NCBI GenBank assembly: GCA_050117845.1
Contig: JASFLY010000003.1
Location: 124,949-188,948, forward strand
Direction: 5' to 3'
Source of the DNA: Candidatus Zixiibacteriota bacterium
GTDB lineage: Bacteria; RBG-13-66-14; B26-G2; WVWN01
DNA: 64,000 nucleotides
In this document: positions 1 through 64,000 of the stretch, piece after piece
Layout of the letters: the number at the start of each line of letters is the position of its first letter
Numbering within the stretch: the first letter of the stretch is position 1
Program-made: the position numbers and the translations under genes
The notes under the pieces: model-generated
Database searches by the model: none
The model's input: only the letters and a program-made list of their open reading frames with translations
What the model was told of the DNA's origin: nothing

Positions 1-1161
1 GCCGACGGTTCGGACCGAGTCAGGCTCAAGCTAAAGGGAGGTTTGTGGGGCGCGCCGCACTTCTCCCCCGACGGCTCGAAGATAGCGTTCATCGGCGACC
101 GCGAGTGCTTCCCGTACGGCAACGTATTCCTGGTCAACGTCGACGGGACCGACCTGAAGGCCGTAACCGCCTACGGCGACGACCCCTTTGAAGTTGACTA
201 CAATACCGGCCGGAAACTCGGCGTCCTCGACGCGGGCTTGACGTTCTCGCCCGACGGCGGCCGTATCCTTTACCTCTCGGACGAGTTCGGCTCCTCGGAT
301 ATCTACGCGATTAACGTTGACGGCACGGGGAAGACGCGCCTGACCGATTTCGCCGGCTGCGACGAATACAAACCCATCTTCCTCCCCGGCGGCGAGCTGC
401 TATTCACCGTAAAGGGGACTTGGGACAAGGCCGGCTTCTGGATTATGAACGCCGACGGCTCGGCCCAAAGGAGACTGGCGACCGGCGAAGACCTAGCGCT
501 GGTGGCGCTTTCGCCCGACGGCACGAAAAGGGCGTACGCAGGCCGCTTCGGCGAGGATTACGCCACCTACGTCGCCGATCTCGACGGCTCGGGCCGTTTC
601 AAGGTGGCGGACGGCGGCGTCTACCTCTCGTTCTCTCCCGACGGGGAAAAACTCGTATATTGCGATGACGACCGCGTTTACATCGTCAACGCCGACGGCT
701 CGGGCCGGAGAGCGCTGACGCCGGAATGGCCCATCGCGTACGGCGCGACCTTCGCCGCCGGCGGCGCGAAGATAATATTCCTGGGGCGTCCCGCCGGCGC
801 CGAGGAAATAGGACTCTATACCATGAACGCCGACGGATCGGAGCGGACGCCGTTCCGGGCCACGAAGGACATGTACGTCGGTGGGCCGGTCGACATATTC
901 GGCTCCTGTTGCGGCCTCGTGGTCTCCCCCGCAGGCGACAGGTTCCTCTTCAACGGCGATTATAAGGACTACGTGGGCGACGCCCCCGTCGACTACTTCG
1001 CCGTCAACGTCGACGGCTCGGGCCTCGCGCGCATCTCGGAGTACAACTACAAAACCAACCCGCGGCCGGAGGAAGAAGTAACGCCTTACGGCGGAGATCG
1101 CGCGGAGTCCGTAACCCCGGACCCGTCGCAAACGACGAAGGTCCATTGTCCCGATCGGTAA
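1..1161 (+). CDS. PD40/TolB-like beta-propeller repeat protein (5' partial, or TTG start at 43)
   Basis: Frame is open from base 1 to TAA at 1159-1161; repeated SPDG/VDG strand motifs (FSPDGSKIAF, LSPDGTKRAY, FSPDGEKLVY, VNVDGT, MNADGS) typical of PD40 repeats; hairpin terminator directly downstream. Confidence 0.6.
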   Translation, partial: ADGSDRVRLKLKGGLWGAPHFSPDGSKIAFIGDRECFPYGNVFLVNVDGTDLKAVTAYGDDPFEVDYNTGRKLGVLDAGLTFSPDGGRILYLSDEFGSSDIYAINVDGTGKTRLTDFAGCDEYKPIFLPGGELLFTVKGTWDKAGFWIMNADGSAQRRLATGEDLALVALSPDGTKRAYAGRFGEDYATYVADLDGSGRFKVADGGVYLSFSPDGEKLVYCDDDRVYIVNADGSGRRALTPEWPIAYGATFAAGGAKIIFLGRPAGAEEIGLYTMNADGSERTPFRATKDMYVGGPVDIFGSCCGLVVSPAGDRFLFNGDYKDYVGDAPVDYFAVNVDGSGLARISEYNYKTNPRPEEEVTPYGGDRAESVTPDPSQTTKVHCPDR

Positions 1162-1183
1162 CCGGCCTTCGGGCCGGCTTTTT
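1162..1183 (+). terminator. intrinsic terminator
   Basis: CCGGCC-TTCG-GGCCGG hairpin followed by CTTTTT, immediately after the stop codon. Confidence 0.6.
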
Positions 1184-1272
1184 AGTGCCCCGAAACCCCC
1201 TTGCCCTCCTCCCCCGCCTCGGTTATAATCGCGGCAGACGATAACTTCGCACTCGCAACCAAGGAGGGAACG

Positions 1273-2178
1273 ATGTCGCGATGTATAGTGGCGGCGACGC
1301 TCGTCGCCGCGGCGGCCTTCGCCGCCTGGCAATCCCCCGTTAATCTCGGCGCCGTTGTCAACTCCGCGTACGGCGACTGGTATCCGGTTCTCACCCCTCA
1401 CGGCGATTATATGTTTTTCGTTTCGTCGCGGCCCGGCGGCTACGGCAACGGCGATATCTGGTGCAGCGCGAACATCGGCGGCGTATGGCAGGCGCCGGTC
1501 AACTGCGGCGCGGCCGTCAACTCGGCCGGCCTGGACACCGGCATCGCGCTCAACCTGGCCGGGACCAGACTCTATTTCGCCTCCGACGCGGCGGGCACAC
1601 TCGGCGACCTGGACGTCTGGTACGCCCCGGTAACCGGCGGTACGCTCGGCGCCAAGGTTCATCTTCCCGCCCCGGTCAATTCGGTTTACCGGGAGTGTTG
1701 TCCGGTCATAGGCCCCGGCGGCGACGACGTCTATTTTTCCAGTGAGAAACCCGGCGGCCAGGGCGGCCACGATATGTACGTCTCGAGTTGGACCGGTAGC
1801 GGTTGGAGCGAACCGGTATCGCTCGGCGCCCCCAACAGCGCCTATAACGAGTGCCCCCGGTGGATATCCGACGACGGCCTAATGCTCGCTTACCTCTCCT
1901 GGCGGCCGGAGGGCGAGGGGGGCTGCGATTTATGGTACACGACCAAGACGGGCGATACGTGGAGCGAGGGCGTCAACTTCGGCGCCCCCATCAACTCCGC
2001 CGGGAACGAGTTCGGGCCGTGGTTCCATTGTAATCACGGCCAGATGCACGGCTTCATGTATTTCGGCTCGAGCCGCGAAGGCGGCCATGGCGACTTCGAT
2101 ATCTGGTACTCGGAGGACGGCGAATTCCACGCCGTCGACGCCACGTCGTTGGGCGGCGCCAAAGCGGCGTTCCGTTAG
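1273..2178 (+). CDS. secreted PD40/TolB-like beta-propeller repeat protein
   Basis: AAGGAGGG RBS 5 nt upstream of ATG 1273; N-terminal hydrophobic signal-like segment (CIVAATLVAAAAFAAW); repeated GDWYPVLTPHGDYMFF / NSAGLDTG / YFSSEKPGG motifs. Confidence 0.7.
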   Translation: MSRCIVAATLVAAAAFAAWQSPVNLGAVVNSAYGDWYPVLTPHGDYMFFVSSRPGGYGNGDIWCSANIGGVWQAPVNCGAAVNSAGLDTGIALNLAGTRLYFASDAAGTLGDLDVWYAPVTGGTLGAKVHLPAPVNSVYRECCPVIGPGGDDVYFSSEKPGGQGGHDMYVSSWTGSGWSEPVSLGAPNSAYNECPRWISDDGLMLAYLSWRPEGEGGCDLWYTTKTGDTWSEGVNFGAPINSAGNEFGPWFHCNHGQMHGFMYFGSSREGGHGDFDIWYSEDGEFHAVDATSLGGAKAAFR

Positions 2179-2202
2179 CTACCCGATCTTATTGTAGAAA
2201 AA

Positions 2203-2230
2203 CGGCGGCCTTCGGGCCGCCGTTTCTATT
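2203..2230. terminator. bidirectional intrinsic terminator
   Basis: 8-bp GC stem CGGCGGCC-TTCG-GGCCGCCG flanked by A-run upstream and TTTCTATT downstream; lies between convergent genes. Confidence 0.6.
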
Positions 2231-2356
2231 CGGTATCCCCCTTTGTCCTTACCTATAGAGCGCGCGTACGCGGCCGAGCGACGTCGGCTCGACCGCCACG
2301 TCCGTCACCTGCACCATCACGTCGTCCACGCCGGCGGCGTAGCTCAAGCCCGGCGT

Positions 2357-2869
2357 TCAACCCGTGCGGAGAGACGGCTGGACGGACAGGTCGGAAAAAG
2401 GCCGCGTTATCTTCTCGGCCGGAAAGGTTACGTAGTTCCATCCCTTGACGAGTTCGCCCCGCTCCGACGATAGGAGTATCTCGTTGCTCCCCAACGATAC
2501 CGTCAGGAACCAGGGATTGCCTTCCGTATCCGGCAAATAATACACCCACATACCGACCCGGGTCACGGCCCCTGCCGTTATCTCCCGGCCGAAGTTTTGC
2601 GTTATTTCGCCCCACACCGCCTGTTCGGCGTCGAAGCCCGGGGCGCCTGGGCGGCCGCAAGAATCGCCGCTTATTAGCTCATAGAAGTACGCGCCGTAGG
2701 ACCCGGTGCGGGCCCCGTCGGCGGAAATCCCCATGTTCGTCGTTACCCAGGGCGAGGCGTTCCCGGACTCGAAATCGCCGTTCTCTACCACGTTATCGGC
2801 CGCATACGCCGCACCGGCTGCGAATCCGGCGGCCAATACGATTATAGTTATCATTATCCGCTTCTTCAT
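2357..2869 (-). CDS. secreted hypothetical protein, possible carbohydrate-binding-like domain
   Basis: Clear N-terminal signal peptide (MKKRIMITIIVLAAGFAAGAAYA); NGDFESG motif reminiscent of CBM-type beta-sandwich domains; no other motif recognised. Confidence 0.55.
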   Translation of the reverse strand: MKKRIMITIIVLAAGFAAGAAYAADNVVENGDFESGNASPWVTTNMGISADGARTGSYGAYFYELISGDSCGRPGAPGFDAEQAVWGEITQNFGREITAGAVTRVGMWVYYLPDTEGNPWFLTVSLGSNEILLSSERGELVKGWNYVTFPAEKITRPFSDLSVQPSLRTG

Positions 2870-2951
2870 TTGCCTTCGTCCCCCTTCATATATGACTTAC
2901 TCTCTCATGTATATTATAACATATCCTCCATTAAAAACAAGGGAGCCGGCT

Positions 2952-2985
2952 AAAAAAAAAGACGCCCTTTCGGGCGCCGTTTTCT
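2952..2985 (-). terminator. intrinsic terminator (minus-strand reading)
   Basis: Plus strand A9 + GACGCCC-TTTC-GGGCGCC + GTTTTCT; on the minus strand the hairpin is followed by T9, just downstream of the Roadblock gene stop at 3004. Confidence 0.55.
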
Positions 2986-3003
2986 GCTCGCAACGTGAGG
3001 GTA

Positions 3004-3390
3004 TTAGTAAAACGCCTCCAGATCTCCCTTAAGTTCGTCGATAACGGCGGAGACGGCCGCTTTATTCCCCTCCCCCTGAGCCGACAAGGTCACGATGTAA
3101 AATTCTTCTTCGGCCTCGCCGGCGTGAATGAACGGATAGAACGTGAACACGTCTCCCGTCTCGCGCCGGATCTCGAGTTCCTCAACCTGGCCCAGGCCGA
3201 CCGCGACGGTACGACGGAATATCTCGGCCGCGGCGGCCGTCAGCGCGGCCACGTTCTCCTGCCGGTCGGCGGCGGCGGTTTTCGCCCATACTAGGCCGGT
3301 CCGGCTTATCAGGTACGCAACCCGATAACCGCCGGCCCCGACCAACTTCTCCAGCGCCCGGGCGAATAGCGTTTCGCGGTAAAATACCAT
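3004..3390 (-). CDS. Roadblock/LC7 domain protein (MglB-like)
   Basis: ~128 aa; start taken at internal ATG (MVFYRETLF...) rather than the 179-aa ORF-track extension; size and hydrophobic pattern fit the Roadblock fold; two further Roadblock genes in the window. Confidence 0.6.
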   Translation of the reverse strand: MVFYRETLFARALEKLVGAGGYRVAYLISRTGLVWAKTAAADRQENVAALTAAAAEIFRRTVAVGLGQVEELEIRRETGDVFTFYPFIHAGEAEEEFYIVTLSAQGEGNKAAVSAVIDELKGDLEAFY

Positions 3391-3872
3391 ACTCGTCAGT
3401 CGGGCCGTACAATGTAGCCCGGCCCTTTCGGGGAAAGCCCCCTGGCCGCCCCTTGTTCCGCAAACATTAACGTAAATACGACCGCCTGGCAAGTTTTTTA
3501 TCGCTACCCGGCCCGGGGTTAAACGGCGATGATAAATTTGCACCGGCCTTGGTATATATGATATATTTTTATGGGTTTACTATCGTCTTTTTCGCGGGAT
3601 TCAATGTTGGCAAGGGTACTTTCTCACGTTGAGGTAACCGGTCATATAAAACGCAAATAAACGGGGAAGCATAACTGACGCGTTTTAACGGAATATATAA
3701 CGTTCGGACCCGGCCGCTTCGCCCGACTCTAGCCCCCCTCTGCGTCAACATCCCCTCCTTACCTGACGTTATATTTCTCCCGTAAAAAAGTTATGGGGCG
3801 GCGACGCCGTTAACCAGCGGCCGACCTTCACGATTTACCGGCGCCGCGCCGGGCGACGAAGAGGAAAACACT

Positions 3873-6236
3873 ATGACGGGTAACGGCCTTCGCGTCCTTA
3901 TCGGATGGAAGGAGATCGCGAACTACCTGGGTTGTTCTACCTCGACGGCGGTACGCCGCGTGGACGACGGCCTACCGGTCTTCCGCGTGGGGGGAAGCGT
4001 CCGGGCCTTCGTCGACGACATCGACCGCTGGCTAGAGGGTGAACGTATCCGGAAGTTGGAGGAGCCGCCCAAGGCCGAGACCGATTACCCGGGGATCGTG
4101 GTCAACCGCGAAGAGCTCGGCGACACCATGGCCTCCTTCGCCCGCGAAAGGAAAGACGAACGCTTCGCCGTAATCCCACTGGGAATCGATACCTCCAAAT
4201 ACGAAAACATAGAACTTCGGCTGAAAACGGCCGAAGAAAAGTACCGTTGGTTGTTGGAGACTGTCCCGGTTTGGATTTGGGAAACGAACGCCGACGGAGA
4301 ATATACGTATTCCAACGTCGCTATAAGGGACATACTCGGATACCGGCCGGAAGAGCTCGCCGGTTTCAAACCGGTGGAATTCCTCGTCGCGCCGGCCGAC
4401 GTCGAGATACACAAAAACGAGACCGATAACCTCCGGCAGAATAAAAGAGTTATCCGTGACTTCCAATGTCGCTACATCCACCGGGACACCTCGATCAAAT
4501 GGTTGGAGACGGACGCCGAGCCGATTTTCGAGAGCGGTGGGGAGTTCTCCGGCATCCGGGGCGTCAGCCGCGATATCACCGTACGGAAGAGAGTCGAGGC
4601 CGCGCTCCGGCAAAGCGAGGGCCAGTATCGGACCTTGTCGGAAAACATCCCGGTAGGCGTATTCCGTATGGCCGCGGATCCCACGGGCCGTATCATATCG
4701 GCGAACCCGGCGTTGGCCCGCATGTTCGGGTTCGACAGGCCGGAGGACATGGTGGGCGAACGTATCGCCGATTTCTACGCTGACCCAACACGCCGTTCCG
4801 GGTTCGTCGGGGCCGTCGCCGTTAAGGGCGAGATTACGAACTTCGAGGCGCGCCTCAAACGCCGCGACGGGAGCGAGTTTTGCGGGTCGTTCTCGGCCCG
4901 GGTCGGCCGCGGCGAGGACGACGCCATCGTCCATTACGACGGCGTTTGCGAAGACGTCACGGAACGCCGCCGGGTCGAAACGGCCCTGCGCAAAAGCGAG
5001 CACGAAAAAACAGTTATCCTGGAAAGCATGGCGGAGCTGGTCGTCTACGTAGGCCGCAATCTCGAAATTATATGGGTGAACCAGGCCGCCGCCCGTTGGG
5101 CCGGGGCCGCCCCCGAGGACATGGTGGGCCGGCCGTGTTTCGAGGCTTGGTACGAGAGAAGCGAGATGTGTGCGGAATGCCACGTTAAGCGGGCCATAGA
5201 AACGGGCGAACCCCAGGAATTGGAGCTGACCACCGCCGACGGCAGCATCTGGCACGTACAATGCAATCCCGTACGGGACGAGGAGGACGGTATCTGCGGA
5301 GCGGTGGAGGTATCGCTGGACATCACCGAGCGCAAACGGGCCGAAGAGGCACTACGCGAAACGTTAACGAAAAACGACGCCCTCCTGGAAGCCATCCCCG
5401 ATTTGATGTTCATTCTCAAGCGCGACGGAACATGCGTCGATTTCAAGCGCGGCCCGGCTGAACTATTCGCCCTGCCGCCGGATCAATTAATAGGCGCGAA
5501 TATCCGGGATATCGGCTTTTCCCAAGCCGACGAACGGCGGGCCTTCGAGGCGATTGAGGAAACGATACGAACCGGCAAGACCAGCGTCATCGAGTACGAG
5601 CTCCCCATACCCGGCGGTCTGAAGACGTTCGAAGCCCGTCTGGCCAAACTCGACGACGACCGAGTCATATCCGTCGTGCGAGATATAACGGAAATAAAAA
5701 AAGCGGAACGGGCCCGGGCCGAACTCGTTTTCGAGAAGGCCGCCGCCGCCATCTCCCGGGAATTCATCCGCGCCCGGAATATGGACGAAGCAGTGGAAGC
5801 TTCGCTCGAGATAATGGTCAACTTCAACGGGGCCGGCCGCTCATACTTGCTTACTTTATCGGAGGACGGCAAGGAAATAACTAACACCTACGAGCGCCTG
5901 TCCCCCGGCGTAGGGCCACGACCAGAGGAATTACGCCGGGTTCCAACCGATCCGTACGTATGGGGCACGGCGCAACTCCGTCAGGGCGAACCTCTAAGTA
6001 TTTCCGACGTCCGGGCCCTGCCCCATGAAGCCGCAGCGGAGAAGAAAACCCTCGAGGAACTCGGCGTCAAGGCCGTTTTGGTATTGCCGTTGTTCACCGA
6101 AAAAGATGAGCTCCGCGGTTTCGTCGGTTTCGATAATTGCACCGCGCCCGGCGATTGGAAAGAAGTCGACCTTGATCTGCTCCGATATTTCGCCGAGACT
6201 TGGCAATACGCCGTAAGCCGTAACCTTTTCGAATAA
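3873..6236 (+). CDS. one-component regulator: N-terminal excisionase/MerR-like HTH + multiple PAS domains + C-terminal GAF-like domain
   Basis: N-terminus LIGWKEIANYLGCSTSTAVRRVDDGLPVFRVGGSVRAFVDDIDRWL matches HTH_17/excisionase-type DNA-binding domains; at least four PAS units separated by DITVRKR/DVTERRR/DITERKRAEEAL/DITEIKKAE linker helices; one PAS carries CFEAWYERSEMCAECH; no kinase domain. Confidence 0.8.
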   Translation: MTGNGLRVLIGWKEIANYLGCSTSTAVRRVDDGLPVFRVGGSVRAFVDDIDRWLEGERIRKLEEPPKAETDYPGIVVNREELGDTMASFARERKDERFAVIPLGIDTSKYENIELRLKTAEEKYRWLLETVPVWIWETNADGEYTYSNVAIRDILGYRPEELAGFKPVEFLVAPADVEIHKNETDNLRQNKRVIRDFQCRYIHRDTSIKWLETDAEPIFESGGEFSGIRGVSRDITVRKRVEAALRQSEGQYRTLSENIPVGVFRMAADPTGRIISANPALARMFGFDRPEDMVGERIADFYADPTRRSGFVGAVAVKGEITNFEARLKRRDGSEFCGSFSARVGRGEDDAIVHYDGVCEDVTERRRVETALRKSEHEKTVILESMAELVVYVGRNLEIIWVNQAAARWAGAAPEDMVGRPCFEAWYERSEMCAECHVKRAIETGEPQELELTTADGSIWHVQCNPVRDEEDGICGAVEVSLDITERKRAEEALRETLTKNDALLEAIPDLMFILKRDGTCVDFKRGPAELFALPPDQLIGANIRDIGFSQADERRAFEAIEETIRTGKTSVIEYELPIPGGLKTFEARLAKLDDDRVISVVRDITEIKKAERARAELVFEKAAAAISREFIRARNMDEAVEASLEIMVNFNGAGRSYLLTLSEDGKEITNTYERLSPGVGPRPEELRRVPTDPYVWGTAQLRQGEPLSISDVRALPHEAAAEKKTLEELGVKAVLVLPLFTEKDELRGFVGFDNCTAPGDWKEVDLDLLRYFAETWQYAVSRNLFE

Positions 6237-6277
6237 TCCCCGCCCGTAATTCCCTCTTCCAATGACGCCGTTCACGA

Positions 6278-6302
6278 AGCGCCCTCCGGGGCGCTTTTCT
6301 TT
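6278..6302 (+). terminator. intrinsic terminator
   Basis: AGCGCCC-TCCG-GGGCGCT hairpin followed by TTTTCTTT, 40 nt after the stop. Confidence 0.6.
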
Positions 6303-6630
6303 ACGATAAACGGCAAAATAGCATTAAATGAGTAATTTACTTAACATATATGATAAATTTTGAGTGAATTCGACAGGTTTTGACGAAAGCAGGACGATTT
6401 TACTCCGCTATATATATAATGGAATCAGTATTGGAACGTCGTTTATTACTGGGCCGCCCTAAAAGTCAACTATAGTCGGCCCAACTGTACCCCCCCCAAA
6501 GTAGTCCGCTCTTTAACCGTTCCCTAATGATTTCGAAGCCCCGGCGCAATGCCAGCCGGGTATCCCTTACGCCGTCGTGCCTACCGGCCGTCGGACAACC
6601 GATTAGTAATAACGCACAGGAGGATCGAGT

Positions 6631-7002
6631 ATGGCCAAATCCCGTTCTGAAACGCTAAGGAGCATCCTGAAAGACTTGGAGGCCGCGACACCCGATATCG
6701 AGGGGAGTTGCGTTGTGTCCTCCGACGGCCTGGTAATGGCCAGCGCCCTGCCGGCCGATGTCGACGAGGACCGGGTAGCCGCGATGGCGGCCGCCTTGTT
6801 GGCCCTCGGCGACCGAAGCGCGACGGAGTTGGACCGCGGCGAGTTGAGCGAGGTTTTCGTCAAAGGTGAACACGGTTATATCGTATTGATGGGCGCGGGG
6901 CGGGAAGCCGTACTGGGAGCGCTTTGTCGGGAAGACGCGAAACTGGGCATGATATTCCTCGATATGCGTCGCGCCTCCAAAGAAATCGGCGACCTGGTTT
7001 AA
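6631..7002 (+). CDS. Roadblock/LC7 domain protein (paralog A)
   Basis: AGGAGG RBS; 123 aa; near-identical to paralog at 8805-9176; pattern GSCVVSSDGLVMAS...GYIVLMGAGREAVLGALC fits Roadblock/LC7 (MglB/CvnB-like). Confidence 0.75.
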   Translation: MAKSRSETLRSILKDLEAATPDIEGSCVVSSDGLVMASALPADVDEDRVAAMAAALLALGDRSATELDRGELSEVFVKGEHGYIVLMGAGREAVLGALCREDAKLGMIFLDMRRASKEIGDLV

Positions 7003-7077
7003 CCAGCGCTCGTACGATAATCAACGCCGAGACCTTACGTTACGGCAACCAGGCATTATACGAGAAAGGAGAACAAA

Positions 7078-7563
7078 TTGGACGCACGAGGATATAATTC
7101 ACTACTTAACGTGACGATGTACGGTTTTGGGGCGGCCCTCAACAACCTGGTCGACCTCAACATGGTTCGTCTCGTCATCCGCCAGTTCGGAGACGCCCTG
7201 GTGGATTCCGAATTCGGCCCTAAATTCCTGAAAGGCATCGGATTCGAAGAACCAAAGGGTGACGACGTGCCTTCGCTGACTAAAGCGTACGCCGAGGAAA
7301 TGAAGAAATCCGGCATTACCCAGGTGTTCGACGTAGTCGAGGCCACGGACGAGAAACTCGTCCTGGATATCGGCATGTGCGTTTTCGCCTCCGCCACCGC
7401 GGCATTCAGGGCCGAAGGTATCGAAATTCCGCCCTGCCCCATCGTCGGGATCGTCCTGGCCGGCCTGAACAAACGGCTTAAGGTCAACGGCAAGGTAGCT
7501 TCGGCCGAATATAAATCGCAAGCCAATACGACGCTCTTCACTATCGACCTTTACGGCCGGTAA
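7078..7563 (+). CDS. hypothetical protein
   Basis: GAAAGGAG RBS 6 nt before TTG start; 161 aa; no confident domain; conserved Cys pair (MCVFASATAAF...PPCP). Confidence 0.5.
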   Translation: MDARGYNSLLNVTMYGFGAALNNLVDLNMVRLVIRQFGDALVDSEFGPKFLKGIGFEEPKGDDVPSLTKAYAEEMKKSGITQVFDVVEATDEKLVLDIGMCVFASATAAFRAEGIEIPPCPIVGIVLAGLNKRLKVNGKVASAEYKSQANTTLFTIDLYGR

Positions 7564-7700
7564 ACACCGCCTCCCGGGCGGAAGGCCGATTCGTGGACGA
7601 TGGGTTAGAAACTCGTCCGCCGACAAGGCCGAGGCGCAGTTACGGCGAAACCCGTAATCCGGGCGTCCTACGCCTCGGGAAGAAAGGAGTGCGGCGCCTA

Positions 7701-7835
7701 ATGGCGAATGAGAAATCCGATTGTAAATGGGCCCAGGGCGACCCCGACCCGACGGGCCTCTTCTGGTGCGATAAAATGGCGTGCATGGTCAACGGTAAAG
7801 AGAAACCGACCTGCACCCATTACGAGAAGGACTAA
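7701..7835 (+). CDS. small Cys-rich peptide, tandem copy 1 (44 aa)
   Basis: AAAGGAG RBS; MANEKSDCKWAQGDPDPTGLFWCDKMACMVNGKEKPTCTHYEKD; shares DCKW...WCDK...C.HY motif with the two following small ORFs. Confidence 0.45.
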   Translation: MANEKSDCKWAQGDPDPTGLFWCDKMACMVNGKEKPTCTHYEKD

Positions 7836-7910
7836 CGTCTAATTAAGGTTCCTAAGGCAATTAACCAATCCCAATCAACCGCGAAGCCCCCAGATTACGA
7901 GGAGTGAAGC

Positions 7911-8045
7911 ATGGCAAATTCGAAATCAGATTGCAAGTGGGCGCAGGGCGACCCGGATCCTACCGGCCTATTCTGGTGCGATAAACTGGGCCGTATGGTC
8001 AACGGCGAAGAAAAGCCGGTCTGCGAACACTACAGTTCCGAATAA
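7911..8045 (+). CDS. small Cys-rich peptide, tandem copy 2 (44 aa)
   Basis: GAGGAG RBS; MANSKSDCKWAQGDPDPTGLFWCDKLGRMVNGEEKPVCEHYSSE; below the ORF-track size cutoff, read directly from the sequence. Confidence 0.45.
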   Translation: MANSKSDCKWAQGDPDPTGLFWCDKLGRMVNGEEKPVCEHYSSE

Positions 8046-8101
8046 CGCAATCTAACACCCCTCTCGTCAGGGCAAGCTTCAAGGGCAAAGGACGTGGGAC
8101 G

Positions 8102-8227
8102 ATGAGTAAGGGAGACTGTAAGTACGCTGGCGAACCTAATGAATTGGGTCATACATGGTGCGACAAAATGGAGCGCTATGTACCCCCAAAGGACGAAGAA
8201 AACTGTGAGTTGTATGAACCCAAGTAA
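8102..8227 (+). CDS. small Cys-rich peptide, tandem copy 3 (41 aa)
   Basis: MSKGDCKYAGEPNELGHTWCDKMERYVPPKDEENCELYEPK; same CK(W/Y)A...WCDK...C.(H/L)Y motif, more diverged. Confidence 0.4.
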   Translation: MSKGDCKYAGEPNELGHTWCDKMERYVPPKDEENCELYEPK

Positions 8228-8804
8228 GTAAAGGCACCTCCTTTACTTAACGGCCGGCGGCGTAATAATACCTCCGTCAGGTATTATGGTACGCGTCGCC
8301 GGTTTATCTATTCCACGGCGTGAACGCCGGCCAACCGCACGGGAATAGTTGTTTCACCTATTGGGTTGTAATATACTAGAGCGCCGTTGAATTTATTTAT
8401 AGCCTCACGGCATACTACCCTATTATATTTACCCATACACCACGAGAAAAGAACTAACAACGAGCTAGTATTACATTTACTTGACTCGTACCGCATTTAG
8501 CTGTTATAATTTAATTCCCGCCCCCGAAAACCGGGACGTTATCCGTGGTAGATGATGACGAAATATGACTTATTTTGAACACGGCAACGGTCACAGGGCC
8601 TGTTATATATAATGAGAGGGGATTATTGACACTGTACGGATAACGTCGCGGTTAACGGGACATTCCCGTTTAGAATGCGAACGACTCTTACATGAAATCC
8701 ATTCCGAATCTTTAACGGTAACGTCGGTGAACCCGGCGGGGAATCATAATAACCGTTTCGGGTGAGCCGAACCAAACGAACTCTTAAGTAAAGGAGGTTG
8801 GATT

Positions 8805-9176
8805 ATGGCGAAGTCCCGCGCAGATACGCTCAGGGACATTTTAAAAGACCTCGAGGCTGCGACCCCCGATATCGAAGGGAGTGTCGTCGTCTCGGCCGAC
8901 GGCCTGGTAATGGCCAGCGCGCTTCCGTCGGACGTCGACGAAGACCGCGTAGCGGCCATGGCCGCCGCGCTGCTGGCCCTGGGAGACCGGAGTTCCACGG
9001 AACTCGACCGGGGCGACTTGAGTGAAGTTTTCGTAAAGGGCGAGAAGGGTTACATCGTCCTGATGGGCGCCGGCCGCGAAGCGGTACTCGGCGCTTTGTG
9101 CCGCGAAGACGCCAAATTGGGTATGATTTTCCTTGATATGCGTCGGGCGGCGAAAGACGTTGAATCGGTAGTATAG
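8805..9176 (+). CDS. Roadblock/LC7 domain protein (paralog B)
   Basis: AAAGGAGG RBS; 123 aa; ~85% aa identity to 6631-7002. Confidence 0.75.
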   Translation: MAKSRADTLRDILKDLEAATPDIEGSVVVSADGLVMASALPSDVDEDRVAAMAAALLALGDRSSTELDRGDLSEVFVKGEKGYIVLMGAGREAVLGALCREDAKLGMIFLDMRRAAKDVESVV

Positions 9177-9300
9177 CGTCTTATGCCGGAGATTGGCGGA
9201 TCCCCGGTAACGATTGACGAATTTCCCGGGTCCCCGAAAAGAAAGCTAAAACAGACAACCCCGGGACCAATGAGAGATAAGCTAAGGAGGTGCCTTATTA

Positions 9301-17978: not shown

Positions 17979-20900
17979 CTATTCTATCGGGAATTTTTCC
18001 TCCGGACTTATACCGTACTTTTTCATTTTGTACCTTAAGTTCGTTTCGGAAATCTCCAATTTACGGGCCGCGGCCGCTTTCACCCACCTCGCCTCCTCGA
18101 GCGCCTCGAGAATCATCTCGCGCTCCAGGTTGGCCAGAGACTCGTTCAGCGAGGAACTGCTCGTGCTACGGCCCGGCCTTCCCATTTTCCTCAGGTTAAC
18201 CGGGAGGGCATCGGGCTCGATAACGCGGCTCGACGTGGCCGTAAGGGCGTACCGTACGCAGTTTTCCAGTTCCCGCACGTTTCCGGGCCATTCGTACGCC
18301 GTCATTATCGCTACGGCCTCCGGTGAGAACCGGGGCCTGTCTTTCGCCTTCCCCTGGTAATATGTGGTCACGAAATGATTCAGGAGTTCCGGAATGTCCT
18401 CCCGGTGTTCCCGTAAAGGCGGACAACCGATAAGGAAGACGTTCAGACGGTAGAACAAGTCTTCCCGGAACTTGCCGCTGGCGATGGCCTCCGGCAAGTC
18501 GGCGTTGGTCGCGCTTACGACGCGGGCCTTCAACGGGATGGTTTGATGCGTGCGACTGCCGAGCCGGACGAACCTTTTCTCCTGGAGGACGCGGAGCAGC
18601 TTGGACTGGGTATTCATATCCATGGCCGCGACCTCATCCAGGAAGATAGTCCCGTCGCCGGCGCGTTCGAAGAGGCCGATCCTCTTGTCGACGCCGGTCG
18701 CCGTCCCCTTTTCGATCCCGAACAACTCGCTCTCCAGAAGCGCCTCCGGGATGGCCGCGCAGTTCACGCCGATGAACGGCGCGTCCGCGTTAGGGCTGAG
18801 CGTGTGGACCGTTCGGACGACGAGTTCCTTGCCGGTGCCCGACTCCCCGACGACGAGAACGTCGACGTTGGCCTGGGCCGCCGAAGCGACGGCGCCCCGC
18901 AATTCCTCCATGACCTGAGACGAACCGACGAGCAGGGGTTTGGCCGCTTCCTCCCGCGGCGCGATGCTTATGGTGGCGAAACTCTCCTCCGAGCGGCGAC
19001 GGCGCCGTTCGATTTCGTAGGCCGCGGCGCGCGCGAAGACCTGGGCGAAATTCAGGTCCTCCTCCGCGAAAAGGCTCTCGCGCTGAAGGCTGTCGAGGTA
19101 GACGACGCCCTGGAAGGCCCCGTCCCCCCCGGCGAGGGGGATACATATCAACGAACGGATTCCGTGGAGCTGGACGCTGGCGCTGTCCTTGAAACGGAAG
19201 TCCTCGGCGGCGTTGGGGCTGAACACGGCCTTCTTGGATTCGGCGACGTGGCCGATAATCGTCTTGCTTATAACGGACGCATCCTCGATGGTGGAGTCGT
19301 CGACGCCGGCGGTTCCCTTAATCCGCAGGACGTTGTTGTGCTCGTCCAGGAGGAAAATCACGCCGCGGTCGGCCTCCAGCCTTTCGGCCAGATACGACAG
19401 TATAAACTTCAGAAGATCGTCGAGGTCGGGCTGGTCGGACAGTTCCTTCAACCCGTCGGCCAGTTCCGCGAGTTTCTTCTCGCCTTCGTCGCTGTTGCGT
19501 TCCGCCATAAACAAGTTCCCTTCCAACTCGAATATTTTTACGCGGTACTTATTCACGCCAATCTCGCCGAATAGAGTCTTGGCCTTTTCGAGGTCGTTCC
19601 GCGCCTGCCTTATTATATCAACGTCTCCGGCCCCGCGTAAAGCCTTTAACTTCAATTCGGCTCGCGCCATGTAGCAGCGCCCGAGGAAATACTTGCTGCT
19701 CAGCGCCGTAAAAGTGGAGAGTGCCTGGTCGAGGTACGCTTCCCCGAGGTCGGCGTCGCCTCGTGCTCCCGAGAGCTCCCCCCGGGTAAGCAAAACCTTC
19801 GCGTGTTCCAATTTGTCCCCGGAGTCTTCCAGGTTCTTAAGACAGCGCGCCAATTCCTCCTCGGCCTCTTCGTAACGGCCGGCCAGGAATAGCACCCGGC
19901 CACGGAGGGAACGGGTATCGTCGACCTCCGTCCGGGCCCCTCGCTCCGTGAACGACTCCTCCGAACGTTTCAGGTGTTCCAACGCCTCGTCTAGTTCGCC
20001 GTTCTCGGCCGCGATTAGCGCCCGATAATAACTAGCGTACCCGGGGATCGCCCCGGCCAGGGACTCCTCGGCGTCCAACTCGTCCAGGTAGAACTCGGCC
20101 CGGCGGTACTCTCCGGCGCGTATCATGTTCGCCGCGGACCCGACGTAAATCGACGCCAGGAGTTCCGGATTGTCGATAAGTTTGCACTCCGCCTCGGCGG
20201 CCTCGAATTCCCGGGCGGCCCGTTTCACGTATCCCTGGTTGTGATATATCCGGGCCAGCCGGATGAGGGACGCGACCAGGGCGTAGCGGTCGTGGGCCCT
20301 CTTGGCCAGCTCGATGCTGCGCCGGGTCGCGTCTTCGGCCCGTTCCACGTCCGCCCTCCACAGCAGAACCTCGCCGGTCAGATTCAACGCGATGGAAGCC
20401 AGCCGGGGCTTGCCGGCCTCCTCGGCCAGTCGGGCCGTTTCGGCGAACGCGGCCAACGCGGCGTCGGCGTCGCCGGCGTAATAGGATATCGCGCCCTTGA
20501 CGTAATTCACGTACGCCACGAGGTCGGGACGGTCCACCGCCGCGGCCAATGCCTCCGCGTCTCGCGCCAGCGTTATCGCCCGGTCGAAATCCCGGTTGCG
20601 GAAGTAGGTCCAGGCCAGCAAGGCCTGTCGCAGAAACCTATCCCCCGCTTCCAACTCGTCGGGCGGGAGACCGTCCAGGTCCCGGGCCGGCGCTTCGAAG
20701 TCACCCAACACCAAACGTTCCCGCGAGAGTTGCAGCAGCGCTTTTCCGTAGCCGACCTGGCCGGGCTTCCGGCACCGCACCAGGGCGTCGTAGTAGCCGA
20801 GGGCCGAGGCGTGGTCCCCCATGGCGGAATAAGCCTCCGCCAAATCGGTGACCGCGTCCTCGTACGCCTCGCTGTACCAGTTGCCCTCGGTCGTCAGAGC

Positions 20901-22958
20901 CGCCTCCAGGAGTTCGACCGCGCGTTCGAAATCGTTCGTCCGGGCGGCGGCCCGGCCCGCCTCGAGGAGAGGGCCCCGGGCCTTGCGGCTCGACCCCATG
21001 CGGAGGTAGGCCCGGCCCTTCGCCTCCAGCGAATCGACGTCGCGGACGCCGTTTCGGTCCAGGAAGGCCACGACGCCGGCCGAGGCTTCCTCCAGATACT
21101 CCTCCCGAGCCCACTCCAGAACGTACTCCCTCACGGCGGCGTTCGCGAAGGAATACCCGGCGTCAGGCGTCTCCTCCTTGCTAATGACGCCCGCCTCCAC
21201 CAACCGGCCCAAGACGCCCCCGTCCTTAACCAACTCGCCCGGGAAATAATAGCCGTACGCCGCGGCCAGCGCCAGCGATTCCTTCTCGTTCTCCCCCAGG
21301 CGCTCGATAACGCCGACCAGATAGTCGTCCGGCGCCGGGCAGACGGTCGCGGTTTTCAGGCTGCCGTAATCGACGTGCCACCCGTCCAATCGGCGTATAA
21401 CCGTCTTCTCCGCGATAAGATGTTCTATAGTGCGGCGGAGGACGCCGGGGTTCCCTCGCGCCAGCCGCTTGACGTGGCGGGATAAAGCCGGGTCCACCTT
21501 GGGCACGCCGAGGGCGTATTCCAGATAACGCTCCGTCGTTTCTTCCGAGAAACCCTTTAATTCGAACTTCTTTACCGTTAACAACCCTTGCGGGCCGGCC
21601 AGGATTTTTTTCGTAAAGGCGCCGCCGGGCCGAGCGAGCGCGATTACGAACTTCACCCGGCCCCGGAACGGATAGTTCACGAGGCGCGTTACCGATTTCG
21701 CCGTTCCTCCGTCCTCCGCGTCGACGTTGTCGAGAGCCAGGACGGTCACGTCGTACTTCCCCGACGAGTCGTTCAGACTGCGGAGGACGTCGGCCTCGCC
21801 GGCGACGTCGTACGCCGGGGCCCCCATCAGGGCGGCCTCCAGCGAGCGCGAAATGCCGGTACCGTCGTAAGCCTCCGGGAAAGCGGCGCGGACGCGGACA
21901 CCGAGAACGCGACGCAACGCCCGTAATACGCCCTCGCCGGCGCCGCAGTCGACGTATAAAAAGGAACCCCGCTTTAACTGAGCGACCCGGCCTACTTCGC
22001 GCAAAAACGCCGTCTTCCCGACGCCCGCCGAACCCTCCACGATGAAGACCTCCGGCCCCTGATTATCGCCGGAAGGACGGAAAACGTCCGTCACCTCTTT
22101 CTCGTAACCGAAGAAACGGCCGGTCGCGAGGTCCGTTTCTATGCGCATCGTTTCGGGAAGAGGGATATCCTGAGCCCGGGCGAGTTCGGCCAGTTTCGTT
22201 ATGGCTTCGTACGCGGACGCGAACCGGTCCGCCGGATTGTGCTGGACCAACCGCGACGCGAAAACGTCCAATTCCGGGTAAACGTCCGGGGCGACCTCGC
22301 GCAAGCGTACGTAGTCGTACCTCGGCTTACGTTTGACCCGGGATATATCGTCGCCGGGCATGAACGGCAAGCGGCTTGTGATAACCCGGAAGAACAGGAT
22401 GCCGAACGAGTAAAGGTCGGACCGGGGATCGTCCATGACCCCCTGGAAGACCTCCGGCGCTATGTACTCCATGGTACCGGAGACGGGATAGCGGTCCTCA
22501 CCCTCGACCTGGCGGACAAGGCCGAAATCCCCCAGGATGAAGCGGCGCCGATCTTCAGCTTTGGCCTCGAAAACGTTACCCGGTTTCACGTCGCCGTGGA
22601 TTATGCCGCGCCGGTGGACGTAGTCGAGGGCGGACAATAGCTGCAGGGAGAAGTCGAAGAGGTATGGGAGGTTAATGTCCGGGCCGGCCTGGTCGAAGCG
22701 CCACCCGGCGTAATAATCCATCGTATAATAAATGAAATCCTGTTCTTCGCCGAAATCGTAAACGCGTACGATATTGGGATGGTCGAGGTACGTGAGGGTT
22801 TCGAACTCCCGTCTGAGAAGCTCGATGGGCCTTGCCCGGGATTTATCGACGGTTTTAATGGCGACGACCTTTTCCCGGCTACGGTCGAAGGCTTTTACCA
22901 CTTCCGACGTAGGAGTGCGGGCAATTTGTTCTATTATGTCGAACCTGTCGTCGAGCAT
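17979..22958 (-). CDS. multidomain regulator: Ser/Thr protein kinase-like + STAND/NACHT-type P-loop ATPase + TPR + GAF + sigma-54 interaction AAA+ domain + Fis-type HTH
   Basis: Kinase motifs VAIK, HGDVKPGN, DFG, APE (Gly-rich loop absent); Walker A VEGSAGVGKT; long TPR-like helical region; GAF (RGVIFLLD...GVVYLDS); EBP domain VLVVGESGTGKE, ESELFG, GAFTGA-variant GTATGV, C-terminal HTH. Confidence 0.85.
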   Translation of the reverse strand: MLDDRFDIIEQIARTPTSEVVKAFDRSREKVVAIKTVDKSRARPIELLRREFETLTYLDHPNIVRVYDFGEEQDFIYYTMDYYAGWRFDQAGPDINLPYLFDFSLQLLSALDYVHRRGIIHGDVKPGNVFEAKAEDRRRFILGDFGLVRQVEGEDRYPVSGTMEYIAPEVFQGVMDDPRSDLYSFGILFFRVITSRLPFMPGDDISRVKRKPRYDYVRLREVAPDVYPELDVFASRLVQHNPADRFASAYEAITKLAELARAQDIPLPETMRIETDLATGRFFGYEKEVTDVFRPSGDNQGPEVFIVEGSAGVGKTAFLREVGRVAQLKRGSFLYVDCGAGEGVLRALRRVLGVRVRAAFPEAYDGTGISRSLEAALMGAPAYDVAGEADVLRSLNDSSGKYDVTVLALDNVDAEDGGTAKSVTRLVNYPFRGRVKFVIALARPGGAFTKKILAGPQGLLTVKKFELKGFSEETTERYLEYALGVPKVDPALSRHVKRLARGNPGVLRRTIEHLIAEKTVIRRLDGWHVDYGSLKTATVCPAPDDYLVGVIERLGENEKESLALAAAYGYYFPGELVKDGGVLGRLVEAGVISKEETPDAGYSFANAAVREYVLEWAREEYLEEASAGVVAFLDRNGVRDVDSLEAKGRAYLRMGSSRKARGPLLEAGRAAARTNDFERAVELLEAALTTEGNWYSEAYEDAVTDLAEAYSAMGDHASALGYYDALVRCRKPGQVGYGKALLQLSRERLVLGDFEAPARDLDGLPPDELEAGDRFLRQALLAWTYFRNRDFDRAITLARDAEALAAAVDRPDLVAYVNYVKGAISYYAGDADAALAAFAETARLAEEAGKPRLASIALNLTGEVLLWRADVERAEDATRRSIELAKRAHDRYALVASLIRLARIYHNQGYVKRAAREFEAAEAECKLIDNPELLASIYVGSAANMIRAGEYRRAEFYLDELDAEESLAGAIPGYASYYRALIAAENGELDEALEHLKRSEESFTERGARTEVDDTRSLRGRVLFLAGRYEEAEEELARCLKNLEDSGDKLEHAKVLLTRGELSGARGDADLGEAYLDQALSTFTALSSKYFLGRCYMARAELKLKALRGAGDVDIIRQARNDLEKAKTLFGEIGVNKYRVKIFELEGNLFMAERNSDEGEKKLAELADGLKELSDQPDLDDLLKFILSYLAERLEADRGVIFLLDEHNNVLRIKGTAGVDDSTIEDASVISKTIIGHVAESKKAVFSPNAAEDFRFKDSASVQLHGIRSLICIPLAGGDGAFQGVVYLDSLQRESLFAEEDLNFAQVFARAAAYEIERRRRRSEESFATISIAPREEAAKPLLVGSSQVMEELRGAVASAAQANVDVLVVGESGTGKELVVRTVHTLSPNADAPFIGVNCAAIPEALLESELFGIEKGTATGVDKRIGLFERAGDGTIFLDEVAAMDMNTQSKLLRVLQEKRFVRLGSRTHQTIPLKARVVSATNADLPEAIASGKFREDLFYRLNVFLIGCPPLREHREDIPELLNHFVTTYYQGKAKDRPRFSPEAVAIMTAYEWPGNVRELENCVRYALTATSSRVIEPDALPVNLRKMGRPGRSTSSSSLNESLANLEREMILEALEEARWVKAAAARKLEISETNLRYKMKKYGISPEEKFPIE

Positions 22959-23836
22959 GGATTCCCGGTATCACAGGGTTAAGTTAACTTCGCCTGGCGT
23001 TCGGGTTATCTTACGATATTATTTTCCACTTTAATAATATATAATTTTACATAGCGCCGTCAAGGTTTTTACGCTCGTAAGCTTGGCAATAGAACGCTTT
23101 TATCTTCCGGCACTTACGACACGCGGCAGCGCCGCGGGCTCCCGATCCCGGCCTAACTCGCCGGGGCCTTCGTGAGCCGCAACCGAGGCGTTCCCATCGA
23201 AAGCTCCTCTTAGTTCAAACCGTATCATCAATACTCCTACCCTAATATATACGCGAATTCGGACCATCCGTTGCCGGAGCGCCGGAACGGATATTACGTA
23301 ATCCCCCGTTGCCTATTATAATCATTCCCGGCGTAGGCCGTAAGTGCTTAATTATCAATAGCATAGCTAGTATCGACGACAAGGGCTCCCGGGGCTAAAA
23401 TGGCCGCCGCCGCGCCAAGGTGTCACTGGACTTAATAAAAAGGCCGAGAAGCGCCGCCGATCCGGAATCTACCCGCCGCAACGCTGAACCGCTCTAACCG
23501 GATTCGCGGCAATCGCCTTTTCCCAACAGACTGTAACCTTACTTTATTGAAAATCGTCAAGTCATCGAACGCGGCGGCCTTCGTCGGAAATATAATGAAA
23601 ACTGGTATAAGAACTGAGTATTTTTATAACGGCCCTATGTCATAAATTGACATACTAGTAATATAATTATTGTACGAGAATTGGACGAGCCATAACTCTT
23701 TATGCTATAATAAATAATGGACAATTAAGTCGGCGAGGTATGACAAGATAAAACTTAGGTTAATCCTTTTTTGTAATGATGGGTTATACCCATAGGGAGG
23801 CTTGGTCTAACCGACTAAGTTAAAAGGACGGTATCT

Positions 23837-24829
23837 ATGTCCGTAAAGCGTGCGGAACGGCTCTTTCATATGATAAGTATATTAAGGACGGGACGGGGAT
23901 ATACCGGGGCCGAGTTGGCCGACGTCATGGGCGTTTCCCAACGGACGGTTTACCGAGACGTCGTCGACCTGTCGGGACTGGTGCCCATATATTACGACGA
24001 CGGGTACCGGCTCCTGTCCGATACTTTCCTGGCCAACCTCACTTTCACGCGCGAAGAATTGGTGGCCCTCAAGCTGGGCGTACAGATGCAGGCGCTGGCC
24101 GAAGCCTCTCACCTCGGCGCCGCGACCCAATCCGTCCTCGCGAAAATCGACGAACAGCTGGAACGCCGGTTCCAGGGCGAGGCGGACGACGGCGACGTAA
24201 TATCGGTCCACGTGAAGGCTCACCCGATGGGAGAGAAGACGGTGCGGGTCCTACGAGACCTGGAGGACGCGGTACGGCGCCGCCTGACCGTCGAATTCTC
24301 CTATTACACGCTCAGCCGAAACGAGAAGACCAAACGGACGGTCGACCCGTACGGCCTGACGTTCCGACGCCATAGCTGGTACCTGGTGGGCTATTGCCAC
24401 CTTCGCCACCAGGCGCGCGTATTCCGTCTCGATCGGATCTCCTCCGTTGCGGCCACGTCACACAAATTCGAACGGCCCAAGGACTTTTCGCTGGAAGAGT
24501 TCTTCGCCGATACCTGGGAGGTATTCGCCTCCGGCCCTCTGGCCGACGTCGCGTTGCGCTTTTCCCGGCACGCGGAATTCATCGCCCGGCCCACGCTGGG
24601 AGGCCGCGGCGAGTTCAACCTTGAACGAAAAAGCAATAAAATAGTATTTCGCGGAGAAGTCCCTGTAACGGACGAATTCGTACGTTGGCTTCTGACGCTT
24701 GGAGAGAACGTCGAGGTCCTCGAGCCGGCCGAACTCCGCGACAGGGTAGCTTCCCGCCATCGCTCCGCAGCCGAACTCTACGAGCCTATCGTCGCGGAGG
24801 CGGGTTCGCGAGGGATAAACACCGGGTAG
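23837..24829 (+). CDS. WYL-domain transcriptional regulator (HTH + WYL)
   Basis: AAAAGGACGG RBS; N-terminal HTH (YTGAELADVMGVSQRTVYRDV); WYL signature HSWYLVGYCHLRHQARVFRLDRI. Confidence 0.8.
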   Translation: MSVKRAERLFHMISILRTGRGYTGAELADVMGVSQRTVYRDVVDLSGLVPIYYDDGYRLLSDTFLANLTFTREELVALKLGVQMQALAEASHLGAATQSVLAKIDEQLERRFQGEADDGDVISVHVKAHPMGEKTVRVLRDLEDAVRRRLTVEFSYYTLSRNEKTKRTVDPYGLTFRRHSWYLVGYCHLRHQARVFRLDRISSVAATSHKFERPKDFSLEEFFADTWEVFASGPLADVALRFSRHAEFIARPTLGGRGEFNLERKSNKIVFRGEVPVTDEFVRWLLTLGENVEVLEPAELRDRVASRHRSAAELYEPIVAEAGSRGINTG

Positions 24830-24945
24830 GAGGCCGCTTCCCCGTCCCCGGGACGGGGCTGTTTAAGCAGGCGCGCCGCACTTTTCGGGGGATTATCGTC
24901 CGAATGCTCGAGCGACACGGGTACGTCGTAAAAAATAAGGCGGGC

Positions 24946-24966
24946 AACGAGCGCGCCTCGTTTTAC
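24946..24966 (+). terminator. weak terminator-like hairpin downstream of WYL gene
   Basis: AACGAG-CGCGC-CTCGTT followed by TTTTA; short stem. Confidence 0.3.
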
Positions 24967-25185
24967 GTTATCGATATTGTCCGTTTCCCTTCCGTTTTCC
25001 AAACCCTTACTAACGTCAAAGGCTTGTCCGAAGCCGTTACCAGGGCCGCCCCGTCGGCGTTCCACCGTACGACCGGGCGGACCGTATTGTAGCGCCGTTC
25101 CCCGAAAGCGGAACGGGCCGGCGAATAGGGCGGACGTAAGTCGCGCCCGACAATTTAAGATAGAAATTTGACAAGCGTAATGGGG

Positions 25186-25212
25186 GCCCGGGGATTACGG
25201 TCCGGGCTTTTT
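25186..25212 (+). promoter_or_regulatory. terminator/attenuator-like hairpin in the 5' leader of the RT-sensor gene
   Basis: GCCCGG-N10-CCGGGC + TTTTT ending 3 nt before the GAGGAGG RBS (25216-25222) and ATG 25231; a third CCCGGG at 25224-25229 allows alternative pairing over the RBS; TTGACA hexamer at 25168-25173. Confidence 0.4.
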
Positions 25213-25230
25213 CCCGAGGAGGTCCCGGGA

Positions 25231-28200
25231 ATGGACTTTTGTTCGGCGGACGACCTGGCGGCGGCGTGGCCCTACGCCCGTCGGGATGCCGCGGACAATT
25301 TCGTCTTCGACGTTATCGATTATGAAGACGTCAAACATAACCTGCCGCATATAATCCGGCGGCTCGAGCGCGAACTCCGGACGGACCAGTATAAACCGGC
25401 CCCCCTTCTGTCCGTCGATATACCGAAAAGGCCCTACACCATCCGCCCGGGCGCAGTCGTCTCTTTAATCGATTTAATCGTACTTTACGCCCTGGTCAGG
25501 AAAATAGCGCCGGCCCTCGACGCGAAATTATCGCCCGGCGTATTCTCCTACCGTTGGGTCCCCGAGGGAAAAAAGCCCAAGTGGTCCATCTTCTCGGAAT
25601 CGACCCAGGACGAATGCGGCATCGACGAAATCCTCCCCGCCGCGCCGTTCGCTCCGTACCCTCCTTTCGACGAGGCCGCGCCGGCGGGATGGTTCCGGGG
25701 GTGGATAGAATATCACGAGCGCGCGAAAGATTCCGCCGCCCGCTATAATTATTGCGCCGTCGGCGACGTTACAGCCTATTTCGAAAACGTCGCCGTGACG
25801 TCGCTCTTCAACCGTATAGGGGACCTCCTCGGCCCGGAGCACTCGGAAGCCCTCACCCGCCTCCGCCGCTTCTACGAGTATTGGGCCTGGCATCCAGCCG
25901 GTACGACCACGCGCGGCGAAGTCCTCCCCCAGGGCAACGATATATCGCTCTTCCTCTCGAATTTCTATCTGACGAAACTCGACGAGGCCATGGCGGCCGA
26001 AGTCCAGAACGACCCCCGCCGGTACTTTCGCTACGTCGACGACATCTGCGTCTTCACCGATACCCAGGAGCAGGCCCACCACTCCCTCCTCACCGGCGAC
26101 CGGGTGCTGCGCGATCTGGGGCTGAACCTTAATACGGAGAAGACCGGGATCGTTCCCACATCCCGCCTCTTCGACCGGGACGTGGAGCGCTGGCTCGAGG
26201 ACATGTCGCCCGTTACGGCCAACGCCGCCGAGAACGCCCGTGACTTCTTTAAGAACCGCTTCGACGCCGACGACGTCGAGAAGTGGGAACGCGCTTACCT
26301 GCGGGCCTTAACGACTCTCCAAAGAGCCGGCGACTGTTCGGTCGCCCCCGCCGCCCTTCAGGTTTTCCTGGAGAACCCCACGTACAAACTGCTGGTTAAA
26401 AATTTCGATTACCTTAGCTTCTTCGCGGAGCGTTTCCGATTCGGCGACGACGTCGCCCGCCGGATCACCGAGGGAACGTTCAACTTTCCATTCCACAAAC
26501 ACTACCTTTACCGCCTGGCTGCTTACTGCCGGCAGAACTCCCCTTCTCTCCGCGAGCAAGCTCTGGAAGAAGCCCGCGGCGACGCCGAATGGTACGTCCG
26601 AATCGCCGCGTTATACTGCCTGAACACGTTCAACCTTTCGCCCGACGAACTCGACGCCGTCGAGGAACTGGCGGGCAGCGAGGCCCACCCGCAAGTGGCC
26701 CGCGCCGCGCTCGTCGTTTTGCGACAACGGCCGGCCGACGAGGTCGCCTCGGCCGAGGATCATTTCCTCTTTACCACCGCGCCCGGCCAGGAGAACCTAC
26801 GCGAATATTTCTTCCGCCTCACGACCGAAGAGGAATTGGCGCGTGCCGTCCTCGAGCGGATCCGGAACCAGGAGGTGGCCTCGCGCGCTTTCCTGAACCG
26901 CCTCCACCAACTGGACCTCCTCAAGGGCAATCCCGCCGTCCGCGAGGAATACGGCCGGATCCTCGAACAAAAGATAGACGAATGCGACCCGGCCTGGACC
27001 CGCCTCTATAGCCGCCTCCGGCGCATCGCCGAACTGGCGTCGGTAAGTGCGTTGCGCGTTCGAAAAGCGCGCAAAATCGCCCGGGCGCAAGGCCACCTTC
27101 AAACCCTGCTGCGAAGCTCGCGCGAGGCCGTCCTTATAACCGGCCCGGGAGGAGACGTCCAGGTCTGGAACGACGCCGTGAACAAACTCCTCGGTTACGG
27201 CCGCCGCGAGGTCCGCGGGAAAGACGTGACCGACATCTTGCCTTCCCCCGGCGGCTTCGCGTCCGCGGACGAACTCACGGCATACGTCGCCGAGAACGGC
27301 GGATGGCTCGTCGAGGAGGCAACCCTTTACGAGCGGCCGGACGGCGCGCTGATTGACATTTCCACCACCTATTCCGTTATCACGGATCCCATTACGGGCG
27401 AGCCGGTCGGCCTCCTTATCCTTGTACGCGACGCGACCGCCGAAGTACGGGCCGCCCGCATCGAACAGGTACAAATCGCCACCGAACAAACCCTGGCCGA
27501 CGCCACGGTCCGGCTTGTCTCGCCGGAAGACCTGGACGCCGCCATTGAGCACACCCTGCGAGAGACGGCGGACGTGCTGAACGCGCAACGGGCCACCGTT
27601 TTCCGTTTCAGGGAAGGAACACTCGTCCTCGATGTAACCCACGAATGGTGCGCGCCCGGCGTCCCTTCGACCCGCGACTCCGGAGGAAAACTGGACCTCG
27701 GCGAACTCCCGGACGTCCGCGAGCGCTTGCATTCCGAGCGCGTCCTTTCGATATCGAACCTCTCCACTCCCAGCGCCGGGAGTCAACGGGTGATGAAGGA
27801 ACGGGGTGTCAAAGCGGCCCTCGTCGTCCCGTTCTATATTTCCGACGAGATGACCGGCCTAATAGCGTGCACCGATACGACCCGGCCTCGCGACTGGGCG
27901 TACGGCGAGGCCAATCTCCTCTTCGCCGTAACGGCGCTTATCTCGAAAGCTCTGGCGCGCCGGGAAGCGGAGGAGGAAAAGCTGGTGAGCGAGGTCCGCT
28001 ACCGGGCCGTCGTCGAAGACCAAACGGAGCTGATATGCAGATGGCGGCCCGACGGGACCCTTACCTTCGTTAACGAGGCTTACGGCCGGTATTTCGGGAA
28101 ATCGCCCGGCGAACTGGTGGGCCGGAGTTTCATCCATTTTATCTCGGAGGAGGATCGCGAAACCGTCGAGGCCGAATTCGCGTCTCTGGGTCCGGACAAA

Positions 28201-31200
28201 CCATCCTCGACGCATGAACATCGCGTTACGACGCCGGCCGGTGAAGTCCGTTGGCAGCAATGGACCAACCGCGTCATCATTGACGAGCACGGCGCAATAT
28301 CGGAATACCAATCCGTAGGCCGCGACATTACGGAGCGCAAACTCGCCGAGGAAGCCCTCGACTTCGAGCGCCGCCAACTCTTGTCGATCTACGATAGCGT
28401 CGAGGAAGTCGTTTACGTCGCCGACCCCCGGACCCACGAAATCATATACGCCAACGAGTACTTGAAATCGCTGTACGGAAAAGACATGGTAGGCGGCGTA
28501 TGTTACCGGGAATTCCAGGGGCTGGAGGCCCCCTGCGATTTCTGCACGAACGGAATAATACTCGAACAAAAAGGCAAGGCGTACCGTTGGGAATTCCACA
28601 ACGAAATACTAGACAAGTCCTTCCTGTGCACCGACCGGATAATTAAATGGCCCGACGGCCGGGACGCCCGGATCGAAATCGCCATAGACATCAGCGACCG
28701 CAAAACCGCCGAAGAAGCTCTGCGGAAGAGCGAAGAGGAATTCCGCGCGCTCGCGGAGCAGTCCCTCCAGGGAGTTACCCTCGCGACGGAGGATCGGACC
28801 ATCTTCGCTAATCGGGCTTTTTACAACATCACCGGCTACGAGCCGGACGAGATAATCGGCCTGACGCCGGGCGAAGTCGCCACCCTAATCATCCGGCCGG
28901 AGGACAGGGAAACCGTTAAAAAGAACTTCCGGCGCCGCATGGACGGAGAAAGCGCTCCTTCGCCGTACGCCGTGGGAATACTCCATAAGAACGGCTCCAC
29001 CCGGTGGGCCGAGTTATACTGCACGATCGTCGATATCGGAGGGCCGCCGGCGAATCTTACCACGCTCGTCGACATAACCGAACGGAAGCGGGCCGAGGAA
29101 GCGATCAGGGAAAGCGAGGTCAAGTACCGAACGTTGTTCGAGAACTCGCCGGACGCTCTTACGATACTCGACACCCGCGCGGTCATTAGCGACCTGAACC
29201 GGGCGACCGAAGAACTAACGGGGTACTCGCGGGAAGAGCTACTGGGGCGGCCCTTCGTAGAAATCCCGTCACTACGGGCCCAAAAACGGGCCCGCCTGCG
29301 GAAACTGCATTCCGACCTCGTCGCGGGCCGTGAGGCCGAACCGTACGAATTGGAAATCGTACGACGGGACGGGACCCGTCGATGGGTAAACGTTACGGTC
29401 GCCGCAATTAAAAAAGGGTCGGACCTTATAGGAACGCAGCTGATAGGCCGCGACGTTACCGAACGCAAACTCGCCGAAGAGAAGATAAAACGCCGTTTGG
29501 AATTTGAGGGCGTAGTCGCCCGCATCTCGTCGCGCCTCGTGGCTCCGGCGGACGTCGACCGGGCCGTAAACGAATCGTTGGCCGATATAGGCCGGTTCCT
29601 CGGAGCCGGCCGAGTACCACTATTCCTATTGAGCCGGGACGGCAGCGAGATGTCCATCAGCCACGAGTGGTGCGCCGCCGGCGTAAAAAGCCTGATCGGA
29701 GAGCTGCAAGGGGAGCCCACGTCGGGAATCCCGTGGTGGACGGACCGACTCGGCGGGGGGGAAGTGCTGCACATACCGGACGTATCGCGAATGCCGCCGG
29801 AAGCCGCCCCGGAACAGAAAATCCTGGAGGGACAGGGGATTAAATCCATCCTCGTATTGCCCGTCGAGATCGGCGGGAGTTTCAGCGGCTTCGTCGCGTT
29901 AGACAACGTCGAGGGAACCGGCGGCTGGGACGTGGACGACGTGGAACTCCTCCGCGTTATGGCCGCGGACCTCGGCCGGGCCTTCGAACGACAACGAGCG
30001 GAAAGCATCCTCCGGGAAAACGAGGAACGTTACCGCGACCTGGTGGAAGGTTCCCATGATCTCGTCCAAAGCGTCGCCCCCGACGCCCGCTTCCTATTCG
30101 TCAACCGGGCCTGGCTCAGGACGATGGGCTACGCCGAAAGCGAACTTCCGAACCTCACCCTTTTCGACGTTATTCATCCGGACTACGTCGGGCACTGCCA
30201 GGAATTGTTCCAGCATGTTATGCGCGGCGAAACCGTTAGCGATATCTCGGTCAAGTTCGTGACGAAGGACGGCCGCGAAATCATCCTCGACGGCACGGCG
30301 GGGCCGCGTTTCATGAACGGCGAAGTCGTGAGCACGCAGGGTTTCTTCCACGACGTAACCGAGCGTAAACGCGCCGAAGAAAAACTCAAGCGCCATAGCG
30401 AAGAAATAGCCGCCGTCAGCGAACTGGCCATAGAACTCGCCGGCGTCGATACGAGTGAAGAGATGTTCCCCCTTATCGCCCGCCGCCTCCGGGAGCTTAC
30501 CGGCGCTTTGGCCGTCCTGACGACGTCTTACGACTACGAGGCCGATGAATTGGCCGTCAACGCCGTCGAAGCCGACGTTAGCACCCTGGACAAAACGAAC
30601 GATATCCTGGGCGCGGAGCTTTCGACGATACGCTTCCCGTTTCCGATATATTCCCGCGAAGCCCTGGCTTCCGAACACGTCGCCGTAACGACGGGCATCC
30701 CCCACCAGGCCCACGCCGTCATTCCGAAAAACGCGTGCCGAGTAATCGAGGAAGCCTTCGGCATCGGCGACGTTTACATTTTAACGTTCCACTTCGGCGG
30801 GGACATGATCGGCGCTGCCGGCATTATTATGCAGCGAGAGACTACCCGGCCTTCCGTCGATACGCTGGAGGCCGCGGCCAACACGATCGCCACCACCCTC
30901 CGGTCCAAACTCGCGGAGGAAGCCCTGGTCGCCAGCGAGCGCGAGAAGACGACCATACTCGAATGCGTGGACGATATGGTCGTTTTCTGTAATTCGGAAA
31001 TGGAAACGGTCTGGGCCAATCCCGCCGCGGCCGCGTGGCACGACATGACGCCCGAAGAAATGGTAGGCCGCCGTTGCTACGAAGAACGCTACGGCCGGAC
31101 CGATCCCTGCGAGGACTGCGCGGAAGTCGAAGCGCTGAGAACCGGCGAACCCCGGGAAATCGAAACCACGTCCCCCGACGGCCGGTCATGGTACAACCGA

Positions 31201-34200
31201 AGCATACCCGTCACCGACGATTCGGGCGCCGTCGTCGGCGTCGTAACCACCACGCAGGAAGTAACGGCTCGTTACCACGCCAGGGAAACGTTAAAACAAC
31301 GGGCGACGAACCTGGCCGCGATAAACGACCTGGCCGTCGAGCTGGCGTCGGCTCCCTCCGCCGACGCGATCCGCCGGATAGCCGGCGACCGGTTGAGAAC
31401 GTTGGGCGGCGCCCTGGCCGCGATAGTCACGAGTTACGACGAAGAGGCCGGAGTTTTCGTCGTCCGCCATATTTCCGCCCCCGGCGACGTTTTCACCAAA
31501 GCCAATAAAATCCTGAACGGCACCGTTTACGACATTCGTTGTCCCGTTGACGACGACGCGTACGAAGAGATCCTGGCCCGCCGGGTTAAACCATACGAAG
31601 GCGTTTACGATCTGGCGTTGGGCGCCATTCCACGAAAATTGGCGACCGCCATCGAAAAAGCCCTCGGCCTCGGCGAAATAATCGCCGCCGGGTTCCGGCA
31701 CGGGGGACGCGTACTAGGCGGAATCTCCGTCGTCATGCCGGAAGGGCGCCCCGCGCCGGACGCCGAAATACTCGAAAACTTCGCCAACGTCGTATCGTCG
31801 GCGCTCGTCCGGCAGGCCGCCGACGAATGGCTCGTAAAAAGCGAACGGGAGAAATCGGCGATACTGGCGAACATGACCGGCCTCGTCGCCTACATGAAAC
31901 CGAACCTCGAAATCGTGTGGGCGAACGATGCCGCGGCCGACTGGGCGGGCCTCACGCCGCGAGAGATGGCCGGCCGGTACTGCTACGACGTCTGGTACGG
32001 ACGGACTAAACCCTGTAAGCGTTGTCACGTCGTACGCACGGTGGAAAGCGGCGAGGCCCAAACGTTCGAGACCGATTTCAGAGACGGCAGCGTCTGGCAC
32101 GTCCAATGCAATCCGGTACGTAACGCCGCCGGAGAAGTCGTGGGCATCGTCGAAACCTCTACGGACATCTCCGCCCGGAAACGGGCCGAAGAAAGCCGCC
32201 GCGAAACGGAAGCGCGGTACCGCGCGCTCGTCGATACCATGAATGATGGATTCATCGCGCACGACGAGCGGGGCGTAATCACGTACGTCAACGACCGTTT
32301 GTGCGAAATACTCGGCTTCCCGCGCGAGAATATCGAAGGCCGGCCGATGGACGACTTCCTCGATCGGGAAAACGCGGCAACCCTGCGGGAACGACGCCGC
32401 CTTAAAAAACCGCGGGCGGAAGCGTACGAACTTTGTTGGACAGGCGAAGGCGGCCGACGCGTATACACCGTAGTCTCGCCGGGAACCCTACCGAAGACCG
32501 AAGGCCGGTCCGCCGGCGGTTACGCCACGATTGCCGACATTACCGTCCGTAAACGAGCGGAAGAAAACCTCCAACGTCGAAGCGACGATATCGTAGCGGC
32601 CAACGGCCTTATCCTCGAACTCGCCGCGGCCCGCACGCCCGCGGAGGCCGCAGAGATACTTTGCGAAGGGTTGAAACGTCTCACCGAAGCACTCGCTATC
32701 GCCCTTTTGAAATACGACGTTAATACGCGCGAACTGGTTATCGAATACGTAGCCGCGGAAAACGACGTCAAATCCGAATCCGGGAAAATACTGGGGGGCG
32801 AACTGTCCTCGCTCCGCTTCCCGTTGGACCGAGCCGGGGCCGACGAACTCGTAAACCGCCGCGTCGCGGCAACGAAGGGTCTCCCCCGCAACGTTTACGG
32901 CGGTGTTCCGCGAAAGGACGTCCGCGCCTTCGAAGAAGCCCTGGGCTTGGGTGAAGTCTACGTCCTACCGCTCCAGCACCGGGAAGGACTGATGGGGACG
33001 GTCGCCATAGTGACCCGGGACGAAAACCCGCCCCTCTGGCCCGGAGCGGTTGAGGCCGTTGTCGCCGCCGCGGCGGCAGTACACGAACGCGTCGAAGCCG
33101 CCGAAAAACTCCGCGCGAGCGAGGAAACGGCGCAGGTCCTGCTGAACGCGCCCGCTAATTCGGCGTTCCTTCTCGACGCCGAAGGTACGATCCTCGCTTT
33201 CAACGAAACGACGCGATGCCGAACCCGCCTCGGCGCCGAAGATTTGCGAAGCGCGTCGTTGTGGGAAATCCTCCCGCCCGCGGTCGTCGACGCCCGGAAA
33301 GGCCAACTCGAAGAGGTCGTCCGTACAGGCCGCCCCGTCCATTTCGAAGAGAAGCGACCAGGCTCGGCCTTCGAAAGCTACTTCCACCCGATACGAGGGC
33401 CGCACGGCGTTACCAACGTCGCCCTATTTTCATGGCCCGTAACTCTCCGAAAAGAAATCGAAGAGAAACTGGCCGAGCCGAAAAAGGACTTCCGGCCCGC
33501 AGCCGAGGCTTCGCCGGTCGCGGCGTTGGTGCTAAACCACAGCGGGGGAATCTCCTGGGTTAACAAGGCCGCGCTAAGCCTATTCGGCTACGCCAAGAAA
33601 GGCCAAATGAAACGACTGCCGCTCCGGGAACTCTTCCACGCCGAGGACGAAAAAGAGATGGAGCGGGTAATGGACCTCGCGGCCGGTAGCGCTACGACGT
33701 ACGCCGGATTTACGGCTCTTACCGTCAACGGCGAAAGGCGGCCGACCGTCGCCCGGGCGGCGCCCGTATTCGAGGACGGTAAACGCCGGGGGGTACGGGT
33801 ACTCGTGGACGACGTAAGCGAACGCGTACGTACCGCGGAGGCCCTGGCCGCCGGCGTCGACCCGACGGAACTGCTGTCGACGCTAACGAGTTCTTACGCC
33901 GTTGTCGCGGACGGCAAGGGAGCCGTAACGGCCGTGAATACGAATACCGAAACGCGGCTCTGCAAACCGGCGGACGACGTTATCGGCACGCATTTCGAAT
34001 TTACCGTTCCGCGTGGGACGGAGGAGTCCAGGAAGCAGGCCTTCGAAGAAACGCTACGTTCGGGGAAAGCCGTGCTATTCGAGGACGAAACCACCGCCGC
34101 GACGTACGAGAACGACCTCTACCCCATACTAGACGGCGAGGGTAACGTCTCCCGCGTAGCGTTCTTCAGTCGCGACGTAACCGGGTCAAAAGCGACCGCC

Positions 34201-34656
34201 GAGGCCCTCAGCGCGACCGAAGCGAAGACCCGCCTCCTAGCCAACCAAATACCGGCGATTATTTGGACGACCGACGACGAACTCCGGATAACGTCCCTGC
34301 ACGGCGGCGGCCTGGCGTTTATCGAGACGCCGCCCGCGGAACTCCGGGGTAAAACGCTACCCGAGCTCTATGGCACCAACGAGGTCACGTCCACGGTCAT
34401 TGCGGCCCACCGGCAAGCGCTCCGGGGCGAAGTGGCGACTTACGACCAGGAAATCGGCTCTCGGACATTCCAGGCTACGGTGGAGCCGTGTAGGGACGGA
34501 GAGGGCCGCGTAGTCGGATGCGTCGGCGCGGCCCTCAACGGCCTGACGCTTTACGGCAAAATAAACGGTCCCGCCCGGACCGGCGGCGATCCCGGCGAGA
34601 AGTCAACGTCGCCGGAGTACCCGCCTCGACCCAAGCCGAGCTCGACGGGGTCCTAA
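25231..34656 (+). CDS. giant (~3141 aa) reverse transcriptase - PAS/GAF sensor-array fusion protein
   Basis: Start taken at ATG 25231 (GAGGAGG RBS 8 nt upstream) rather than TTG 25168; RT motifs in canonical order: NYCAVGDVTAYFENV, LPQGNDISLFLSNFYL, YFRYVDDICVF (YVDD at 26032-26043); then helical domain, then >=10 PAS units with DITERK(R/L)AEE-type linkers and ~5 GAF-like units; no kinase/GGDEF/EAL/HD/DNA-binding output. Confidence 0.85.
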   Translation: MDFCSADDLAAAWPYARRDAADNFVFDVIDYEDVKHNLPHIIRRLERELRTDQYKPAPLLSVDIPKRPYTIRPGAVVSLIDLIVLYALVRKIAPALDAKLSPGVFSYRWVPEGKKPKWSIFSESTQDECGIDEILPAAPFAPYPPFDEAAPAGWFRGWIEYHERAKDSAARYNYCAVGDVTAYFENVAVTSLFNRIGDLLGPEHSEALTRLRRFYEYWAWHPAGTTTRGEVLPQGNDISLFLSNFYLTKLDEAMAAEVQNDPRRYFRYVDDICVFTDTQEQAHHSLLTGDRVLRDLGLNLNTEKTGIVPTSRLFDRDVERWLEDMSPVTANAAENARDFFKNRFDADDVEKWERAYLRALTTLQRAGDCSVAPAALQVFLENPTYKLLVKNFDYLSFFAERFRFGDDVARRITEGTFNFPFHKHYLYRLAAYCRQNSPSLREQALEEARGDAEWYVRIAALYCLNTFNLSPDELDAVEELAGSEAHPQVARAALVVLRQRPADEVASAEDHFLFTTAPGQENLREYFFRLTTEEELARAVLERIRNQEVASRAFLNRLHQLDLLKGNPAVREEYGRILEQKIDECDPAWTRLYSRLRRIAELASVSALRVRKARKIARAQGHLQTLLRSSREAVLITGPGGDVQVWNDAVNKLLGYGRREVRGKDVTDILPSPGGFASADELTAYVAENGGWLVEEATLYERPDGALIDISTTYSVITDPITGEPVGLLILVRDATAEVRAARIEQVQIATEQTLADATVRLVSPEDLDAAIEHTLRETADVLNAQRATVFRFREGTLVLDVTHEWCAPGVPSTRDSGGKLDLGELPDVRERLHSERVLSISNLSTPSAGSQRVMKERGVKAALVVPFYISDEMTGLIACTDTTRPRDWAYGEANLLFAVTALISKALARREAEEEKLVSEVRYRAVVEDQTELICRWRPDGTLTFVNEAYGRYFGKSPGELVGRSFIHFISEEDRETVEAEFASLGPDKPSSTHEHRVTTPAGEVRWQQWTNRVIIDEHGAISEYQSVGRDITERKLAEEALDFERRQLLSIYDSVEEVVYVADPRTHEIIYANEYLKSLYGKDMVGGVCYREFQGLEAPCDFCTNGIILEQKGKAYRWEFHNEILDKSFLCTDRIIKWPDGRDARIEIAIDISDRKTAEEALRKSEEEFRALAEQSLQGVTLATEDRTIFANRAFYNITGYEPDEIIGLTPGEVATLIIRPEDRETVKKNFRRRMDGESAPSPYAVGILHKNGSTRWAELYCTIVDIGGPPANLTTLVDITERKRAEEAIRESEVKYRTLFENSPDALTILDTRAVISDLNRATEELTGYSREELLGRPFVEIPSLRAQKRARLRKLHSDLVAGREAEPYELEIVRRDGTRRWVNVTVAAIKKGSDLIGTQLIGRDVTERKLAEEKIKRRLEFEGVVARISSRLVAPADVDRAVNESLADIGRFLGAGRVPLFLLSRDGSEMSISHEWCAAGVKSLIGELQGEPTSGIPWWTDRLGGGEVLHIPDVSRMPPEAAPEQKILEGQGIKSILVLPVEIGGSFSGFVALDNVEGTGGWDVDDVELLRVMAADLGRAFERQRAESILRENEERYRDLVEGSHDLVQSVAPDARFLFVNRAWLRTMGYAESELPNLTLFDVIHPDYVGHCQELFQHVMRGETVSDISVKFVTKDGREIILDGTAGPRFMNGEVVSTQGFFHDVTERKRAEEKLKRHSEEIAAVSELAIELAGVDTSEEMFPLIARRLRELTGALAVLTTSYDYEADELAVNAVEADVSTLDKTNDILGAELSTIRFPFPIYSREALASEHVAVTTGIPHQAHAVIPKNACRVIEEAFGIGDVYILTFHFGGDMIGAAGIIMQRETTRPSVDTLEAAANTIATTLRSKLAEEALVASEREKTTILECVDDMVVFCNSEMETVWANPAAAAWHDMTPEEMVGRRCYEERYGRTDPCEDCAEVEALRTGEPREIETTSPDGRSWYNRSIPVTDDSGAVVGVVTTTQEVTARYHARETLKQRATNLAAINDLAVELASAPSADAIRRIAGDRLRTLGGALAAIVTSYDEEAGVFVVRHISAPGDVFTKANKILNGTVYDIRCPVDDDAYEEILARRVKPYEGVYDLALGAIPRKLATAIEKALGLGEIIAAGFRHGGRVLGGISVVMPEGRPAPDAEILENFANVVSSALVRQAADEWLVKSEREKSAILANMTGLVAYMKPNLEIVWANDAAADWAGLTPREMAGRYCYDVWYGRTKPCKRCHVVRTVESGEAQTFETDFRDGSVWHVQCNPVRNAAGEVVGIVETSTDISARKRAEESRRETEARYRALVDTMNDGFIAHDERGVITYVNDRLCEILGFPRENIEGRPMDDFLDRENAATLRERRRLKKPRAEAYELCWTGEGGRRVYTVVSPGTLPKTEGRSAGGYATIADITVRKRAEENLQRRSDDIVAANGLILELAAARTPAEAAEILCEGLKRLTEALAIALLKYDVNTRELVIEYVAAENDVKSESGKILGGELSSLRFPLDRAGADELVNRRVAATKGLPRNVYGGVPRKDVRAFEEALGLGEVYVLPLQHREGLMGTVAIVTRDENPPLWPGAVEAVVAAAAAVHERVEAAEKLRASEETAQVLLNAPANSAFLLDAEGTILAFNETTRCRTRLGAEDLRSASLWEILPPAVVDARKGQLEEVVRTGRPVHFEEKRPGSAFESYFHPIRGPHGVTNVALFSWPVTLRKEIEEKLAEPKKDFRPAAEASPVAALVLNHSGGISWVNKAALSLFGYAKKGQMKRLPLRELFHAEDEKEMERVMDLAAGSATTYAGFTALTVNGERRPTVARAAPVFEDGKRRGVRVLVDDVSERVRTAEALAAGVDPTELLSTLTSSYAVVADGKGAVTAVNTNTETRLCKPADDVIGTHFEFTVPRGTEESRKQAFEETLRSGKAVLFEDETTAATYENDLYPILDGEGNVSRVAFFSRDVTGSKATAEALSATEAKTRLLANQIPAIIWTTDDELRITSLHGGGLAFIETPPAELRGKTLPELYGTNEVTSTVIAAHRQALRGEVATYDQEIGSRTFQATVEPCRDGEGRVVGCVGAALNGLTLYGKINGPARTGGDPGEKSTSPEYPPRPKPSSTGS

Positions 34657-34674
34657 GTACTCCGGTACAAAAAA

Positions 34675-34700
34675 ACCCGGCCCTCAAAGGCCGGGTTCTT
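34675..34700. terminator. bidirectional intrinsic terminator between convergent genes
   Basis: ACCCGGCC-CTCAAA-GGCCGGGT hairpin with A7 upstream and TCTT downstream. Confidence 0.6.
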
Positions 34701-34719
34701 CGTAACACGGGACGCTTTC

Positions 34720-35985
34720 TCACGCGACCGGTGCGGCCGTACGAATACGTTCCTCTGTTGCGTCCGCGGTCAGGCCCTCGGCCGGGTCCGCCGTCGGCAG
34801 CAATCCGCCTTTCGTCGAAGCCAATACGTCGTAGTAGAGTTCCCGGATATCGCGGCCCAGGCGCTCGAGCGTAAAACGCCTCTCGTACGTCTCCCGGCCG
34901 AGCGCCCCCATCGACGCGGCCAGCGACGCGTCGTCAAGCGTGTGAGCCAGCGCCGCCGCCACTTCGCCGGCCGACCCGACGTCGGTTAAAAAGCCCTCGC
35001 GGCCGTCTTCCATGATTTCCGCGACGCCGCCCGCCCGCGCGGCCACGACCGGGACGCCGCGGGCCATAGCCTCCACTACGACGCGGCCGAAGGGCTCGGC
35101 CTTCACCGGCGTATGGACCAGGACGTCGAACGCCTCCATGGCCCGGGCCGCGCCGTCCAGTTGCCCCGGGAAACGGACCCGCGCTCCCAAACCCGCGCGA
35201 CGGACCCGGTCCAGGAGTTCCGCCCGGTACGAGTGGGCGCCGTAGAGCGGGCTCCCGATAACGACGAAATAAACGTCCGGGAAATCGGCCGCGAGGCGAG
35301 CCGCGGCGTCCAGGAAAACGTGTTGGCCCTTCCACGGCGCGAGTTGCCCCACGCAGCCCACGATTCGGGCGTCCGCCGGTATGGCCCACTCCTCCCGCCA
35401 CCGATCCCCGTCCCGGCGAGGATACGCCGGCGGACGGGCCACGGCGTTATACACGACGGCCACGCGCCGTCGCGCGCGACGGAACTGCCCGGCTACGGTC
35501 CGGGATATCGCGACGACGCGCTCGGCGCTTATAGCCGCCAAGAGGTCCATGATCCCCCGGGCGAAGCGACCCGGGAGAACGTCCCGCATGTGCCACACCA
35601 GCGGGACGTCCGAGGCCACCGCGGCGAGGGCCGCGAAGACGTGAGCTTTCTGGCTGTGAGTATGGATCAGGTGCGGCGAGGCCGCGTCTATAACGCGACG
35701 GAGACTACGGGCCGTCCCGAACGCCCGGAATACCTGGCGCCACCAGCTTACGGAAAGCGGAGAGATATCCTCGCGGTGAAAGGTTAACAGGGACGCGTCC
35801 GCCCGGTAATAGTAGATACGTTCGCCCCGCTCGGCCAGAGCCCGGGCCAACGGCCCCGGCCCCGGCACCGCGAACGATATTTCATAACGCTTGCGGTCGA
35901 AAGTCCCGGCCAACTCCATCATGCTCCGTTCGCCGCCGCCTACCGTAGTGGCGTGGTCGACGAATAACAACCGCGTCCTAACCAT
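34720..35985 (-). CDS. glycosyltransferase family 4 (GT-B)
   Basis: EPFGRVVVEAMARGVPVVAARAGG matches the GT4 E-x-FG...EAMA-x-G-x-PVV motif. Confidence 0.8.
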   Translation of the reverse strand: MVRTRLLFVDHATTVGGGERSMMELAGTFDRKRYEISFAVPGPGPLARALAERGERIYYYRADASLLTFHREDISPLSVSWWRQVFRAFGTARSLRRVIDAASPHLIHTHSQKAHVFAALAAVASDVPLVWHMRDVLPGRFARGIMDLLAAISAERVVAISRTVAGQFRRARRRVAVVYNAVARPPAYPRRDGDRWREEWAIPADARIVGCVGQLAPWKGQHVFLDAAARLAADFPDVYFVVIGSPLYGAHSYRAELLDRVRRAGLGARVRFPGQLDGAARAMEAFDVLVHTPVKAEPFGRVVVEAMARGVPVVAARAGGVAEIMEDGREGFLTDVGSAGEVAAALAHTLDDASLAASMGALGRETYERRFTLERLGRDIRELYYDVLASTKGGLLPTADPAEGLTADATEERIRTAAPVA

Positions 35986-35991
35986 ATCGGC

Positions 35992-37128
35992 TCACCTCGT
36001 ATCGCTGATGCGACCTACGACCGCCGCTTCGAAACTAGCCACTTGCGACGGCACGGTGAATTCCCGTAATACGCGCTCACGGCCGGCGTCGCCCAGACGC
36101 CGCGCCTCGCCCGGATACGTCAACAACGCCACTACCGCGGCGGCCACTTCCGCCGGACATTCCGGATCGACCAAAAGGCCCGTGTGGCCGTCGTCCACGG
36201 CGTCCAACGCGCCGCCGCACCGTCCCGCCACGACCGGCTTGGCGAAGAGCGACGCCTCCAAAAAAACCAATCCGAAACCCTCGTTCTTCTCGACTCCGTC
36301 CTCGACCACTCGTCGGTTCGGCATAACGAAGACGTCGCACGCCCGGTAGTACGGCGCCACGTCTTCCACTCGCCCCCAGAATACGACGTTGTCGGCCACG
36401 CCCGACTCCTCGGCGAGGTCGCGCAATCGGGCCTCGTCGTCGCCGGCCCCGACGATCCAGTAGTAACAGCGTGGGACACAACGGACTATGAGCGGCATGG
36501 CCCGGATCACGACGTCGTGCCCCTTGTAGCGCTCGTCGCCTCGCAGGCGCGCGACCGAAAGGATTACCCGTTCCCCCGCGTTCTTCAATCCCGGGCTCGA
36601 CCCCCCGTTGCCGGAAGCCTCCACCAACTCGGGCGCCACCCCCGGACGGATAACGTCGACGGCCTCCCGGGGCAGGCCGAACCGCGATACGACCAGACTC
36701 CGGCCGTAACGACTCCCGGTAAGGATCCCGGCGGCGCGCCTGAGCAGGAACGTGAACAGGCGTCGATATCGTTCCGGAGTTATCTCGAGCGCGTGCACGT
36801 AGACGAGATAGGGTTTGCGATATATGGTCCCGAGTAAGTACGCGGCCGGGGCCGCGGCGACGTGTCCGCAAAATAATACGTCGCAATCCGCCGCAAGCGG
36901 CGTCGCCGCCCGGGCCATGTTCGCCATCCGGCCCACCCGTGAGTCGGACGGGGCGTAACGGCGAACGCGGTAAATCAACCCGGCGTCAAACTCGTCGGCC
37001 CCCGCCGACGCCGGCGCCACCACCGTCACGTCGTTTCGGGCCGCGAGGCCTGCCGCGATCCCGGCCAGAAGCGTCTGCACGCCGCCCGGTTCGGGCGGGA
37101 AATCCGGAGTTAGGACGAGATAACGCAC
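35992..37128 (-). CDS. glycosyltransferase family 4
   Basis: EGFGLVFLEASLFAKPVVAGRCGG motif; N-terminal MRYLVLTPDFPPEPGGVQT typical of GT4. Confidence 0.8.
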   Translation of the reverse strand: MRYLVLTPDFPPEPGGVQTLLAGIAAGLAARNDVTVVAPASAGADEFDAGLIYRVRRYAPSDSRVGRMANMARAATPLAADCDVLFCGHVAAAPAAYLLGTIYRKPYLVYVHALEITPERYRRLFTFLLRRAAGILTGSRYGRSLVVSRFGLPREAVDVIRPGVAPELVEASGNGGSSPGLKNAGERVILSVARLRGDERYKGHDVVIRAMPLIVRCVPRCYYWIVGAGDDEARLRDLAEESGVADNVVFWGRVEDVAPYYRACDVFVMPNRRVVEDGVEKNEGFGLVFLEASLFAKPVVAGRCGGALDAVDDGHTGLLVDPECPAEVAAAVVALLTYPGEARRLGDAGRERVLREFTVPSQVASFEAAVVGRISDTR

Positions 37129-39020
37129 GGCACGGATTTAACCCTGAGGGTCGGGGGAAGGAATTCGTCGATAAACTGCCGGTGCCATAATTCCAGGCAG
37201 AACAGGTTCCACACCTGCTTGCCCCCGACGCCGCTTTCGAAATAGCGATCGAGGAGGGACGTTACCGCCCGGGCGTCGAAATAGCCGCGGCCTAGCGCCT
37301 CGGGCGAAGCGACGGTGTCGTATACCCAATCCCGCCGATACTCCCGCAGCCATCGGTCCACCGGTACCTCGAACGCGCGTTTTGGCCGTTCGACGACGGG
37401 CCGGGGTAAAAGGTCACGGGCGAATTCCCGCAGGAGTTTCTTCGTTATCCCGCGGCCCACGCGTTCCCGGTCGCTCAATTGGCTTACGTGCTCCACCAGA
37501 ACGTGGTCGAGGAGAGGCACGCGGGCCTCGATGGCCGTGGCCATGCTGGCCTTATCCACCTTCATCAAAACGTCGTCGACGAGCCAGGTTTTCATGTCCG
37601 CGGCCGTGAGACGTTGGAGGGGGCTCCGCCCGGCCCCTGCCCGGAAGTAGTTTTCGTAAAGGCGAGCCGCCCGGCCTCCCGCCGTCGTCGCGGCGAAGTC
37701 CTCGGTAAAGAGGGCCCGGCGTTCGGCCTCCTGGAAAATACTCAACCACGCCACGTTACGCGCCCAGGGCCGGGGAGCGGACGCGGCGAGCTTGGCGGCG
37801 TAACGCCACCACGGGTTGTCGGGCCGCCGGCCAGCAATTTCGCCGGCCGCGGCGGCGGCGACGTGCTTCGCGAACCCGGGAAGGTAGTGGTAGTAGTCGG
37901 CCGCGCGACTGAGGAGGTAACGGGGGTAGCCGGCGAACACTTCGTCGCCCCCCTCCCCCGTTACCAGTACGGACACGTGAGACTTCGCGTATTGGCAGAT
38001 GAGGTAAGTGGCCCAGGCCGCGGCGTCGGCGATGGGCTCGTCCAGATGCCAGATAACGCGGGGGATGGCCGCGAGGTCGTCGGGGCGCGCTTCCAGTTCG
38101 TGATACTCGTACGATAACGCCTCGGCGGTCGTCCGCGCGTATGCGGCCTCGCCCTCCTCCCCGGCGAAGCGGATGTGGAACGCGCGCACCGTCCCCGGGA
38201 GATACCGGCGAAGCAAGGCGGAAACGACGCTCGAGTCCAAACCGCCGCTTAGCAGCACGCCCACCGGGACGTCCGAAACCGTGCGGGTCTGCACGGCCTT
38301 GGCTATCAAATCGGGCACGTTTTCTTTCCCCGGGCCGTCGTTCGAGTGCCGCCCCGGCCCCCCGGGCGCCGGGACCTCCCAGTACCTGCTAACCCAACCG
38401 CCGTGGTGATTGATACGAAGCCAGTGGCCGCCGGGCAGTTTATATATACCCTTGAAGAGCGTCTTGGGCGCCGGGACGTATTGCAGCGTTAGATGGTCCT
38501 CCAGGGCCTCGGCGTCGACCTCCCGGCTTACGCCGGGCGCCAGCAGGAGCGCCTTTATCTCCGAGGCGAAATAGAATCTGTCGCCGACCCAGGTGTAGTA
38601 GAGGGGCTTGACCCCCAACCGGTCGCGGGCGATGAAGAGCGTGTCGCCGTCCCAGAGCGCGAAGGCGAAAATGCCGCGTAGCTTGCTAACGCAATCGCGG
38701 CCCAACTCCTCGTAGAGGTGGACGATAACCTCGGTGTCCGAGACGGTGCGGAAATGGTGGCCGCGGCGCCGGAGTTCCGCGCTGAGTTCACGGTAGTTAT
38801 AAATCTCGCCGTTCAGAACGACGGTTATACTGCCGTCCTCGTTCGAGATGGGCTGCCGGCCGCCCTCGAGGTCGATTATCTTCAGCCGCGTCATCCCGAG
38901 GCCCACCGGCCCGGCCGAGAAGGTCCCCCGGTCGTCGGGGCCGCGGTGATCCAGGGCCTCACACATCTCTTCCAGAAGGCCGTTCCGGCCGTCGTTGTAG
39001 TATCCGCAAATCCCGCACAT
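37110..39020 (-). CDS. asnB: asparagine synthetase (glutamine-hydrolysing)
   Basis: N-terminal MCGICGY (Ntn Cys2), PP-loop SGGLDSS, 636 aa; overlaps neighbouring gene ends. Confidence 0.8.
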   Translation of the reverse strand: MCGICGYYNDGRNGLLEEMCEALDHRGPDDRGTFSAGPVGLGMTRLKIIDLEGGRQPISNEDGSITVVLNGEIYNYRELSAELRRRGHHFRTVSDTEVIVHLYEELGRDCVSKLRGIFAFALWDGDTLFIARDRLGVKPLYYTWVGDRFYFASEIKALLLAPGVSREVDAEALEDHLTLQYVPAPKTLFKGIYKLPGGHWLRINHHGGWVSRYWEVPAPGGPGRHSNDGPGKENVPDLIAKAVQTRTVSDVPVGVLLSGGLDSSVVSALLRRYLPGTVRAFHIRFAGEEGEAAYARTTAEALSYEYHELEARPDDLAAIPRVIWHLDEPIADAAAWATYLICQYAKSHVSVLVTGEGGDEVFAGYPRYLLSRAADYYHYLPGFAKHVAAAAAGEIAGRRPDNPWWRYAAKLAASAPRPWARNVAWLSIFQEAERRALFTEDFAATTAGGRAARLYENYFRAGAGRSPLQRLTAADMKTWLVDDVLMKVDKASMATAIEARVPLLDHVLVEHVSQLSDRERVGRGITKKLLREFARDLLPRPVVERPKRAFEVPVDRWLREYRRDWVYDTVASPEALGRGYFDARAVTSLLDRYFESGVGGKQVWNLFCLELWHRQFIDEFLPPTLRVKSVPCVISS

Positions 39021-39093
39021 ATAATATCCCTAACGTCTTCCTGAGAACGCAAATAGCTTCCGTTTTTCTTCCCGACGGTAACAGGCCGGTATG

Positions 39094-40281
39094 TTAAAAA
39101 ACGTCATAAGTAAATTCTCCGGGTTCGACCCGCGCCCTAGCCGAAACCGCCGGCCGCCCCGTCGCAATAACACGTTCGAACGCCGCGGCGGCCCGGTCCC
39201 AGGTGAAGCGGCAGGCCGTCGCCCGGGCGCCCCGCTCCATCGAATGCCGGCGCTTCTCGTCCTCGAAGACGAGTTCCACCTTGGCGGCGATATCGCGGCC
39301 GTCGCGCTCGACGGCGAAGCCGTTGAACCCCTCGCACAAACAATCGTCGGCGCCGTTGACGCGGGAGAGGAGTACCGGCAGGCCGGAAGCCATCGCCTCC
39401 AGCGTGACCAAACTGAAGGCCTCGTAATAGGACGGCAATACGAAAACGTCCGCACCTCGGTAAATCGCGGCCACGTCCTTGCGGGAACCCAGGAAGTGGA
39501 CCCGCCGCCCCACGCCCACGTCTTCGGCCCGAGCTCGGTACGTCGCGTCGGGGCCTTTCCCGGCGATTACCAGATGGTAGCGCGAGGGCAGGAAGCGCAC
39601 GGCCTCGATAGCGTGCGACAGCCCCTTGAGCCACCACAGGCCGCCGACGAAGAGGACGACGCGGTCGTCCGCCGCGAGGCCCAGCGAATCCCGGAGCGCC
39701 GTTCTCGCCTCGTCCCGGCCGGTGTCGTTGAACTCGCCGCAGTCGACGCCGTTGTAAACGACGTTAAGCCTTTCGCGTTCGACCCGCGGATAATAGGCCG
39801 ACAGTTCGCGGGACGTTCCGCTCGAGACGCTGATAATCTCAGGACGCCGGCCGCGGAGCAGTCGTTTCTCGACCGCGCACGCGAGCGCGTACCACGCCTC
39901 CTCGCCCGCCCGCCTCGCCGGCCCCAGACGGACGCCGTTCCGCACCAGTTTGTGGAAAATGGCCCGCCGGCCGGCGTTGACGGTATGCACCACCATATAA
40001 TCGGCGCCCAGCGTGTTTATACCCTGGCCGATGACGGCGTCGAACTTCATCCGCTTGATCATCAACGTACTCAGGAGGGCGAAGGCCGGAACGCGGACGA
40101 GGGTCGGAAGGTCCGGCACGGGGACGCGGTGCCACGTTACGCCGGCGCCCTCGATGCCTTCGGCCGTCGCGGCGAAGACGTGGACGTCGTGCCTCGGGGC
40201 GAGCCGTGTCGCCAGTTCGTAGACCACGCGTTCGGTGCCGCCGCGCTTGTGAACGTCCTCGCATACGAGCGCGAGTTTCAT
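39094..40281 (-). CDS. glycosyltransferase family 4
   Basis: Start taken at internal ATG 40281 (GGAGGAAAA RBS; MKLALVCEDVHKRGGTERVV); YEAFSLVTLEAMASGLPVL motif; the 182-aa Arg/Gly-rich ORF-track extension is rejected. Confidence 0.75.
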   Translation of the reverse strand: MKLALVCEDVHKRGGTERVVYELATRLAPRHDVHVFAATAEGIEGAGVTWHRVPVPDLPTLVRVPAFALLSTLMIKRMKFDAVIGQGINTLGADYMVVHTVNAGRRAIFHKLVRNGVRLGPARRAGEEAWYALACAVEKRLLRGRRPEIISVSSGTSRELSAYYPRVERERLNVVYNGVDCGEFNDTGRDEARTALRDSLGLAADDRVVLFVGGLWWLKGLSHAIEAVRFLPSRYHLVIAGKGPDATYRARAEDVGVGRRVHFLGSRKDVAAIYRGADVFVLPSYYEAFSLVTLEAMASGLPVLLSRVNGADDCLCEGFNGFAVERDGRDIAAKVELVFEDEKRRHSMERGARATACRFTWDRAAAAFERVIATGRPAVSARARVEPGEFTYDVF

Positions 40282-41732
40282 TTTTCCTCCGACTCCTCCG
40301 GCCTCGTTAAAAACGACGCCGCTCCCGCCATCAACCAATAGCAAACTGGCGACAGGCCGGTGTAGAGCGGCATCCCGGTAAGCATCGGCAATAGCATCGA
40401 CAGGCAAAACGCGAACACGAACAGGGTTCGCCAATTCCGGTCCCAATCGACCCGGCCCAACTGGAAAAGCCGCGCCGGGACGGCCAATAAAGTCGTTACG
40501 AACAAAAGCAGGCCCGGCCACCCGAGCGAAACGAGTGCCGCGCCGTAACCGTTTTCTATGAACTTGAAACCGGAGGACCAGCCCTGCCCCGCGAAGATGC
40601 GCCCCACCTTCGCGGACGCCGTGATGCCCAGGCCGAAGGGATGTCCCTCTACCAGTTCGACGGCCCTGAACCAATCCCAGGATATCCGGGCCAACGTGTA
40701 CTGGTAGTTCGTGAAGACAAGCGTCAGGCGGTACAGGTAAACGCCCCGCGACATAAGCAGTACGACGACGATGCCGGCCAAAAGGCTCAAGGCCACGGCC
40801 ACGAGTTCCTTCCGCCGTCGACACCACAGGCCGAAGACGGCCACGCTGAGGAGGACGGGTACGTACGTCGTACGACTGCCAGTGAAGGCCAGCGCGGCGA
40901 AGAACAACCCGAGCGACGCGATGAGGATTACTTTATATCCCGGCTTTTTAACGTTCGTTATAAACGCGACGGCGATGACGATGGCGACGTGCATGGCGGC
41001 CGCCAGCTCGGCCGGCACGCTGAACGTCGAGAAGACGCGGCGTCGCAGCGCCTGATCGACGTCCATCCCGTACCACTGGCCGAAGGCCGCGATGTGTTTA
41101 TAATGGGGGGATACGGCGAAGAGATGGTCGAAGCCGACCCAATATTGAATAACGCCGTAAATCCCGGTAACCGCGGCCGCGCCCAAAAAGACGTAGCACA
41201 GTCGGTCGAAACGACGCCGCGAATTGATTACGTCGGCCCCCACGAAGAACAGCGGGATATTAGCGAGCCACCACCGGGCGCCGCCCAAACGGTAGAGGAG
41301 CGGGTCGGGCGTGAAGGGGATTATCGTTACGACCAGGGTGTAGAATACGAACGCGCCGACGACGAGTGAGATAGGTTTGTCGTAGCGGCCCCGCAGGCCT
41401 CGGGCCAATGGGTATTTCACAAACCACACCAGATATATAACGGTCAAGAAGATGTCCCTCAAGAAGAACGTTACCGGGTAGGGGTACGCATTCTTAACCA
41501 TACCCTCGACGAACATGAACGCGACGAATGCCGTCACGAAGATGTAGAGCCGCCTCGCCGCCAATAAAAGGCCCCCGAGGCCCAGGCCGCTAAGTATTAT
41601 GGTGTTGGACGTCGCCGGCCATACTATAGCGACTGAAGCGGCCGCGGCCGCGGCGCAGGCGACGGCTATAACCAGTAAACCCGGCCTGCTCCCGCCACGG
41701 TAGTCATCCCGACTGGAAATCGCGTGTTCCAC
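40278..41732 (-). CDS. O-antigen ligase / Wzy-type polymerase-like polytopic membrane protein
   Basis: ~10-12 hydrophobic segments, large loop near C-terminal third; GTG start uncertain. Confidence 0.6.
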   Translation of the reverse strand: MEHAISSRDDYRGGSRPGLLVIAVACAAAAAASVAIVWPATSNTIILSGLGLGGLLLAARRLYIFVTAFVAFMFVEGMVKNAYPYPVTFFLRDIFLTVIYLVWFVKYPLARGLRGRYDKPISLVVGAFVFYTLVVTIIPFTPDPLLYRLGGARWWLANIPLFFVGADVINSRRRFDRLCYVFLGAAAVTGIYGVIQYWVGFDHLFAVSPHYKHIAAFGQWYGMDVDQALRRRVFSTFSVPAELAAAMHVAIVIAVAFITNVKKPGYKVILIASLGLFFAALAFTGSRTTYVPVLLSVAVFGLWCRRRKELVAVALSLLAGIVVVLLMSRGVYLYRLTLVFTNYQYTLARISWDWFRAVELVEGHPFGLGITASAKVGRIFAGQGWSSGFKFIENGYGAALVSLGWPGLLLFVTTLLAVPARLFQLGRVDWDRNWRTLFVFAFCLSMLLPMLTGMPLYTGLSPVCYWLMAGAASFLTRPEESEEK

Positions 41733-41857
41733 TTTCGCCGGATTACCCTTTCTTCAAAACGATGCTGCTAATTCGCTCGATATCGTTTTATACGGGGCGC
41801 CTTGCCGTAGCGCATTAACGTGTTCACCAACCGAGTTCGCGTCCACGGCCCGCTCAA

Positions 41858-43828
41858 TCACAAGTACCCCAGGTCCCGGATTTGGCCTTTGGTATCGTCC
41901 GATATCACCGGCACGGCGCCCGCCTTGACCTTTTCGACATCGGCCGTAACCGCCGCCGTCCAACCGTCGAGTTCCCGCTTAAGGCGCTCAAACGTCGCCG
42001 GCTTGGTCGCCGCGATGTTTTCTTTTTCCCCTCCGTCGTTCTCGCGGTCGAATAACAGGTAAACGTCGCCGTCGTGGATTAGGGTGTATCGCTCGTCGCG
42101 GACCGACCGGTATTCCGGATGCAACGAAGCGCCGTCGGCGAAGACGCAACGGTTTGTTATACCCGACTCCGACAGACGAAACAGGTTCTCGCCGGGGAGC
42201 CCTTCCGGCGCCTCCACGCCCGCCAACGCCAATACGGTAGGTGCGACGTCGATCATGTTAACGTTAAGGCCGATCCGCCTCGGCTCGAGGCCCGCGTCCG
42301 GAACGCGCATCGCGAAGGGGACGGCGAATAATTCAGTATAATGGGAGGGCCCCTGGTCGCCGTGGCCGAACTTCCCGTGTTCGAAGAACTCCTCTCCGTG
42401 ATCGGCCGTCACGATAACGACCGTCCTCCCGGCCAGGCCCGTCTCGTTGAGCGCATTTAAAATAACGCCGAGTTGTTCGTCCACGTATTCCGTTTCGGCC
42501 CGGTACAGGTGGCGCAGCATGGCTTCGTCTTCCGGCACGTAGTCGGAAATATCCCCCGGGCGCCGGTGGTTGGTGGTTTCGATGAAGAGTTCGACCTCGG
42601 CGTCGCCCCGATACGGTTCCCCGATTAACTCCTCGGGGGGATTATAGGGATAATGGGGGTCCAGGTAGTGAAGCCACAAGAAAAACGGCCTCGCGTCGTC
42701 GTCGCGGATGGACCGTAGCGCCTTCGCCGTCAACGTCGCCGTCGTATCTTCGAAGAGGTACTTGTAAAGGAATTTCTCGGTGAACCTATTGACTACCTGT
42801 ATCAACGCCGCTTCGCGGAAAGCGCCGGTCGCGGGCGCGTCGTACGGCCCGGAGAACTTCTCGAAACCCCTGATAAACCCGTGTCCGGGAGTAATGACCG
42901 GCGTCGCGACTATGGCTTCCGTACGGTAACCGTTTTCGTGCAACAACTCCGGCAAGGTCCGGACCGAAGGCGTACAAGAAGCTTCCCACGTCGCCCCGTG
43001 GACCGAGGGGTACCGGCCGGTTAACATCGTCATCATCGACGGTACGGTCCAGGGCGCGTTGCTATAAAAACGATCGAAGACCAACGACTCATCGGCGAAA
43101 GCGTCGAAGTTGGGCGTTCGAACCGCCACGTCGCCGTAATACGAGACGCCGTCGCGTCGGAGCGTATCGATGGTGATAATCACGAAATTGGGGCGGCTCC
43201 CCGGCCCGGCGTCGGCGTTACCCGTTGGCCAGGCGGCCACCGCGACCACGCCCGCCATGGCCACGACGCCGCCCAATATACAACCGCCGTTATAAAGAAC
43301 CGGCCAAGGGCGGAACCGAGCCACGAGCCGGCGGCCCCGCGTTCCTATGACGTAAAAGGCCGCCGTCAACGGGATTACGGACGCGGCGAGTAAACCGTTC
43401 CATAAATACCCCCCCTTAGCGCCGATGGGCGGGAAGACGTAAGTATTCAACGGCAGGGACGCGTACAGCAAAACGACGAACGCCAAGGAGAACGCCACCG
43501 CCAGCGAACCCGGGGTAGCCTCTCCGGCTGGTCGCTTCCGGATTAATAACAACAAGCTAAACCCTACCCAGGCCGCGACGCCGACGCCCGAAATTACGAC
43601 GAAGGCAGCCGCGGCGTTCTGGAAAAAAGCCGCCGGGAAGGACAGACAGGCCGGAAACGCGCGGTCCGCAATATCGTCGGCAACGAATACGCCGACGACG
43701 CCCGCAAGGACGCTCCAAAACCATACGTTTTTCGCGGACGATAAAACCGTCTCCGCGAACCGCTTTACCCTCGTCGAATCGGCCTTTACCCTATTCATCA
43801 CGTTACTCCTCGTGGCGACGAGTGCCAC
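41858..43828 (-). CDS. membrane-anchored sulfatase / alkaline-phosphatase-superfamily protein (LtaS/phosphotransferase-like)
   Basis: N-terminal TM segments then FVIITIDTLRRD, HYLDPHYPY, VTADHGEEF metal-site motifs; start codon uncertain. Confidence 0.7.
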   Translation of the reverse strand: MALVATRSNVMNRVKADSTRVKRFAETVLSSAKNVWFWSVLAGVVGVFVADDIADRAFPACLSFPAAFFQNAAAAFVVISGVGVAAWVGFSLLLLIRKRPAGEATPGSLAVAFSLAFVVLLYASLPLNTYVFPPIGAKGGYLWNGLLAASVIPLTAAFYVIGTRGRRLVARFRPWPVLYNGGCILGGVVAMAGVVAVAAWPTGNADAGPGSRPNFVIITIDTLRRDGVSYYGDVAVRTPNFDAFADESLVFDRFYSNAPWTVPSMMTMLTGRYPSVHGATWEASCTPSVRTLPELLHENGYRTEAIVATPVITPGHGFIRGFEKFSGPYDAPATGAFREAALIQVVNRFTEKFLYKYLFEDTTATLTAKALRSIRDDDARPFFLWLHYLDPHYPYNPPEELIGEPYRGDAEVELFIETTNHRRPGDISDYVPEDEAMLRHLYRAETEYVDEQLGVILNALNETGLAGRTVVIVTADHGEEFFEHGKFGHGDQGPSHYTELFAVPFAMRVPDAGLEPRRIGLNVNMIDVAPTVLALAGVEAPEGLPGENLFRLSESGITNRCVFADGASLHPEYRSVRDERYTLIHDGDVYLLFDRENDGGEKENIAATKPATFERLKRELDGWTAAVTADVEKVKAGAVPVISDDTKGQIRDLGYL

Positions 43829-43850
43829 GCCGTCGTCGCGCGGCTCGACC

Positions 43851-45017
43851 TTACAACGCCTCCGCTACGCGAACGAAGACCTCCCGGTCCCACTGCTCGG
43901 CGATGCGGGGCCAGGCGAAGTACTCGTCGAACGTGGCCCGCGCCCGTTCTCCCATCGTACGGCGCAGCGCGTCGTTCCCGGCCAACCGCTCCACCGCGGT
44001 GGCCAGGGACGAAGCGTCGCCTTCGGGCACGACGATTATGTTGTCGCCGTCACGGAAGACGTCCTCCCGCTCCCGGCCGTCGTATGCCACGACCGGCAAG
44101 CCGTGGGCGTACGCGGCGATCAGCGATCCCCGGCGGCCGGACGGTCCGGCGGCCTCCGGCGAGACGAAGATATCGCTACGAGCCAGGTATCCCGAAACCG
44201 CGCCCGCCGACAAGGGCCCCGTTATCTCGACGCGGCCTTCAAGGCCGAGCTCGGCGGCCAAACGGCGGATCCGCTCGACGCGGCGCTCTTCGTTGCCGTA
44301 ACCGCCGACGAGGAAAAGACGCAACGGCCGCGGCGACGTAACCGCGCTGACGGCGTGTACCAATTCCTCGATCGCCCGGTCCTGGTTCCACAGGCCGAAC
44401 GACGTGATATACAATTCTTCTCTGTCTCGGGACGCCCGGCTCCTGATGCGGGCCGCCGGGATATTCGTGCCCACCGGAATCCTCGTTACTCTCTTCGAGT
44501 CGACGCCCGGCAACTCGCGCAGAAGCCGCTCGCGATACGAGTTCGTGACGACGGCCGACGCACAGCCCCAGACCGCCGCCTCGTAACACTTCCGGGACAT
44601 CCACGAGAGTACGGTCCCTTTGACGCCGGAGCGCCGCGGCCTGTATATCTCGTGCACGTTCAGTATCAACGGCCGTCCCACCCGGCGGCGAAACGCGTCG
44701 AAGAAAGCGACGAGCCAGGGCGCCACGCCGCCGCGGCCGTACATAAAGACGACGAATTCCAACACGTAGACGTCGGCCCCCACCGTCCGCAGGGCGCGGA
44801 TAAGCGCGGGGAGGTGCCGCAGGTTCCATTTATTAATAACGGGTAGGACTTGTCGAGGTCGCCCTTCGCCGCGGGAAGCTTTAACACCACGTCCCGCGGA
44901 CGTGACCACCGTGACGCCGTGCCCCCGGGCCGCCACTTCCCCCGACAGGTACCGTACGTAGTCGCCCACGCCGCCAATTTGCGGGGGGTACTCGGCAGTT
45001 ATGTAACAAATATCCAT
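43851..45017 (-). CDS. glycosyltransferase family 4
   Basis: N-terminal MDICYITAEYPPQIGGVGDYV; C-terminal GT-B motif region. Confidence 0.7.
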   Translation of the reverse strand: MDICYITAEYPPQIGGVGDYVRYLSGEVAARGHGVTVVTSAGRGVKASRGEGRPRQVLPVINKWNLRHLPALIRALRTVGADVYVLEFVVFMYGRGGVAPWLVAFFDAFRRRVGRPLILNVHEIYRPRRSGVKGTVLSWMSRKCYEAAVWGCASAVVTNSYRERLLRELPGVDSKRVTRIPVGTNIPAARIRSRASRDREELYITSFGLWNQDRAIEELVHAVSAVTSPRPLRLFLVGGYGNEERRVERIRRLAAELGLEGRVEITGPLSAGAVSGYLARSDIFVSPEAAGPSGRRGSLIAAYAHGLPVVAYDGREREDVFRDGDNIIVVPEGDASSLATAVERLAGNDALRRTMGERARATFDEYFAWPRIAEQWDREVFVRVAEAL

Positions 45018-45042
45018 TTATCCCCGTTTATCCCGCCGGCTG

Positions 45043-45873
45043 TTAACGCCCCGACACGCGGAGGACGTAGAACACCTGGGAATTGAGAAACCGGCCCAAA
45101 CAAGAGAACGGTGAAAAAGTCCGATTAACGATATCGAAGTCCATCTCCGCGAACTTACGCTCCAGAATCCGGAAATCGAAGCCGACGTGCGACAGGATAT
45201 ACGAACCGTCGCCCCGCCGGGCGACCGGGAGCCCCAGGAAGGACCGGGCCACGGTCGCCGGCGTCGTGTTCTCGTGGGCCTGGCCCAGAATCACGCGGGC
45301 GCAGTTCTTTAAAAGCGAGGCGAGGCCCACTTCCAACGGTACCGATATTATTGCAATACCGTTTTTCGCCAGGAGCCGCTTTATATTCTCCAGCGCTTTT
45401 TCCAAACTGGATTCTTCGAGGTGTTCCAATACCTCCAGACAGGTTATTTTTTCGAATGACCCGTTGTCCATTATAGATAGGTCATCGGTGAAACGTATCC
45501 CGCGAGTGGCGCCCGTAAATGTCTTGTTTACCTTATAATCCGACCACAGCGGGTCGTAACCGTACGCCCGTATCTTCGCCCCCGCGCCGTTAAGCAACTC
45601 GAGGAAATATCCGTCCGAACACCCGTAGTCCAGTATCCGTTCGCCGTTCCGGGGGGCGACCAGTTCTACCGCCTTCTTGAAGCGGGCGGAATGGGCGAAT
45701 CTCTTGAGGGCGGACCGATTGTCGGTGGTCCACTCGGCCGGTTTCATCGTCGCGATATATTCCGCTTCATCCATAATTCGACCGTCGAGACGCGCCGCTC
45801 CGTCGCCGTCTTCCGCGGCGGCCGCCGTGGAAGCGTTGAGGATTTGAGCGGCGACATCGTCCGAATACATCAT
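45043..45873 (-). CDS. class I SAM-dependent methyltransferase
   Basis: Motif I ILDYGCSDGYF and acidic motif II. Confidence 0.7.
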   Translation of the reverse strand: MMYSDDVAAQILNASTAAAAEDGDGAARLDGRIMDEAEYIATMKPAEWTTDNRSALKRFAHSARFKKAVELVAPRNGERILDYGCSDGYFLELLNGAGAKIRAYGYDPLWSDYKVNKTFTGATRGIRFTDDLSIMDNGSFEKITCLEVLEHLEESSLEKALENIKRLLAKNGIAIISVPLEVGLASLLKNCARVILGQAHENTTPATVARSFLGLPVARRGDGSYILSHVGFDFRILERKFAEMDFDIVNRTFSPFSCLGRFLNSQVFYVLRVSGR

Positions 45874-47090
45874 GGCTGCCCGCGCTTCCGCCGCCCGGCG
45901 CGTTCGTACACGGCGAGCGTCGCGTCCACGTGGCGGCCCAACGAATACTCCCCGACGGCCATTCGGCCGGCGGCCCCCATCGCCCCAGCTCTATCCGGGT
46001 CCTCCAAAAGTAGATTTAATTTCGCCGCCAGGTCTTTGGGGTCGGCCGACCTCGCCAGAAGGCCCACTTCACCGTCGGCCAGCCATTCCGGAATCCCGCC
46101 GACGCGGTACGCCACGACGGGCCGGCCGTGGCTCAACGCCTCCACGCCGACGTTCCCGAAAGCCTCCGGGCAGAGCGACGGCAGGGCCACGACGTGCGCC
46201 CGGCGGTAGAGTTCCGCCATCTCCTCGTAGCGGACCCACCCGGTGAAGCGCACCCGGCCGTTCAACCCCATCCGGCCGGCGAGCGATTTCAGATTATCCA
46301 GTTGCGGGCCGTCGCCGACGAGGGTGAGCGTTACAGCCTCCGGCAGCTTCGCCACCGCGGCGATTAGGTCGTCGAAGCCCTTTATATAGGACGCGCGGCC
46401 TACGGCGACGACGAGCGGCGGTCCGCCGTTCGCCGGGGCCGACTCCGGCGGGACGTCCACGGGCGGCGGAATGACGCGTACTAGGCTACCGTCCTGGCCG
46501 GCCGCGACGAGCATTTCCTTCATCCATTCGCTCGTGACGACGACGGCGCCCAGGCGCGCGTCCGCCCGACGGAAGGCGTAGCAGGCGGCGATCCTACGGA
46601 CCATCTCGGCGGCGCCGATGCTTCCGCCGTCCTCGCGCCGGCCGCACCCCCGACGGTTCCCGGCCGCGAGGCACCACCAGCCGAAAGGCCGGTCGCAAAC
46701 GCGGCGATCCACGGGCCAGTACTTGGTTCCGGTCGGGCAATAGGTCCACGGCGTGTGCACCGTGCGTACCGTCGGGAAGGACTTGCTTACTTCAAGCACT
46801 ACCCTCGGCGCGTCGAAATTCCGGAAGTGGACCACGTCCGGGTCGAAGCGGCCCAACGCGTCGGCGATATCGCGGAGCGCCGGTTTCCATCGGAACGGCG
46901 TCGCTTCGCGCACCGACGGGAAGAATACGCTACCCGGCTCGCCGGCGGCTTCGGCGTCGCCGTGGGCGACGAGGACGTCGTGGCCCTCGTCCCGCATCCG
47001 GTCGACGCAGCGCCGCATCGTCTTCTCGCTCCCGCCGACGATGCCGTACTTCTCGTTAATCTGGACGATCCTCATAAGGGGCCCCCGCAC
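45870..47090 (-). CDS. glycosyltransferase family 4
   Basis: EAFGNVGVEALSHGRPVVAYRVGGIPEW motif. Confidence 0.75.
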   Translation of the reverse strand: MRGPLMRIVQINEKYGIVGGSEKTMRRCVDRMRDEGHDVLVAHGDAEAAGEPGSVFFPSVREATPFRWKPALRDIADALGRFDPDVVHFRNFDAPRVVLEVSKSFPTVRTVHTPWTYCPTGTKYWPVDRRVCDRPFGWWCLAAGNRRGCGRREDGGSIGAAEMVRRIAACYAFRRADARLGAVVVTSEWMKEMLVAAGQDGSLVRVIPPPVDVPPESAPANGGPPLVVAVGRASYIKGFDDLIAAVAKLPEAVTLTLVGDGPQLDNLKSLAGRMGLNGRVRFTGWVRYEEMAELYRRAHVVALPSLCPEAFGNVGVEALSHGRPVVAYRVGGIPEWLADGEVGLLARSADPKDLAAKLNLLLEDPDRAGAMGAAGRMAVGEYSLGRHVDATLAVYERAGRRKRGQP

Positions 47091-48676
47091 CGGCTACGCC
47101 CGCGGCCCGATTCGTAGACGGCTCCGTCCGCAACCCTCAAGGCCGTCCGCAGCGGCACGCCGGTGACCAGTTCGGCCTCCGTCGGCAAATACCACCGCCA
47201 CGTTACGTTATCGAAGTACGCGATCACCGCCGACGTCCCATCGATTTCGCTCATACATTTTCCTAAATCATGTGGGTACGTTTCGTTGGGTAAACGCGAA
47301 GCGCCTACGAATTTTCGCGGAAGAAACCGAGTCGGCCTGCCGGTGTGGATATAAATGGCGTCGGGTGCGTTGGAATAAACTACGGTGCCGGGTTCTAGCC
47401 TCCCGACCGCGGCGACGAGTTCCGATTCCCGCCATTTCTCGCCGGTAAACTCCAAAACGTCGCCGCCCCTATACGCCTCGGTTACGACGGGGACGGCGCC
47501 CGATAACCCGCAGGCTACGAACAACGCGGCGGCCGCGGCCGCAGTCGCCCGAACGCCGACGCCCGGGCGCAAGCGGCGCCACAGGTAGTCGGCGATAACG
47601 GCCCCGAGCAAAAGGGACGCGACGTAAACGGACAAGAAGGTCCGGTTGCTCATCTGAACGCATACGTCCACGAACGTTATCGTGAAAAAGTAAATCGAAA
47701 TATAGGAGGCGATATACGCGGCGGGGACCGCGGCGACCCGGATTAGCTCTTTGAATCCGCCGTTGCCGGGCCCGTCCGTTGCCGGCGTCCGCCTTTTACG
47801 TAGCACTAGAAAACCCGTGGTCAACAACGCCGCCCCGGCGATTAGTATCAGCGCCCGTTTCGTCGCGGTCGTGGCCACAGGAACTGAATAGGCCAACGCC
47901 GCGGCGATGCCGCTTTTAACGTGATCCCAGGTTACGGGGTGGAACGCGATCGGCCTCGCGTCCACCGAACCGCCCCGGTAGTATTTCGCCGCCAGCCACA
48001 TAATCGCAGGTAAAACACTCAGCGTCATAAAAACCGCGAGCGCCGCAAGCCGCCGTTTCCGGTTTTCTTTACCAAGGAACAACAAGGCCGCCGCGCCGGC
48101 CGCTATGAGTGCCGCGCCGTCGTACCTCGTCAGGATGGCCAAGCCTACAATGAGCGCCCCCGCCGCGAGCAACCCGACCTCCCGCAGACGGGTATAGGCG
48201 ACGACCGTCGCGACGCCCGCCAAGCCGAGGAATATATAAAGCGGTTCGGTCCAGGCGAAGAAGTGGACGTTCCACGCGGCGGCCGACGATAGGACGGCGA
48301 GCGAGACGAACGCCGCGAGCCATCGCCGCCCCGTTAACCTGTATGCAACGAACCCCACCAGGAATACGTTGGCGGCGAAAAGGGCCGCGGCGAGGACCCG
48401 CGCCGCGTCGACCGCGTCGAGGCCCGGATAACTGACCGCCGCCAGAGCCATCGGGTAGAACGGCGGATGGTACGGCAAAAGCACCAGCCCGGCCTCGTCG
48501 GATAATACCGCGGCGCCGTTCCCGGCGACGATGTTCCGGGCGGCGCAAATGTAGGCCACGGAATCCGGAGAGATGCCCGGACCGTATCTTGTGCCGACTA
48601 ACACGACGGCGGATCCCGCCAGCGCCAGGCCGACGAGTAACGCGGCGAACCAACGCGTACGGCCGCCCTTTAACAT
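47072..48676 (-). CDS. polytopic membrane protein, putative GT-C-type glycosyltransferase (uncertain)
   Basis: Start taken at internal ATG 48676 (MLKGGRTRWFAALLVGLALAG); the 102-aa Arg/Gly-rich ORF-track extension is rejected; >10 hydrophobic segments plus soluble C-terminal domain. Confidence 0.5.
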   Translation of the reverse strand: MLKGGRTRWFAALLVGLALAGSAVVLVGTRYGPGISPDSVAYICAARNIVAGNGAAVLSDEAGLVLLPYHPPFYPMALAAVSYPGLDAVDAARVLAAALFAANVFLVGFVAYRLTGRRWLAAFVSLAVLSSAAAWNVHFFAWTEPLYIFLGLAGVATVVAYTRLREVGLLAAGALIVGLAILTRYDGAALIAAGAAALLFLGKENRKRRLAALAVFMTLSVLPAIMWLAAKYYRGGSVDARPIAFHPVTWDHVKSGIAAALAYSVPVATTATKRALILIAGAALLTTGFLVLRKRRTPATDGPGNGGFKELIRVAAVPAAYIASYISIYFFTITFVDVCVQMSNRTFLSVYVASLLLGAVIADYLWRRLRPGVGVRATAAAAAALFVACGLSGAVPVVTEAYRGGDVLEFTGEKWRESELVAAVGRLEPGTVVYSNAPDAIYIHTGRPTRFLPRKFVGASRLPNETYPHDLGKCMSEIDGTSAVIAYFDNVTWRWYLPTEAELVTGVPLRTALRVADGAVYESGRGRSRCGGPL

Positions 48677-49878
48677 AACGACGCCACTTCCCTCATCGCC
48701 CGGGCCATAGCCGCGACGTTCTTCTCGATGTCGAACTTCTCCTCGACGATCCGGGGGCCGGCCGGGAACCGGCCGCCGCCGTTCCAGGAATCGTCGTAGA
48801 CCTCTTCTATGGCCCCGGCCAGCGCTTCCGCGTCCCCCGGCGGAACCAGAATGCCGGCGCCGGCTTCGACCGCTTCGGGTATCCCGGAGATATCCGTGGA
48901 GACCACCGGGACGCCGGAGGCCATCGCCTCCTTGATGACCACCGGGCTCGAGTCCATATAACCCCCGGGGACGGGGACGCACGGCAGCACGAAAACGGCC
49001 GCCTCCCGTAAACGCTCCTTAACGTCATCGTGCGAGAGGGCCCCGGCGAAGGTTACGACGTCGGCCACGCCGAGTTCATCCCGCAAAGCTTCCAGGTCGC
49101 GGCGCAACGGCCCGTCGCCGACCAGGACGCATTCGAAGGCCAGGCCGCGCTCCTTCAAACGCCGCGCGGCCCGCAACAGGTACCCGAAACCCTTGGGCTC
49201 CACAAGATTGCCGACGGATAAGATGCGGAAGGGCCGGCGGCGGTGGGCGCTCGTCTTTTCGAATTCGCGCCGATCCACGCCGCAATGAATGGCGCGGACC
49301 TTTCCGTTCCCGCCGAACCGGCCCAGGAGGTCCTCTTGTATATATCGCGTCGCCGTGCGCACGAACGCGGCGTACCGCACCTTCTGTTTTAACATTACCG
49401 CCTCGGCCCGCGTGTCCCGGCCGGAGTGGGCCGCGAACGAGAAGGGGAGGCCGGAAAGCGCCGCGGCGAACATCGCCACCGTCGCCGGCTGGTCCGCGAA
49501 ACCGCCGTGGAGCAGGTCGACTCCGTGGCGGCGCAAGTGGAGGGCCGCCTTCCCCGCCTGGAGGAAATTAAGGCAGACTGCTTTCCTGCGGGAGAAGACA
49601 GCCGACAACAGCGTCCGAACGAACGCGACAGGCCGCCGTACCGCCAACGAGAACATCCGGAATAAAACCGTCAAGCGCCGCAGATTCGACGCCGGCAAAG
49701 AGCAGTCGACGGACGGGACGTCGGCTTCAACGCCCTCGACGAGGGAAGGCCGCGGCCGCGGCGGCTCGAGCGTGAACGCCGTTACGGCCACGCCCCGCCG
49801 CTCGAGCACCGCTATCTCGCCCGAGATAAAGGTCTCCGAGAGCTGGGGAAACGCGAATACTATATATCCTATACGCAT
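48670..49878 (-). CDS. glycosyltransferase family 4
   Basis: SPVVIKEAMASGVPVVSTDISGIPE motif. Confidence 0.75.
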   Translation of the reverse strand: MRIGYIVFAFPQLSETFISGEIAVLERRGVAVTAFTLEPPRPRPSLVEGVEADVPSVDCSLPASNLRRLTVLFRMFSLAVRRPVAFVRTLLSAVFSRRKAVCLNFLQAGKAALHLRRHGVDLLHGGFADQPATVAMFAAALSGLPFSFAAHSGRDTRAEAVMLKQKVRYAAFVRTATRYIQEDLLGRFGGNGKVRAIHCGVDRREFEKTSAHRRRPFRILSVGNLVEPKGFGYLLRAARRLKERGLAFECVLVGDGPLRRDLEALRDELGVADVVTFAGALSHDDVKERLREAAVFVLPCVPVPGGYMDSSPVVIKEAMASGVPVVSTDISGIPEAVEAGAGILVPPGDAEALAGAIEEVYDDSWNGGGRFPAGPRIVEEKFDIEKNVAAMARAMREVASLC

Positions 49879-49942
49879 AGTGGTTCTATTCGCTAGCGGG
49901 ATTAACCCGTCTTTACCACGGCAACGTATTGATGCGTGTTTT

Positions 49943-50737
49943 TTATTTTGGCTTCCGGCATATTAGGAGTTCCGTCGTAGGGCTTTCTTTAAATAGCGAT
50001 ACGCATATATTTTCGAAAGGGTATAGAACCATTCCGAATAAAAAACCGGATAATTCGTTCTTAGAGGCGACGCTAACTAACGCCCTCCAATTCGCCTTAA
50101 GGAAGCGGCTTTTCGTATCGATGGGGTCATTCATTAGGAATAGCAACGGAACCCGTTTTACTAATTCGAAGCCCGCTTCTTCCAAAACGAATTCCGTCGT
50201 TTCCAAAGGCCTCCATACGAAGTGCTCCGTTCGTACGGTACTTCCGTGGATAAAAACGTCGGAAAAAATTAATACGCCGCCCGGTTTTAATAACGAATAC
50301 AGGTTCGTTATCGCTTTAGCGAAACGGACATCGTCGACGATATGGTATAAAACGTCCAAGGCCGAAATCGCATCGTACGTACGGCCTGCTAACTCATTTA
50401 AGCCGCCCCCGATATCTAGACGGTAGAAAGGGTGATCTGGGTATTTCCCCCGTAGTTTTTCGATCGATATATTAGTAATATCTACGCCGGTCATTTTATC
50501 GACGCCGTTTTCTTTCCAGTTATCGAAACAAAAACCGGTCCCGACGCCTACATCTAATACCTCCTTATCCTGTAAATCCGGACCGATAGCTTTCATCTCT
50601 CGGGTCAGTACACGTTTCTTTACCCGATACATCCAATTATTGAAACTCTTACCAACCCCCAATCGGCCTACCGATTCGATACCGAAACTCCCCGTTAGTC
50701 TATTCTCCCAGTAATTCTCCGGGATAAACGTAGGCAT
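49943..50737 (-). CDS. class I SAM-dependent methyltransferase (compositionally atypical, lower GC)
   Basis: Motif I VLDVGVGTGF; gene and flanks visibly AT-richer than neighbours. Confidence 0.7.
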   Translation of the reverse strand: MPTFIPENYWENRLTGSFGIESVGRLGVGKSFNNWMYRVKKRVLTREMKAIGPDLQDKEVLDVGVGTGFCFDNWKENGVDKMTGVDITNISIEKLRGKYPDHPFYRLDIGGGLNELAGRTYDAISALDVLYHIVDDVRFAKAITNLYSLLKPGGVLIFSDVFIHGSTVRTEHFVWRPLETTEFVLEEAGFELVKRVPLLFLMNDPIDTKSRFLKANWRALVSVASKNELSGFLFGMVLYPFENICVSLFKESPTTELLICRKPK

Positions 50738-50797
50738 AGCATTACTCTCCTTTATACGCCGTATATTTCAAACTGGTGGGTACTGGGGGAACCGTAA

Positions 50798-52342
50798 TCA
50801 TATTCGGCCTTTCGCTTGGGAAATTATCCTATCGCCCTGGTACCCGTACCGGGCGAGAGTTAGACGAGCCCTCTCTCTCACAAACGAGACGGCAGTTATT
50901 ATTTCGGCACGTCGGTACGCGAAAGCGAAGATAGCGTAAACGAGTGTGGATACGAAAACTGAACCTGCTACGCTTGCCAAGGTACCGTAACGGGAATGTA
51001 GCACCCAACCCGTAAGGGAAGTACAGACGCCCACCGAGACAGAAGTAAAAACCGCCGGCATTACCGATTTTACGTATTGCCTCAGACGCAACCCGATAAT
51101 CCGGTTAGTAAAATACTGGCTTAAGCCGCCGGCTATCAATACGTACGCAGCGAATCCGATACCTACTCCGACTAAACCGTAACGGACACCTATGAACATA
51201 CCGGCTATTATTAATGGTAAGGAGAACATCGAAAGTTTTAACTCCAAACCGGCACGTCCTTTAGCTAAAACGACGGGCCCATTAAGAGTAATAACCGCGA
51301 CGGCGGCACCGGCAATACACATTAACCGGAGCGGCGTAACAATAAACAACCACTGGGAACCGAAGAACACTTCCACTACCGGCCCGGGATTGCCGGCGAC
51401 GAAGGCGAGCGCCGGCCACGTTATAAAGGCCGTCACGGATATAATTTTTATATACGCCCGCCGGAGCCTTTCGTCGTCGTCCTGGATGCGCGAGAAGCCG
51501 GGGAAACAAACCTTCGAGAGTATCCACGACACGCGCTGCTGGGGAGCCGTTATCAGGCGTTTCGTAATGTTGTACCCGCCCAGGAGGCCCGCGCCGAGAG
51601 CCCGGCCCACGATAAAGGTATCTGCCTGGAATCGGACGGCGTGGCACAAGTTGGAGGCGGCGTTCTTCGCGCCGAACGAGAACAGGGGTCGGAGAGACGA
51701 CGCGTCGAAGCGGCCGAAAGGCCGTTCCCGCGAAAGCCAGGTCAACACGACCACCCGGCCGACGGCCCCGCCGAGCTCGCCCCCGACGAGACTCCACGGG
51801 CCGAAGCCGGAGAGTGCCAGAGGGACGGCGACGGCGACGTACGAAAAAGCGTGCACCGCGTCGGCGACGCCGACCTCGCGGAACTTCATCTTTCGGCGCA
51901 GAACGGAATCCGGTACGACCGCCAGGGCGTTGATAACGAAACCGGCCGAGAAGACGCGGAGTAATGCTACCACTCGCGGCTCGCGGAACAGCGCGCCGAG
52001 GAGAGGGGCCGCCAGGACAGTTATCGTCGCGACGGCCGCGGCGAGCGCCAGGAAAACCCACGCGGCGGAACTCCGTTGGAGAGGCGTCAGCTCCCGGGCC
52101 TGTATCAGCGCGTTGGGCAATCCCATTTCGATAAAGATGACGGTTACGCCCGTCACGACGAAACACATCGCGACCAGGCCGAAGTCCCCGGGCGATAGTA
52201 TCCGCACCAGAACCAGAAGGCCGACAAAGCGGACACCCTGGACGAGCACCTGAGACGCCCCTACCCAGAAGGCGCCGCCCAGGATCCGATCCCGGAGTTC
52301 CGTCAATTTAAAAGATGCGGGTTGAGGAGTCTCGTTCGCCAA
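50798..52342 (-). CDS. polysaccharide/O-unit flippase (Wzx-like)
   Basis: 514 aa, ~12-14 TM segments, N-terminal LGGAFWVGASQVLVQGVRFVGLLVLVRIL typical of Wzx family; TTG start uncertain. Confidence 0.7.
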   Translation of the reverse strand: MANETPQPASFKLTELRDRILGGAFWVGASQVLVQGVRFVGLLVLVRILSPGDFGLVAMCFVVTGVTVIFIEMGLPNALIQARELTPLQRSSAAWVFLALAAAVATITVLAAPLLGALFREPRVVALLRVFSAGFVINALAVVPDSVLRRKMKFREVGVADAVHAFSYVAVAVPLALSGFGPWSLVGGELGGAVGRVVVLTWLSRERPFGRFDASSLRPLFSFGAKNAASNLCHAVRFQADTFIVGRALGAGLLGGYNITKRLITAPQQRVSWILSKVCFPGFSRIQDDDERLRRAYIKIISVTAFITWPALAFVAGNPGPVVEVFFGSQWLFIVTPLRLMCIAGAAVAVITLNGPVVLAKGRAGLELKLSMFSLPLIIAGMFIGVRYGLVGVGIGFAAYVLIAGGLSQYFTNRIIGLRLRQYVKSVMPAVFTSVSVGVCTSLTGWVLHSRYGTLASVAGSVFVSTLVYAIFAFAYRRAEIITAVSFVRERARLTLARYGYQGDRIISQAKGRI

Positions 52343-52420
52343 TTGGCCGACCTTATTCCGTAATATTTATCCCGTCGTTAAATCCGTTGAGCCGGACTAA
52401 CCCCGCCCCGTGACGTCGCG

Positions 52421-54331
52421 TCAATCCTTTACGTACGCCAGACTCTTCAGCCGGAATATCTCTTCCTCGGTTAATTTGACCGTCGCCGGGGCCGCGCACT
52501 CCCCCGCTTTCTCGGCGACGGCGAGGCGTTTCCGCCGGAGTTCGCCCAGCAGATCGTCGGCGTCGTCGAATCGGTATCGGTTTAAACGCTCGTCGGGGTC
52601 GTCCTCCCGATCGTAGAATTCGATCCGGCCCTTTTCTCGGTCGTCGATTATCGTGAAGCGCGCGGAGTGAAGGGCCGCCGGTTCGTCCGCGAAAGTGCGC
52701 GTTTCGGAATATACGAACCTCTCGCCCGCGGAAGCGGCCACGAGGGCGCCCAACGCCTTGCCCTCGAGGTCGGACGGCGCGGAGACGCCAGTGTGGGCGT
52801 AGACGGTCGGCGCCAGGTCCGCCAGGCTCACCGCGCCGCCGTACCAGCGGCAAGAAGCCAGCGGCCCGGCGGGAGCGCGGACCAATAACGGGACGCGGAT
52901 AACTTCGCGGTAATGCGTATCGTGCCCCAAAAAGCCGTGTTCCCTGAACATCTCGCCGTGGTCGGCCGTGACTATCACCAACGTGTTTTCGAAGAGGCCC
53001 CGCCCCTCGAAGGCGGCGAATACGTCTCCCAGGCGGTCGTCCACGTACGCCACTTCTCCCAGGTACAGCGCCCGCAGGACGTCGACCTCGGTAAACTCGT
53101 ACGAGTAGCCGTCCTCCACGTCACGGGTTAGTTTCTCCAGGGCCCGCCGTCGCAACTCCGGCGTACCGCGTACGAACTCGGCCGGCGGTGTATAGGGCAT
53201 GTGGGGGTCCAGGTAATGGGCGTACAGGAAAAAGGGACGGTCACCCTCGTAGGAGTCGAGGAAGTCAACCGTCTCGCGCGTCACCAAATCCGTTATTCGC
53301 TCTTCCCCCGGGCGGTTCGCCAGGAGGCGGACGGACGCGCCGTAAATACTATTGAACACGGTATCGTGGAACGCGGGGAAGGCGTCCGGTTCGGTTACCA
53401 TGTGGTAGTCGTCGAAGCCGCGGTTGAAACCCAAGGCCGGCCTCAGGACGTCGTTGCCGATTATCGCCCGGCAGTAGTATCCCTCCCGTGACAACGCCTC
53501 GGCGAGAGTGATCCAGTCGCCGCCGGGTGCCGCGTCGATCCGGGCCTTGTGAACGGTCGGGTACTGGGAAGTGAAAATCGTCATGACCGACCGATTGGTT
53601 TGGGGCGCGCAGGAATACGCGTTCTCGAAACGGCAGGCGCGGGCGGCGAAGCGGTCCAGGTTGGGCGTCGGCAGCGGCGCGCCGTAGCAAGAGAGCGCGT
53701 CGGCCCTCAGCGTGTCGACTACGATGAGGGCGACGTTCGGCCGCGGCGGCGGGGCGGCCGACGCCTCGGCGGCCAATCCGCCCGGCGCGAACAGGACCAG
53801 GGCCGAAAGCGCAACCGCGGCGGCCGCGGCGACCTGCAAGGTCCGGAAAACGCCCCAGGCCGCCAGGTGACGGAAGTATACGGCTAAAAGTTTTGCCGCG
53901 GGGTAAACGGCGACGGCGAAGGCCGAAAACAACGCCGCGTTCAATAGAAGGCTTTGCGCCGAGAGGAACCTCGCGTTCCGGCCTATGTAATAGAAATTAA
54001 CCGGCTCGAGGCATATAAGATAAGCGAGGCTCACGGCGGCCACGGCTGTCGGCCACGCCGGACCCGGCCGCCCCCCCTTGCCCGATATCCGCCGGACTAG
54101 CGCGGCCGCGCCGGCGACCACGGCCGTGACGGCGGCCATGAATATGAAATCGGCGAGCGTATTCTGGGCGAAATAAGAAAGCACCTGGGGACGGGTCGCC
54201 TCATGCAACGGCCCCCGGGCCAGCATCCAAAAATAATTACCAAGGACCCAATATTCGGCCAAAGCGCACGTGAGCGCCAGGAGGCCAAGCGTACCGAACC
54301 ACGTCAAATACCAACGATAGACTTTCCTCAC
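52421..54331 (-). CDS. membrane-anchored sulfatase / alkaline-phosphatase-superfamily protein (paralog of 41858-43828)
   Basis: N-terminal TM region then VALIVVDTLRAD, HYLDPHMPY, VTADHGEMF. Confidence 0.7.
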   Translation of the reverse strand: MRKVYRWYLTWFGTLGLLALTCALAEYWVLGNYFWMLARGPLHEATRPQVLSYFAQNTLADFIFMAAVTAVVAGAAALVRRISGKGGRPGPAWPTAVAAVSLAYLICLEPVNFYYIGRNARFLSAQSLLLNAALFSAFAVAVYPAAKLLAVYFRHLAAWGVFRTLQVAAAAAVALSALVLFAPGGLAAEASAAPPPRPNVALIVVDTLRADALSCYGAPLPTPNLDRFAARACRFENAYSCAPQTNRSVMTIFTSQYPTVHKARIDAAPGGDWITLAEALSREGYYCRAIIGNDVLRPALGFNRGFDDYHMVTEPDAFPAFHDTVFNSIYGASVRLLANRPGEERITDLVTRETVDFLDSYEGDRPFFLYAHYLDPHMPYTPPAEFVRGTPELRRRALEKLTRDVEDGYSYEFTEVDVLRALYLGEVAYVDDRLGDVFAAFEGRGLFENTLVIVTADHGEMFREHGFLGHDTHYREVIRVPLLVRAPAGPLASCRWYGGAVSLADLAPTVYAHTGVSAPSDLEGKALGALVAASAGERFVYSETRTFADEPAALHSARFTIIDDREKGRIEFYDREDDPDERLNRYRFDDADDLLGELRRKRLAVAEKAGECAAPATVKLTEEEIFRLKSLAYVKD

Positions 54332-54441
54332 GTCCTCTTCCTTCTGTCAACCCAACTCCGTAAACGATTCCGGCGTACCTGAAGATTGCGGCCCCGGCCT
54401 TGCGCCCCGGGCCAAAACGTACTTCTTTCGCATCGTCCGGG

Positions 54442-56643
54442 TTATTCTTTGAGTATCGGCTCGGCCTTATCTTTCCGGCCGTAACCGTAGCGGTAATAAC
54501 GATAGTACCCGTACCCGTATCCGTACGACTCTCCCAGTTCCGCGCAATTCAATACGATTCCGGCCACGTCGCCGCCGACCTGTTTGAGTGTGCGAACGGC
54601 CCGGTCCAACTCTTGCGCCCCGACGACCCCTGCCCGGACCACCATAATGAACTTCTTGACGGCCCCGGCCACAAGGGCGACGTCGGCCACCGGGAAGACC
54701 GGCGGAACGTCGAACAGCGTCAGGTCGAACTCCTCGCGGGCGGCCTTGATGAAGGCCGGGAAACGCGGCGAGGCCAAGAGCGCCGGCGACGCCGACGCGT
54801 TCGTTCCGGCGCCGACCACGACCAAGCCCTCGGCGTCGGTCTCGTTTTTAATATCTTCCCAACCGGCTTCGCCTCTCAAGAAATCGGCCAGGCCGGGGCC
54901 GCCGGCGACGCCCGCCAGCTCCCCGGTGGTGCGTTTTTCGAGGTCGGCGTCGACGAGCAGCGTGGGCGTGCCCAATTGCGCGAAGCTGCAAGCCAGGTTG
55001 GCGGCTACCGTCGATTTCCCCTCCTGGGCCCGGGAACTCGTGAGGCCCAGGATGACGCTACGGCTGCCGCCGTTGTTCCCAAACAGGTGCGTGAGTTGGG
55101 CGTAAAGCTGGCGATACGCTTCCGCGGCCGGGGACTTGGGCGCGTCCGCGACGACGCGGGCCGGGTGGACGTCGCCCCAACCGTTTCGCCCGTTGCGGTT
55201 CCCGGCCGACGCAGTCAAACTCCGCCGGGCGCCGAAATACGGGATAACGCCCAGGACATTGGCGCCGGCGACCTGTTGGGCGTCGCCGGCCGTTTTGACC
55301 GTACGGTCGAAATATTCCACGGCGGCTACGGCGGCGGAGCCGAACAACAAACCGCACAGAACGCCCAGCGCCAGGCTCTGCTTGCGGCGAGGCGCAAACG
55401 GGTACTGGGGCGGGACCGCGCTGCTGAATACGCGGGCGGTGCCGACCTCCGAGGCTTCGGCGATCCGCGCCTCCTCGCGCTTCTCGATAAGAAGCATATA
55501 TATGTTCTCGTTGGCTTCTTTCTCGCGGGTCAGGCGGGCCAGCTCGAACTCCTTTTCGGGCAGGGCCGCGAGCCGGCCTTCAGCCGTCGCCACGGTGACC
55601 GATAGTTCCCGCTCCGCCGTCTCGAGCGTCGCGACGTCGGTCCGTACGGCCTCGAGTTCCTCCGCCAGCGCTCCTACGCGCGTGAACAGGTCGAGGTTGT
55701 ACTCGTCCCCGACCACTCCCGCCGCAGCTTCGGCCAACTCTCCCCGGGCCAACGCGATTTCCTCGCCCAACGACTTTAATTCGGGATGGCTCGGGCCGTA
55801 GCCCTTCAGTACCAGGCTGGCGTACCGATACTCCAGAGTTACCAATTTCTTCTGCAGTTGCTCCGCCACCGGCGAGGAGACGTTGGTTCCGGAGGCCAGG
55901 AGCCGTTCTTTGGTCTCGCGCAATTCGTCTTCCAGATATCCGCGCTTGCGTTCGGCCACCGCCAGGTCCACCCGCGTTTTCTCGAGCGATTTTTCGAAGT
56001 CGGCGCCGGTTCGTATCAACTCGGTTGTCTCGGCCGGAAGCGACACGACGCCGCTCGAACGCTTGAACATCTCGAGCGCGAGCTCGCTCCGGGCCAGCCG
56101 TTCCTCGTACCCGTCCAGTTGCTTCTCTATAAATTCCTTCGCCGTGGATGCGCTCTTGCGACGGTGACGGAGGTGGGCGTCCATGAACGCCTCGGCCACG
56201 AGGTTAGCCAGCGCCGCCGCCCGGTCCGGGTCGCGGGCCTCGGTCGTAATCTCCACAATATCGGTATCGTTGAGCGCCCGGGCCTTGAGTGCGCCACCTA
56301 TCTCGGCCTCGGTGGGCGGGTCGTCCGGGTACAATTCCCGCCCCAGGGACGCGGCGTTGACCACCGTTTCCCTGCTCCGTATTAACTCCAGGTCGTTTTC
56401 GAGTTCGTTGGACCGGGGCACAAAGGCGGCCTCCAAGCCCAAGCTCTCGTTCTCGCGGTCGAAGATAACGCGGGCCGTCGCGGCGTAACGATCCGGTGCC
56501 TGAAGAACGTATATCACGGTGGCCGCGACGGGCAAGGCCGCGGCGGCGACGAACAGCCAACGCCGGCGCCATACCGCGCGCCACAGGCGGGCGAGTTGTC
56601 GGACTATGGGGTCGAAAGACCAATATGTCTGGTTTACGTACAT
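54442..56643 (-). CDS. polysaccharide co-polymerase / BY-kinase (Wzc/GumC-like)
   Basis: N-terminal TM + coiled-coil periplasmic domain, second TM, cytoplasmic P-loop AQEGKST, C-terminal Tyr cluster YGYGYGYYRYYRYGYG. Confidence 0.8.
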   Translation of the reverse strand: MYVNQTYWSFDPIVRQLARLWRAVWRRRWLFVAAAALPVAATVIYVLQAPDRYAATARVIFDRENESLGLEAAFVPRSNELENDLELIRSRETVVNAASLGRELYPDDPPTEAEIGGALKARALNDTDIVEITTEARDPDRAAALANLVAEAFMDAHLRHRRKSASTAKEFIEKQLDGYEERLARSELALEMFKRSSGVVSLPAETTELIRTGADFEKSLEKTRVDLAVAERKRGYLEDELRETKERLLASGTNVSSPVAEQLQKKLVTLEYRYASLVLKGYGPSHPELKSLGEEIALARGELAEAAAGVVGDEYNLDLFTRVGALAEELEAVRTDVATLETAERELSVTVATAEGRLAALPEKEFELARLTREKEANENIYMLLIEKREEARIAEASEVGTARVFSSAVPPQYPFAPRRKQSLALGVLCGLLFGSAAVAAVEYFDRTVKTAGDAQQVAGANVLGVIPYFGARRSLTASAGNRNGRNGWGDVHPARVVADAPKSPAAEAYRQLYAQLTHLFGNNGGSRSVILGLTSSRAQEGKSTVAANLACSFAQLGTPTLLVDADLEKRTTGELAGVAGGPGLADFLRGEAGWEDIKNETDAEGLVVVGAGTNASASPALLASPRFPAFIKAAREEFDLTLFDVPPVFPVADVALVAGAVKKFIMVVRAGVVGAQELDRAVRTLKQVGGDVAGIVLNCAELGESYGYGYGYYRYYRYGYGRKDKAEPILKE

Positions 56644-56654
56644 GTCGAGTTACC

Positions 56655-57176
56655 TCACTCTCCGCCGGCCACTTCGACGTACAAAATCACCGTACCGGCG
56701 ATTACGGCCAACTCCGACATAATTTTTACGAATTCCCGCCACGCGTATTTTTTATTGCGCCTAACGTAAATCGTATCCCCCGGTTGCAGTACGGGCAACC
56801 TGGCCACGTCGCCGGTATCGAGGTAGGCGTCGACGTCCACGGCCTCGTCTCCCCCGGCGCCCGGCCTCGTTAGCCGGACCGTCCCCAAATTGGCGAACTC
56901 GGTGGGGCCGCCAGCGTACGATATCAATCTCGTAACGTCGGACCCGTCCGGGATGCTGTAATACCCGGGATTCCGCACTTCGCCCCAAATACTAACCGGG
57001 ACCAACAACTCCTCGTCGAGGGGCCGGGTCGACCCGTACGACGCCCGGTATCCGGGGTCCGCTTCGGCGCCGGCGCTGGTCCATACGTACGAATCGCTTC
57101 CCGCGGCGACGCTCACGCCGAAAATCGTCGTCGCCGTGAGGACGCATATTCCCCTTTTTACCGCGTTAAGACTCAA
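56655..57176 (-). CDS. polysaccharide export protein (SLBB-type, short Wza/EpsA-like)
   Basis: Signal-like N-terminus; VSIWGEVRNPGYYSIPDGSDVTRLISYAGGPTEFANLGTVRLTR matches the export-protein beta-grasp pattern; TTG start. Confidence 0.6.
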   Translation of the reverse strand: MSLNAVKRGICVLTATTIFGVSVAAGSDSYVWTSAGAEADPGYRASYGSTRPLDEELLVPVSIWGEVRNPGYYSIPDGSDVTRLISYAGGPTEFANLGTVRLTRPGAGGDEAVDVDAYLDTGDVARLPVLQPGDTIYVRRNKKYAWREFVKIMSELAVIAGTVILYVEVAGGE

Positions 57177-57230
57177 GTTTCCCCTTTCAGTTAACCCAAG
57201 GCCGGAACCCGGCGCGCGATCGCGTACCCG

Positions 57231-57833
57231 TTATCGTATCGGTATTTGTAAGAGCTGCCCCGCGAATATCCAGTGCGGGTCCTTAATCTGGTACGCGTTG
57301 GCTTCGTAAATAACGGGCCACTCACCCGGATTGCCGTAGTACTTGTCGTAGCCGGCGATCTTCCCCAGGTACTCCCCTTCGACGACGCGGTGGATGGTGT
57401 GCGGCCCCGTATACCGGCCCGTGGGCCGCGGGTTTTCCCGTTCCCCCGAACCGGGATCCGTACCGGCCGGGCTCCGTTCCTCCGGCGTGGCCATCGCGAC
57501 GTCGTGCCGTATCTGGCCGCCGTCGCCGGCCGCCACGGTCGCGTACGCTTCGGCGCTATCCGGCGAATAACCCAACGCCTCCAGCTCGGCCCGTAGTTCG
57601 TCCCGTCGGGCCACGGCGACGCGGGTCGCCTCGTACTCATCGCGCATTTCCTGGAGTTGCTTCAAGAGCGCTTCCCGTTCTTCGGCGGAGCGGCCGCTTT
57701 CGGCTTCCAGAGTTTCCAACTCCTTCTCGAGGCCGAAAAGCTCGTCCTGCATCCCGGTGATCGACCGGCCGGTTTGGCACGCGGCGGTCATTAACGCCCC
57801 GATAGCTATCCCCGTCATTAGTAGCTTTCTCAT
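57231..57833 (-). CDS. lipoprotein with coiled-coil region and C-terminal LysM domain
   Basis: Start at ATG 57833 (GGAGG RBS 5 nt upstream); lipobox-like LMTAAC; C-terminal HTIHRVVEGEYLGKIAGYDKYYGNPGEWPVIYEAN...IFAGQLLQIP is LysM-like. Confidence 0.65.
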   Translation of the reverse strand: MRKLLMTGIAIGALMTAACQTGRSITGMQDELFGLEKELETLEAESGRSAEEREALLKQLQEMRDEYEATRVAVARRDELRAELEALGYSPDSAEAYATVAAGDGGQIRHDVAMATPEERSPAGTDPGSGERENPRPTGRYTGPHTIHRVVEGEYLGKIAGYDKYYGNPGEWPVIYEANAYQIKDPHWIFAGQLLQIPIR

Positions 57834-57880
57834 ACGAACCTCCAAGGGCTCGGCGCCCCGCGAAACCCGGGCGGCGTCCC

Positions 57881-58927
57881 TTATATCCCTCCGCCATTAT
57901 CGGGCGCATCTTCATACGGCTGGTTTTCGCGAGCCGCTTCAAGGGCGCGTTCCAACCTTTCGATTTCCAGATTGACGGCCGCCGCGGAGGACGGGTCGAT
58001 ACCCTGGTCCTTGTACTCAGCCGTCATCGCGTATACCTCTTCGCGCAGCGCCGCAACCAATTCCTGTTCGTCCTCGATTCGGCGCTTCAATACGTCTATC
58101 TCTCCCGTGGCCGAACGGATGCTACGCCGTGCCTGGAGGCGTTCCGGGCCGGTGTGCAGCGGCCGGGGACTGAACTCTATCGTAATTGAATAATACGGGT
58201 CGAAATCGGGCGACCAGAGCTGTTCGGCCTTCTCTATCGCGGCCCCCAGCGTGATCCAGGGGAAGATGTGCCGAACGCCCACGTTGACGTCGCGGCCGTC
58301 CTCCTCGATCATTATCTCGAAGGTCTTCCAAACACGTCGGTTATAGCCGGCGAATACGCCGCGCAGCTTCCTGCTTTGGGGCCCCTCGCCGACGAATCGG
58401 CCGGTACCCCATCCGACGTGGAAGGTCCCCACGGGGTCGATGGTTTTACTGAATACGCCGTAGGCCGTAATGTTGTCCTGGAAGTCGAGATCGTACGCCG
58501 CAGTGTCCCGCGGATGCCGGTTGCCGGCGTTCGATACGATACCGTCGCCGATCGTCAGGTGGTCCATGCCGACGGAAAACGCAGGTTGGTATTTAAAGAA
58601 GTGCTCTTCGTCAATGGCTTCGACTTTGAAGTGCGCAGCCAGGGCGACCTCTTCCCATACCGAATACGCCGCCACGCCTACCTCGGACATGCCGCCGATA
58701 CCGAAATTGAAATTCAGCGTACCGTAATCCGAGATTTCCTCCTCGGCCGATACGGCGATAATCAGGTCAATTTCGTATTGCATGTGGTCGAGATACTCGC
58801 TGGCCGGTACGTCCACCAGGCTGGTCGACGAATACCCGGCCGCGACCGGGGACACGGCCGCTAGAGCGAGCGCCGCGGCGGCGACCAACGTCGCACGCGC
58901 GTGAATGGAGACTCGTACCTTACTCAT
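57881..58927 (-). CDS. secreted hypothetical protein
   Basis: Signal peptide (ATLVAAAALALAAVSPVAA); 348 aa; C-terminal coiled-coil; no domain recognised. Confidence 0.5.
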   Translation of the reverse strand: MSKVRVSIHARATLVAAAALALAAVSPVAAGYSSTSLVDVPASEYLDHMQYEIDLIIAVSAEEEISDYGTLNFNFGIGGMSEVGVAAYSVWEEVALAAHFKVEAIDEEHFFKYQPAFSVGMDHLTIGDGIVSNAGNRHPRDTAAYDLDFQDNITAYGVFSKTIDPVGTFHVGWGTGRFVGEGPQSRKLRGVFAGYNRRVWKTFEIMIEEDGRDVNVGVRHIFPWITLGAAIEKAEQLWSPDFDPYYSITIEFSPRPLHTGPERLQARRSIRSATGEIDVLKRRIEDEQELVAALREEVYAMTAEYKDQGIDPSSAAAVNLEIERLERALEAARENQPYEDAPDNGGGI

Positions 58928-58945
58928 AACTGTTACCTCCCGGGA

Positions 58946-60160
58946 TTATTCGGTATACGCCGCTTCGACGTGGGCGGCCGACATACCGACCGGGGCGTCC
59001 AACGATTCAACATCCGCAAAGCCGACCGGGGCGGTGGCCCCCCGCCGGTACCGTTCGTAACACGAACTTACGAAATCCGCGAACCGAGACTTGAACCGGC
59101 TCGTGTCATACGTGACGGCGTGGCTCCTTACCATCTCAGGATCGTAGCGCCGGGCGTCGAAGTTCATAACCGCTTCCCGTAACGCTTTCGCCGTCTGCTC
59201 GTCGAAGAATGCGCCGCTTACGCCTTCTTTAACCGTATCCAGGGCGCCGCCGCCCCGATAAGCGATAATCGGTTTACCGCAGGCCATGGCCTCCACCGGC
59301 GCGATACCGAAATCCTCGAGCGCCGGCATAATGAACGCGAGTGCGTGGCGGTAATACTCCCTAACGGTTTCGTCGTCCGCGTCCAATACGAACTGGACGT
59401 TCGGGCCGGCCCTCTTCATTAACTCCTCCCTCGCCGGCCCGTCGCCGACTATTACAAGCCGACGCGAAAGGCCGCGGAACGCCTCGACCGCCAGATCCAC
59501 CCGCTTGTACTCCTTGAGACGGCAAACGACCAGGAAGTATGGCTCGAAGAAAGGCCGGCCAGGCCAGTCGCCGTTGCCGTTGGCCGTGGGCGTGAAGAAG
59601 GACGTGTCCACCGGGGGCGGTATGACCTCGGCGTGGCGGCCGTAATATTTCTGGATCCGGCCCTGAACGGCCCGGGAATTGCAGGACAGGAAGTCGACGC
59701 GCCGCGTCGCCACGACATCCCACATCCTGAGGTACGACATCGTGAAACGGAGCGGACCGCGGTAAAGACGCGGCAGCCGTTTCATGGTCTTGTGGTAATA
59801 ATCCCAGGCGAAGCGCATCGGCGTATGCAGGTACGAGACGTGGCACGTGGGAGGGAATGTCAATACGCCCTTGGCCCAGGCGCTGGAATCGCTGACGACC
59901 AGGTCGTATTCCGACAGGTCCATTTGCTCGATGAAGAACGGATACAGGGCCAGGTATTTTTCGTACCACCGCCGCGCGAACGGCATACGCTGAAGCCACG
60001 ACGGCCGCACGTCCATATCGTGGTAAAGGTCGCCCAGACGGTCCCGGTTCTCTATGAGCGTGTAGACCGGCGCTCGAGGAAACAACGCCGTGACGGCTTC
60101 CAGGACTTTCTCCGCTCCACCCATTTGATTTAAATAATCGTGAACGACTGCTACTTTCAT
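58946..60160 (-). CDS. glycosyltransferase family 4
   Basis: MKVAVVHDYLNQMGGAEKV N-terminus and EDFGIAPVEAMACGKPIIAYRGGG motif. Confidence 0.8.
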   Translation of the reverse strand: MKVAVVHDYLNQMGGAEKVLEAVTALFPRAPVYTLIENRDRLGDLYHDMDVRPSWLQRMPFARRWYEKYLALYPFFIEQMDLSEYDLVVSDSSAWAKGVLTFPPTCHVSYLHTPMRFAWDYYHKTMKRLPRLYRGPLRFTMSYLRMWDVVATRRVDFLSCNSRAVQGRIQKYYGRHAEVIPPPVDTSFFTPTANGNGDWPGRPFFEPYFLVVCRLKEYKRVDLAVEAFRGLSRRLVIVGDGPAREELMKRAGPNVQFVLDADDETVREYYRHALAFIMPALEDFGIAPVEAMACGKPIIAYRGGGALDTVKEGVSGAFFDEQTAKALREAVMNFDARRYDPEMVRSHAVTYDTSRFKSRFADFVSSCYERYRRGATAPVGFADVESLDAPVGMSAAHVEAAYTE

Positions 60161-60606
60161 ATCCCTACTCCGATCAATCCGCTGCTTATTGCTGCCGGTG
60201 TTCCTCTACGGTCCCATCCCCACCGGCGAACCCGGAGCCGGGCCCCGTTACGAGGGGGCCGCGGCCGGCGGCACAAAGACGACGTTGTGCAAGGCCGGCG
60301 TCATAACGATAACGCCGTGTGTCTGGAAGAAACCTATCTCCAGCGGCCTTTTGGCCGGAAGAGCGGCCGCCGCCGTCCCGAGTAAAAAGTAAGACGACCG
60401 GGTAGCGGCCCAGATCTCGTGCACGTATCGGGAGGCGTAATATTCATTTCCGAATCCTTTTTCGGAAATCGCCAAATCGGTCTTTCGGTCTGTCGCCATA
60501 AAAAGTCCCCGCTTTCTCCTTGCCCGCTTTTTTACCACGGCCCATTGTCAAAAAACGTCAGTCTACATTCTGATTTTTACCCTCTTTTTCTCTTTCGTAT
60601 GCTTTT

Positions 60607-61998
60607 TTAACGCCCGGCGGCCGGGCTCTCGACCGCCTCCTCCAACGCACCGTACCTTTTCAATTTCGCCCACAACGTAGTCCGGCTAATCTGTAACATC
60701 TTCGCCGCGCGCGAACGGTTGCCCTTCGCGATGGCCATAACGTCCAGGATATGCCGGCGTTCCAGCTCGTCCAACGATAGGCCGGCGTACGCGGCCGGGG
60801 CCGCGCCCGTCGTTTCCCCACTGCCGTTGGAGCGCGGCGGCCCGATCGTTATGGCGGATGGAAGGAGGACGTCCCCCTCCGTCAGGATAACCGCCCGCTC
60901 AATAACTCCCCGTAGCTCCCGGACGTTTCCGGGCCACCGGTAGCCCAGGAGAATCTCCTCCGCCTCCGGCGAAATCTCCGATACGCTTTTCTTAAATTCC
61001 GCGTTGAATATCTCGACGAAATACGTCGCGAGTGGGAGGATGTCCTCCGGCCGCTCCCTTAGCGGCGGTACGTAAACCGTGAAGACGTTGAGCCGGTAGT
61101 AGAGGTCCTCCCGGAACAACGCCTCGTCCACCATCGAGCGCAGGTCGCGGTTGGTCGCCGCGAGTATGCGTACATCCACCGTTATATCGTCGAGGCCGCC
61201 GACGCGCCGTATCGTCTTCTCTTCCACGGCCCGCAACAGCTTGGGCTGGAGCGACAACTGCATATCCCCGATTTCGTCCAGGAATAACGTTCCCCCGTCG
61301 GCGTATTCGAACAACCCCCGTTTTTCTTTGCGGGCGTCGGTAAAGGCTCCCTTGGTGTGGCCGAAGAGTTCGGATTCCAGGAGGTTCTCGGAGAGCGCGC
61401 TACAATTCACGGCGACGAACTGGCGCCGGGCGCGGGCGCTCCGCCGGTGGATTTCCCGGGCGATGACCTCTTTACCTGTGCCGGTTTCGCCGACTATCAG
61501 CACTTGCGTCTGGGGAGTGGCGCTCAAACGGTCGACTAGCGCGAGGGTCCGGCGCATTCCCGGGCTCTCGGAGACGATGTACTTGAACCTCTCGGATTGC
61601 CCGTTTTGCAACAGCGACAGCTCGCGCCGCATGAAATACGCGTGCAAAGCGTTTTCCACGAGGCGCAACATGTCGTCCGGCTCGAACGGCTTTTTAACGT
61701 AATCGTACGCCCCGTACTTAATGGCCTCCACCGCCGGCCGGATGTCGCCGAAGGCCGTCATCATTATCACGACGGTCGTCGGTTCGCGGAGTTTTATCTC
61801 CCGCAAAACCGCCAGGCCGTCCATCCCCGGGAGTTTCAGGTCGAGCAGTACGGCGTCCACGGCGCGCTCTTCGCAGATTCGAACGCCGGTCTCCCCGTCC
61901 TCCGCCTCCAATACGTCGTACCCGGCCTTCGTCATAAACTTGGCCAACGACCGCCGAAGAACCGCTTCGTCCTCCACTATTAATACGCTAGCCTTCAT
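60607..61998 (-). CDS. sigma-54-dependent response regulator (NtrC family)
   Basis: REC domain (LIVEDE...DLKLPGMDG), AAA+ EBP core (VLIVGETGTGKE, ESELFG, GAFTDA), C-terminal HTH. Confidence 0.85.
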   Translation of the reverse strand: MKASVLIVEDEAVLRRSLAKFMTKAGYDVLEAEDGETGVRICEERAVDAVLLDLKLPGMDGLAVLREIKLREPTTVVIMMTAFGDIRPAVEAIKYGAYDYVKKPFEPDDMLRLVENALHAYFMRRELSLLQNGQSERFKYIVSESPGMRRTLALVDRLSATPQTQVLIVGETGTGKEVIAREIHRRSARARRQFVAVNCSALSENLLESELFGHTKGAFTDARKEKRGLFEYADGGTLFLDEIGDMQLSLQPKLLRAVEEKTIRRVGGLDDITVDVRILAATNRDLRSMVDEALFREDLYYRLNVFTVYVPPLRERPEDILPLATYFVEIFNAEFKKSVSEISPEAEEILLGYRWPGNVRELRGVIERAVILTEGDVLLPSAITIGPPRSNGSGETTGAAPAAYAGLSLDELERRHILDVMAIAKGNRSRAAKMLQISRTTLWAKLKRYGALEEAVESPAAGR

Positions 61999-63469
61999 GG
62001 CGTACTCCCGTGACCGGCAACGTTACGGTCACTTCCGCGCCCAGTTCCCGGCCGGCGAGTCCGAGGTCGCCGCCGTGGGCTTTCACTATTTTCACGCACA
62101 ACGGAAGGCCCAGGCCCACGCCGTCGGCCTTCGTCGTAAAAAACGGCTCCAGCGCCCGGCGAGCCTCCTCGGGAGTTATCCCGGGGCCGGTATCCGCGAA
62201 GGTGAGTACCACGTTCGCCTCGGCGGCGTCCGCGCGCATACGGATAGTCAGGTTCCCGCCCTCGGGCATTATCTGCCGGGCGTTGACCACCACGTTCTCG
62301 AAAACGGATTTCATTAGGCCGCGGTCCAGCTGGAGCGCCGGCAAACCCTCCGCCAGATCGAACTCGACGGCCACGCCGGCGGCGACTAGCCGGGGCCCTT
62401 CCTCCTCGACCACCTCTCGCAAAAGAGCGGCAACGTCCACCGTTTCGCGCTCCGGCGACAGCGGCTTCGCGAAATCGAAGAACCTCTTGAGCAAAGCTTC
62501 TATCTTACGAACGCCCTCGACGATCCATTCCACGCTGTCGGTTTCGAGGCCGGCGGCCGCTAGTTCCTGCCTCGCCACCGCGGCCGACGTCGCGATCGCC
62601 GCCAGGGGATTACGCACCTCGTGCGCTATCCCGGATGTCATCTCGCCGATGGCCGCGAGGCGGTCCAGCCGTGCCAGTTCCTCCTCCATCCGCTTCTTTT
62701 CGGTGACGTCGCGGATGACGGCGGTGAACCCGCGGCTTCCGCCGCCGGCCGCCGCGGACAAGGAGATCTCGGCCGGGAATTCCCTGCCGCCGTGCCGAAG
62801 CAAAGGCACGGTTATAACGCCGCCGAGGCCGTTGCTCCGTCGCGCCAACTTCCGGTCGACCTGTCGCGCCACAACCGAACGCGCCGGCACGGGCACCAGC
62901 GTCTCAAACGGCCGCCCCTCGATATCTTCGGCCTCGTAGCCGAACATCCTCCGGGCCCCGGCGCTGAAGAACATTATCGAGCTTTTACCGTCGACGCTCA
63001 CGACCGCTTCCTCCGCCGTTTCGACCAGCGTGCGATACCGCTCCTCGGACGCCCGAAGCTCCTCCGCGAGTTTCACCCGTTCCCGGGCCAACGTAACGCG
63101 GTCCAGAACAGCGGTGACGGTCGTGGGGAGTTTCTGTACGTGTTTCACCGATTTGACGACGTAGTCGGCCGCGCCCCTTTTAATCGCCGCGGCCGCTATC
63201 TCCTCGCTGCCCGTACCGGTCAACAGAACGACCGGCGTATCGGGGGATAAATCCTGCACGACGTCCAGGACCTCGAGGCCGGTCAAGCCAAGGATGTTGT
63301 AGTCGGATATTACGAGGTCGAACGTGTCGCAAGAAAGCCTCTCTTCCAGATCGGCTCGGGACGCGGCCTCCACGACGTCGTACGTTTCATCCGCCCGGGA
63401 CAAAGCCCGTTTCACGAGCGCCCGGTCGGCCTCGCTGTCGTCGATGATTAAAGCCTTAATCGCCGGCAC
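61988..63469 (-). CDS. hybrid sensor histidine kinase (REC + PAS + HisKA + HATPase)
   Basis: N-terminal receiver (IIDDSEADR...ISDYNILGLTG), PAS, H-box IAHEVRNPLAAI, ATPase G-boxes (DTGPGI, GVGLGL); overlaps both neighbours. Confidence 0.8.
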   Translation of the reverse strand: MPAIKALIIDDSEADRALVKRALSRADETYDVVEAASRADLEERLSCDTFDLVISDYNILGLTGLEVLDVVQDLSPDTPVVLLTGTGSEEIAAAAIKRGAADYVVKSVKHVQKLPTTVTAVLDRVTLARERVKLAEELRASEERYRTLVETAEEAVVSVDGKSSIMFFSAGARRMFGYEAEDIEGRPFETLVPVPARSVVARQVDRKLARRSNGLGGVITVPLLRHGGREFPAEISLSAAAGGGSRGFTAVIRDVTEKKRMEEELARLDRLAAIGEMTSGIAHEVRNPLAAIATSAAVARQELAAAGLETDSVEWIVEGVRKIEALLKRFFDFAKPLSPERETVDVAALLREVVEEEGPRLVAAGVAVEFDLAEGLPALQLDRGLMKSVFENVVVNARQIMPEGGNLTIRMRADAAEANVVLTFADTGPGITPEEARRALEPFFTTKADGVGLGLPLCVKIVKAHGGDLGLAGRELGAEVTVTLPVTGVRHEG

Positions 63470-63926
63470 GCACTCGCACCTCGATTCCCGGCGGCGACGT
63501 ATTCAACGCCAGCCAATACTCCTCGATCCGGGCGACGACGCCCCGGAACTGGTCGAACGCGACCGGCTTCACGAGATAGCTGTTCGCGCCCAACTCGTAA
63601 CTGCGATCGATGTCCTTTTGTTCGCTGGACGACGTCAATATGACCACCGGAATCGGCTTCGTACGGGATGCTCTCTTGACGGTCTCGAGGACCTCGAAGC
63701 CGTCCACCCTGGGCATCTTCAAATCGAGGATAACGAGACGGGGAAGGGGGTACCTCCGGCGGTCGTCGTACGGCGGCCTACCCAAAAGATAATCCAACGC
63801 TTCACCGCCGTCCCTGGCCACCTCGACCCGCTTGGGTAGCTGCGTCTCCCGGAACGCCCTGCGAATTAGAGCCACGTCGTCGTCGTTGTCCTCCACTACC
63901 AGTATTACCGCCTCACCCTGATTCAT
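63456..63926 (-). CDS. single-domain response regulator receiver (CheY-like)
   Basis: VILVVEDNDDD...LVILDLKMPRVDG...YLVKP receiver motifs; 156 aa. Confidence 0.8.
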   Translation of the reverse strand: MNQGEAVILVVEDNDDDVALIRRAFRETQLPKRVEVARDGGEALDYLLGRPPYDDRRRYPLPRLVILDLKMPRVDGFEVLETVKRASRTKPIPVVILTSSSEQKDIDRSYELGANSYLVKPVAFDQFRGVVARIEEYWLALNTSPPGIEVRVRAGD

Positions 63927-64000
63927 CGCACCAACCTCGCGTGTACGCCGACGCCGCGGCGTTCGGCCTTACCGGTATACCCGTACCTCATGGGGCGGGG

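Follow-up and report, generated by a model that had tools for sequence, protein, structure and literature searches.

Four PAS units encoded by two genes of a Candidatus Zixiibacteriota contig belong to a subfamily of cytoplasmic PAS domains that is large, widespread and, it appears, uncharacterised so far, and that can now be recognised in sequences by a C-x10-C-x2-C triad and a glutamate on strand Iβ. The site formed by the three cysteines and the glutamate may well hold a metal centre, most probably an Fe–S cluster, for redox sensing. PAS domains are among the commonest intracellular sensors, and a ligand has been assigned to only a minority of them; the subfamily described here comprises hundreds to thousands of bacterial and archaeal sensor proteins, often with two to three copies each.

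A cysteine triad shared by four PAS units

A six-frame scan of the whole window (the 64,000-nt stretch of DNA that was analysed) recovered the exact C-x10-C-x2-C motif in four PAS units, three of which (A, B and C) lie in a giant gene of 3,141 codons and one (H) in an HTH-PAS-GAF gene. All four triads are in the coding frame (Table 1) and share one PAS-unit column in a four-unit alignment. Only two further matches were found in the window, both in non-coding frames and with different spacing. The initial annotation had described a Cys-rich PAS motif of the form Cx8-9CxxC, with a CDFC variant near position 28540: the motif is indeed present in the four units, albeit with a Cx10CxxC spacing throughout, and the variant corresponds to the triad of unit A. 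The PAS fold is recognised by matches to the Pfam PAS_4, PAS_9 and PAS_10 profiles and by a five-stranded β-sheet with a helical lid.

The occurrence of the motif in the four units exceeds chance, because a family profile gives these units 92–140 bits and the other PAS units of both proteins (about 13) no more than 27 bits. Of the 228 domains used to build the profile, 225 came from other proteins, and unit H was outside the training set. All four units thus combine the triad with a high family score, and A, C and H also carry Glu105, which is replaced by a threonine in B. Among the four, only C and H have a histidine directly after CxxC and the additional cysteine of the WHVQC sequence; the cysteine of FLCTD in unit A aligns approximately with the latter column, in which unit B has none. 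Since unit B lacks His63, Cys90 and Glu105, its site may be degenerate. An acidic residue is found two positions after the first cysteine in B, C and H. Many foreign domains of the CDFC-TN sub-type, to which unit A belongs, share 55–60% identity with it.

Table 1. Features of the window. Triads are in the coding frame, within ORF 25168-34656 (units A, B and C) or ORF 3873-6236 (unit H).
Feature	Position	Strand	Cys triad	Other residues	Support
HTH_17–4 PAS–GAF one-component regulator gene, 787 aa, MGD8717857.1, carries unit H	3873..6236	+			
Cys-PAS unit H, third PAS of the preceding gene	4998..5345	+	5136-5180, CFEAWYERSEMCAEC	His63 5181-5183; Cys90 5262-5264; Glu105 5307-5309	family HMM 140.2 bits; Pfam PAS_4, PAS_10 over same residues
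HTH_11-WYL-WCX regulator gene, immediately upstream of giant RT-PAS gene	23837..24829	+			
Giant gene, 3,141 aa, NCBI MGD8717875.1, Candidatus Zixiibacteriota MAG	25231..34656	+			
Cys-PAS unit A, CDFC-TN sub-type, giant gene, ORF aa 1068-1182	28369..28713	+	28501-28545, CYREFQGLEAPCDFC	Glu105 kept	family HMM 91.9 bits
Divergent GAF domain, copy	30379-30936				
Cys-PAS unit B, giant gene, ORF aa 1924-2039	30937..31284	+	31075-31119, CYEERYGRTDPCEDC	no His63, Cys90 or Glu105 (Thr)	family HMM 117.6 bits; alignment
Divergent GAF domain between units B and C, one of three copies	31285..31842	+			
Cys-PAS unit C, giant gene, ORF aa 2226-2341	31843..32190	+	31981-32025 (C48/C59/C62), CYDVWYGRTKPCKRC	His63 32026-32028; Cys90 (WHVQC) 32107-32109; Glu105 32152-32154	family HMM 127.5 bits; motif; codons checked; AF2 pLDDT 94
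Divergent GAF domain, copy	32563-33120				

Size of the family and conserved residues

A profile of the four units retrieved 2,426 representative proteins at E ≤ 1e-30 among 1.84 billion cluster representatives. The best 150 representatives contained 222 exact-motif domains in 135 proteins, with a median domain score of 91 bits as compared to 22 bits for the motif-less PAS units of the same proteins. As a control for circularity, the Cys, His63 and Cys90 columns were masked from the profile before rescoring: the triad was present in 108 of the 110 domains (98%) scoring at least 80 bits and in only 2% of those below 25 bits.

Several other positions distinguish Cys-PAS domains from other PAS domains: Glu105 (84% versus 6%), Tyr49 (81% versus 21%), Pro58 (68% versus 17%), Pro63 (67% versus 14%) and Trp86 (68% versus 23%). 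In the 228 family domains, the residue after CxxC is a proline in 67% and a histidine in 4%, and the position of the WHVQC cysteine is occupied by Gly, Ala or Ser in most, so that this fourth cysteine is not conserved; Glu or Asp is found at C48+2 in 59% of family members. The residues specific to the family as a whole are the three cysteines and the Iβ glutamate only, and it is this glutamate, not the WHVQC cysteine, that is the conserved fourth candidate ligand.

The family spans many phyla, its hosts are generic multi-PAS kinases, and half of the carrier proteins hold at least two Cys-triad PAS domains. Among the carriers in the sample are methanogens, Desulfobacula, Nitrospirota, Caldisericia, Anaerolineales, Kiritimatiellia and one Hyphomonadaceae MAG, and none of about 11 PAS loci sampled in cyanobacteria encodes a Cys-PAS domain. 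The link to anaerobes is drawn from this small and unsystematic sample, in which one carrier is the Hyphomonadaceae MAG. Neither a Pfam or NCBIfam model specific to Cys-triad PAS domains nor a solved structure or publication on the subfamily was found. In the only related RT-PAS protein found (L081), the family-positive units have altered patterns (Cx10Cx6C and C...HC, C59 being replaced by a proline), which shows the Cys site to be evolutionarily plastic. The refuting condition set by the initial annotation, a lack of conservation of the Cys positions in orthologues, was addressed in part, with foreign family domains and L081, since no true domain orthologue was found.

Position of the conserved residues in the PAS fold

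The AF2 model of unit C (pLDDT 94.2) is a canonical PAS domain, predicted with confidence without any cofactor. In this model, helix Eα starts with C48, and C59 and C62 immediately precede helix Fα, C59 in the Eα–Fα loop and C62 at the Fα N-cap, so that CxxC stands at the N-terminus of a helix; residues 90 and 105 belong to strands Hβ and Iβ, respectively. HMMER alignment to LOV structures superimposes C48 on the photoactive cysteine, residue 62 on an Fα Val/Arg, residue 90 on an Hβ Leu/Ile and Glu105 on an Iβ glycine. In LOV2, the positions matching C48, 62, 90 and 105 line the flavin cavity. From the LOV alignment and the secondary-structure register, the triad and Glu105 are thus predicted to occupy positions lining the canonical PAS cofactor cavity.

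LOV domains are the best PDB sequence matches of the Cys-PAS units, whose first cysteine aligns with the photoactive cysteine of GxNCRFLQ and whose residues 62, 90 and 105 align with flavin-lining positions. However, the units lack the NCRFLQ motif, the flavin-binding Asn/Asn/Gln and the Iβ Gln, only the cysteine being aligned; LOV domains, for their part, lack CxxC and score at most 38 bits, as compared to 90–190 bits within the Cys-PAS family. A LOV identity was rejected on account of the missing GxNCRFLQ motif and flavin-binding residues.

Both proteins are cytoplasmic. No signal peptide or membrane segment was found in either the giant protein or the HTH protein, which begin with an RT domain and an HTH domain, respectively. 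The maximal 19-residue Kyte–Doolittle mean is 1.95 in the giant protein (inside the RT core) and 1.06 in the HTH protein, and neither contains a TM-like segment.

Nature of the cofactor

The idea that these domains bind a metal or redox cofactor is supported by the family-wide conservation of the site and by the mapping of the conserved residues to cavity-lining positions. The motif, the family and its conservation pattern, the fold, the cytoplasmic location and the pocket mapping were established directly, whereas we infer that a metal is bound, which cofactor this is and which signal the domains sense. The three cysteines, together with Glu105 or an exogenous ligand, would hold the predicted Fe–S cluster in the PAS cavity, and in the rarer sub-variant represented by C and H the fourth cysteine, on Hβ, may join as a ligand. 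Oxidation, loss or ligand exchange of the centre would alter the helical lid and the β-sheet, and the change would travel via the PAS/GAF array to the effector, usually a histidine kinase elsewhere and here the HTH DNA-binding domain or the UG21 reverse-transcriptase module. Ferredoxin motifs (CxxCxxCxxxCP) share their Cys-Pro ending with the Cys-PAS motif, which is weak evidence; the absence of Glu105 from unit B and the altered patterns in L081 count against an Fe–S cluster. If the Fe–S assignment is correct, the family would be by far the largest group of Fe–S PAS sensors, beside the isolated NreB and OrpR, and a redox, O2 or NO input could be assigned to many orphan kinases of anaerobes.

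The PAS domain of OrpR, a sigma54 activator of the anaerobe Desulfovibrio vulgaris Hildenborough, binds a redox-sensing [4Fe-4S] cluster through C52/C61/C65 and has a conserved Asp/Glu at C+2, and its fourth ligand may be a carboxylate (PMC8359166). Like the Cys-PAS units, it is cytoplasmic and contains three conserved cysteines between Bβ and Gβ, a single one followed by a close pair; an acidic residue stands two positions after the first, as it does in units B, C and H. Unlike them, it is the sole PAS domain, at the N-terminus, of an enhancer-binding protein, and its spacing, compared by published motif, is Cx8Cx3C instead of Cx10Cx2C. In NreB of Staphylococcus and Bacillus, a Firmicute HisKA_3 kinase, a CX2CX11C motif holds a [2Fe-2S] cluster with a labile fourth ligand (also a [4Fe-4S] cluster), and there is no Glu, Asp or His in a radius of 8.7 Å around the irons (PMC13478379). 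This domain, too, is a cytoplasmic PAS with three cysteines in the helical segment between Bβ and Gβ, and its fourth ligand is non-protein; in the secondary-structure register, two of the three cysteines lie at +20 and +35 from Bβ in NreB and at +20 and +34 in Cys-PAS. However, the order of its cysteines is reversed relative to the single cysteine and pair of Cys-PAS, the NreB-type CX2CX11C(X2C) motif is found in none of the four units, and Glu105, specific to the Cys-PAS family, has no equivalent near the NreB irons. Because motif order and spacing differ, OrpR and NreB are to be regarded as analogies and not as demonstrated homologues.

Three cysteines and a carboxylate fit Zn(II) or another thiophilic metal equally well. 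It is nonetheless rather unlikely that, instead of an Fe–S cluster, a mononuclear metal (structural Zn(II), or a sensed thiophilic ion, for example Zn, Cd, Cu(I), As(III) or Fe(II)) is bound by the triad together with Glu, with His or with a fourth Cys. Three cysteines plus one O/N ligand do form a classic tetrahedral Zn set, the model of unit C is confident without a cofactor, and the C/H sub-variant additionally has His63 and Cys90, which tend to occur together (Cys90 is found in 3/8 His-bearing domains versus 3/217 of the others; Fisher p = 6e-4 without phylogenetic correction). WalK, cited in PMC10468136 as a cytoplasmic Zn-binding PAS, matches the units weakly in sequence, but its ligands are His/Asp/Glu at another site. 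Moreover, the known three-Cys PAS sites, those of OrpR and NreB, both hold Fe–S clusters, and the presence of multiple domains per protein, in generic multi-PAS kinases of many phyla, suits a general redox cue better than one specific metal.

A metal-free site, in which CxxC at the Fα N-cap would act as a thiol–disulfide switch with the first cysteine as resolving or partner thiol, is unlikely. The location of CxxC at a helix N-terminus in the model of unit C recalls the thioredoxin/DsbA-type geometry, and MsmS/RdmS of Methanosarcina reportedly exemplify thiol-based redox sensing in PAS/GAF kinases of anaerobes; such a switch would, however, leave unexplained the absolute invariance of the distant first cysteine, the family-specific buried Glu105 and the flanking prolines. 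The CxxCH sequence, which units C and H share with 8/225 foreign family domains, could also suggest a covalent (c-type) or His-ligated haem site, and the Geobacter PAS-like sensors GSU0582/GSU0935, which are periplasmic, reportedly carry c-type haem on CxxCH. In these sensors, the histidine is said to be obligatory and the proteins exported, whereas in the cytoplasmic Cys-PAS family proline is the norm at this position; c-haem is normally attached outside the cytoplasm, and comparison with the PDB, by sequence and by fold, gave LOV and generic PAS domains as the top matches instead of haem-PAS domains. Given that only 4% of the family has the histidine and that both proteins lack a signal peptide as well as any membrane segment, a haem site is extremely unlikely, and a c-type haem PAS sensor was rejected. 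The proposal that three cysteines and a histidine make up a metal-, redox- or haem-binding PAS therefore stands as regards the Cys-rich subtype and a likely metal or redox function, supported by conservation and cavity mapping, but not as regards the histidine, which gives way to proline in most of the family.

The WHVQCNPVR block

The near-identity of the WHVQCNPVR coding sequences of units C (32095-32121) and H (5250-5276) was confirmed (24/27 nt), although the ranges first reported were offset by 6 and 14 nt. It had been taken to suggest domain exchange, an interpretation that does not hold: the three differences are all synonymous third positions, and the identity is accounted for by the identical peptide and codon bias and is not beyond chance. 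Indeed, in the DGS.WHVQCNPVR block, the same codon is used at 9 of the 12 identical residues versus 6.0 expected from the codon usage of the window. A recent exchange or gene conversion between the two genes is thus very unlikely. Over the whole domain, codon sharing shows a slight excess (38/64 versus 31.6 expected), but C and H are only 61% identical in nucleotides and 54% in amino acids, and their mutual score (126 bits) does not exceed the score of each with a domain of the unrelated metagenomic protein P0003 (137 bits). The W.V.C[DN]PV block and CxxCH also recur in P0003, P0046 and P0102, likewise unrelated metagenomic proteins. Within the giant gene, units B and C arose by tandem duplication of a GAF+PAS module (about 303 aa, a divergent GAF and the following PAS), the copies of which have only 37% identity left.

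A UG21 reverse transcriptase fused to a PAS/GAF array

The giant gene starts at ATG 25231 within its ORF and encodes a UG21-type reverse transcriptase with HEAT-like repeats (approximately 25231-27075), after which come some 12 PAS domains and 5 or more GAF domains; the protein contains neither a kinase nor any other output domain. The N-terminal ~615 aa match PADLOC RT_UG21 (E = 5e-72, profile positions 2-482 of 503) and RVT_1, with an intact YVDD and a weak HEAT_2 match, and are 36–44% identical to stand-alone UG21 homologues over 94% of the query. The N-terminus is thus a UG21 reverse transcriptase, a member of the Class 1 UG/Abi, defence-associated enzymes (PMC9226505). Known UG21 proteins (PMC9226505) and the 15 homologues found are stand-alone and ~620 aa long, one with HNH domains; the giant protein, by contrast, carries a further ~2,500 aa of PAS/GAF sensors in the same reading frame, and the UG/Abi survey (PMC9226505) never uses the word PAS. 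The gene is an example of the fusion of a defence-class reverse transcriptase with a large array of sensor domains. We know of no described input logic in which prokaryotic RTs are gated by a redox or metabolic sensor array. Tentatively, and with considerable doubt, the WYL regulator and the UG21 RT–HEAT repeats–PAS/GAF protein might form a conserved system in which the Cys-PAS units, as Fe–S or metal redox/gas sensors, would gate a defence-type (Abi/DRT-like) RT. The RT-PAS fusion recurs in two other metagenome contigs, in one of which (L081) the upstream WYL regulator is also present.

A cysteine triad at one PAS position in two genes

A six-frame regular-expression scan of the 64 kb, part of a Candidatus Zixiibacteriota MAG, for C-x(8-12)-C-x2-C returned six matches, of which four lie in real coding frames: three in the giant gene (units A, B and C) and one in the HTH gene (unit H), both named 'PAS domain S-box protein' by NCBI (MGD8717875.1 and MGD8717857.1, respectively) and each a singleton at 90% identity. 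The giant ORF actually starts at ATG 25231, which is preceded by a GAGGAGG ribosome-binding site. The motif occupies the same PAS-unit column in all four units (alignment A2), with exactly ten residues between the first and second cysteines in each case. The initial annotation had thus noticed something real while mis-describing its details: it gave the spacing as Cx8-9 and a histidine after CxxC, which only units C and H carry, and its ranges for the WHVQCNPVR block, present in both genes, are slightly offset from the coding positions (32095-32121 and 5250-5276). In the numbering of the 118-residue unit (C48, C59 and C62 for the triad), unit B lacks Glu105, His63 and Cys90.

Coordinates of the motifs, loci and model elements (nucleotides, or residues of the 118-residue unit for the model)
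Feature	Positions	Strand	Location or remark
Unit A motif	28501-28545		giant ORF 25168-34656
Unit B motif	31075-31119		giant ORF 25168-34656
Unit C motif	31981-32025		giant ORF 25168-34656
Unit H motif	5136-5180		ORF 3873-6236
HTH_11-WYL-WCX regulator	window 23837-24829	+	directly upstream of RT-PAS gene
Intergenic region, WYL gene to RT gene	24830-25230		400 nt
L081 RT-PAS locus	5995-13902		SDBS01000429.1
WYL regulator of L081	3636-4682	+	upstream of L081 RT-PAS gene
L082 RT locus	6001-7857		ends at contig edge
L083 RT-PAS locus	40-2325
Model strands	Aβ 15-19, Bβ 24-28, Gβ 74-79, Hβ 85-94, Iβ 100-109
Model helices	Cα 30-35, Dα 40-43, Eα 48-53, Fα 63-70

The triad marks a PAS subfamily

A profile of the four units, run against 1.84 billion cluster representatives, retrieved 2,426 proteins at E<=1e-30. 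The best 150 of these contain 658 PAS domains, including 222 with an exact Cx10CxxC, in 135 proteins, and 16 further domains with Cx9, Cx11 or Cx12 variants. Motif-bearing domains have a median score of 91 bits, versus 22 bits for the motif-less PAS units that accompany them in these proteins. As a control for circularity, the three cysteines, His63 and Cys90 were masked in the profile and the domains rescored: the triad was present in 108 of the 110 domains at 80 bits or more, in 80% of those at 60-80 bits and in 2% of those below 25 bits. The presence of the triad thus follows a sequence clade. Within the window, the family HMM scores the four units at 92-140 bits and the other PAS units of both proteins, about 13 in number, at 27 bits or less; the top score belongs to unit H, which was absent from the training set.

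Half of the carrier proteins have at least two Cys-triad domains, and 7 of 10 sampled carriers are histidine kinases. Eighty PAS-array loci from GTDB species, picked by the linker pattern [DE]I[TS]xRKxxE and hence generic PAS arrays, were scanned with the family HMM. Fourteen family domains were found, in Methanomicrobiales, Methanothrix, Desulfobacula, two Nitrospirota, Caldisericia, Anaerolineales, Kiritimatiellia, two Planctomycetota, one Hyphomonadaceae and two unclassified bacteria, and in none of the roughly 11 cyanobacterial loci of the sample, a pattern suggestive of an anaerobe bias.

The subfamily appears undescribed. NCBIfam has no specific model for it, only the generic sensory_box; literature searches on the motif (CX10CX2C and variants) matched nothing but unrelated proteins, reductive dehalogenases among them, and those on Fe-S PAS and PF13596/PAS_10 found nothing specific. 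A homologue search with a single 118-aa unit found none (two word-sharing candidates), and one with alignment A3 gave only short fragments of at most 211 aa. We rate the subfamily as a variant within a known kind, the Cys-ligated metal or Fe-S PAS sensor.

Conserved residues and predicted fold

Column statistics were computed for 228 family domains and for 363 non-Cys PAS units that occur in those proteins. C48, C59 and C62 are invariant in the family. Glu105 is found in 84% of its members versus 6% of the other units, where the position is mostly Gly, as in LOV domains. Further enriched residues are Tyr49 (81% versus 21%), Pro58 (68% versus 17%), Pro81 (61% versus 13%), Trp86 (68% versus 23%) and, directly after CxxC, Pro63 (67% versus 14%); His takes this last place in 4% of the family. 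Glu or Asp stands at C48+2 in 59%. Position 90, where a 'fourth Cys' occurs, is mostly Gly, Ala or Ser, yet Cys90 is present in 3 of 8 His63-bearing domains versus 3 among the 217 without His63 (Fisher p = 6e-4, with no correction for phylogeny). The co-occurrence of His63 and Cys90 places units C and H in a rare sub-variant, to which domains of the foreign metagenomic proteins P0003, P0046 and P0102 also belong. Many foreign domains are 55-60% identical to unit A, a member of a populous 'PCxFCTN' sub-type.

An AlphaFold2 model built with a 36-sequence alignment is a confident PAS fold (pLDDT 94.2, pTM 0.84). In this model Eα begins at C48, the Fα N-cap and the loop preceding it hold C59 and C62, Hβ contains residue 90 and Iβ contains Glu105. 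Among PDB sequences, LOV domains match best: their photoactive Cys aligns with C48, their Fα Val/Arg with residue 62, their Hβ Leu/Ile with residue 90 and their Iβ Gly with Glu105. In LOV2 these four positions line the flavin cavity.

A candidate metal centre

Neither window protein has a TM segment, so that both are predicted to be cytoplasmic. Taken together, the invariant cysteine triad and the buried carboxylate specific to the family, all around the PAS cavity of cytoplasmic proteins whose carriers lean towards anaerobes, point to a Cys-ligated metal centre. The metal or redox role proposed in the initial annotation is therefore plausible and now has family-level support, but its haem reading of CxxCH is not supported: attachment of a c-type haem was rejected given His in only 4% of the family, Pro in 67% and the lack of a TM segment, and we regard a haem site of any sort as very improbable.

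Two experimentally characterized PAS domains offer precedents for such a centre. In OrpR, C52, C61 and C65 hold a redox-sensitive [4Fe-4S] cluster, and a conserved Asp/Glu at C+2 has been proposed as a possible ligand (PMC8359166); in Bacillus licheniformis NreB, CX2CX11C binds a [2Fe-2S] cluster with labile sulfur as fourth ligand (PMC13478379). Both clusters are thus held by exactly three cysteines, drawn from the same Bβ-to-Gβ segment as the family triad. Like OrpR at C+2, 59% of the family have an acidic residue at C48+2, and the NreB cysteines, at +20 and +35 from Bβ, compare with two family cysteines at +20 and +34. Because of these precedents and matches we favour an Fe-S cluster, ligated by the triad at the PAS cavity, over a mononuclear site for Zn or another thiophilic metal, which the thiols might also form but which we consider unlikely, and over a CxxC thiol-disulfide switch, which seems slightly less likely still. 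Oxidation, loss or ligand exchange of the Fe-S cluster would remodel the Eα-Fα lid, and the change in the lid would be signalled through the PAS/GAF array. Taken as a whole, from cluster to array, we give this explanation about an even chance of being right.

The block shared by the two genes

The resemblance of the WHVQCNPVR block between the two genes had been taken as a sign of domain exchange, a proposal that the comparison of units C and H does not support. The 27-mers are identical at 24 of 27 nucleotides and the three differences are all synonymous, a level that fits a conserved peptide and codon usage: over the DGS.WHVQCNPVR block, 9 of the 12 identical residues share a codon versus 6.0 expected from window codon usage, and over the whole domain 38 of 64 do so versus 31.6 expected. 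The two units are only 61% identical in nucleotides (54% in amino acids), and they match each other with 126 bits versus 137 bits for each against the P0003 domain. Since codon sharing only slightly exceeds expectation over the whole domain and P0003 is at least as close, we rejected recent exchange; the block instead reflects selection for the peptide within a sub-clade to which both units belong. Units B and C are tandem duplicates of a GAF+PAS module of about 303 aa, now 37% identical, a duplication that is, judged from the sequences, old.

A reverse transcriptase fused to the sensor array

The most surprising item of the region lies outside the Cys-PAS finding as given. The N-terminal ~615 residues of the giant gene (25231-27075, + strand) correspond to a full-length UG21 reverse transcriptase (RT; Class 1 UG/Abi, 'DRT', defence-associated) with HEAT-like repeats. 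The PADLOC RT_UG21 match has E = 5e-72 and YVDD is intact; the HEAT_2 match is weak. The RT is in frame with about 2,500 aa of PAS/GAF sensors and no other output domain; no kinase or cyclase domain was found in the gene. The HTH gene comprises HTH_17, four PAS domains and a GAF domain.

Fifteen homologues of the RT module are 36-44% identical to it; 14 of them stand alone, with lengths of roughly 570-680 aa that mostly lie close to 620, and the exception carries HNH domains. The six stand-alone homologues aligned end exactly where the PAS array of the window protein starts. A metagenome scan yielded three closer relatives (L081, L082 and L083), with RTs at 63-67% identity. In L081 at least 2,636 codons stay open without interruption, passing from RT through HEAT-like repeats into a PAS/GAF array and running off the locus end; over aa 24-1187 this frame and the window protein are colinear (53% identity). 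L083 has the same RT-to-PAS junction. This open frame and this junction indicate that the fusion is real and recurrent. A survey of UG/Abi enzymes does not mention PAS (PMC9226505).

In L081, aa 920-1043 and 1050-1166 (numbered from L081:5995) are family-HMM-positive (88 and 83 bits). One unit, CYEVTHARSEPCSGAEHLCP, has Cx10Cx6C and keeps Glu105; the other, CYRLIHGTDGPPDHCP, has C...HC, with Pro for C59, His before the last Cys and Glu105 lost. These altered patterns suggest ligand-set plasticity within the family. We rejected the two as domain orthologues of the window units, because their identity to those at the same array positions is only about 25% and colinearity extends only through unit A.

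Directly upstream of the fusion gene, the window and L081 each have an HTH_11-WYL-WCX regulator; defence systems are typically accompanied by WYL regulators. The idea that a conserved ncRNA precedes the RT gene was rejected: an Rfam scan of the window gave no match, and the intergenic region has no detectable sequence conservation with its L081 and L082 equivalents.

Other genes in the window

Between the two PAS genes lie a DUF4388 protein (13110-13940, + strand) and an aminotransferase of class V, from the cysteine-desulfurase-like fold family (11001-12266, + strand). An unusually long one-protein signalling chain is encoded at 17979-22958 (- strand): its 1,659 aa combine a Ser/Thr protein kinase, an AAA_16 STAND-like ATPase and TPR repeats with a GAF domain, a sigma54-interaction AAA+ domain and HTH_8. 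Downstream of the giant gene (34720-39020, - strand) are two GT4 glycosyltransferases and a 636-aa asparagine-synthase-like gene. The ORFs 47072-48982 and 52421-54331 (- strand) are each exactly 636 aa as well; they could be paralogous members of a polysaccharide-type cluster.

Follow-up and report, generated by a model that had tools for sequence, protein, structure and literature searches.

The stretch from nt 30352 to 33477 of the window, by which we mean the whole 64,000-nt stretch of DNA that was analysed, probably encodes a sensor module of two domains in three old copies that are paralogous to one another. Every copy would comprise a GAF-like domain of ~183 aa (hereafter X) and a PAS domain, preceded by a helical linker with the pattern D(I/V)T-RKRAEE; the PAS of modules 1 and 2 would belong to a C-x11-C-x2-C subfamily, and both of these modules have a fixed length of exactly 302 aa. 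We consider it quite probable that these modules, attached to a UG21-class reverse transcriptase (RT), go back to ancient domain duplication with subsequent reshuffling or insertion of modules and not to recent tandem duplication. Growth of an array through repeated PAS/GAF modules is the normal route for multi-sensor proteins and the duplication itself is ordinary; the repeat as put forward in a preliminary description of this DNA matters little. The interesting context of the modules is the RT fusion. In addition, X would define a large family of GAF-fold domains that is not covered by current domain libraries and merits a model of its own, as does the Cys-motif PAS subfamily that frequently accompanies it.

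Gene and domain organization

The modules are encoded by one gene on the + strand (nt 25231..34656; 3141 aa counted from the ATG at 25231), enclosed in an open reading frame of the same strand (nt 25168..34656; translation 3162 aa). The 3141-aa product is identical to MGD8717875.1, a 'PAS domain S-box protein' of a Candidatus Zixiibacteriota MAG. From N to C, the domain order in the first half is RT-alphaRep, PAS0, GAF_A, PAS1, PAS2c, PAS3, PAS4, GAF_B and PAS5, continued by X1, PAS6c, X2, PAS7c, PAS8, X3 and PAS9-12. The sensor array C-terminal to the RT comprises ~2500 aa with 13 PAS, two canonical GAF and three X domains, and is cytoplasmic.

Among the Pfam and NCBIfam matches of the 3162-aa translation, kinase, cyclase and HTH families were absent, and the 3141-aa protein carries no HisKA/HATPase, GGDEF/EAL or DNA-binding output. 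Lacking a HisKA/HATPase output, it is not a sensor histidine kinase; the RT is its single catalytic domain. The label 'sensor cassette', under which the repeat had been introduced, needs qualifying in two respects, in that the repeated domain is predicted to be a GAF fold invisible to Pfam and the array feeds no kinase, being attached to an RT.

Three copies of a GAF-like and PAS module

The linker motif DVTERKRAEEKL (nt 30352..30387, +) closes PAS5 and opens into X1, and equivalent linkers occur on the + strand at nt 31258-31293 (EVTARYHARETL), 32164-32199 and 32536-32571. DIT-type linker motifs are spaced 900, 906 and 906 nt, because a 300-aa GAF and PAS unit directly precedes cassette 1. 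This canonical unit, GAF_B with PAS5 (nt 29470..30372, +; Pfam GAF_2 at aa 1462-1607; PAS5 versus PAS, E 1e-13), adjoins cassette 1 upstream and likewise follows the two-domain plan of a GAF-type and a PAS domain.

All domains of the three cassettes are read from the + strand. Cassette 1 consists of X1 (nt 30394..30942; 183 aa, subtype a) and PAS6c (nt 30943..31278; Pfam PAS_4, E 1e-13), which carries the Cys motif CYEERYGRTDPCEDC at nt 31075-31119. Cassette 2 is composed of X2 (nt 31300..31848; subtype b, 33% identical to X1, E 8e-32) and PAS7c (nt 31849..32184; Pfam PAS_4, E 1e-16) with the Cys motif CYDVWYGRTKPCKRC at nt 31981-32025. After an additional PAS domain, PAS8 (nt 32185..32556), cassette 3 begins with X3 (nt 32578..33126; sister to subtype a, 32-35% identical to X1/X2), followed by PAS9 (nt 33127..33477; Pfam PAS_4, E 1.5e-9), which lacks the Cys motif and has PAS11 as its closest paralogue within the protein. 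All three X domains are predicted to be divergent GAF-fold domains. The units that follow them are PAS domains, as their scores against the Pfam PAS_4 model (51.8 bits for PAS6c, 61.6 bits for PAS7c and 38.5 bits for PAS9) exceed the curated Pfam PAS cut-off of 23.1 bits.

The landmarks from which the repeat had been proposed were all recovered in one + strand frame. The three similar helices are IAAVSELAIELAG (aa 1747; nt 30406), LAAINDLAVELAS (aa 2049; nt 31312) and IVAANGLILELAA (aa 2475; nt 32590); TSYD occurs at nt 30523 and 31429 and KYD at nt 32710, and the FG(I/L)G(D/E)(V/I)Y region reads FGIGDVY (nt 30757), LGLGEII (nt 31663) and LGLGEVY (nt 32941). Internal repetition beyond generic PAS similarity was borne out by segment self-BLASTP and by pairwise comparison of the domains. 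In self-BLASTP, aa 1717-2054 aligned collinearly with aa 2019-2356, shifted by exactly 302 aa and without gaps, at 37-41% identity and with E values down to 3e-30. X1, X2 and X3 were 32-35% identical in pairs (E 1e-23 to 1e-32) and PAS6c and PAS7c 43% identical (E 1e-25 to 1e-32), versus 25-32% (E >= 1e-13) for other PAS pairs of the protein. The three cassettes are accordingly paralogous, and the array thus grew through module repetition.

Other parts of the preliminary description had to be adjusted. A repeat is present, but cassettes 1 and 2 measure 302 aa instead of ~250 aa, and cassette 3 has only the first ~183 aa in common with them. The three copies are not strictly consecutive, with PAS8 separating the second from the third. 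The PAS domains that follow X1 and X2 are of the Cys-motif kind, whereas PAS9 is PAS-like only in a generic way and lies beyond nt 33100, where the repeat had been said to end.

Age of the copies

At the DNA level, the cassettes shared 51.8% gapless identity (42.4% at third codon positions), and no exact word in common was longer than 11 nt. Tandem Repeats Finder reported neither an array nor a long-period repeat, and blastn yielded just two short matches of 67-71% identity. These values refute the proposed risk of assembly collapse, which is of no concern because the copies are ancient; since they are too diverged to upset assembly, the suggested long-read check is unneeded.

In a neighbour-joining (NJ) tree of X domains (183 columns), X1 and X2 fell into separate, well-supported clades with X domains of other proteins (bootstrap 80 and 98). 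Ordinary histidine kinases are among these proteins; the X2 clade contains P0002_733, P0003_1289 and the kinases P0012 and P0025. X3 paired with P0003_1774 at a bootstrap of just 51, and the combined clade of X3 and type a reached 90. The nearest neighbour of each copy sits in another protein (44-54% identity, versus 32-33% among the protein's own copies).

These data bear on the idea that one cassette of ~250-300 aa was recently copied twice in place, leaving repeats that assemblers could collapse or mis-count. The cassettes are adjacent, the first two have the same length without an indel, and relatives do contain recent X duplications; however, the low DNA identity, the lack of a long-period array, the closer relationship of each copy to X domains elsewhere and the separate clades of X1 and X2 make this scenario very improbable. 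Neither high nucleotide identity, nor long shared words, nor mutual closest relationship was found among the copies. Sensor expansion by duplication, as originally suggested, thus holds insofar as the copies are true paralogues, but the tree and the nearest neighbours speak against a recent tandem triplication.

X1, X2 and X3 appear to be very old copies that had diverged into subtypes a, b and a sister of a before the split from the orthologues. The array would therefore reflect ancient domain duplication with later reshuffling or insertion of modules. The order of modules varies among the orthologues P0003, P0005, P0002 and L007, which points to module shuffling alongside duplication. PAS8 is kept beside the last X domain in the orthologues P0003 and P0005 (50-54% identity). 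Module repetition seems to be an ongoing process, as relatives carry X copies of up to 68-77% identity inside single proteins, and X-only arrays with an exact 180-aa period.

A different origin of cassette 2 is a real possibility, although we put it below an even chance: X2 and a Cys-motif PAS may have been captured by recombination from another multi-sensor gene and inserted into a core that ancestrally read X(a)-PAS8-X(c), so that the resemblance between the cassettes would reflect family membership and not local copying. An X1-type domain, PAS8 and a C-terminal X are common to all X-bearing orthologues, whereas X2 and the Cys-motif PAS are missing from P0005/L002 and stand elsewhere in the order in P0003 and L007. 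The grouping of X2 with ordinary histidine kinases fits such a capture, as does the unrelated protein P0042, in which X is also directly followed by a Cys-motif PAS. Against it, PAS6c and PAS7c are mutually closest within the protein, and the identical length of cassettes 1 and 2 is expected if a whole unit was copied; moreover, the orthologue sample is too small to polarise gains versus losses. At the present sampling, in-gene duplication and acquisition of modules from other genes cannot be separated.

The X domain

Structure prediction suggests that X is a GAF-fold domain of ~183 aa, with the six-stranded antiparallel sheet flanked by helices that defines this fold. The AF2 model, built on a 3-sequence alignment, had a pLDDT of 75 and a pTM of 0.77, with the putative pocket loop (residues 102-112) below pLDDT 50; Foldseek matched it to the GAF domain of DrBphP with a probability of 1.00 and a TMq of about 0.70. 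Similarity to the protein's own canonical GAF domains was collinear but weak (hhalign probability 23%, E 9e-4). Pfam at E <= 10 and NCBIfam at E <= 1 gave no match for X1, X2 or X3, and Pfam GAF PF01590 was reached by three of 43 members of the X family (best E 1.6e-6).

In fold and order of secondary structures, X would resemble the GAF clan (PF01590, PF13185, PF13492) and the GAF domain of phytochromes, which likewise is situated between PAS domains; identity to solved GAF domains is just 10-18%. The bilin-binding GAF of phytochromes has characteristic pocket residues (the Asp of the DIP motif, a pocket His and the attachment Cys); in X no conserved Cys stood out and no significant match to bilin-pocket motifs was found, and over the phytochrome FPADDIP region its profile alignment scores below zero.

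Clustered at 50%, the family has 2556 representatives with E <= 1e-3, of which 1111 reach E <= 1e-10. When ten carriers were scanned with Pfam, no domain was marked over the X stretch; eight were PAS-rich kinases with HATPase_c, and HisKA or HisKA_3 was present in seven of these as well. Multi-sensor PAS/GAF kinases are the main carriers of X, and the 'PAS domain S-box' histidine kinases among such proteins likewise show long PAS/GAF tandem arrays, DIT-type helical linkers and repeated paralogous modules. They have a kinase output, whereas the sole enzyme domain of the protein studied here is the N-terminal RT.

Rather than sensing ligands, X could serve as a structural dimerisation or spacer module that sets the geometry of the array, which we regard as rather unlikely. 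GAF domains can serve as dimerisation modules, and such a role would fit the single invariant column (G140) among the 43 family members, the absence of any conserved Cys or His column in the same set and the module length strictly kept at 180 aa in X-only arrays. However, three motifs, YD where beta-1 ends, G.IP and LG.G..Y, are retained family-wide in distant proteins, which suggests a functional site, and the family is almost confined to signalling proteins.

Cysteine-motif PAS domains

PAS6c and PAS7c form a distinct PAS subfamily with a conserved C-x11-C-x2-C motif, a third copy of which (CYREFQGLEAPCDFC; nt 28501..28545, +) lies in PAS2c, upstream of the three cassettes. The pattern G..CY-x8-PC-x2-C is kept in every subfamily match above 100 bits. 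A model of the whole cassette was poor (pLDDT 64), with the Cys loop below 50.

Among solved sequences, the best matches were LOV domains (E 8e-4 to 5e-3), whose Cys aligns with the first Cys of the motif. As the flavin-adduct motif GXNCRFLQ is absent and GR(R/Y)CY(E/D) without RFLQ is found instead, these PAS domains do not qualify as LOV.

Some PAS domains bind Fe-S centres, and NreB of S. carnosus has a four-Cys motif. Three Cys are used by the Fe-S-binding PAS of B. licheniformis NreB (CX2CX11C; PMC13478379), and OrpR of Desulfovibrio, also Fe-S-binding, has C-x8-C-x3-C (PMC8359166). Like NreB, the Cys-motif PAS domains keep three Cys in the PAS core, spaced by x11 and x2, but the order is mirrored (C-x11-C-x2-C versus C-x2-C-x11-C in B. 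licheniformis), and comparison with NreB gave no significant sequence match. As the putative cofactor of these domains, a metal or Fe-S centre is our first guess.

Fusion to a reverse transcriptase

The N-terminal region (nt 25231..27087, +) consists of an RT and an alpha-helical repeat region, with the catalytic motif YVDD at nt 26032-26043 (aa 289). Its first 530 aa matched the PADLOC profile RT_UG21 end to end (E 5.8e-72; 2-482 of the 503 profile positions), and Pfam RVT_1 was also recognised (E 3e-14); the match of the helical repeats to HEAT_2 was weak and below cut-off (E 3.5e-4). With the full profile, a YxDD motif and helical repeats, this region is a UG21 RT of UG/Abi class 1. UG21 RTs likewise combine the full RT_UG21 profile, YVDD and a HEAT-like helical repeat region after the RT, but those described or retrieved are stand-alone proteins of about 570-620 aa, whereas the RT in the window is extended by PAS/GAF domains over about 2500 aa. 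Stand-alone relatives of this RT have about 620 aa and about 40% identity. In their work on UG/Abi RTs, Mestre et al. 2022 do not mention PAS or GAF fusions (PMC9226505); UG21 is described there as without known function and a defence role as inconclusive (PMC9226505).

The RT-PAS0-GAF_A fusion recurs in the independent assemblies P0003, P0005/P0167/L002, L001, L007 and L009 (RT 61-67% identical) and also in L010 (RT 44% identical). Conserved neighbours are a sigma-54 regulator upstream, a WYL gene where seen, and glycosyltransferases downstream. The source is a metagenome-assembled genome and stand-alone UG21-like RTs exist, so one might suspect an assembly chimera of an RT gene and an unrelated PAS gene, with the cassettes derived from an ordinary truncated sensor; in view of the recurrence of the fusion and its conserved surroundings, this is scarcely credible. 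The fusion is rare yet conserved and is the unusual part of the locus.

For the old modules attached to this RT, we envisage that each X and PAS domain would bind a small ligand or cofactor, that fixed-length helical linkers in a parallel dimer would transmit the signal and that the RT might be controlled in its activity or its oligomeric state by the integrated signal. In classic sensors the signal runs from N to C toward the output domain; since the sole enzyme here is N-terminal, control of the RT by the C-terminal array is a conjecture. More specifically, and tentatively, as we rate this somewhat unlikely, the cassettes may be the input side of a signal-regulated UG21-class RT that responds to small-molecule or redox signals via 18 PAS/GAF-type domains, possibly including metal/Fe-S Cys-motif PAS units and phytochrome-like GAF folds, which would give a UG/Abi RT a physiological, non-defence role. 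On this reading, the locus would be chromosomal and vertically inherited and comprise the sigma-54 regulator, the WYL regulator, the RT-sensor gene and exopolysaccharide glycosyltransferases. With a sensor-wired UG21 RT whose chromosomal neighbourhood is conserved, the question of what regulates these enzymes becomes accessible to testing. The number of X copies among the RT-fusion orthologues is 0, 2 or 3 and, if the RT is indeed signal-regulated, would tune the inputs per lineage.

Repeated modules in the RT-sensor protein

The repeated region lies within a single long ORF (25168..34656, + strand). In the NCBI record, which belongs to a Candidatus Zixiibacteriota MAG, the gene starts with the ATG at 25231 and its 3141-aa product is called "PAS domain S-box protein". 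All motifs quoted for the three cassettes in the preliminary description were found in one frame of this ORF. The cassette-start helices are located at aa 1747, 2049 and 2475 (nt 30406, 31312 and 32590), the TSYD, TSYD and KYD segments lie at nt 30523, 31429 and 32710, and the FG/LG-x-G motifs at nt 30757, 31663 and 32941, all on the + strand.

Self-BLASTP of the whole protein returned the self match alone and was replaced by a segment-wise search, in which sliding 160-aa segments were compared with a masked copy of the protein. Residues 1717-2054 aligned collinearly with 2019-2356, a shift of exactly 302 aa (37-41% identity, E down to 3e-30), and copy 3 (aa 2440-2621) aligned with just the first ~180-190 aa of copies 1 and 2 (E 1e-17 to 1e-22). 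A MAFFT alignment of the three cassettes was gap-free across the first ~275 columns.

The protein was split into units at a recurring linker motif, D(I/V)T-RKRAEE. The DNA encodes eight copies of it, and those around the cassettes are spaced 900, 906 and 906 nt apart. The non-PAS units that open the cassettes, X1, X2 and X3 (30394..30942, 31300..31848 and 32578..33126), resemble only each other among the units of the protein (32-35% identity, E 1e-23 to 1e-32). The PAS domains behind X1 and X2, PAS6c and PAS7c, are 43% identical (E 1e-25 to 1e-32), whereas the remaining PAS pairs reach 25-32% identity at E >= 1e-13. Since the X pairs and PAS6c/PAS7c are more similar than other PAS pairs, generic PAS similarity alone does not explain the pattern, and the proposed internal repeat holds. 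The three modules, each a GAF-fold domain plus a PAS domain on conserved DIT-type linkers of fixed length, are paralogous.

The proposed layout needed correction. Cassettes 1 and 2 measure 302 aa instead of ~250 aa, and they adjoin as described, but an extra domain, PAS8, splits cassette 2 from cassette 3. A PAS domain does follow each X, and all three pass Pfam PAS_4; however, the one behind X3 (PAS9, 33127-33477) lies beyond the end proposed for the repeat and is only generically PAS-like. Two other old duplications were seen in the same gene, GAF_A+PAS1 (27445-28347) with GAF_B+PAS5 (29470-30372; ~28% identity, E 3e-16 to 9e-21) and PAS9-PAS10 (33127-33822) with PAS11-PAS12 (33820-34557; 27.5%, E 2e-15).

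X is predicted to be a divergent GAF-fold domain

The X domain (~183 aa) was matched neither by Pfam (E <= 10) nor by NCBIfam (E <= 1). An AlphaFold2 model built from the three-copy alignment was usable (pLDDT 75, pTM 0.77), with secondary structure in the order alpha-alpha-beta-beta-alpha-beta-alpha-beta-alpha-beta-beta-alpha, and Foldseek ranked bacteriophytochrome PAS-GAF structures at the top (probability 1.00, TMq ~0.70). In profile-profile comparison X was collinear with the two canonical GAF domains of the protein over 147 columns, though weakly (probability 23%, E 9e-4). Pfam GAF was reached by 3 of 43 X-family members scanned singly (best E 1.6e-6), and a profile search of PDB sequences gave no more than marginal GAF matches (E 0.02-1). 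The model, the Foldseek ranking, the profile comparison and the few Pfam GAF matches together indicate that X is a divergent GAF-fold domain, essentially missed by sequence libraries.

A word-indexed homologue search with the X alignment returned nothing. HMMER, run exhaustively against 1.84 billion cluster representatives, then matched 2556 proteins (E <= 1e-3), of which 1111 passed E <= 1e-10 and 34 passed E <= 1e-30; the empty result was therefore a sensitivity artefact, and the X family is not rare. Ten carriers scanned with Pfam were mostly PAS-rich kinases, with HATPase_c in eight and additionally HisKA or HisKA_3 in seven, and in none of the ten did a Pfam domain cover the X stretch. 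The motifs noticed earlier are family hallmarks (YD ending strand 1 and LG.G..Y), alongside G.IP and one invariant Gly.

At least two X copies were present in 34 of 151 carriers, 14 pairs being directly adjacent, and X-only arrays have a period of exactly 180 aa. Identity between copies within a protein ranges from 77% (P0027) and 68% (P0002) down to ~20%, with a median of 31.5%, at which the copies of the window also stand. On these sequences, X duplication is an active process in the family.

Age of the copies and growth of the array

The DNA of cassettes 1 and 2 aligned without gaps at 51.8% identity (54%, 59% and 42% at first, second and third codon positions), against a background of 25.4 +/- 1.4% at other in-frame offsets of the gene. 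The longest exact shared word is 11 nt, blastn found two matches only (92 and 107 nt, 67-71% identity), and Tandem Repeats Finder reported no long-period array. The suspected risk of assembly collapse is thereby dispelled: collapse of these copies is impossible at any read length in use.

The window X copies are 32-33% identical to each other, which is below their identity to nearest relatives in other proteins. X1 is closest to copies in the related proteins P0005, P0002 and P0003 (44-47%), X2 to P0002 (54%), P0012 (48%) and P0003 (45%), and the best relative of X3 reaches 38%. In a neighbour-joining tree (100 bootstraps), X1 was placed in a "type a" clade (support 80) and X2 in a "type b" clade (98), to which two ordinary histidine kinases also contribute domains. 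X3 was sister to type a (90), and its pairing with the final X of P0003 had weak support (51). Nearest relatives in other proteins and separate clades argue that the X paralogues are older than the divergence of these proteins.

At least six other, independent assemblies encode proteins (1177 to ~3053 aa) that also begin with RT-PAS0-GAF_A and continue with variable sensor modules, which rules out the fusion as an assembly artefact. Three X copies occur in P0003 (1951 aa, RT identity 62%) and L007 (~3053 aa, 67%), two in P0005, P0167 and L002 (1745-1748 aa, 61-64%) and none in L010 (1177 aa, 44%); L001 and L009 are partial sequences (RT identity 64-67%). Module order varies between orthologues: X1-PAS6c-X2-PAS7c-PAS8-X3 in the window, PAS7c-X2-X1-PAS8-X in P0003, X1-PAS8-PAS-X in P0005 and X1-PAS-X2 ... 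PAS6c-PAS-X in L007. The common core consists of an a-type X, PAS8 and a terminal X, to which X2 and the Cys-PAS domains are variable additions. These differences suggest that array growth mixed ancient duplication with module insertion or shuffling. Sensor expansion by duplication, as first proposed, is thus borne out in that the copies are paralogues, but the tree and the 51.8% DNA identity mark them as ancient, and shuffling or insertion probably contributed too.

A three-cysteine motif in the PAS partners

PAS6c (31075-31119) and PAS7c (31981-32025) carry a C-x11-C-x2-C motif, which is also present in the more distant PAS2c (28501-28545; all + strand). Among 167 proteins retrieved, G..CY-x8-PC-x2-C is kept in every PAS scoring >100 bits against the PAS6c/7c profile, and the Cys motif is therefore a conserved subfamily feature. 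These domains form a distinct PAS subfamily with a possible metal or Fe-S site. Two three-Cys PAS sensors are known to bind clusters, B. licheniformis NreB with [2Fe-2S] on CX2CX11C (PMC13478379) and OrpR with [4Fe-4S] on C52/C61/C65 (PMC8359166). The x11 and x2 spacings are common to NreB and the window domains; however, their order is reversed and there is no significant sequence match to NreB, so a metal or Fe-S site is no more than a lead.

The closest solved sequences were LOV domains (E ~1e-3), whose photoactive Cys aligns with the first Cys of the motif. The PAS units lack the flavin motif RFLQ, however, which rules out a LOV domain. The CKRCH of PAS7c could be read as a c-type haem site. 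CxxCH is found only in PAS7c and its P0003 counterpart (CPACH), other members having A, D, P or T after CxxC, and haem binding is ruled out as a family feature; the protein also appears cytoplasmic, which counts against this reading. An AlphaFold2 model of the whole cassette (pLDDT 64, Cys loop <50) was too poor for Cys geometry or domain packing. A ~130-aa Cys-rich segment matching no window unit was seen between X2 and a PAS5-like unit in P0002 (aa 915-1042) and the L007 ORF (aa ~1977-2110).

The N-terminal reverse transcriptase

Pfam placed RVT_1 at aa 184-329 and detected no kinase, cyclase or DNA-binding output; the RT is the sole output domain. The N-terminal 530 aa matched PADLOC RT_UG21 end to end (E 5.8e-72) with YVDD intact, and the UG21-class RT with its helical-repeat region occupies 25231-27087 (+). 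UG21 belongs to the class 1 UG/Abi RTs and has HEAT-like repeats; its defence role was called inconclusive in a paper that mentions neither PAS nor GAF (PMC9226505). A search of the available literature returned no paper on prokaryotic RTs with PAS domains. Stand-alone UG21-like relatives (36-44% identity) have ~570-620 aa, in contrast to the 3141 aa with sensor array here.

By analogy with PAS/GAF arrays, each X or PAS domain would bind a ligand or cofactor, and a parallel dimer would pass signals along its helical linkers; the strictness of the two periods (302 aa and 180 aa) would agree with a need to hold helical register. The integrated signal might, as a conjecture, control the N-terminal RT. 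Such a reversed polarity, with the putative effector at the N-terminus, would be unusual. Module repetition itself is ordinary. Worth carrying forward are the unannotated GAF-like family with its Cys-PAS partner, and the UG21 RT-sensor fusion that houses both modules.

Gene neighbourhood

A sigma-54 enhancer-binding protein upstream of the RT-sensor gene is part of a conserved neighbourhood. In the window it combines Ser/Thr kinase, AAA_16, TPR, GAF, sigma-54 activator and HTH_8 domains (17979-22958, - strand, 1659 aa), and a sigma-54 activator with GAF is also found upstream in L002, L009 and L010 (with TPR too in L010). An HTH-WYL-WCX regulator gene (23837-24829, +) lies directly upstream, as in L001, L002 and L007; regulators of the WYL type commonly accompany defence and RT systems. 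Downstream of the RT-sensor gene and convergent with it is an exopolysaccharide-type cluster (34720-43828, -) with three GT4 glycosyltransferases, an asparagine synthase, a Wzy-like O-antigen ligase and a sulfatase, and its GT4 genes are syntenic in L002, L007 and L010. From gene order, the locus looks like a vertically inherited chromosomal one rather than a mobile defence island.

The intergenic DNA upstream showed no conservation between the window, L001 and L002, and an Rfam search of 22900-35000 found no meaningful structured RNA near the RT. Two ORFs on the - strand, 14775-15680 (301 aa) and 15762-17489 (575 aa), were left without a Pfam match at E <= 0.001. Just 5' of the ribosome-binding site (GGAGG, 25218) and start codon (ATG, 25231) lies a GC-rich hairpin with TTTTT behind it (25186-25212) and without Rfam match; it might serve as a terminator or attenuator separating the WYL and RT genes. 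G+C content dips to ~0.53 at 8001-10000, 22001-24000 and 50001-52000 (background 0.60-0.66). The second dip spans the 878 nt that separate the divergently oriented sigma-54 regulator and WYL genes, a region with five promoter-like sites against 1.5 expected.
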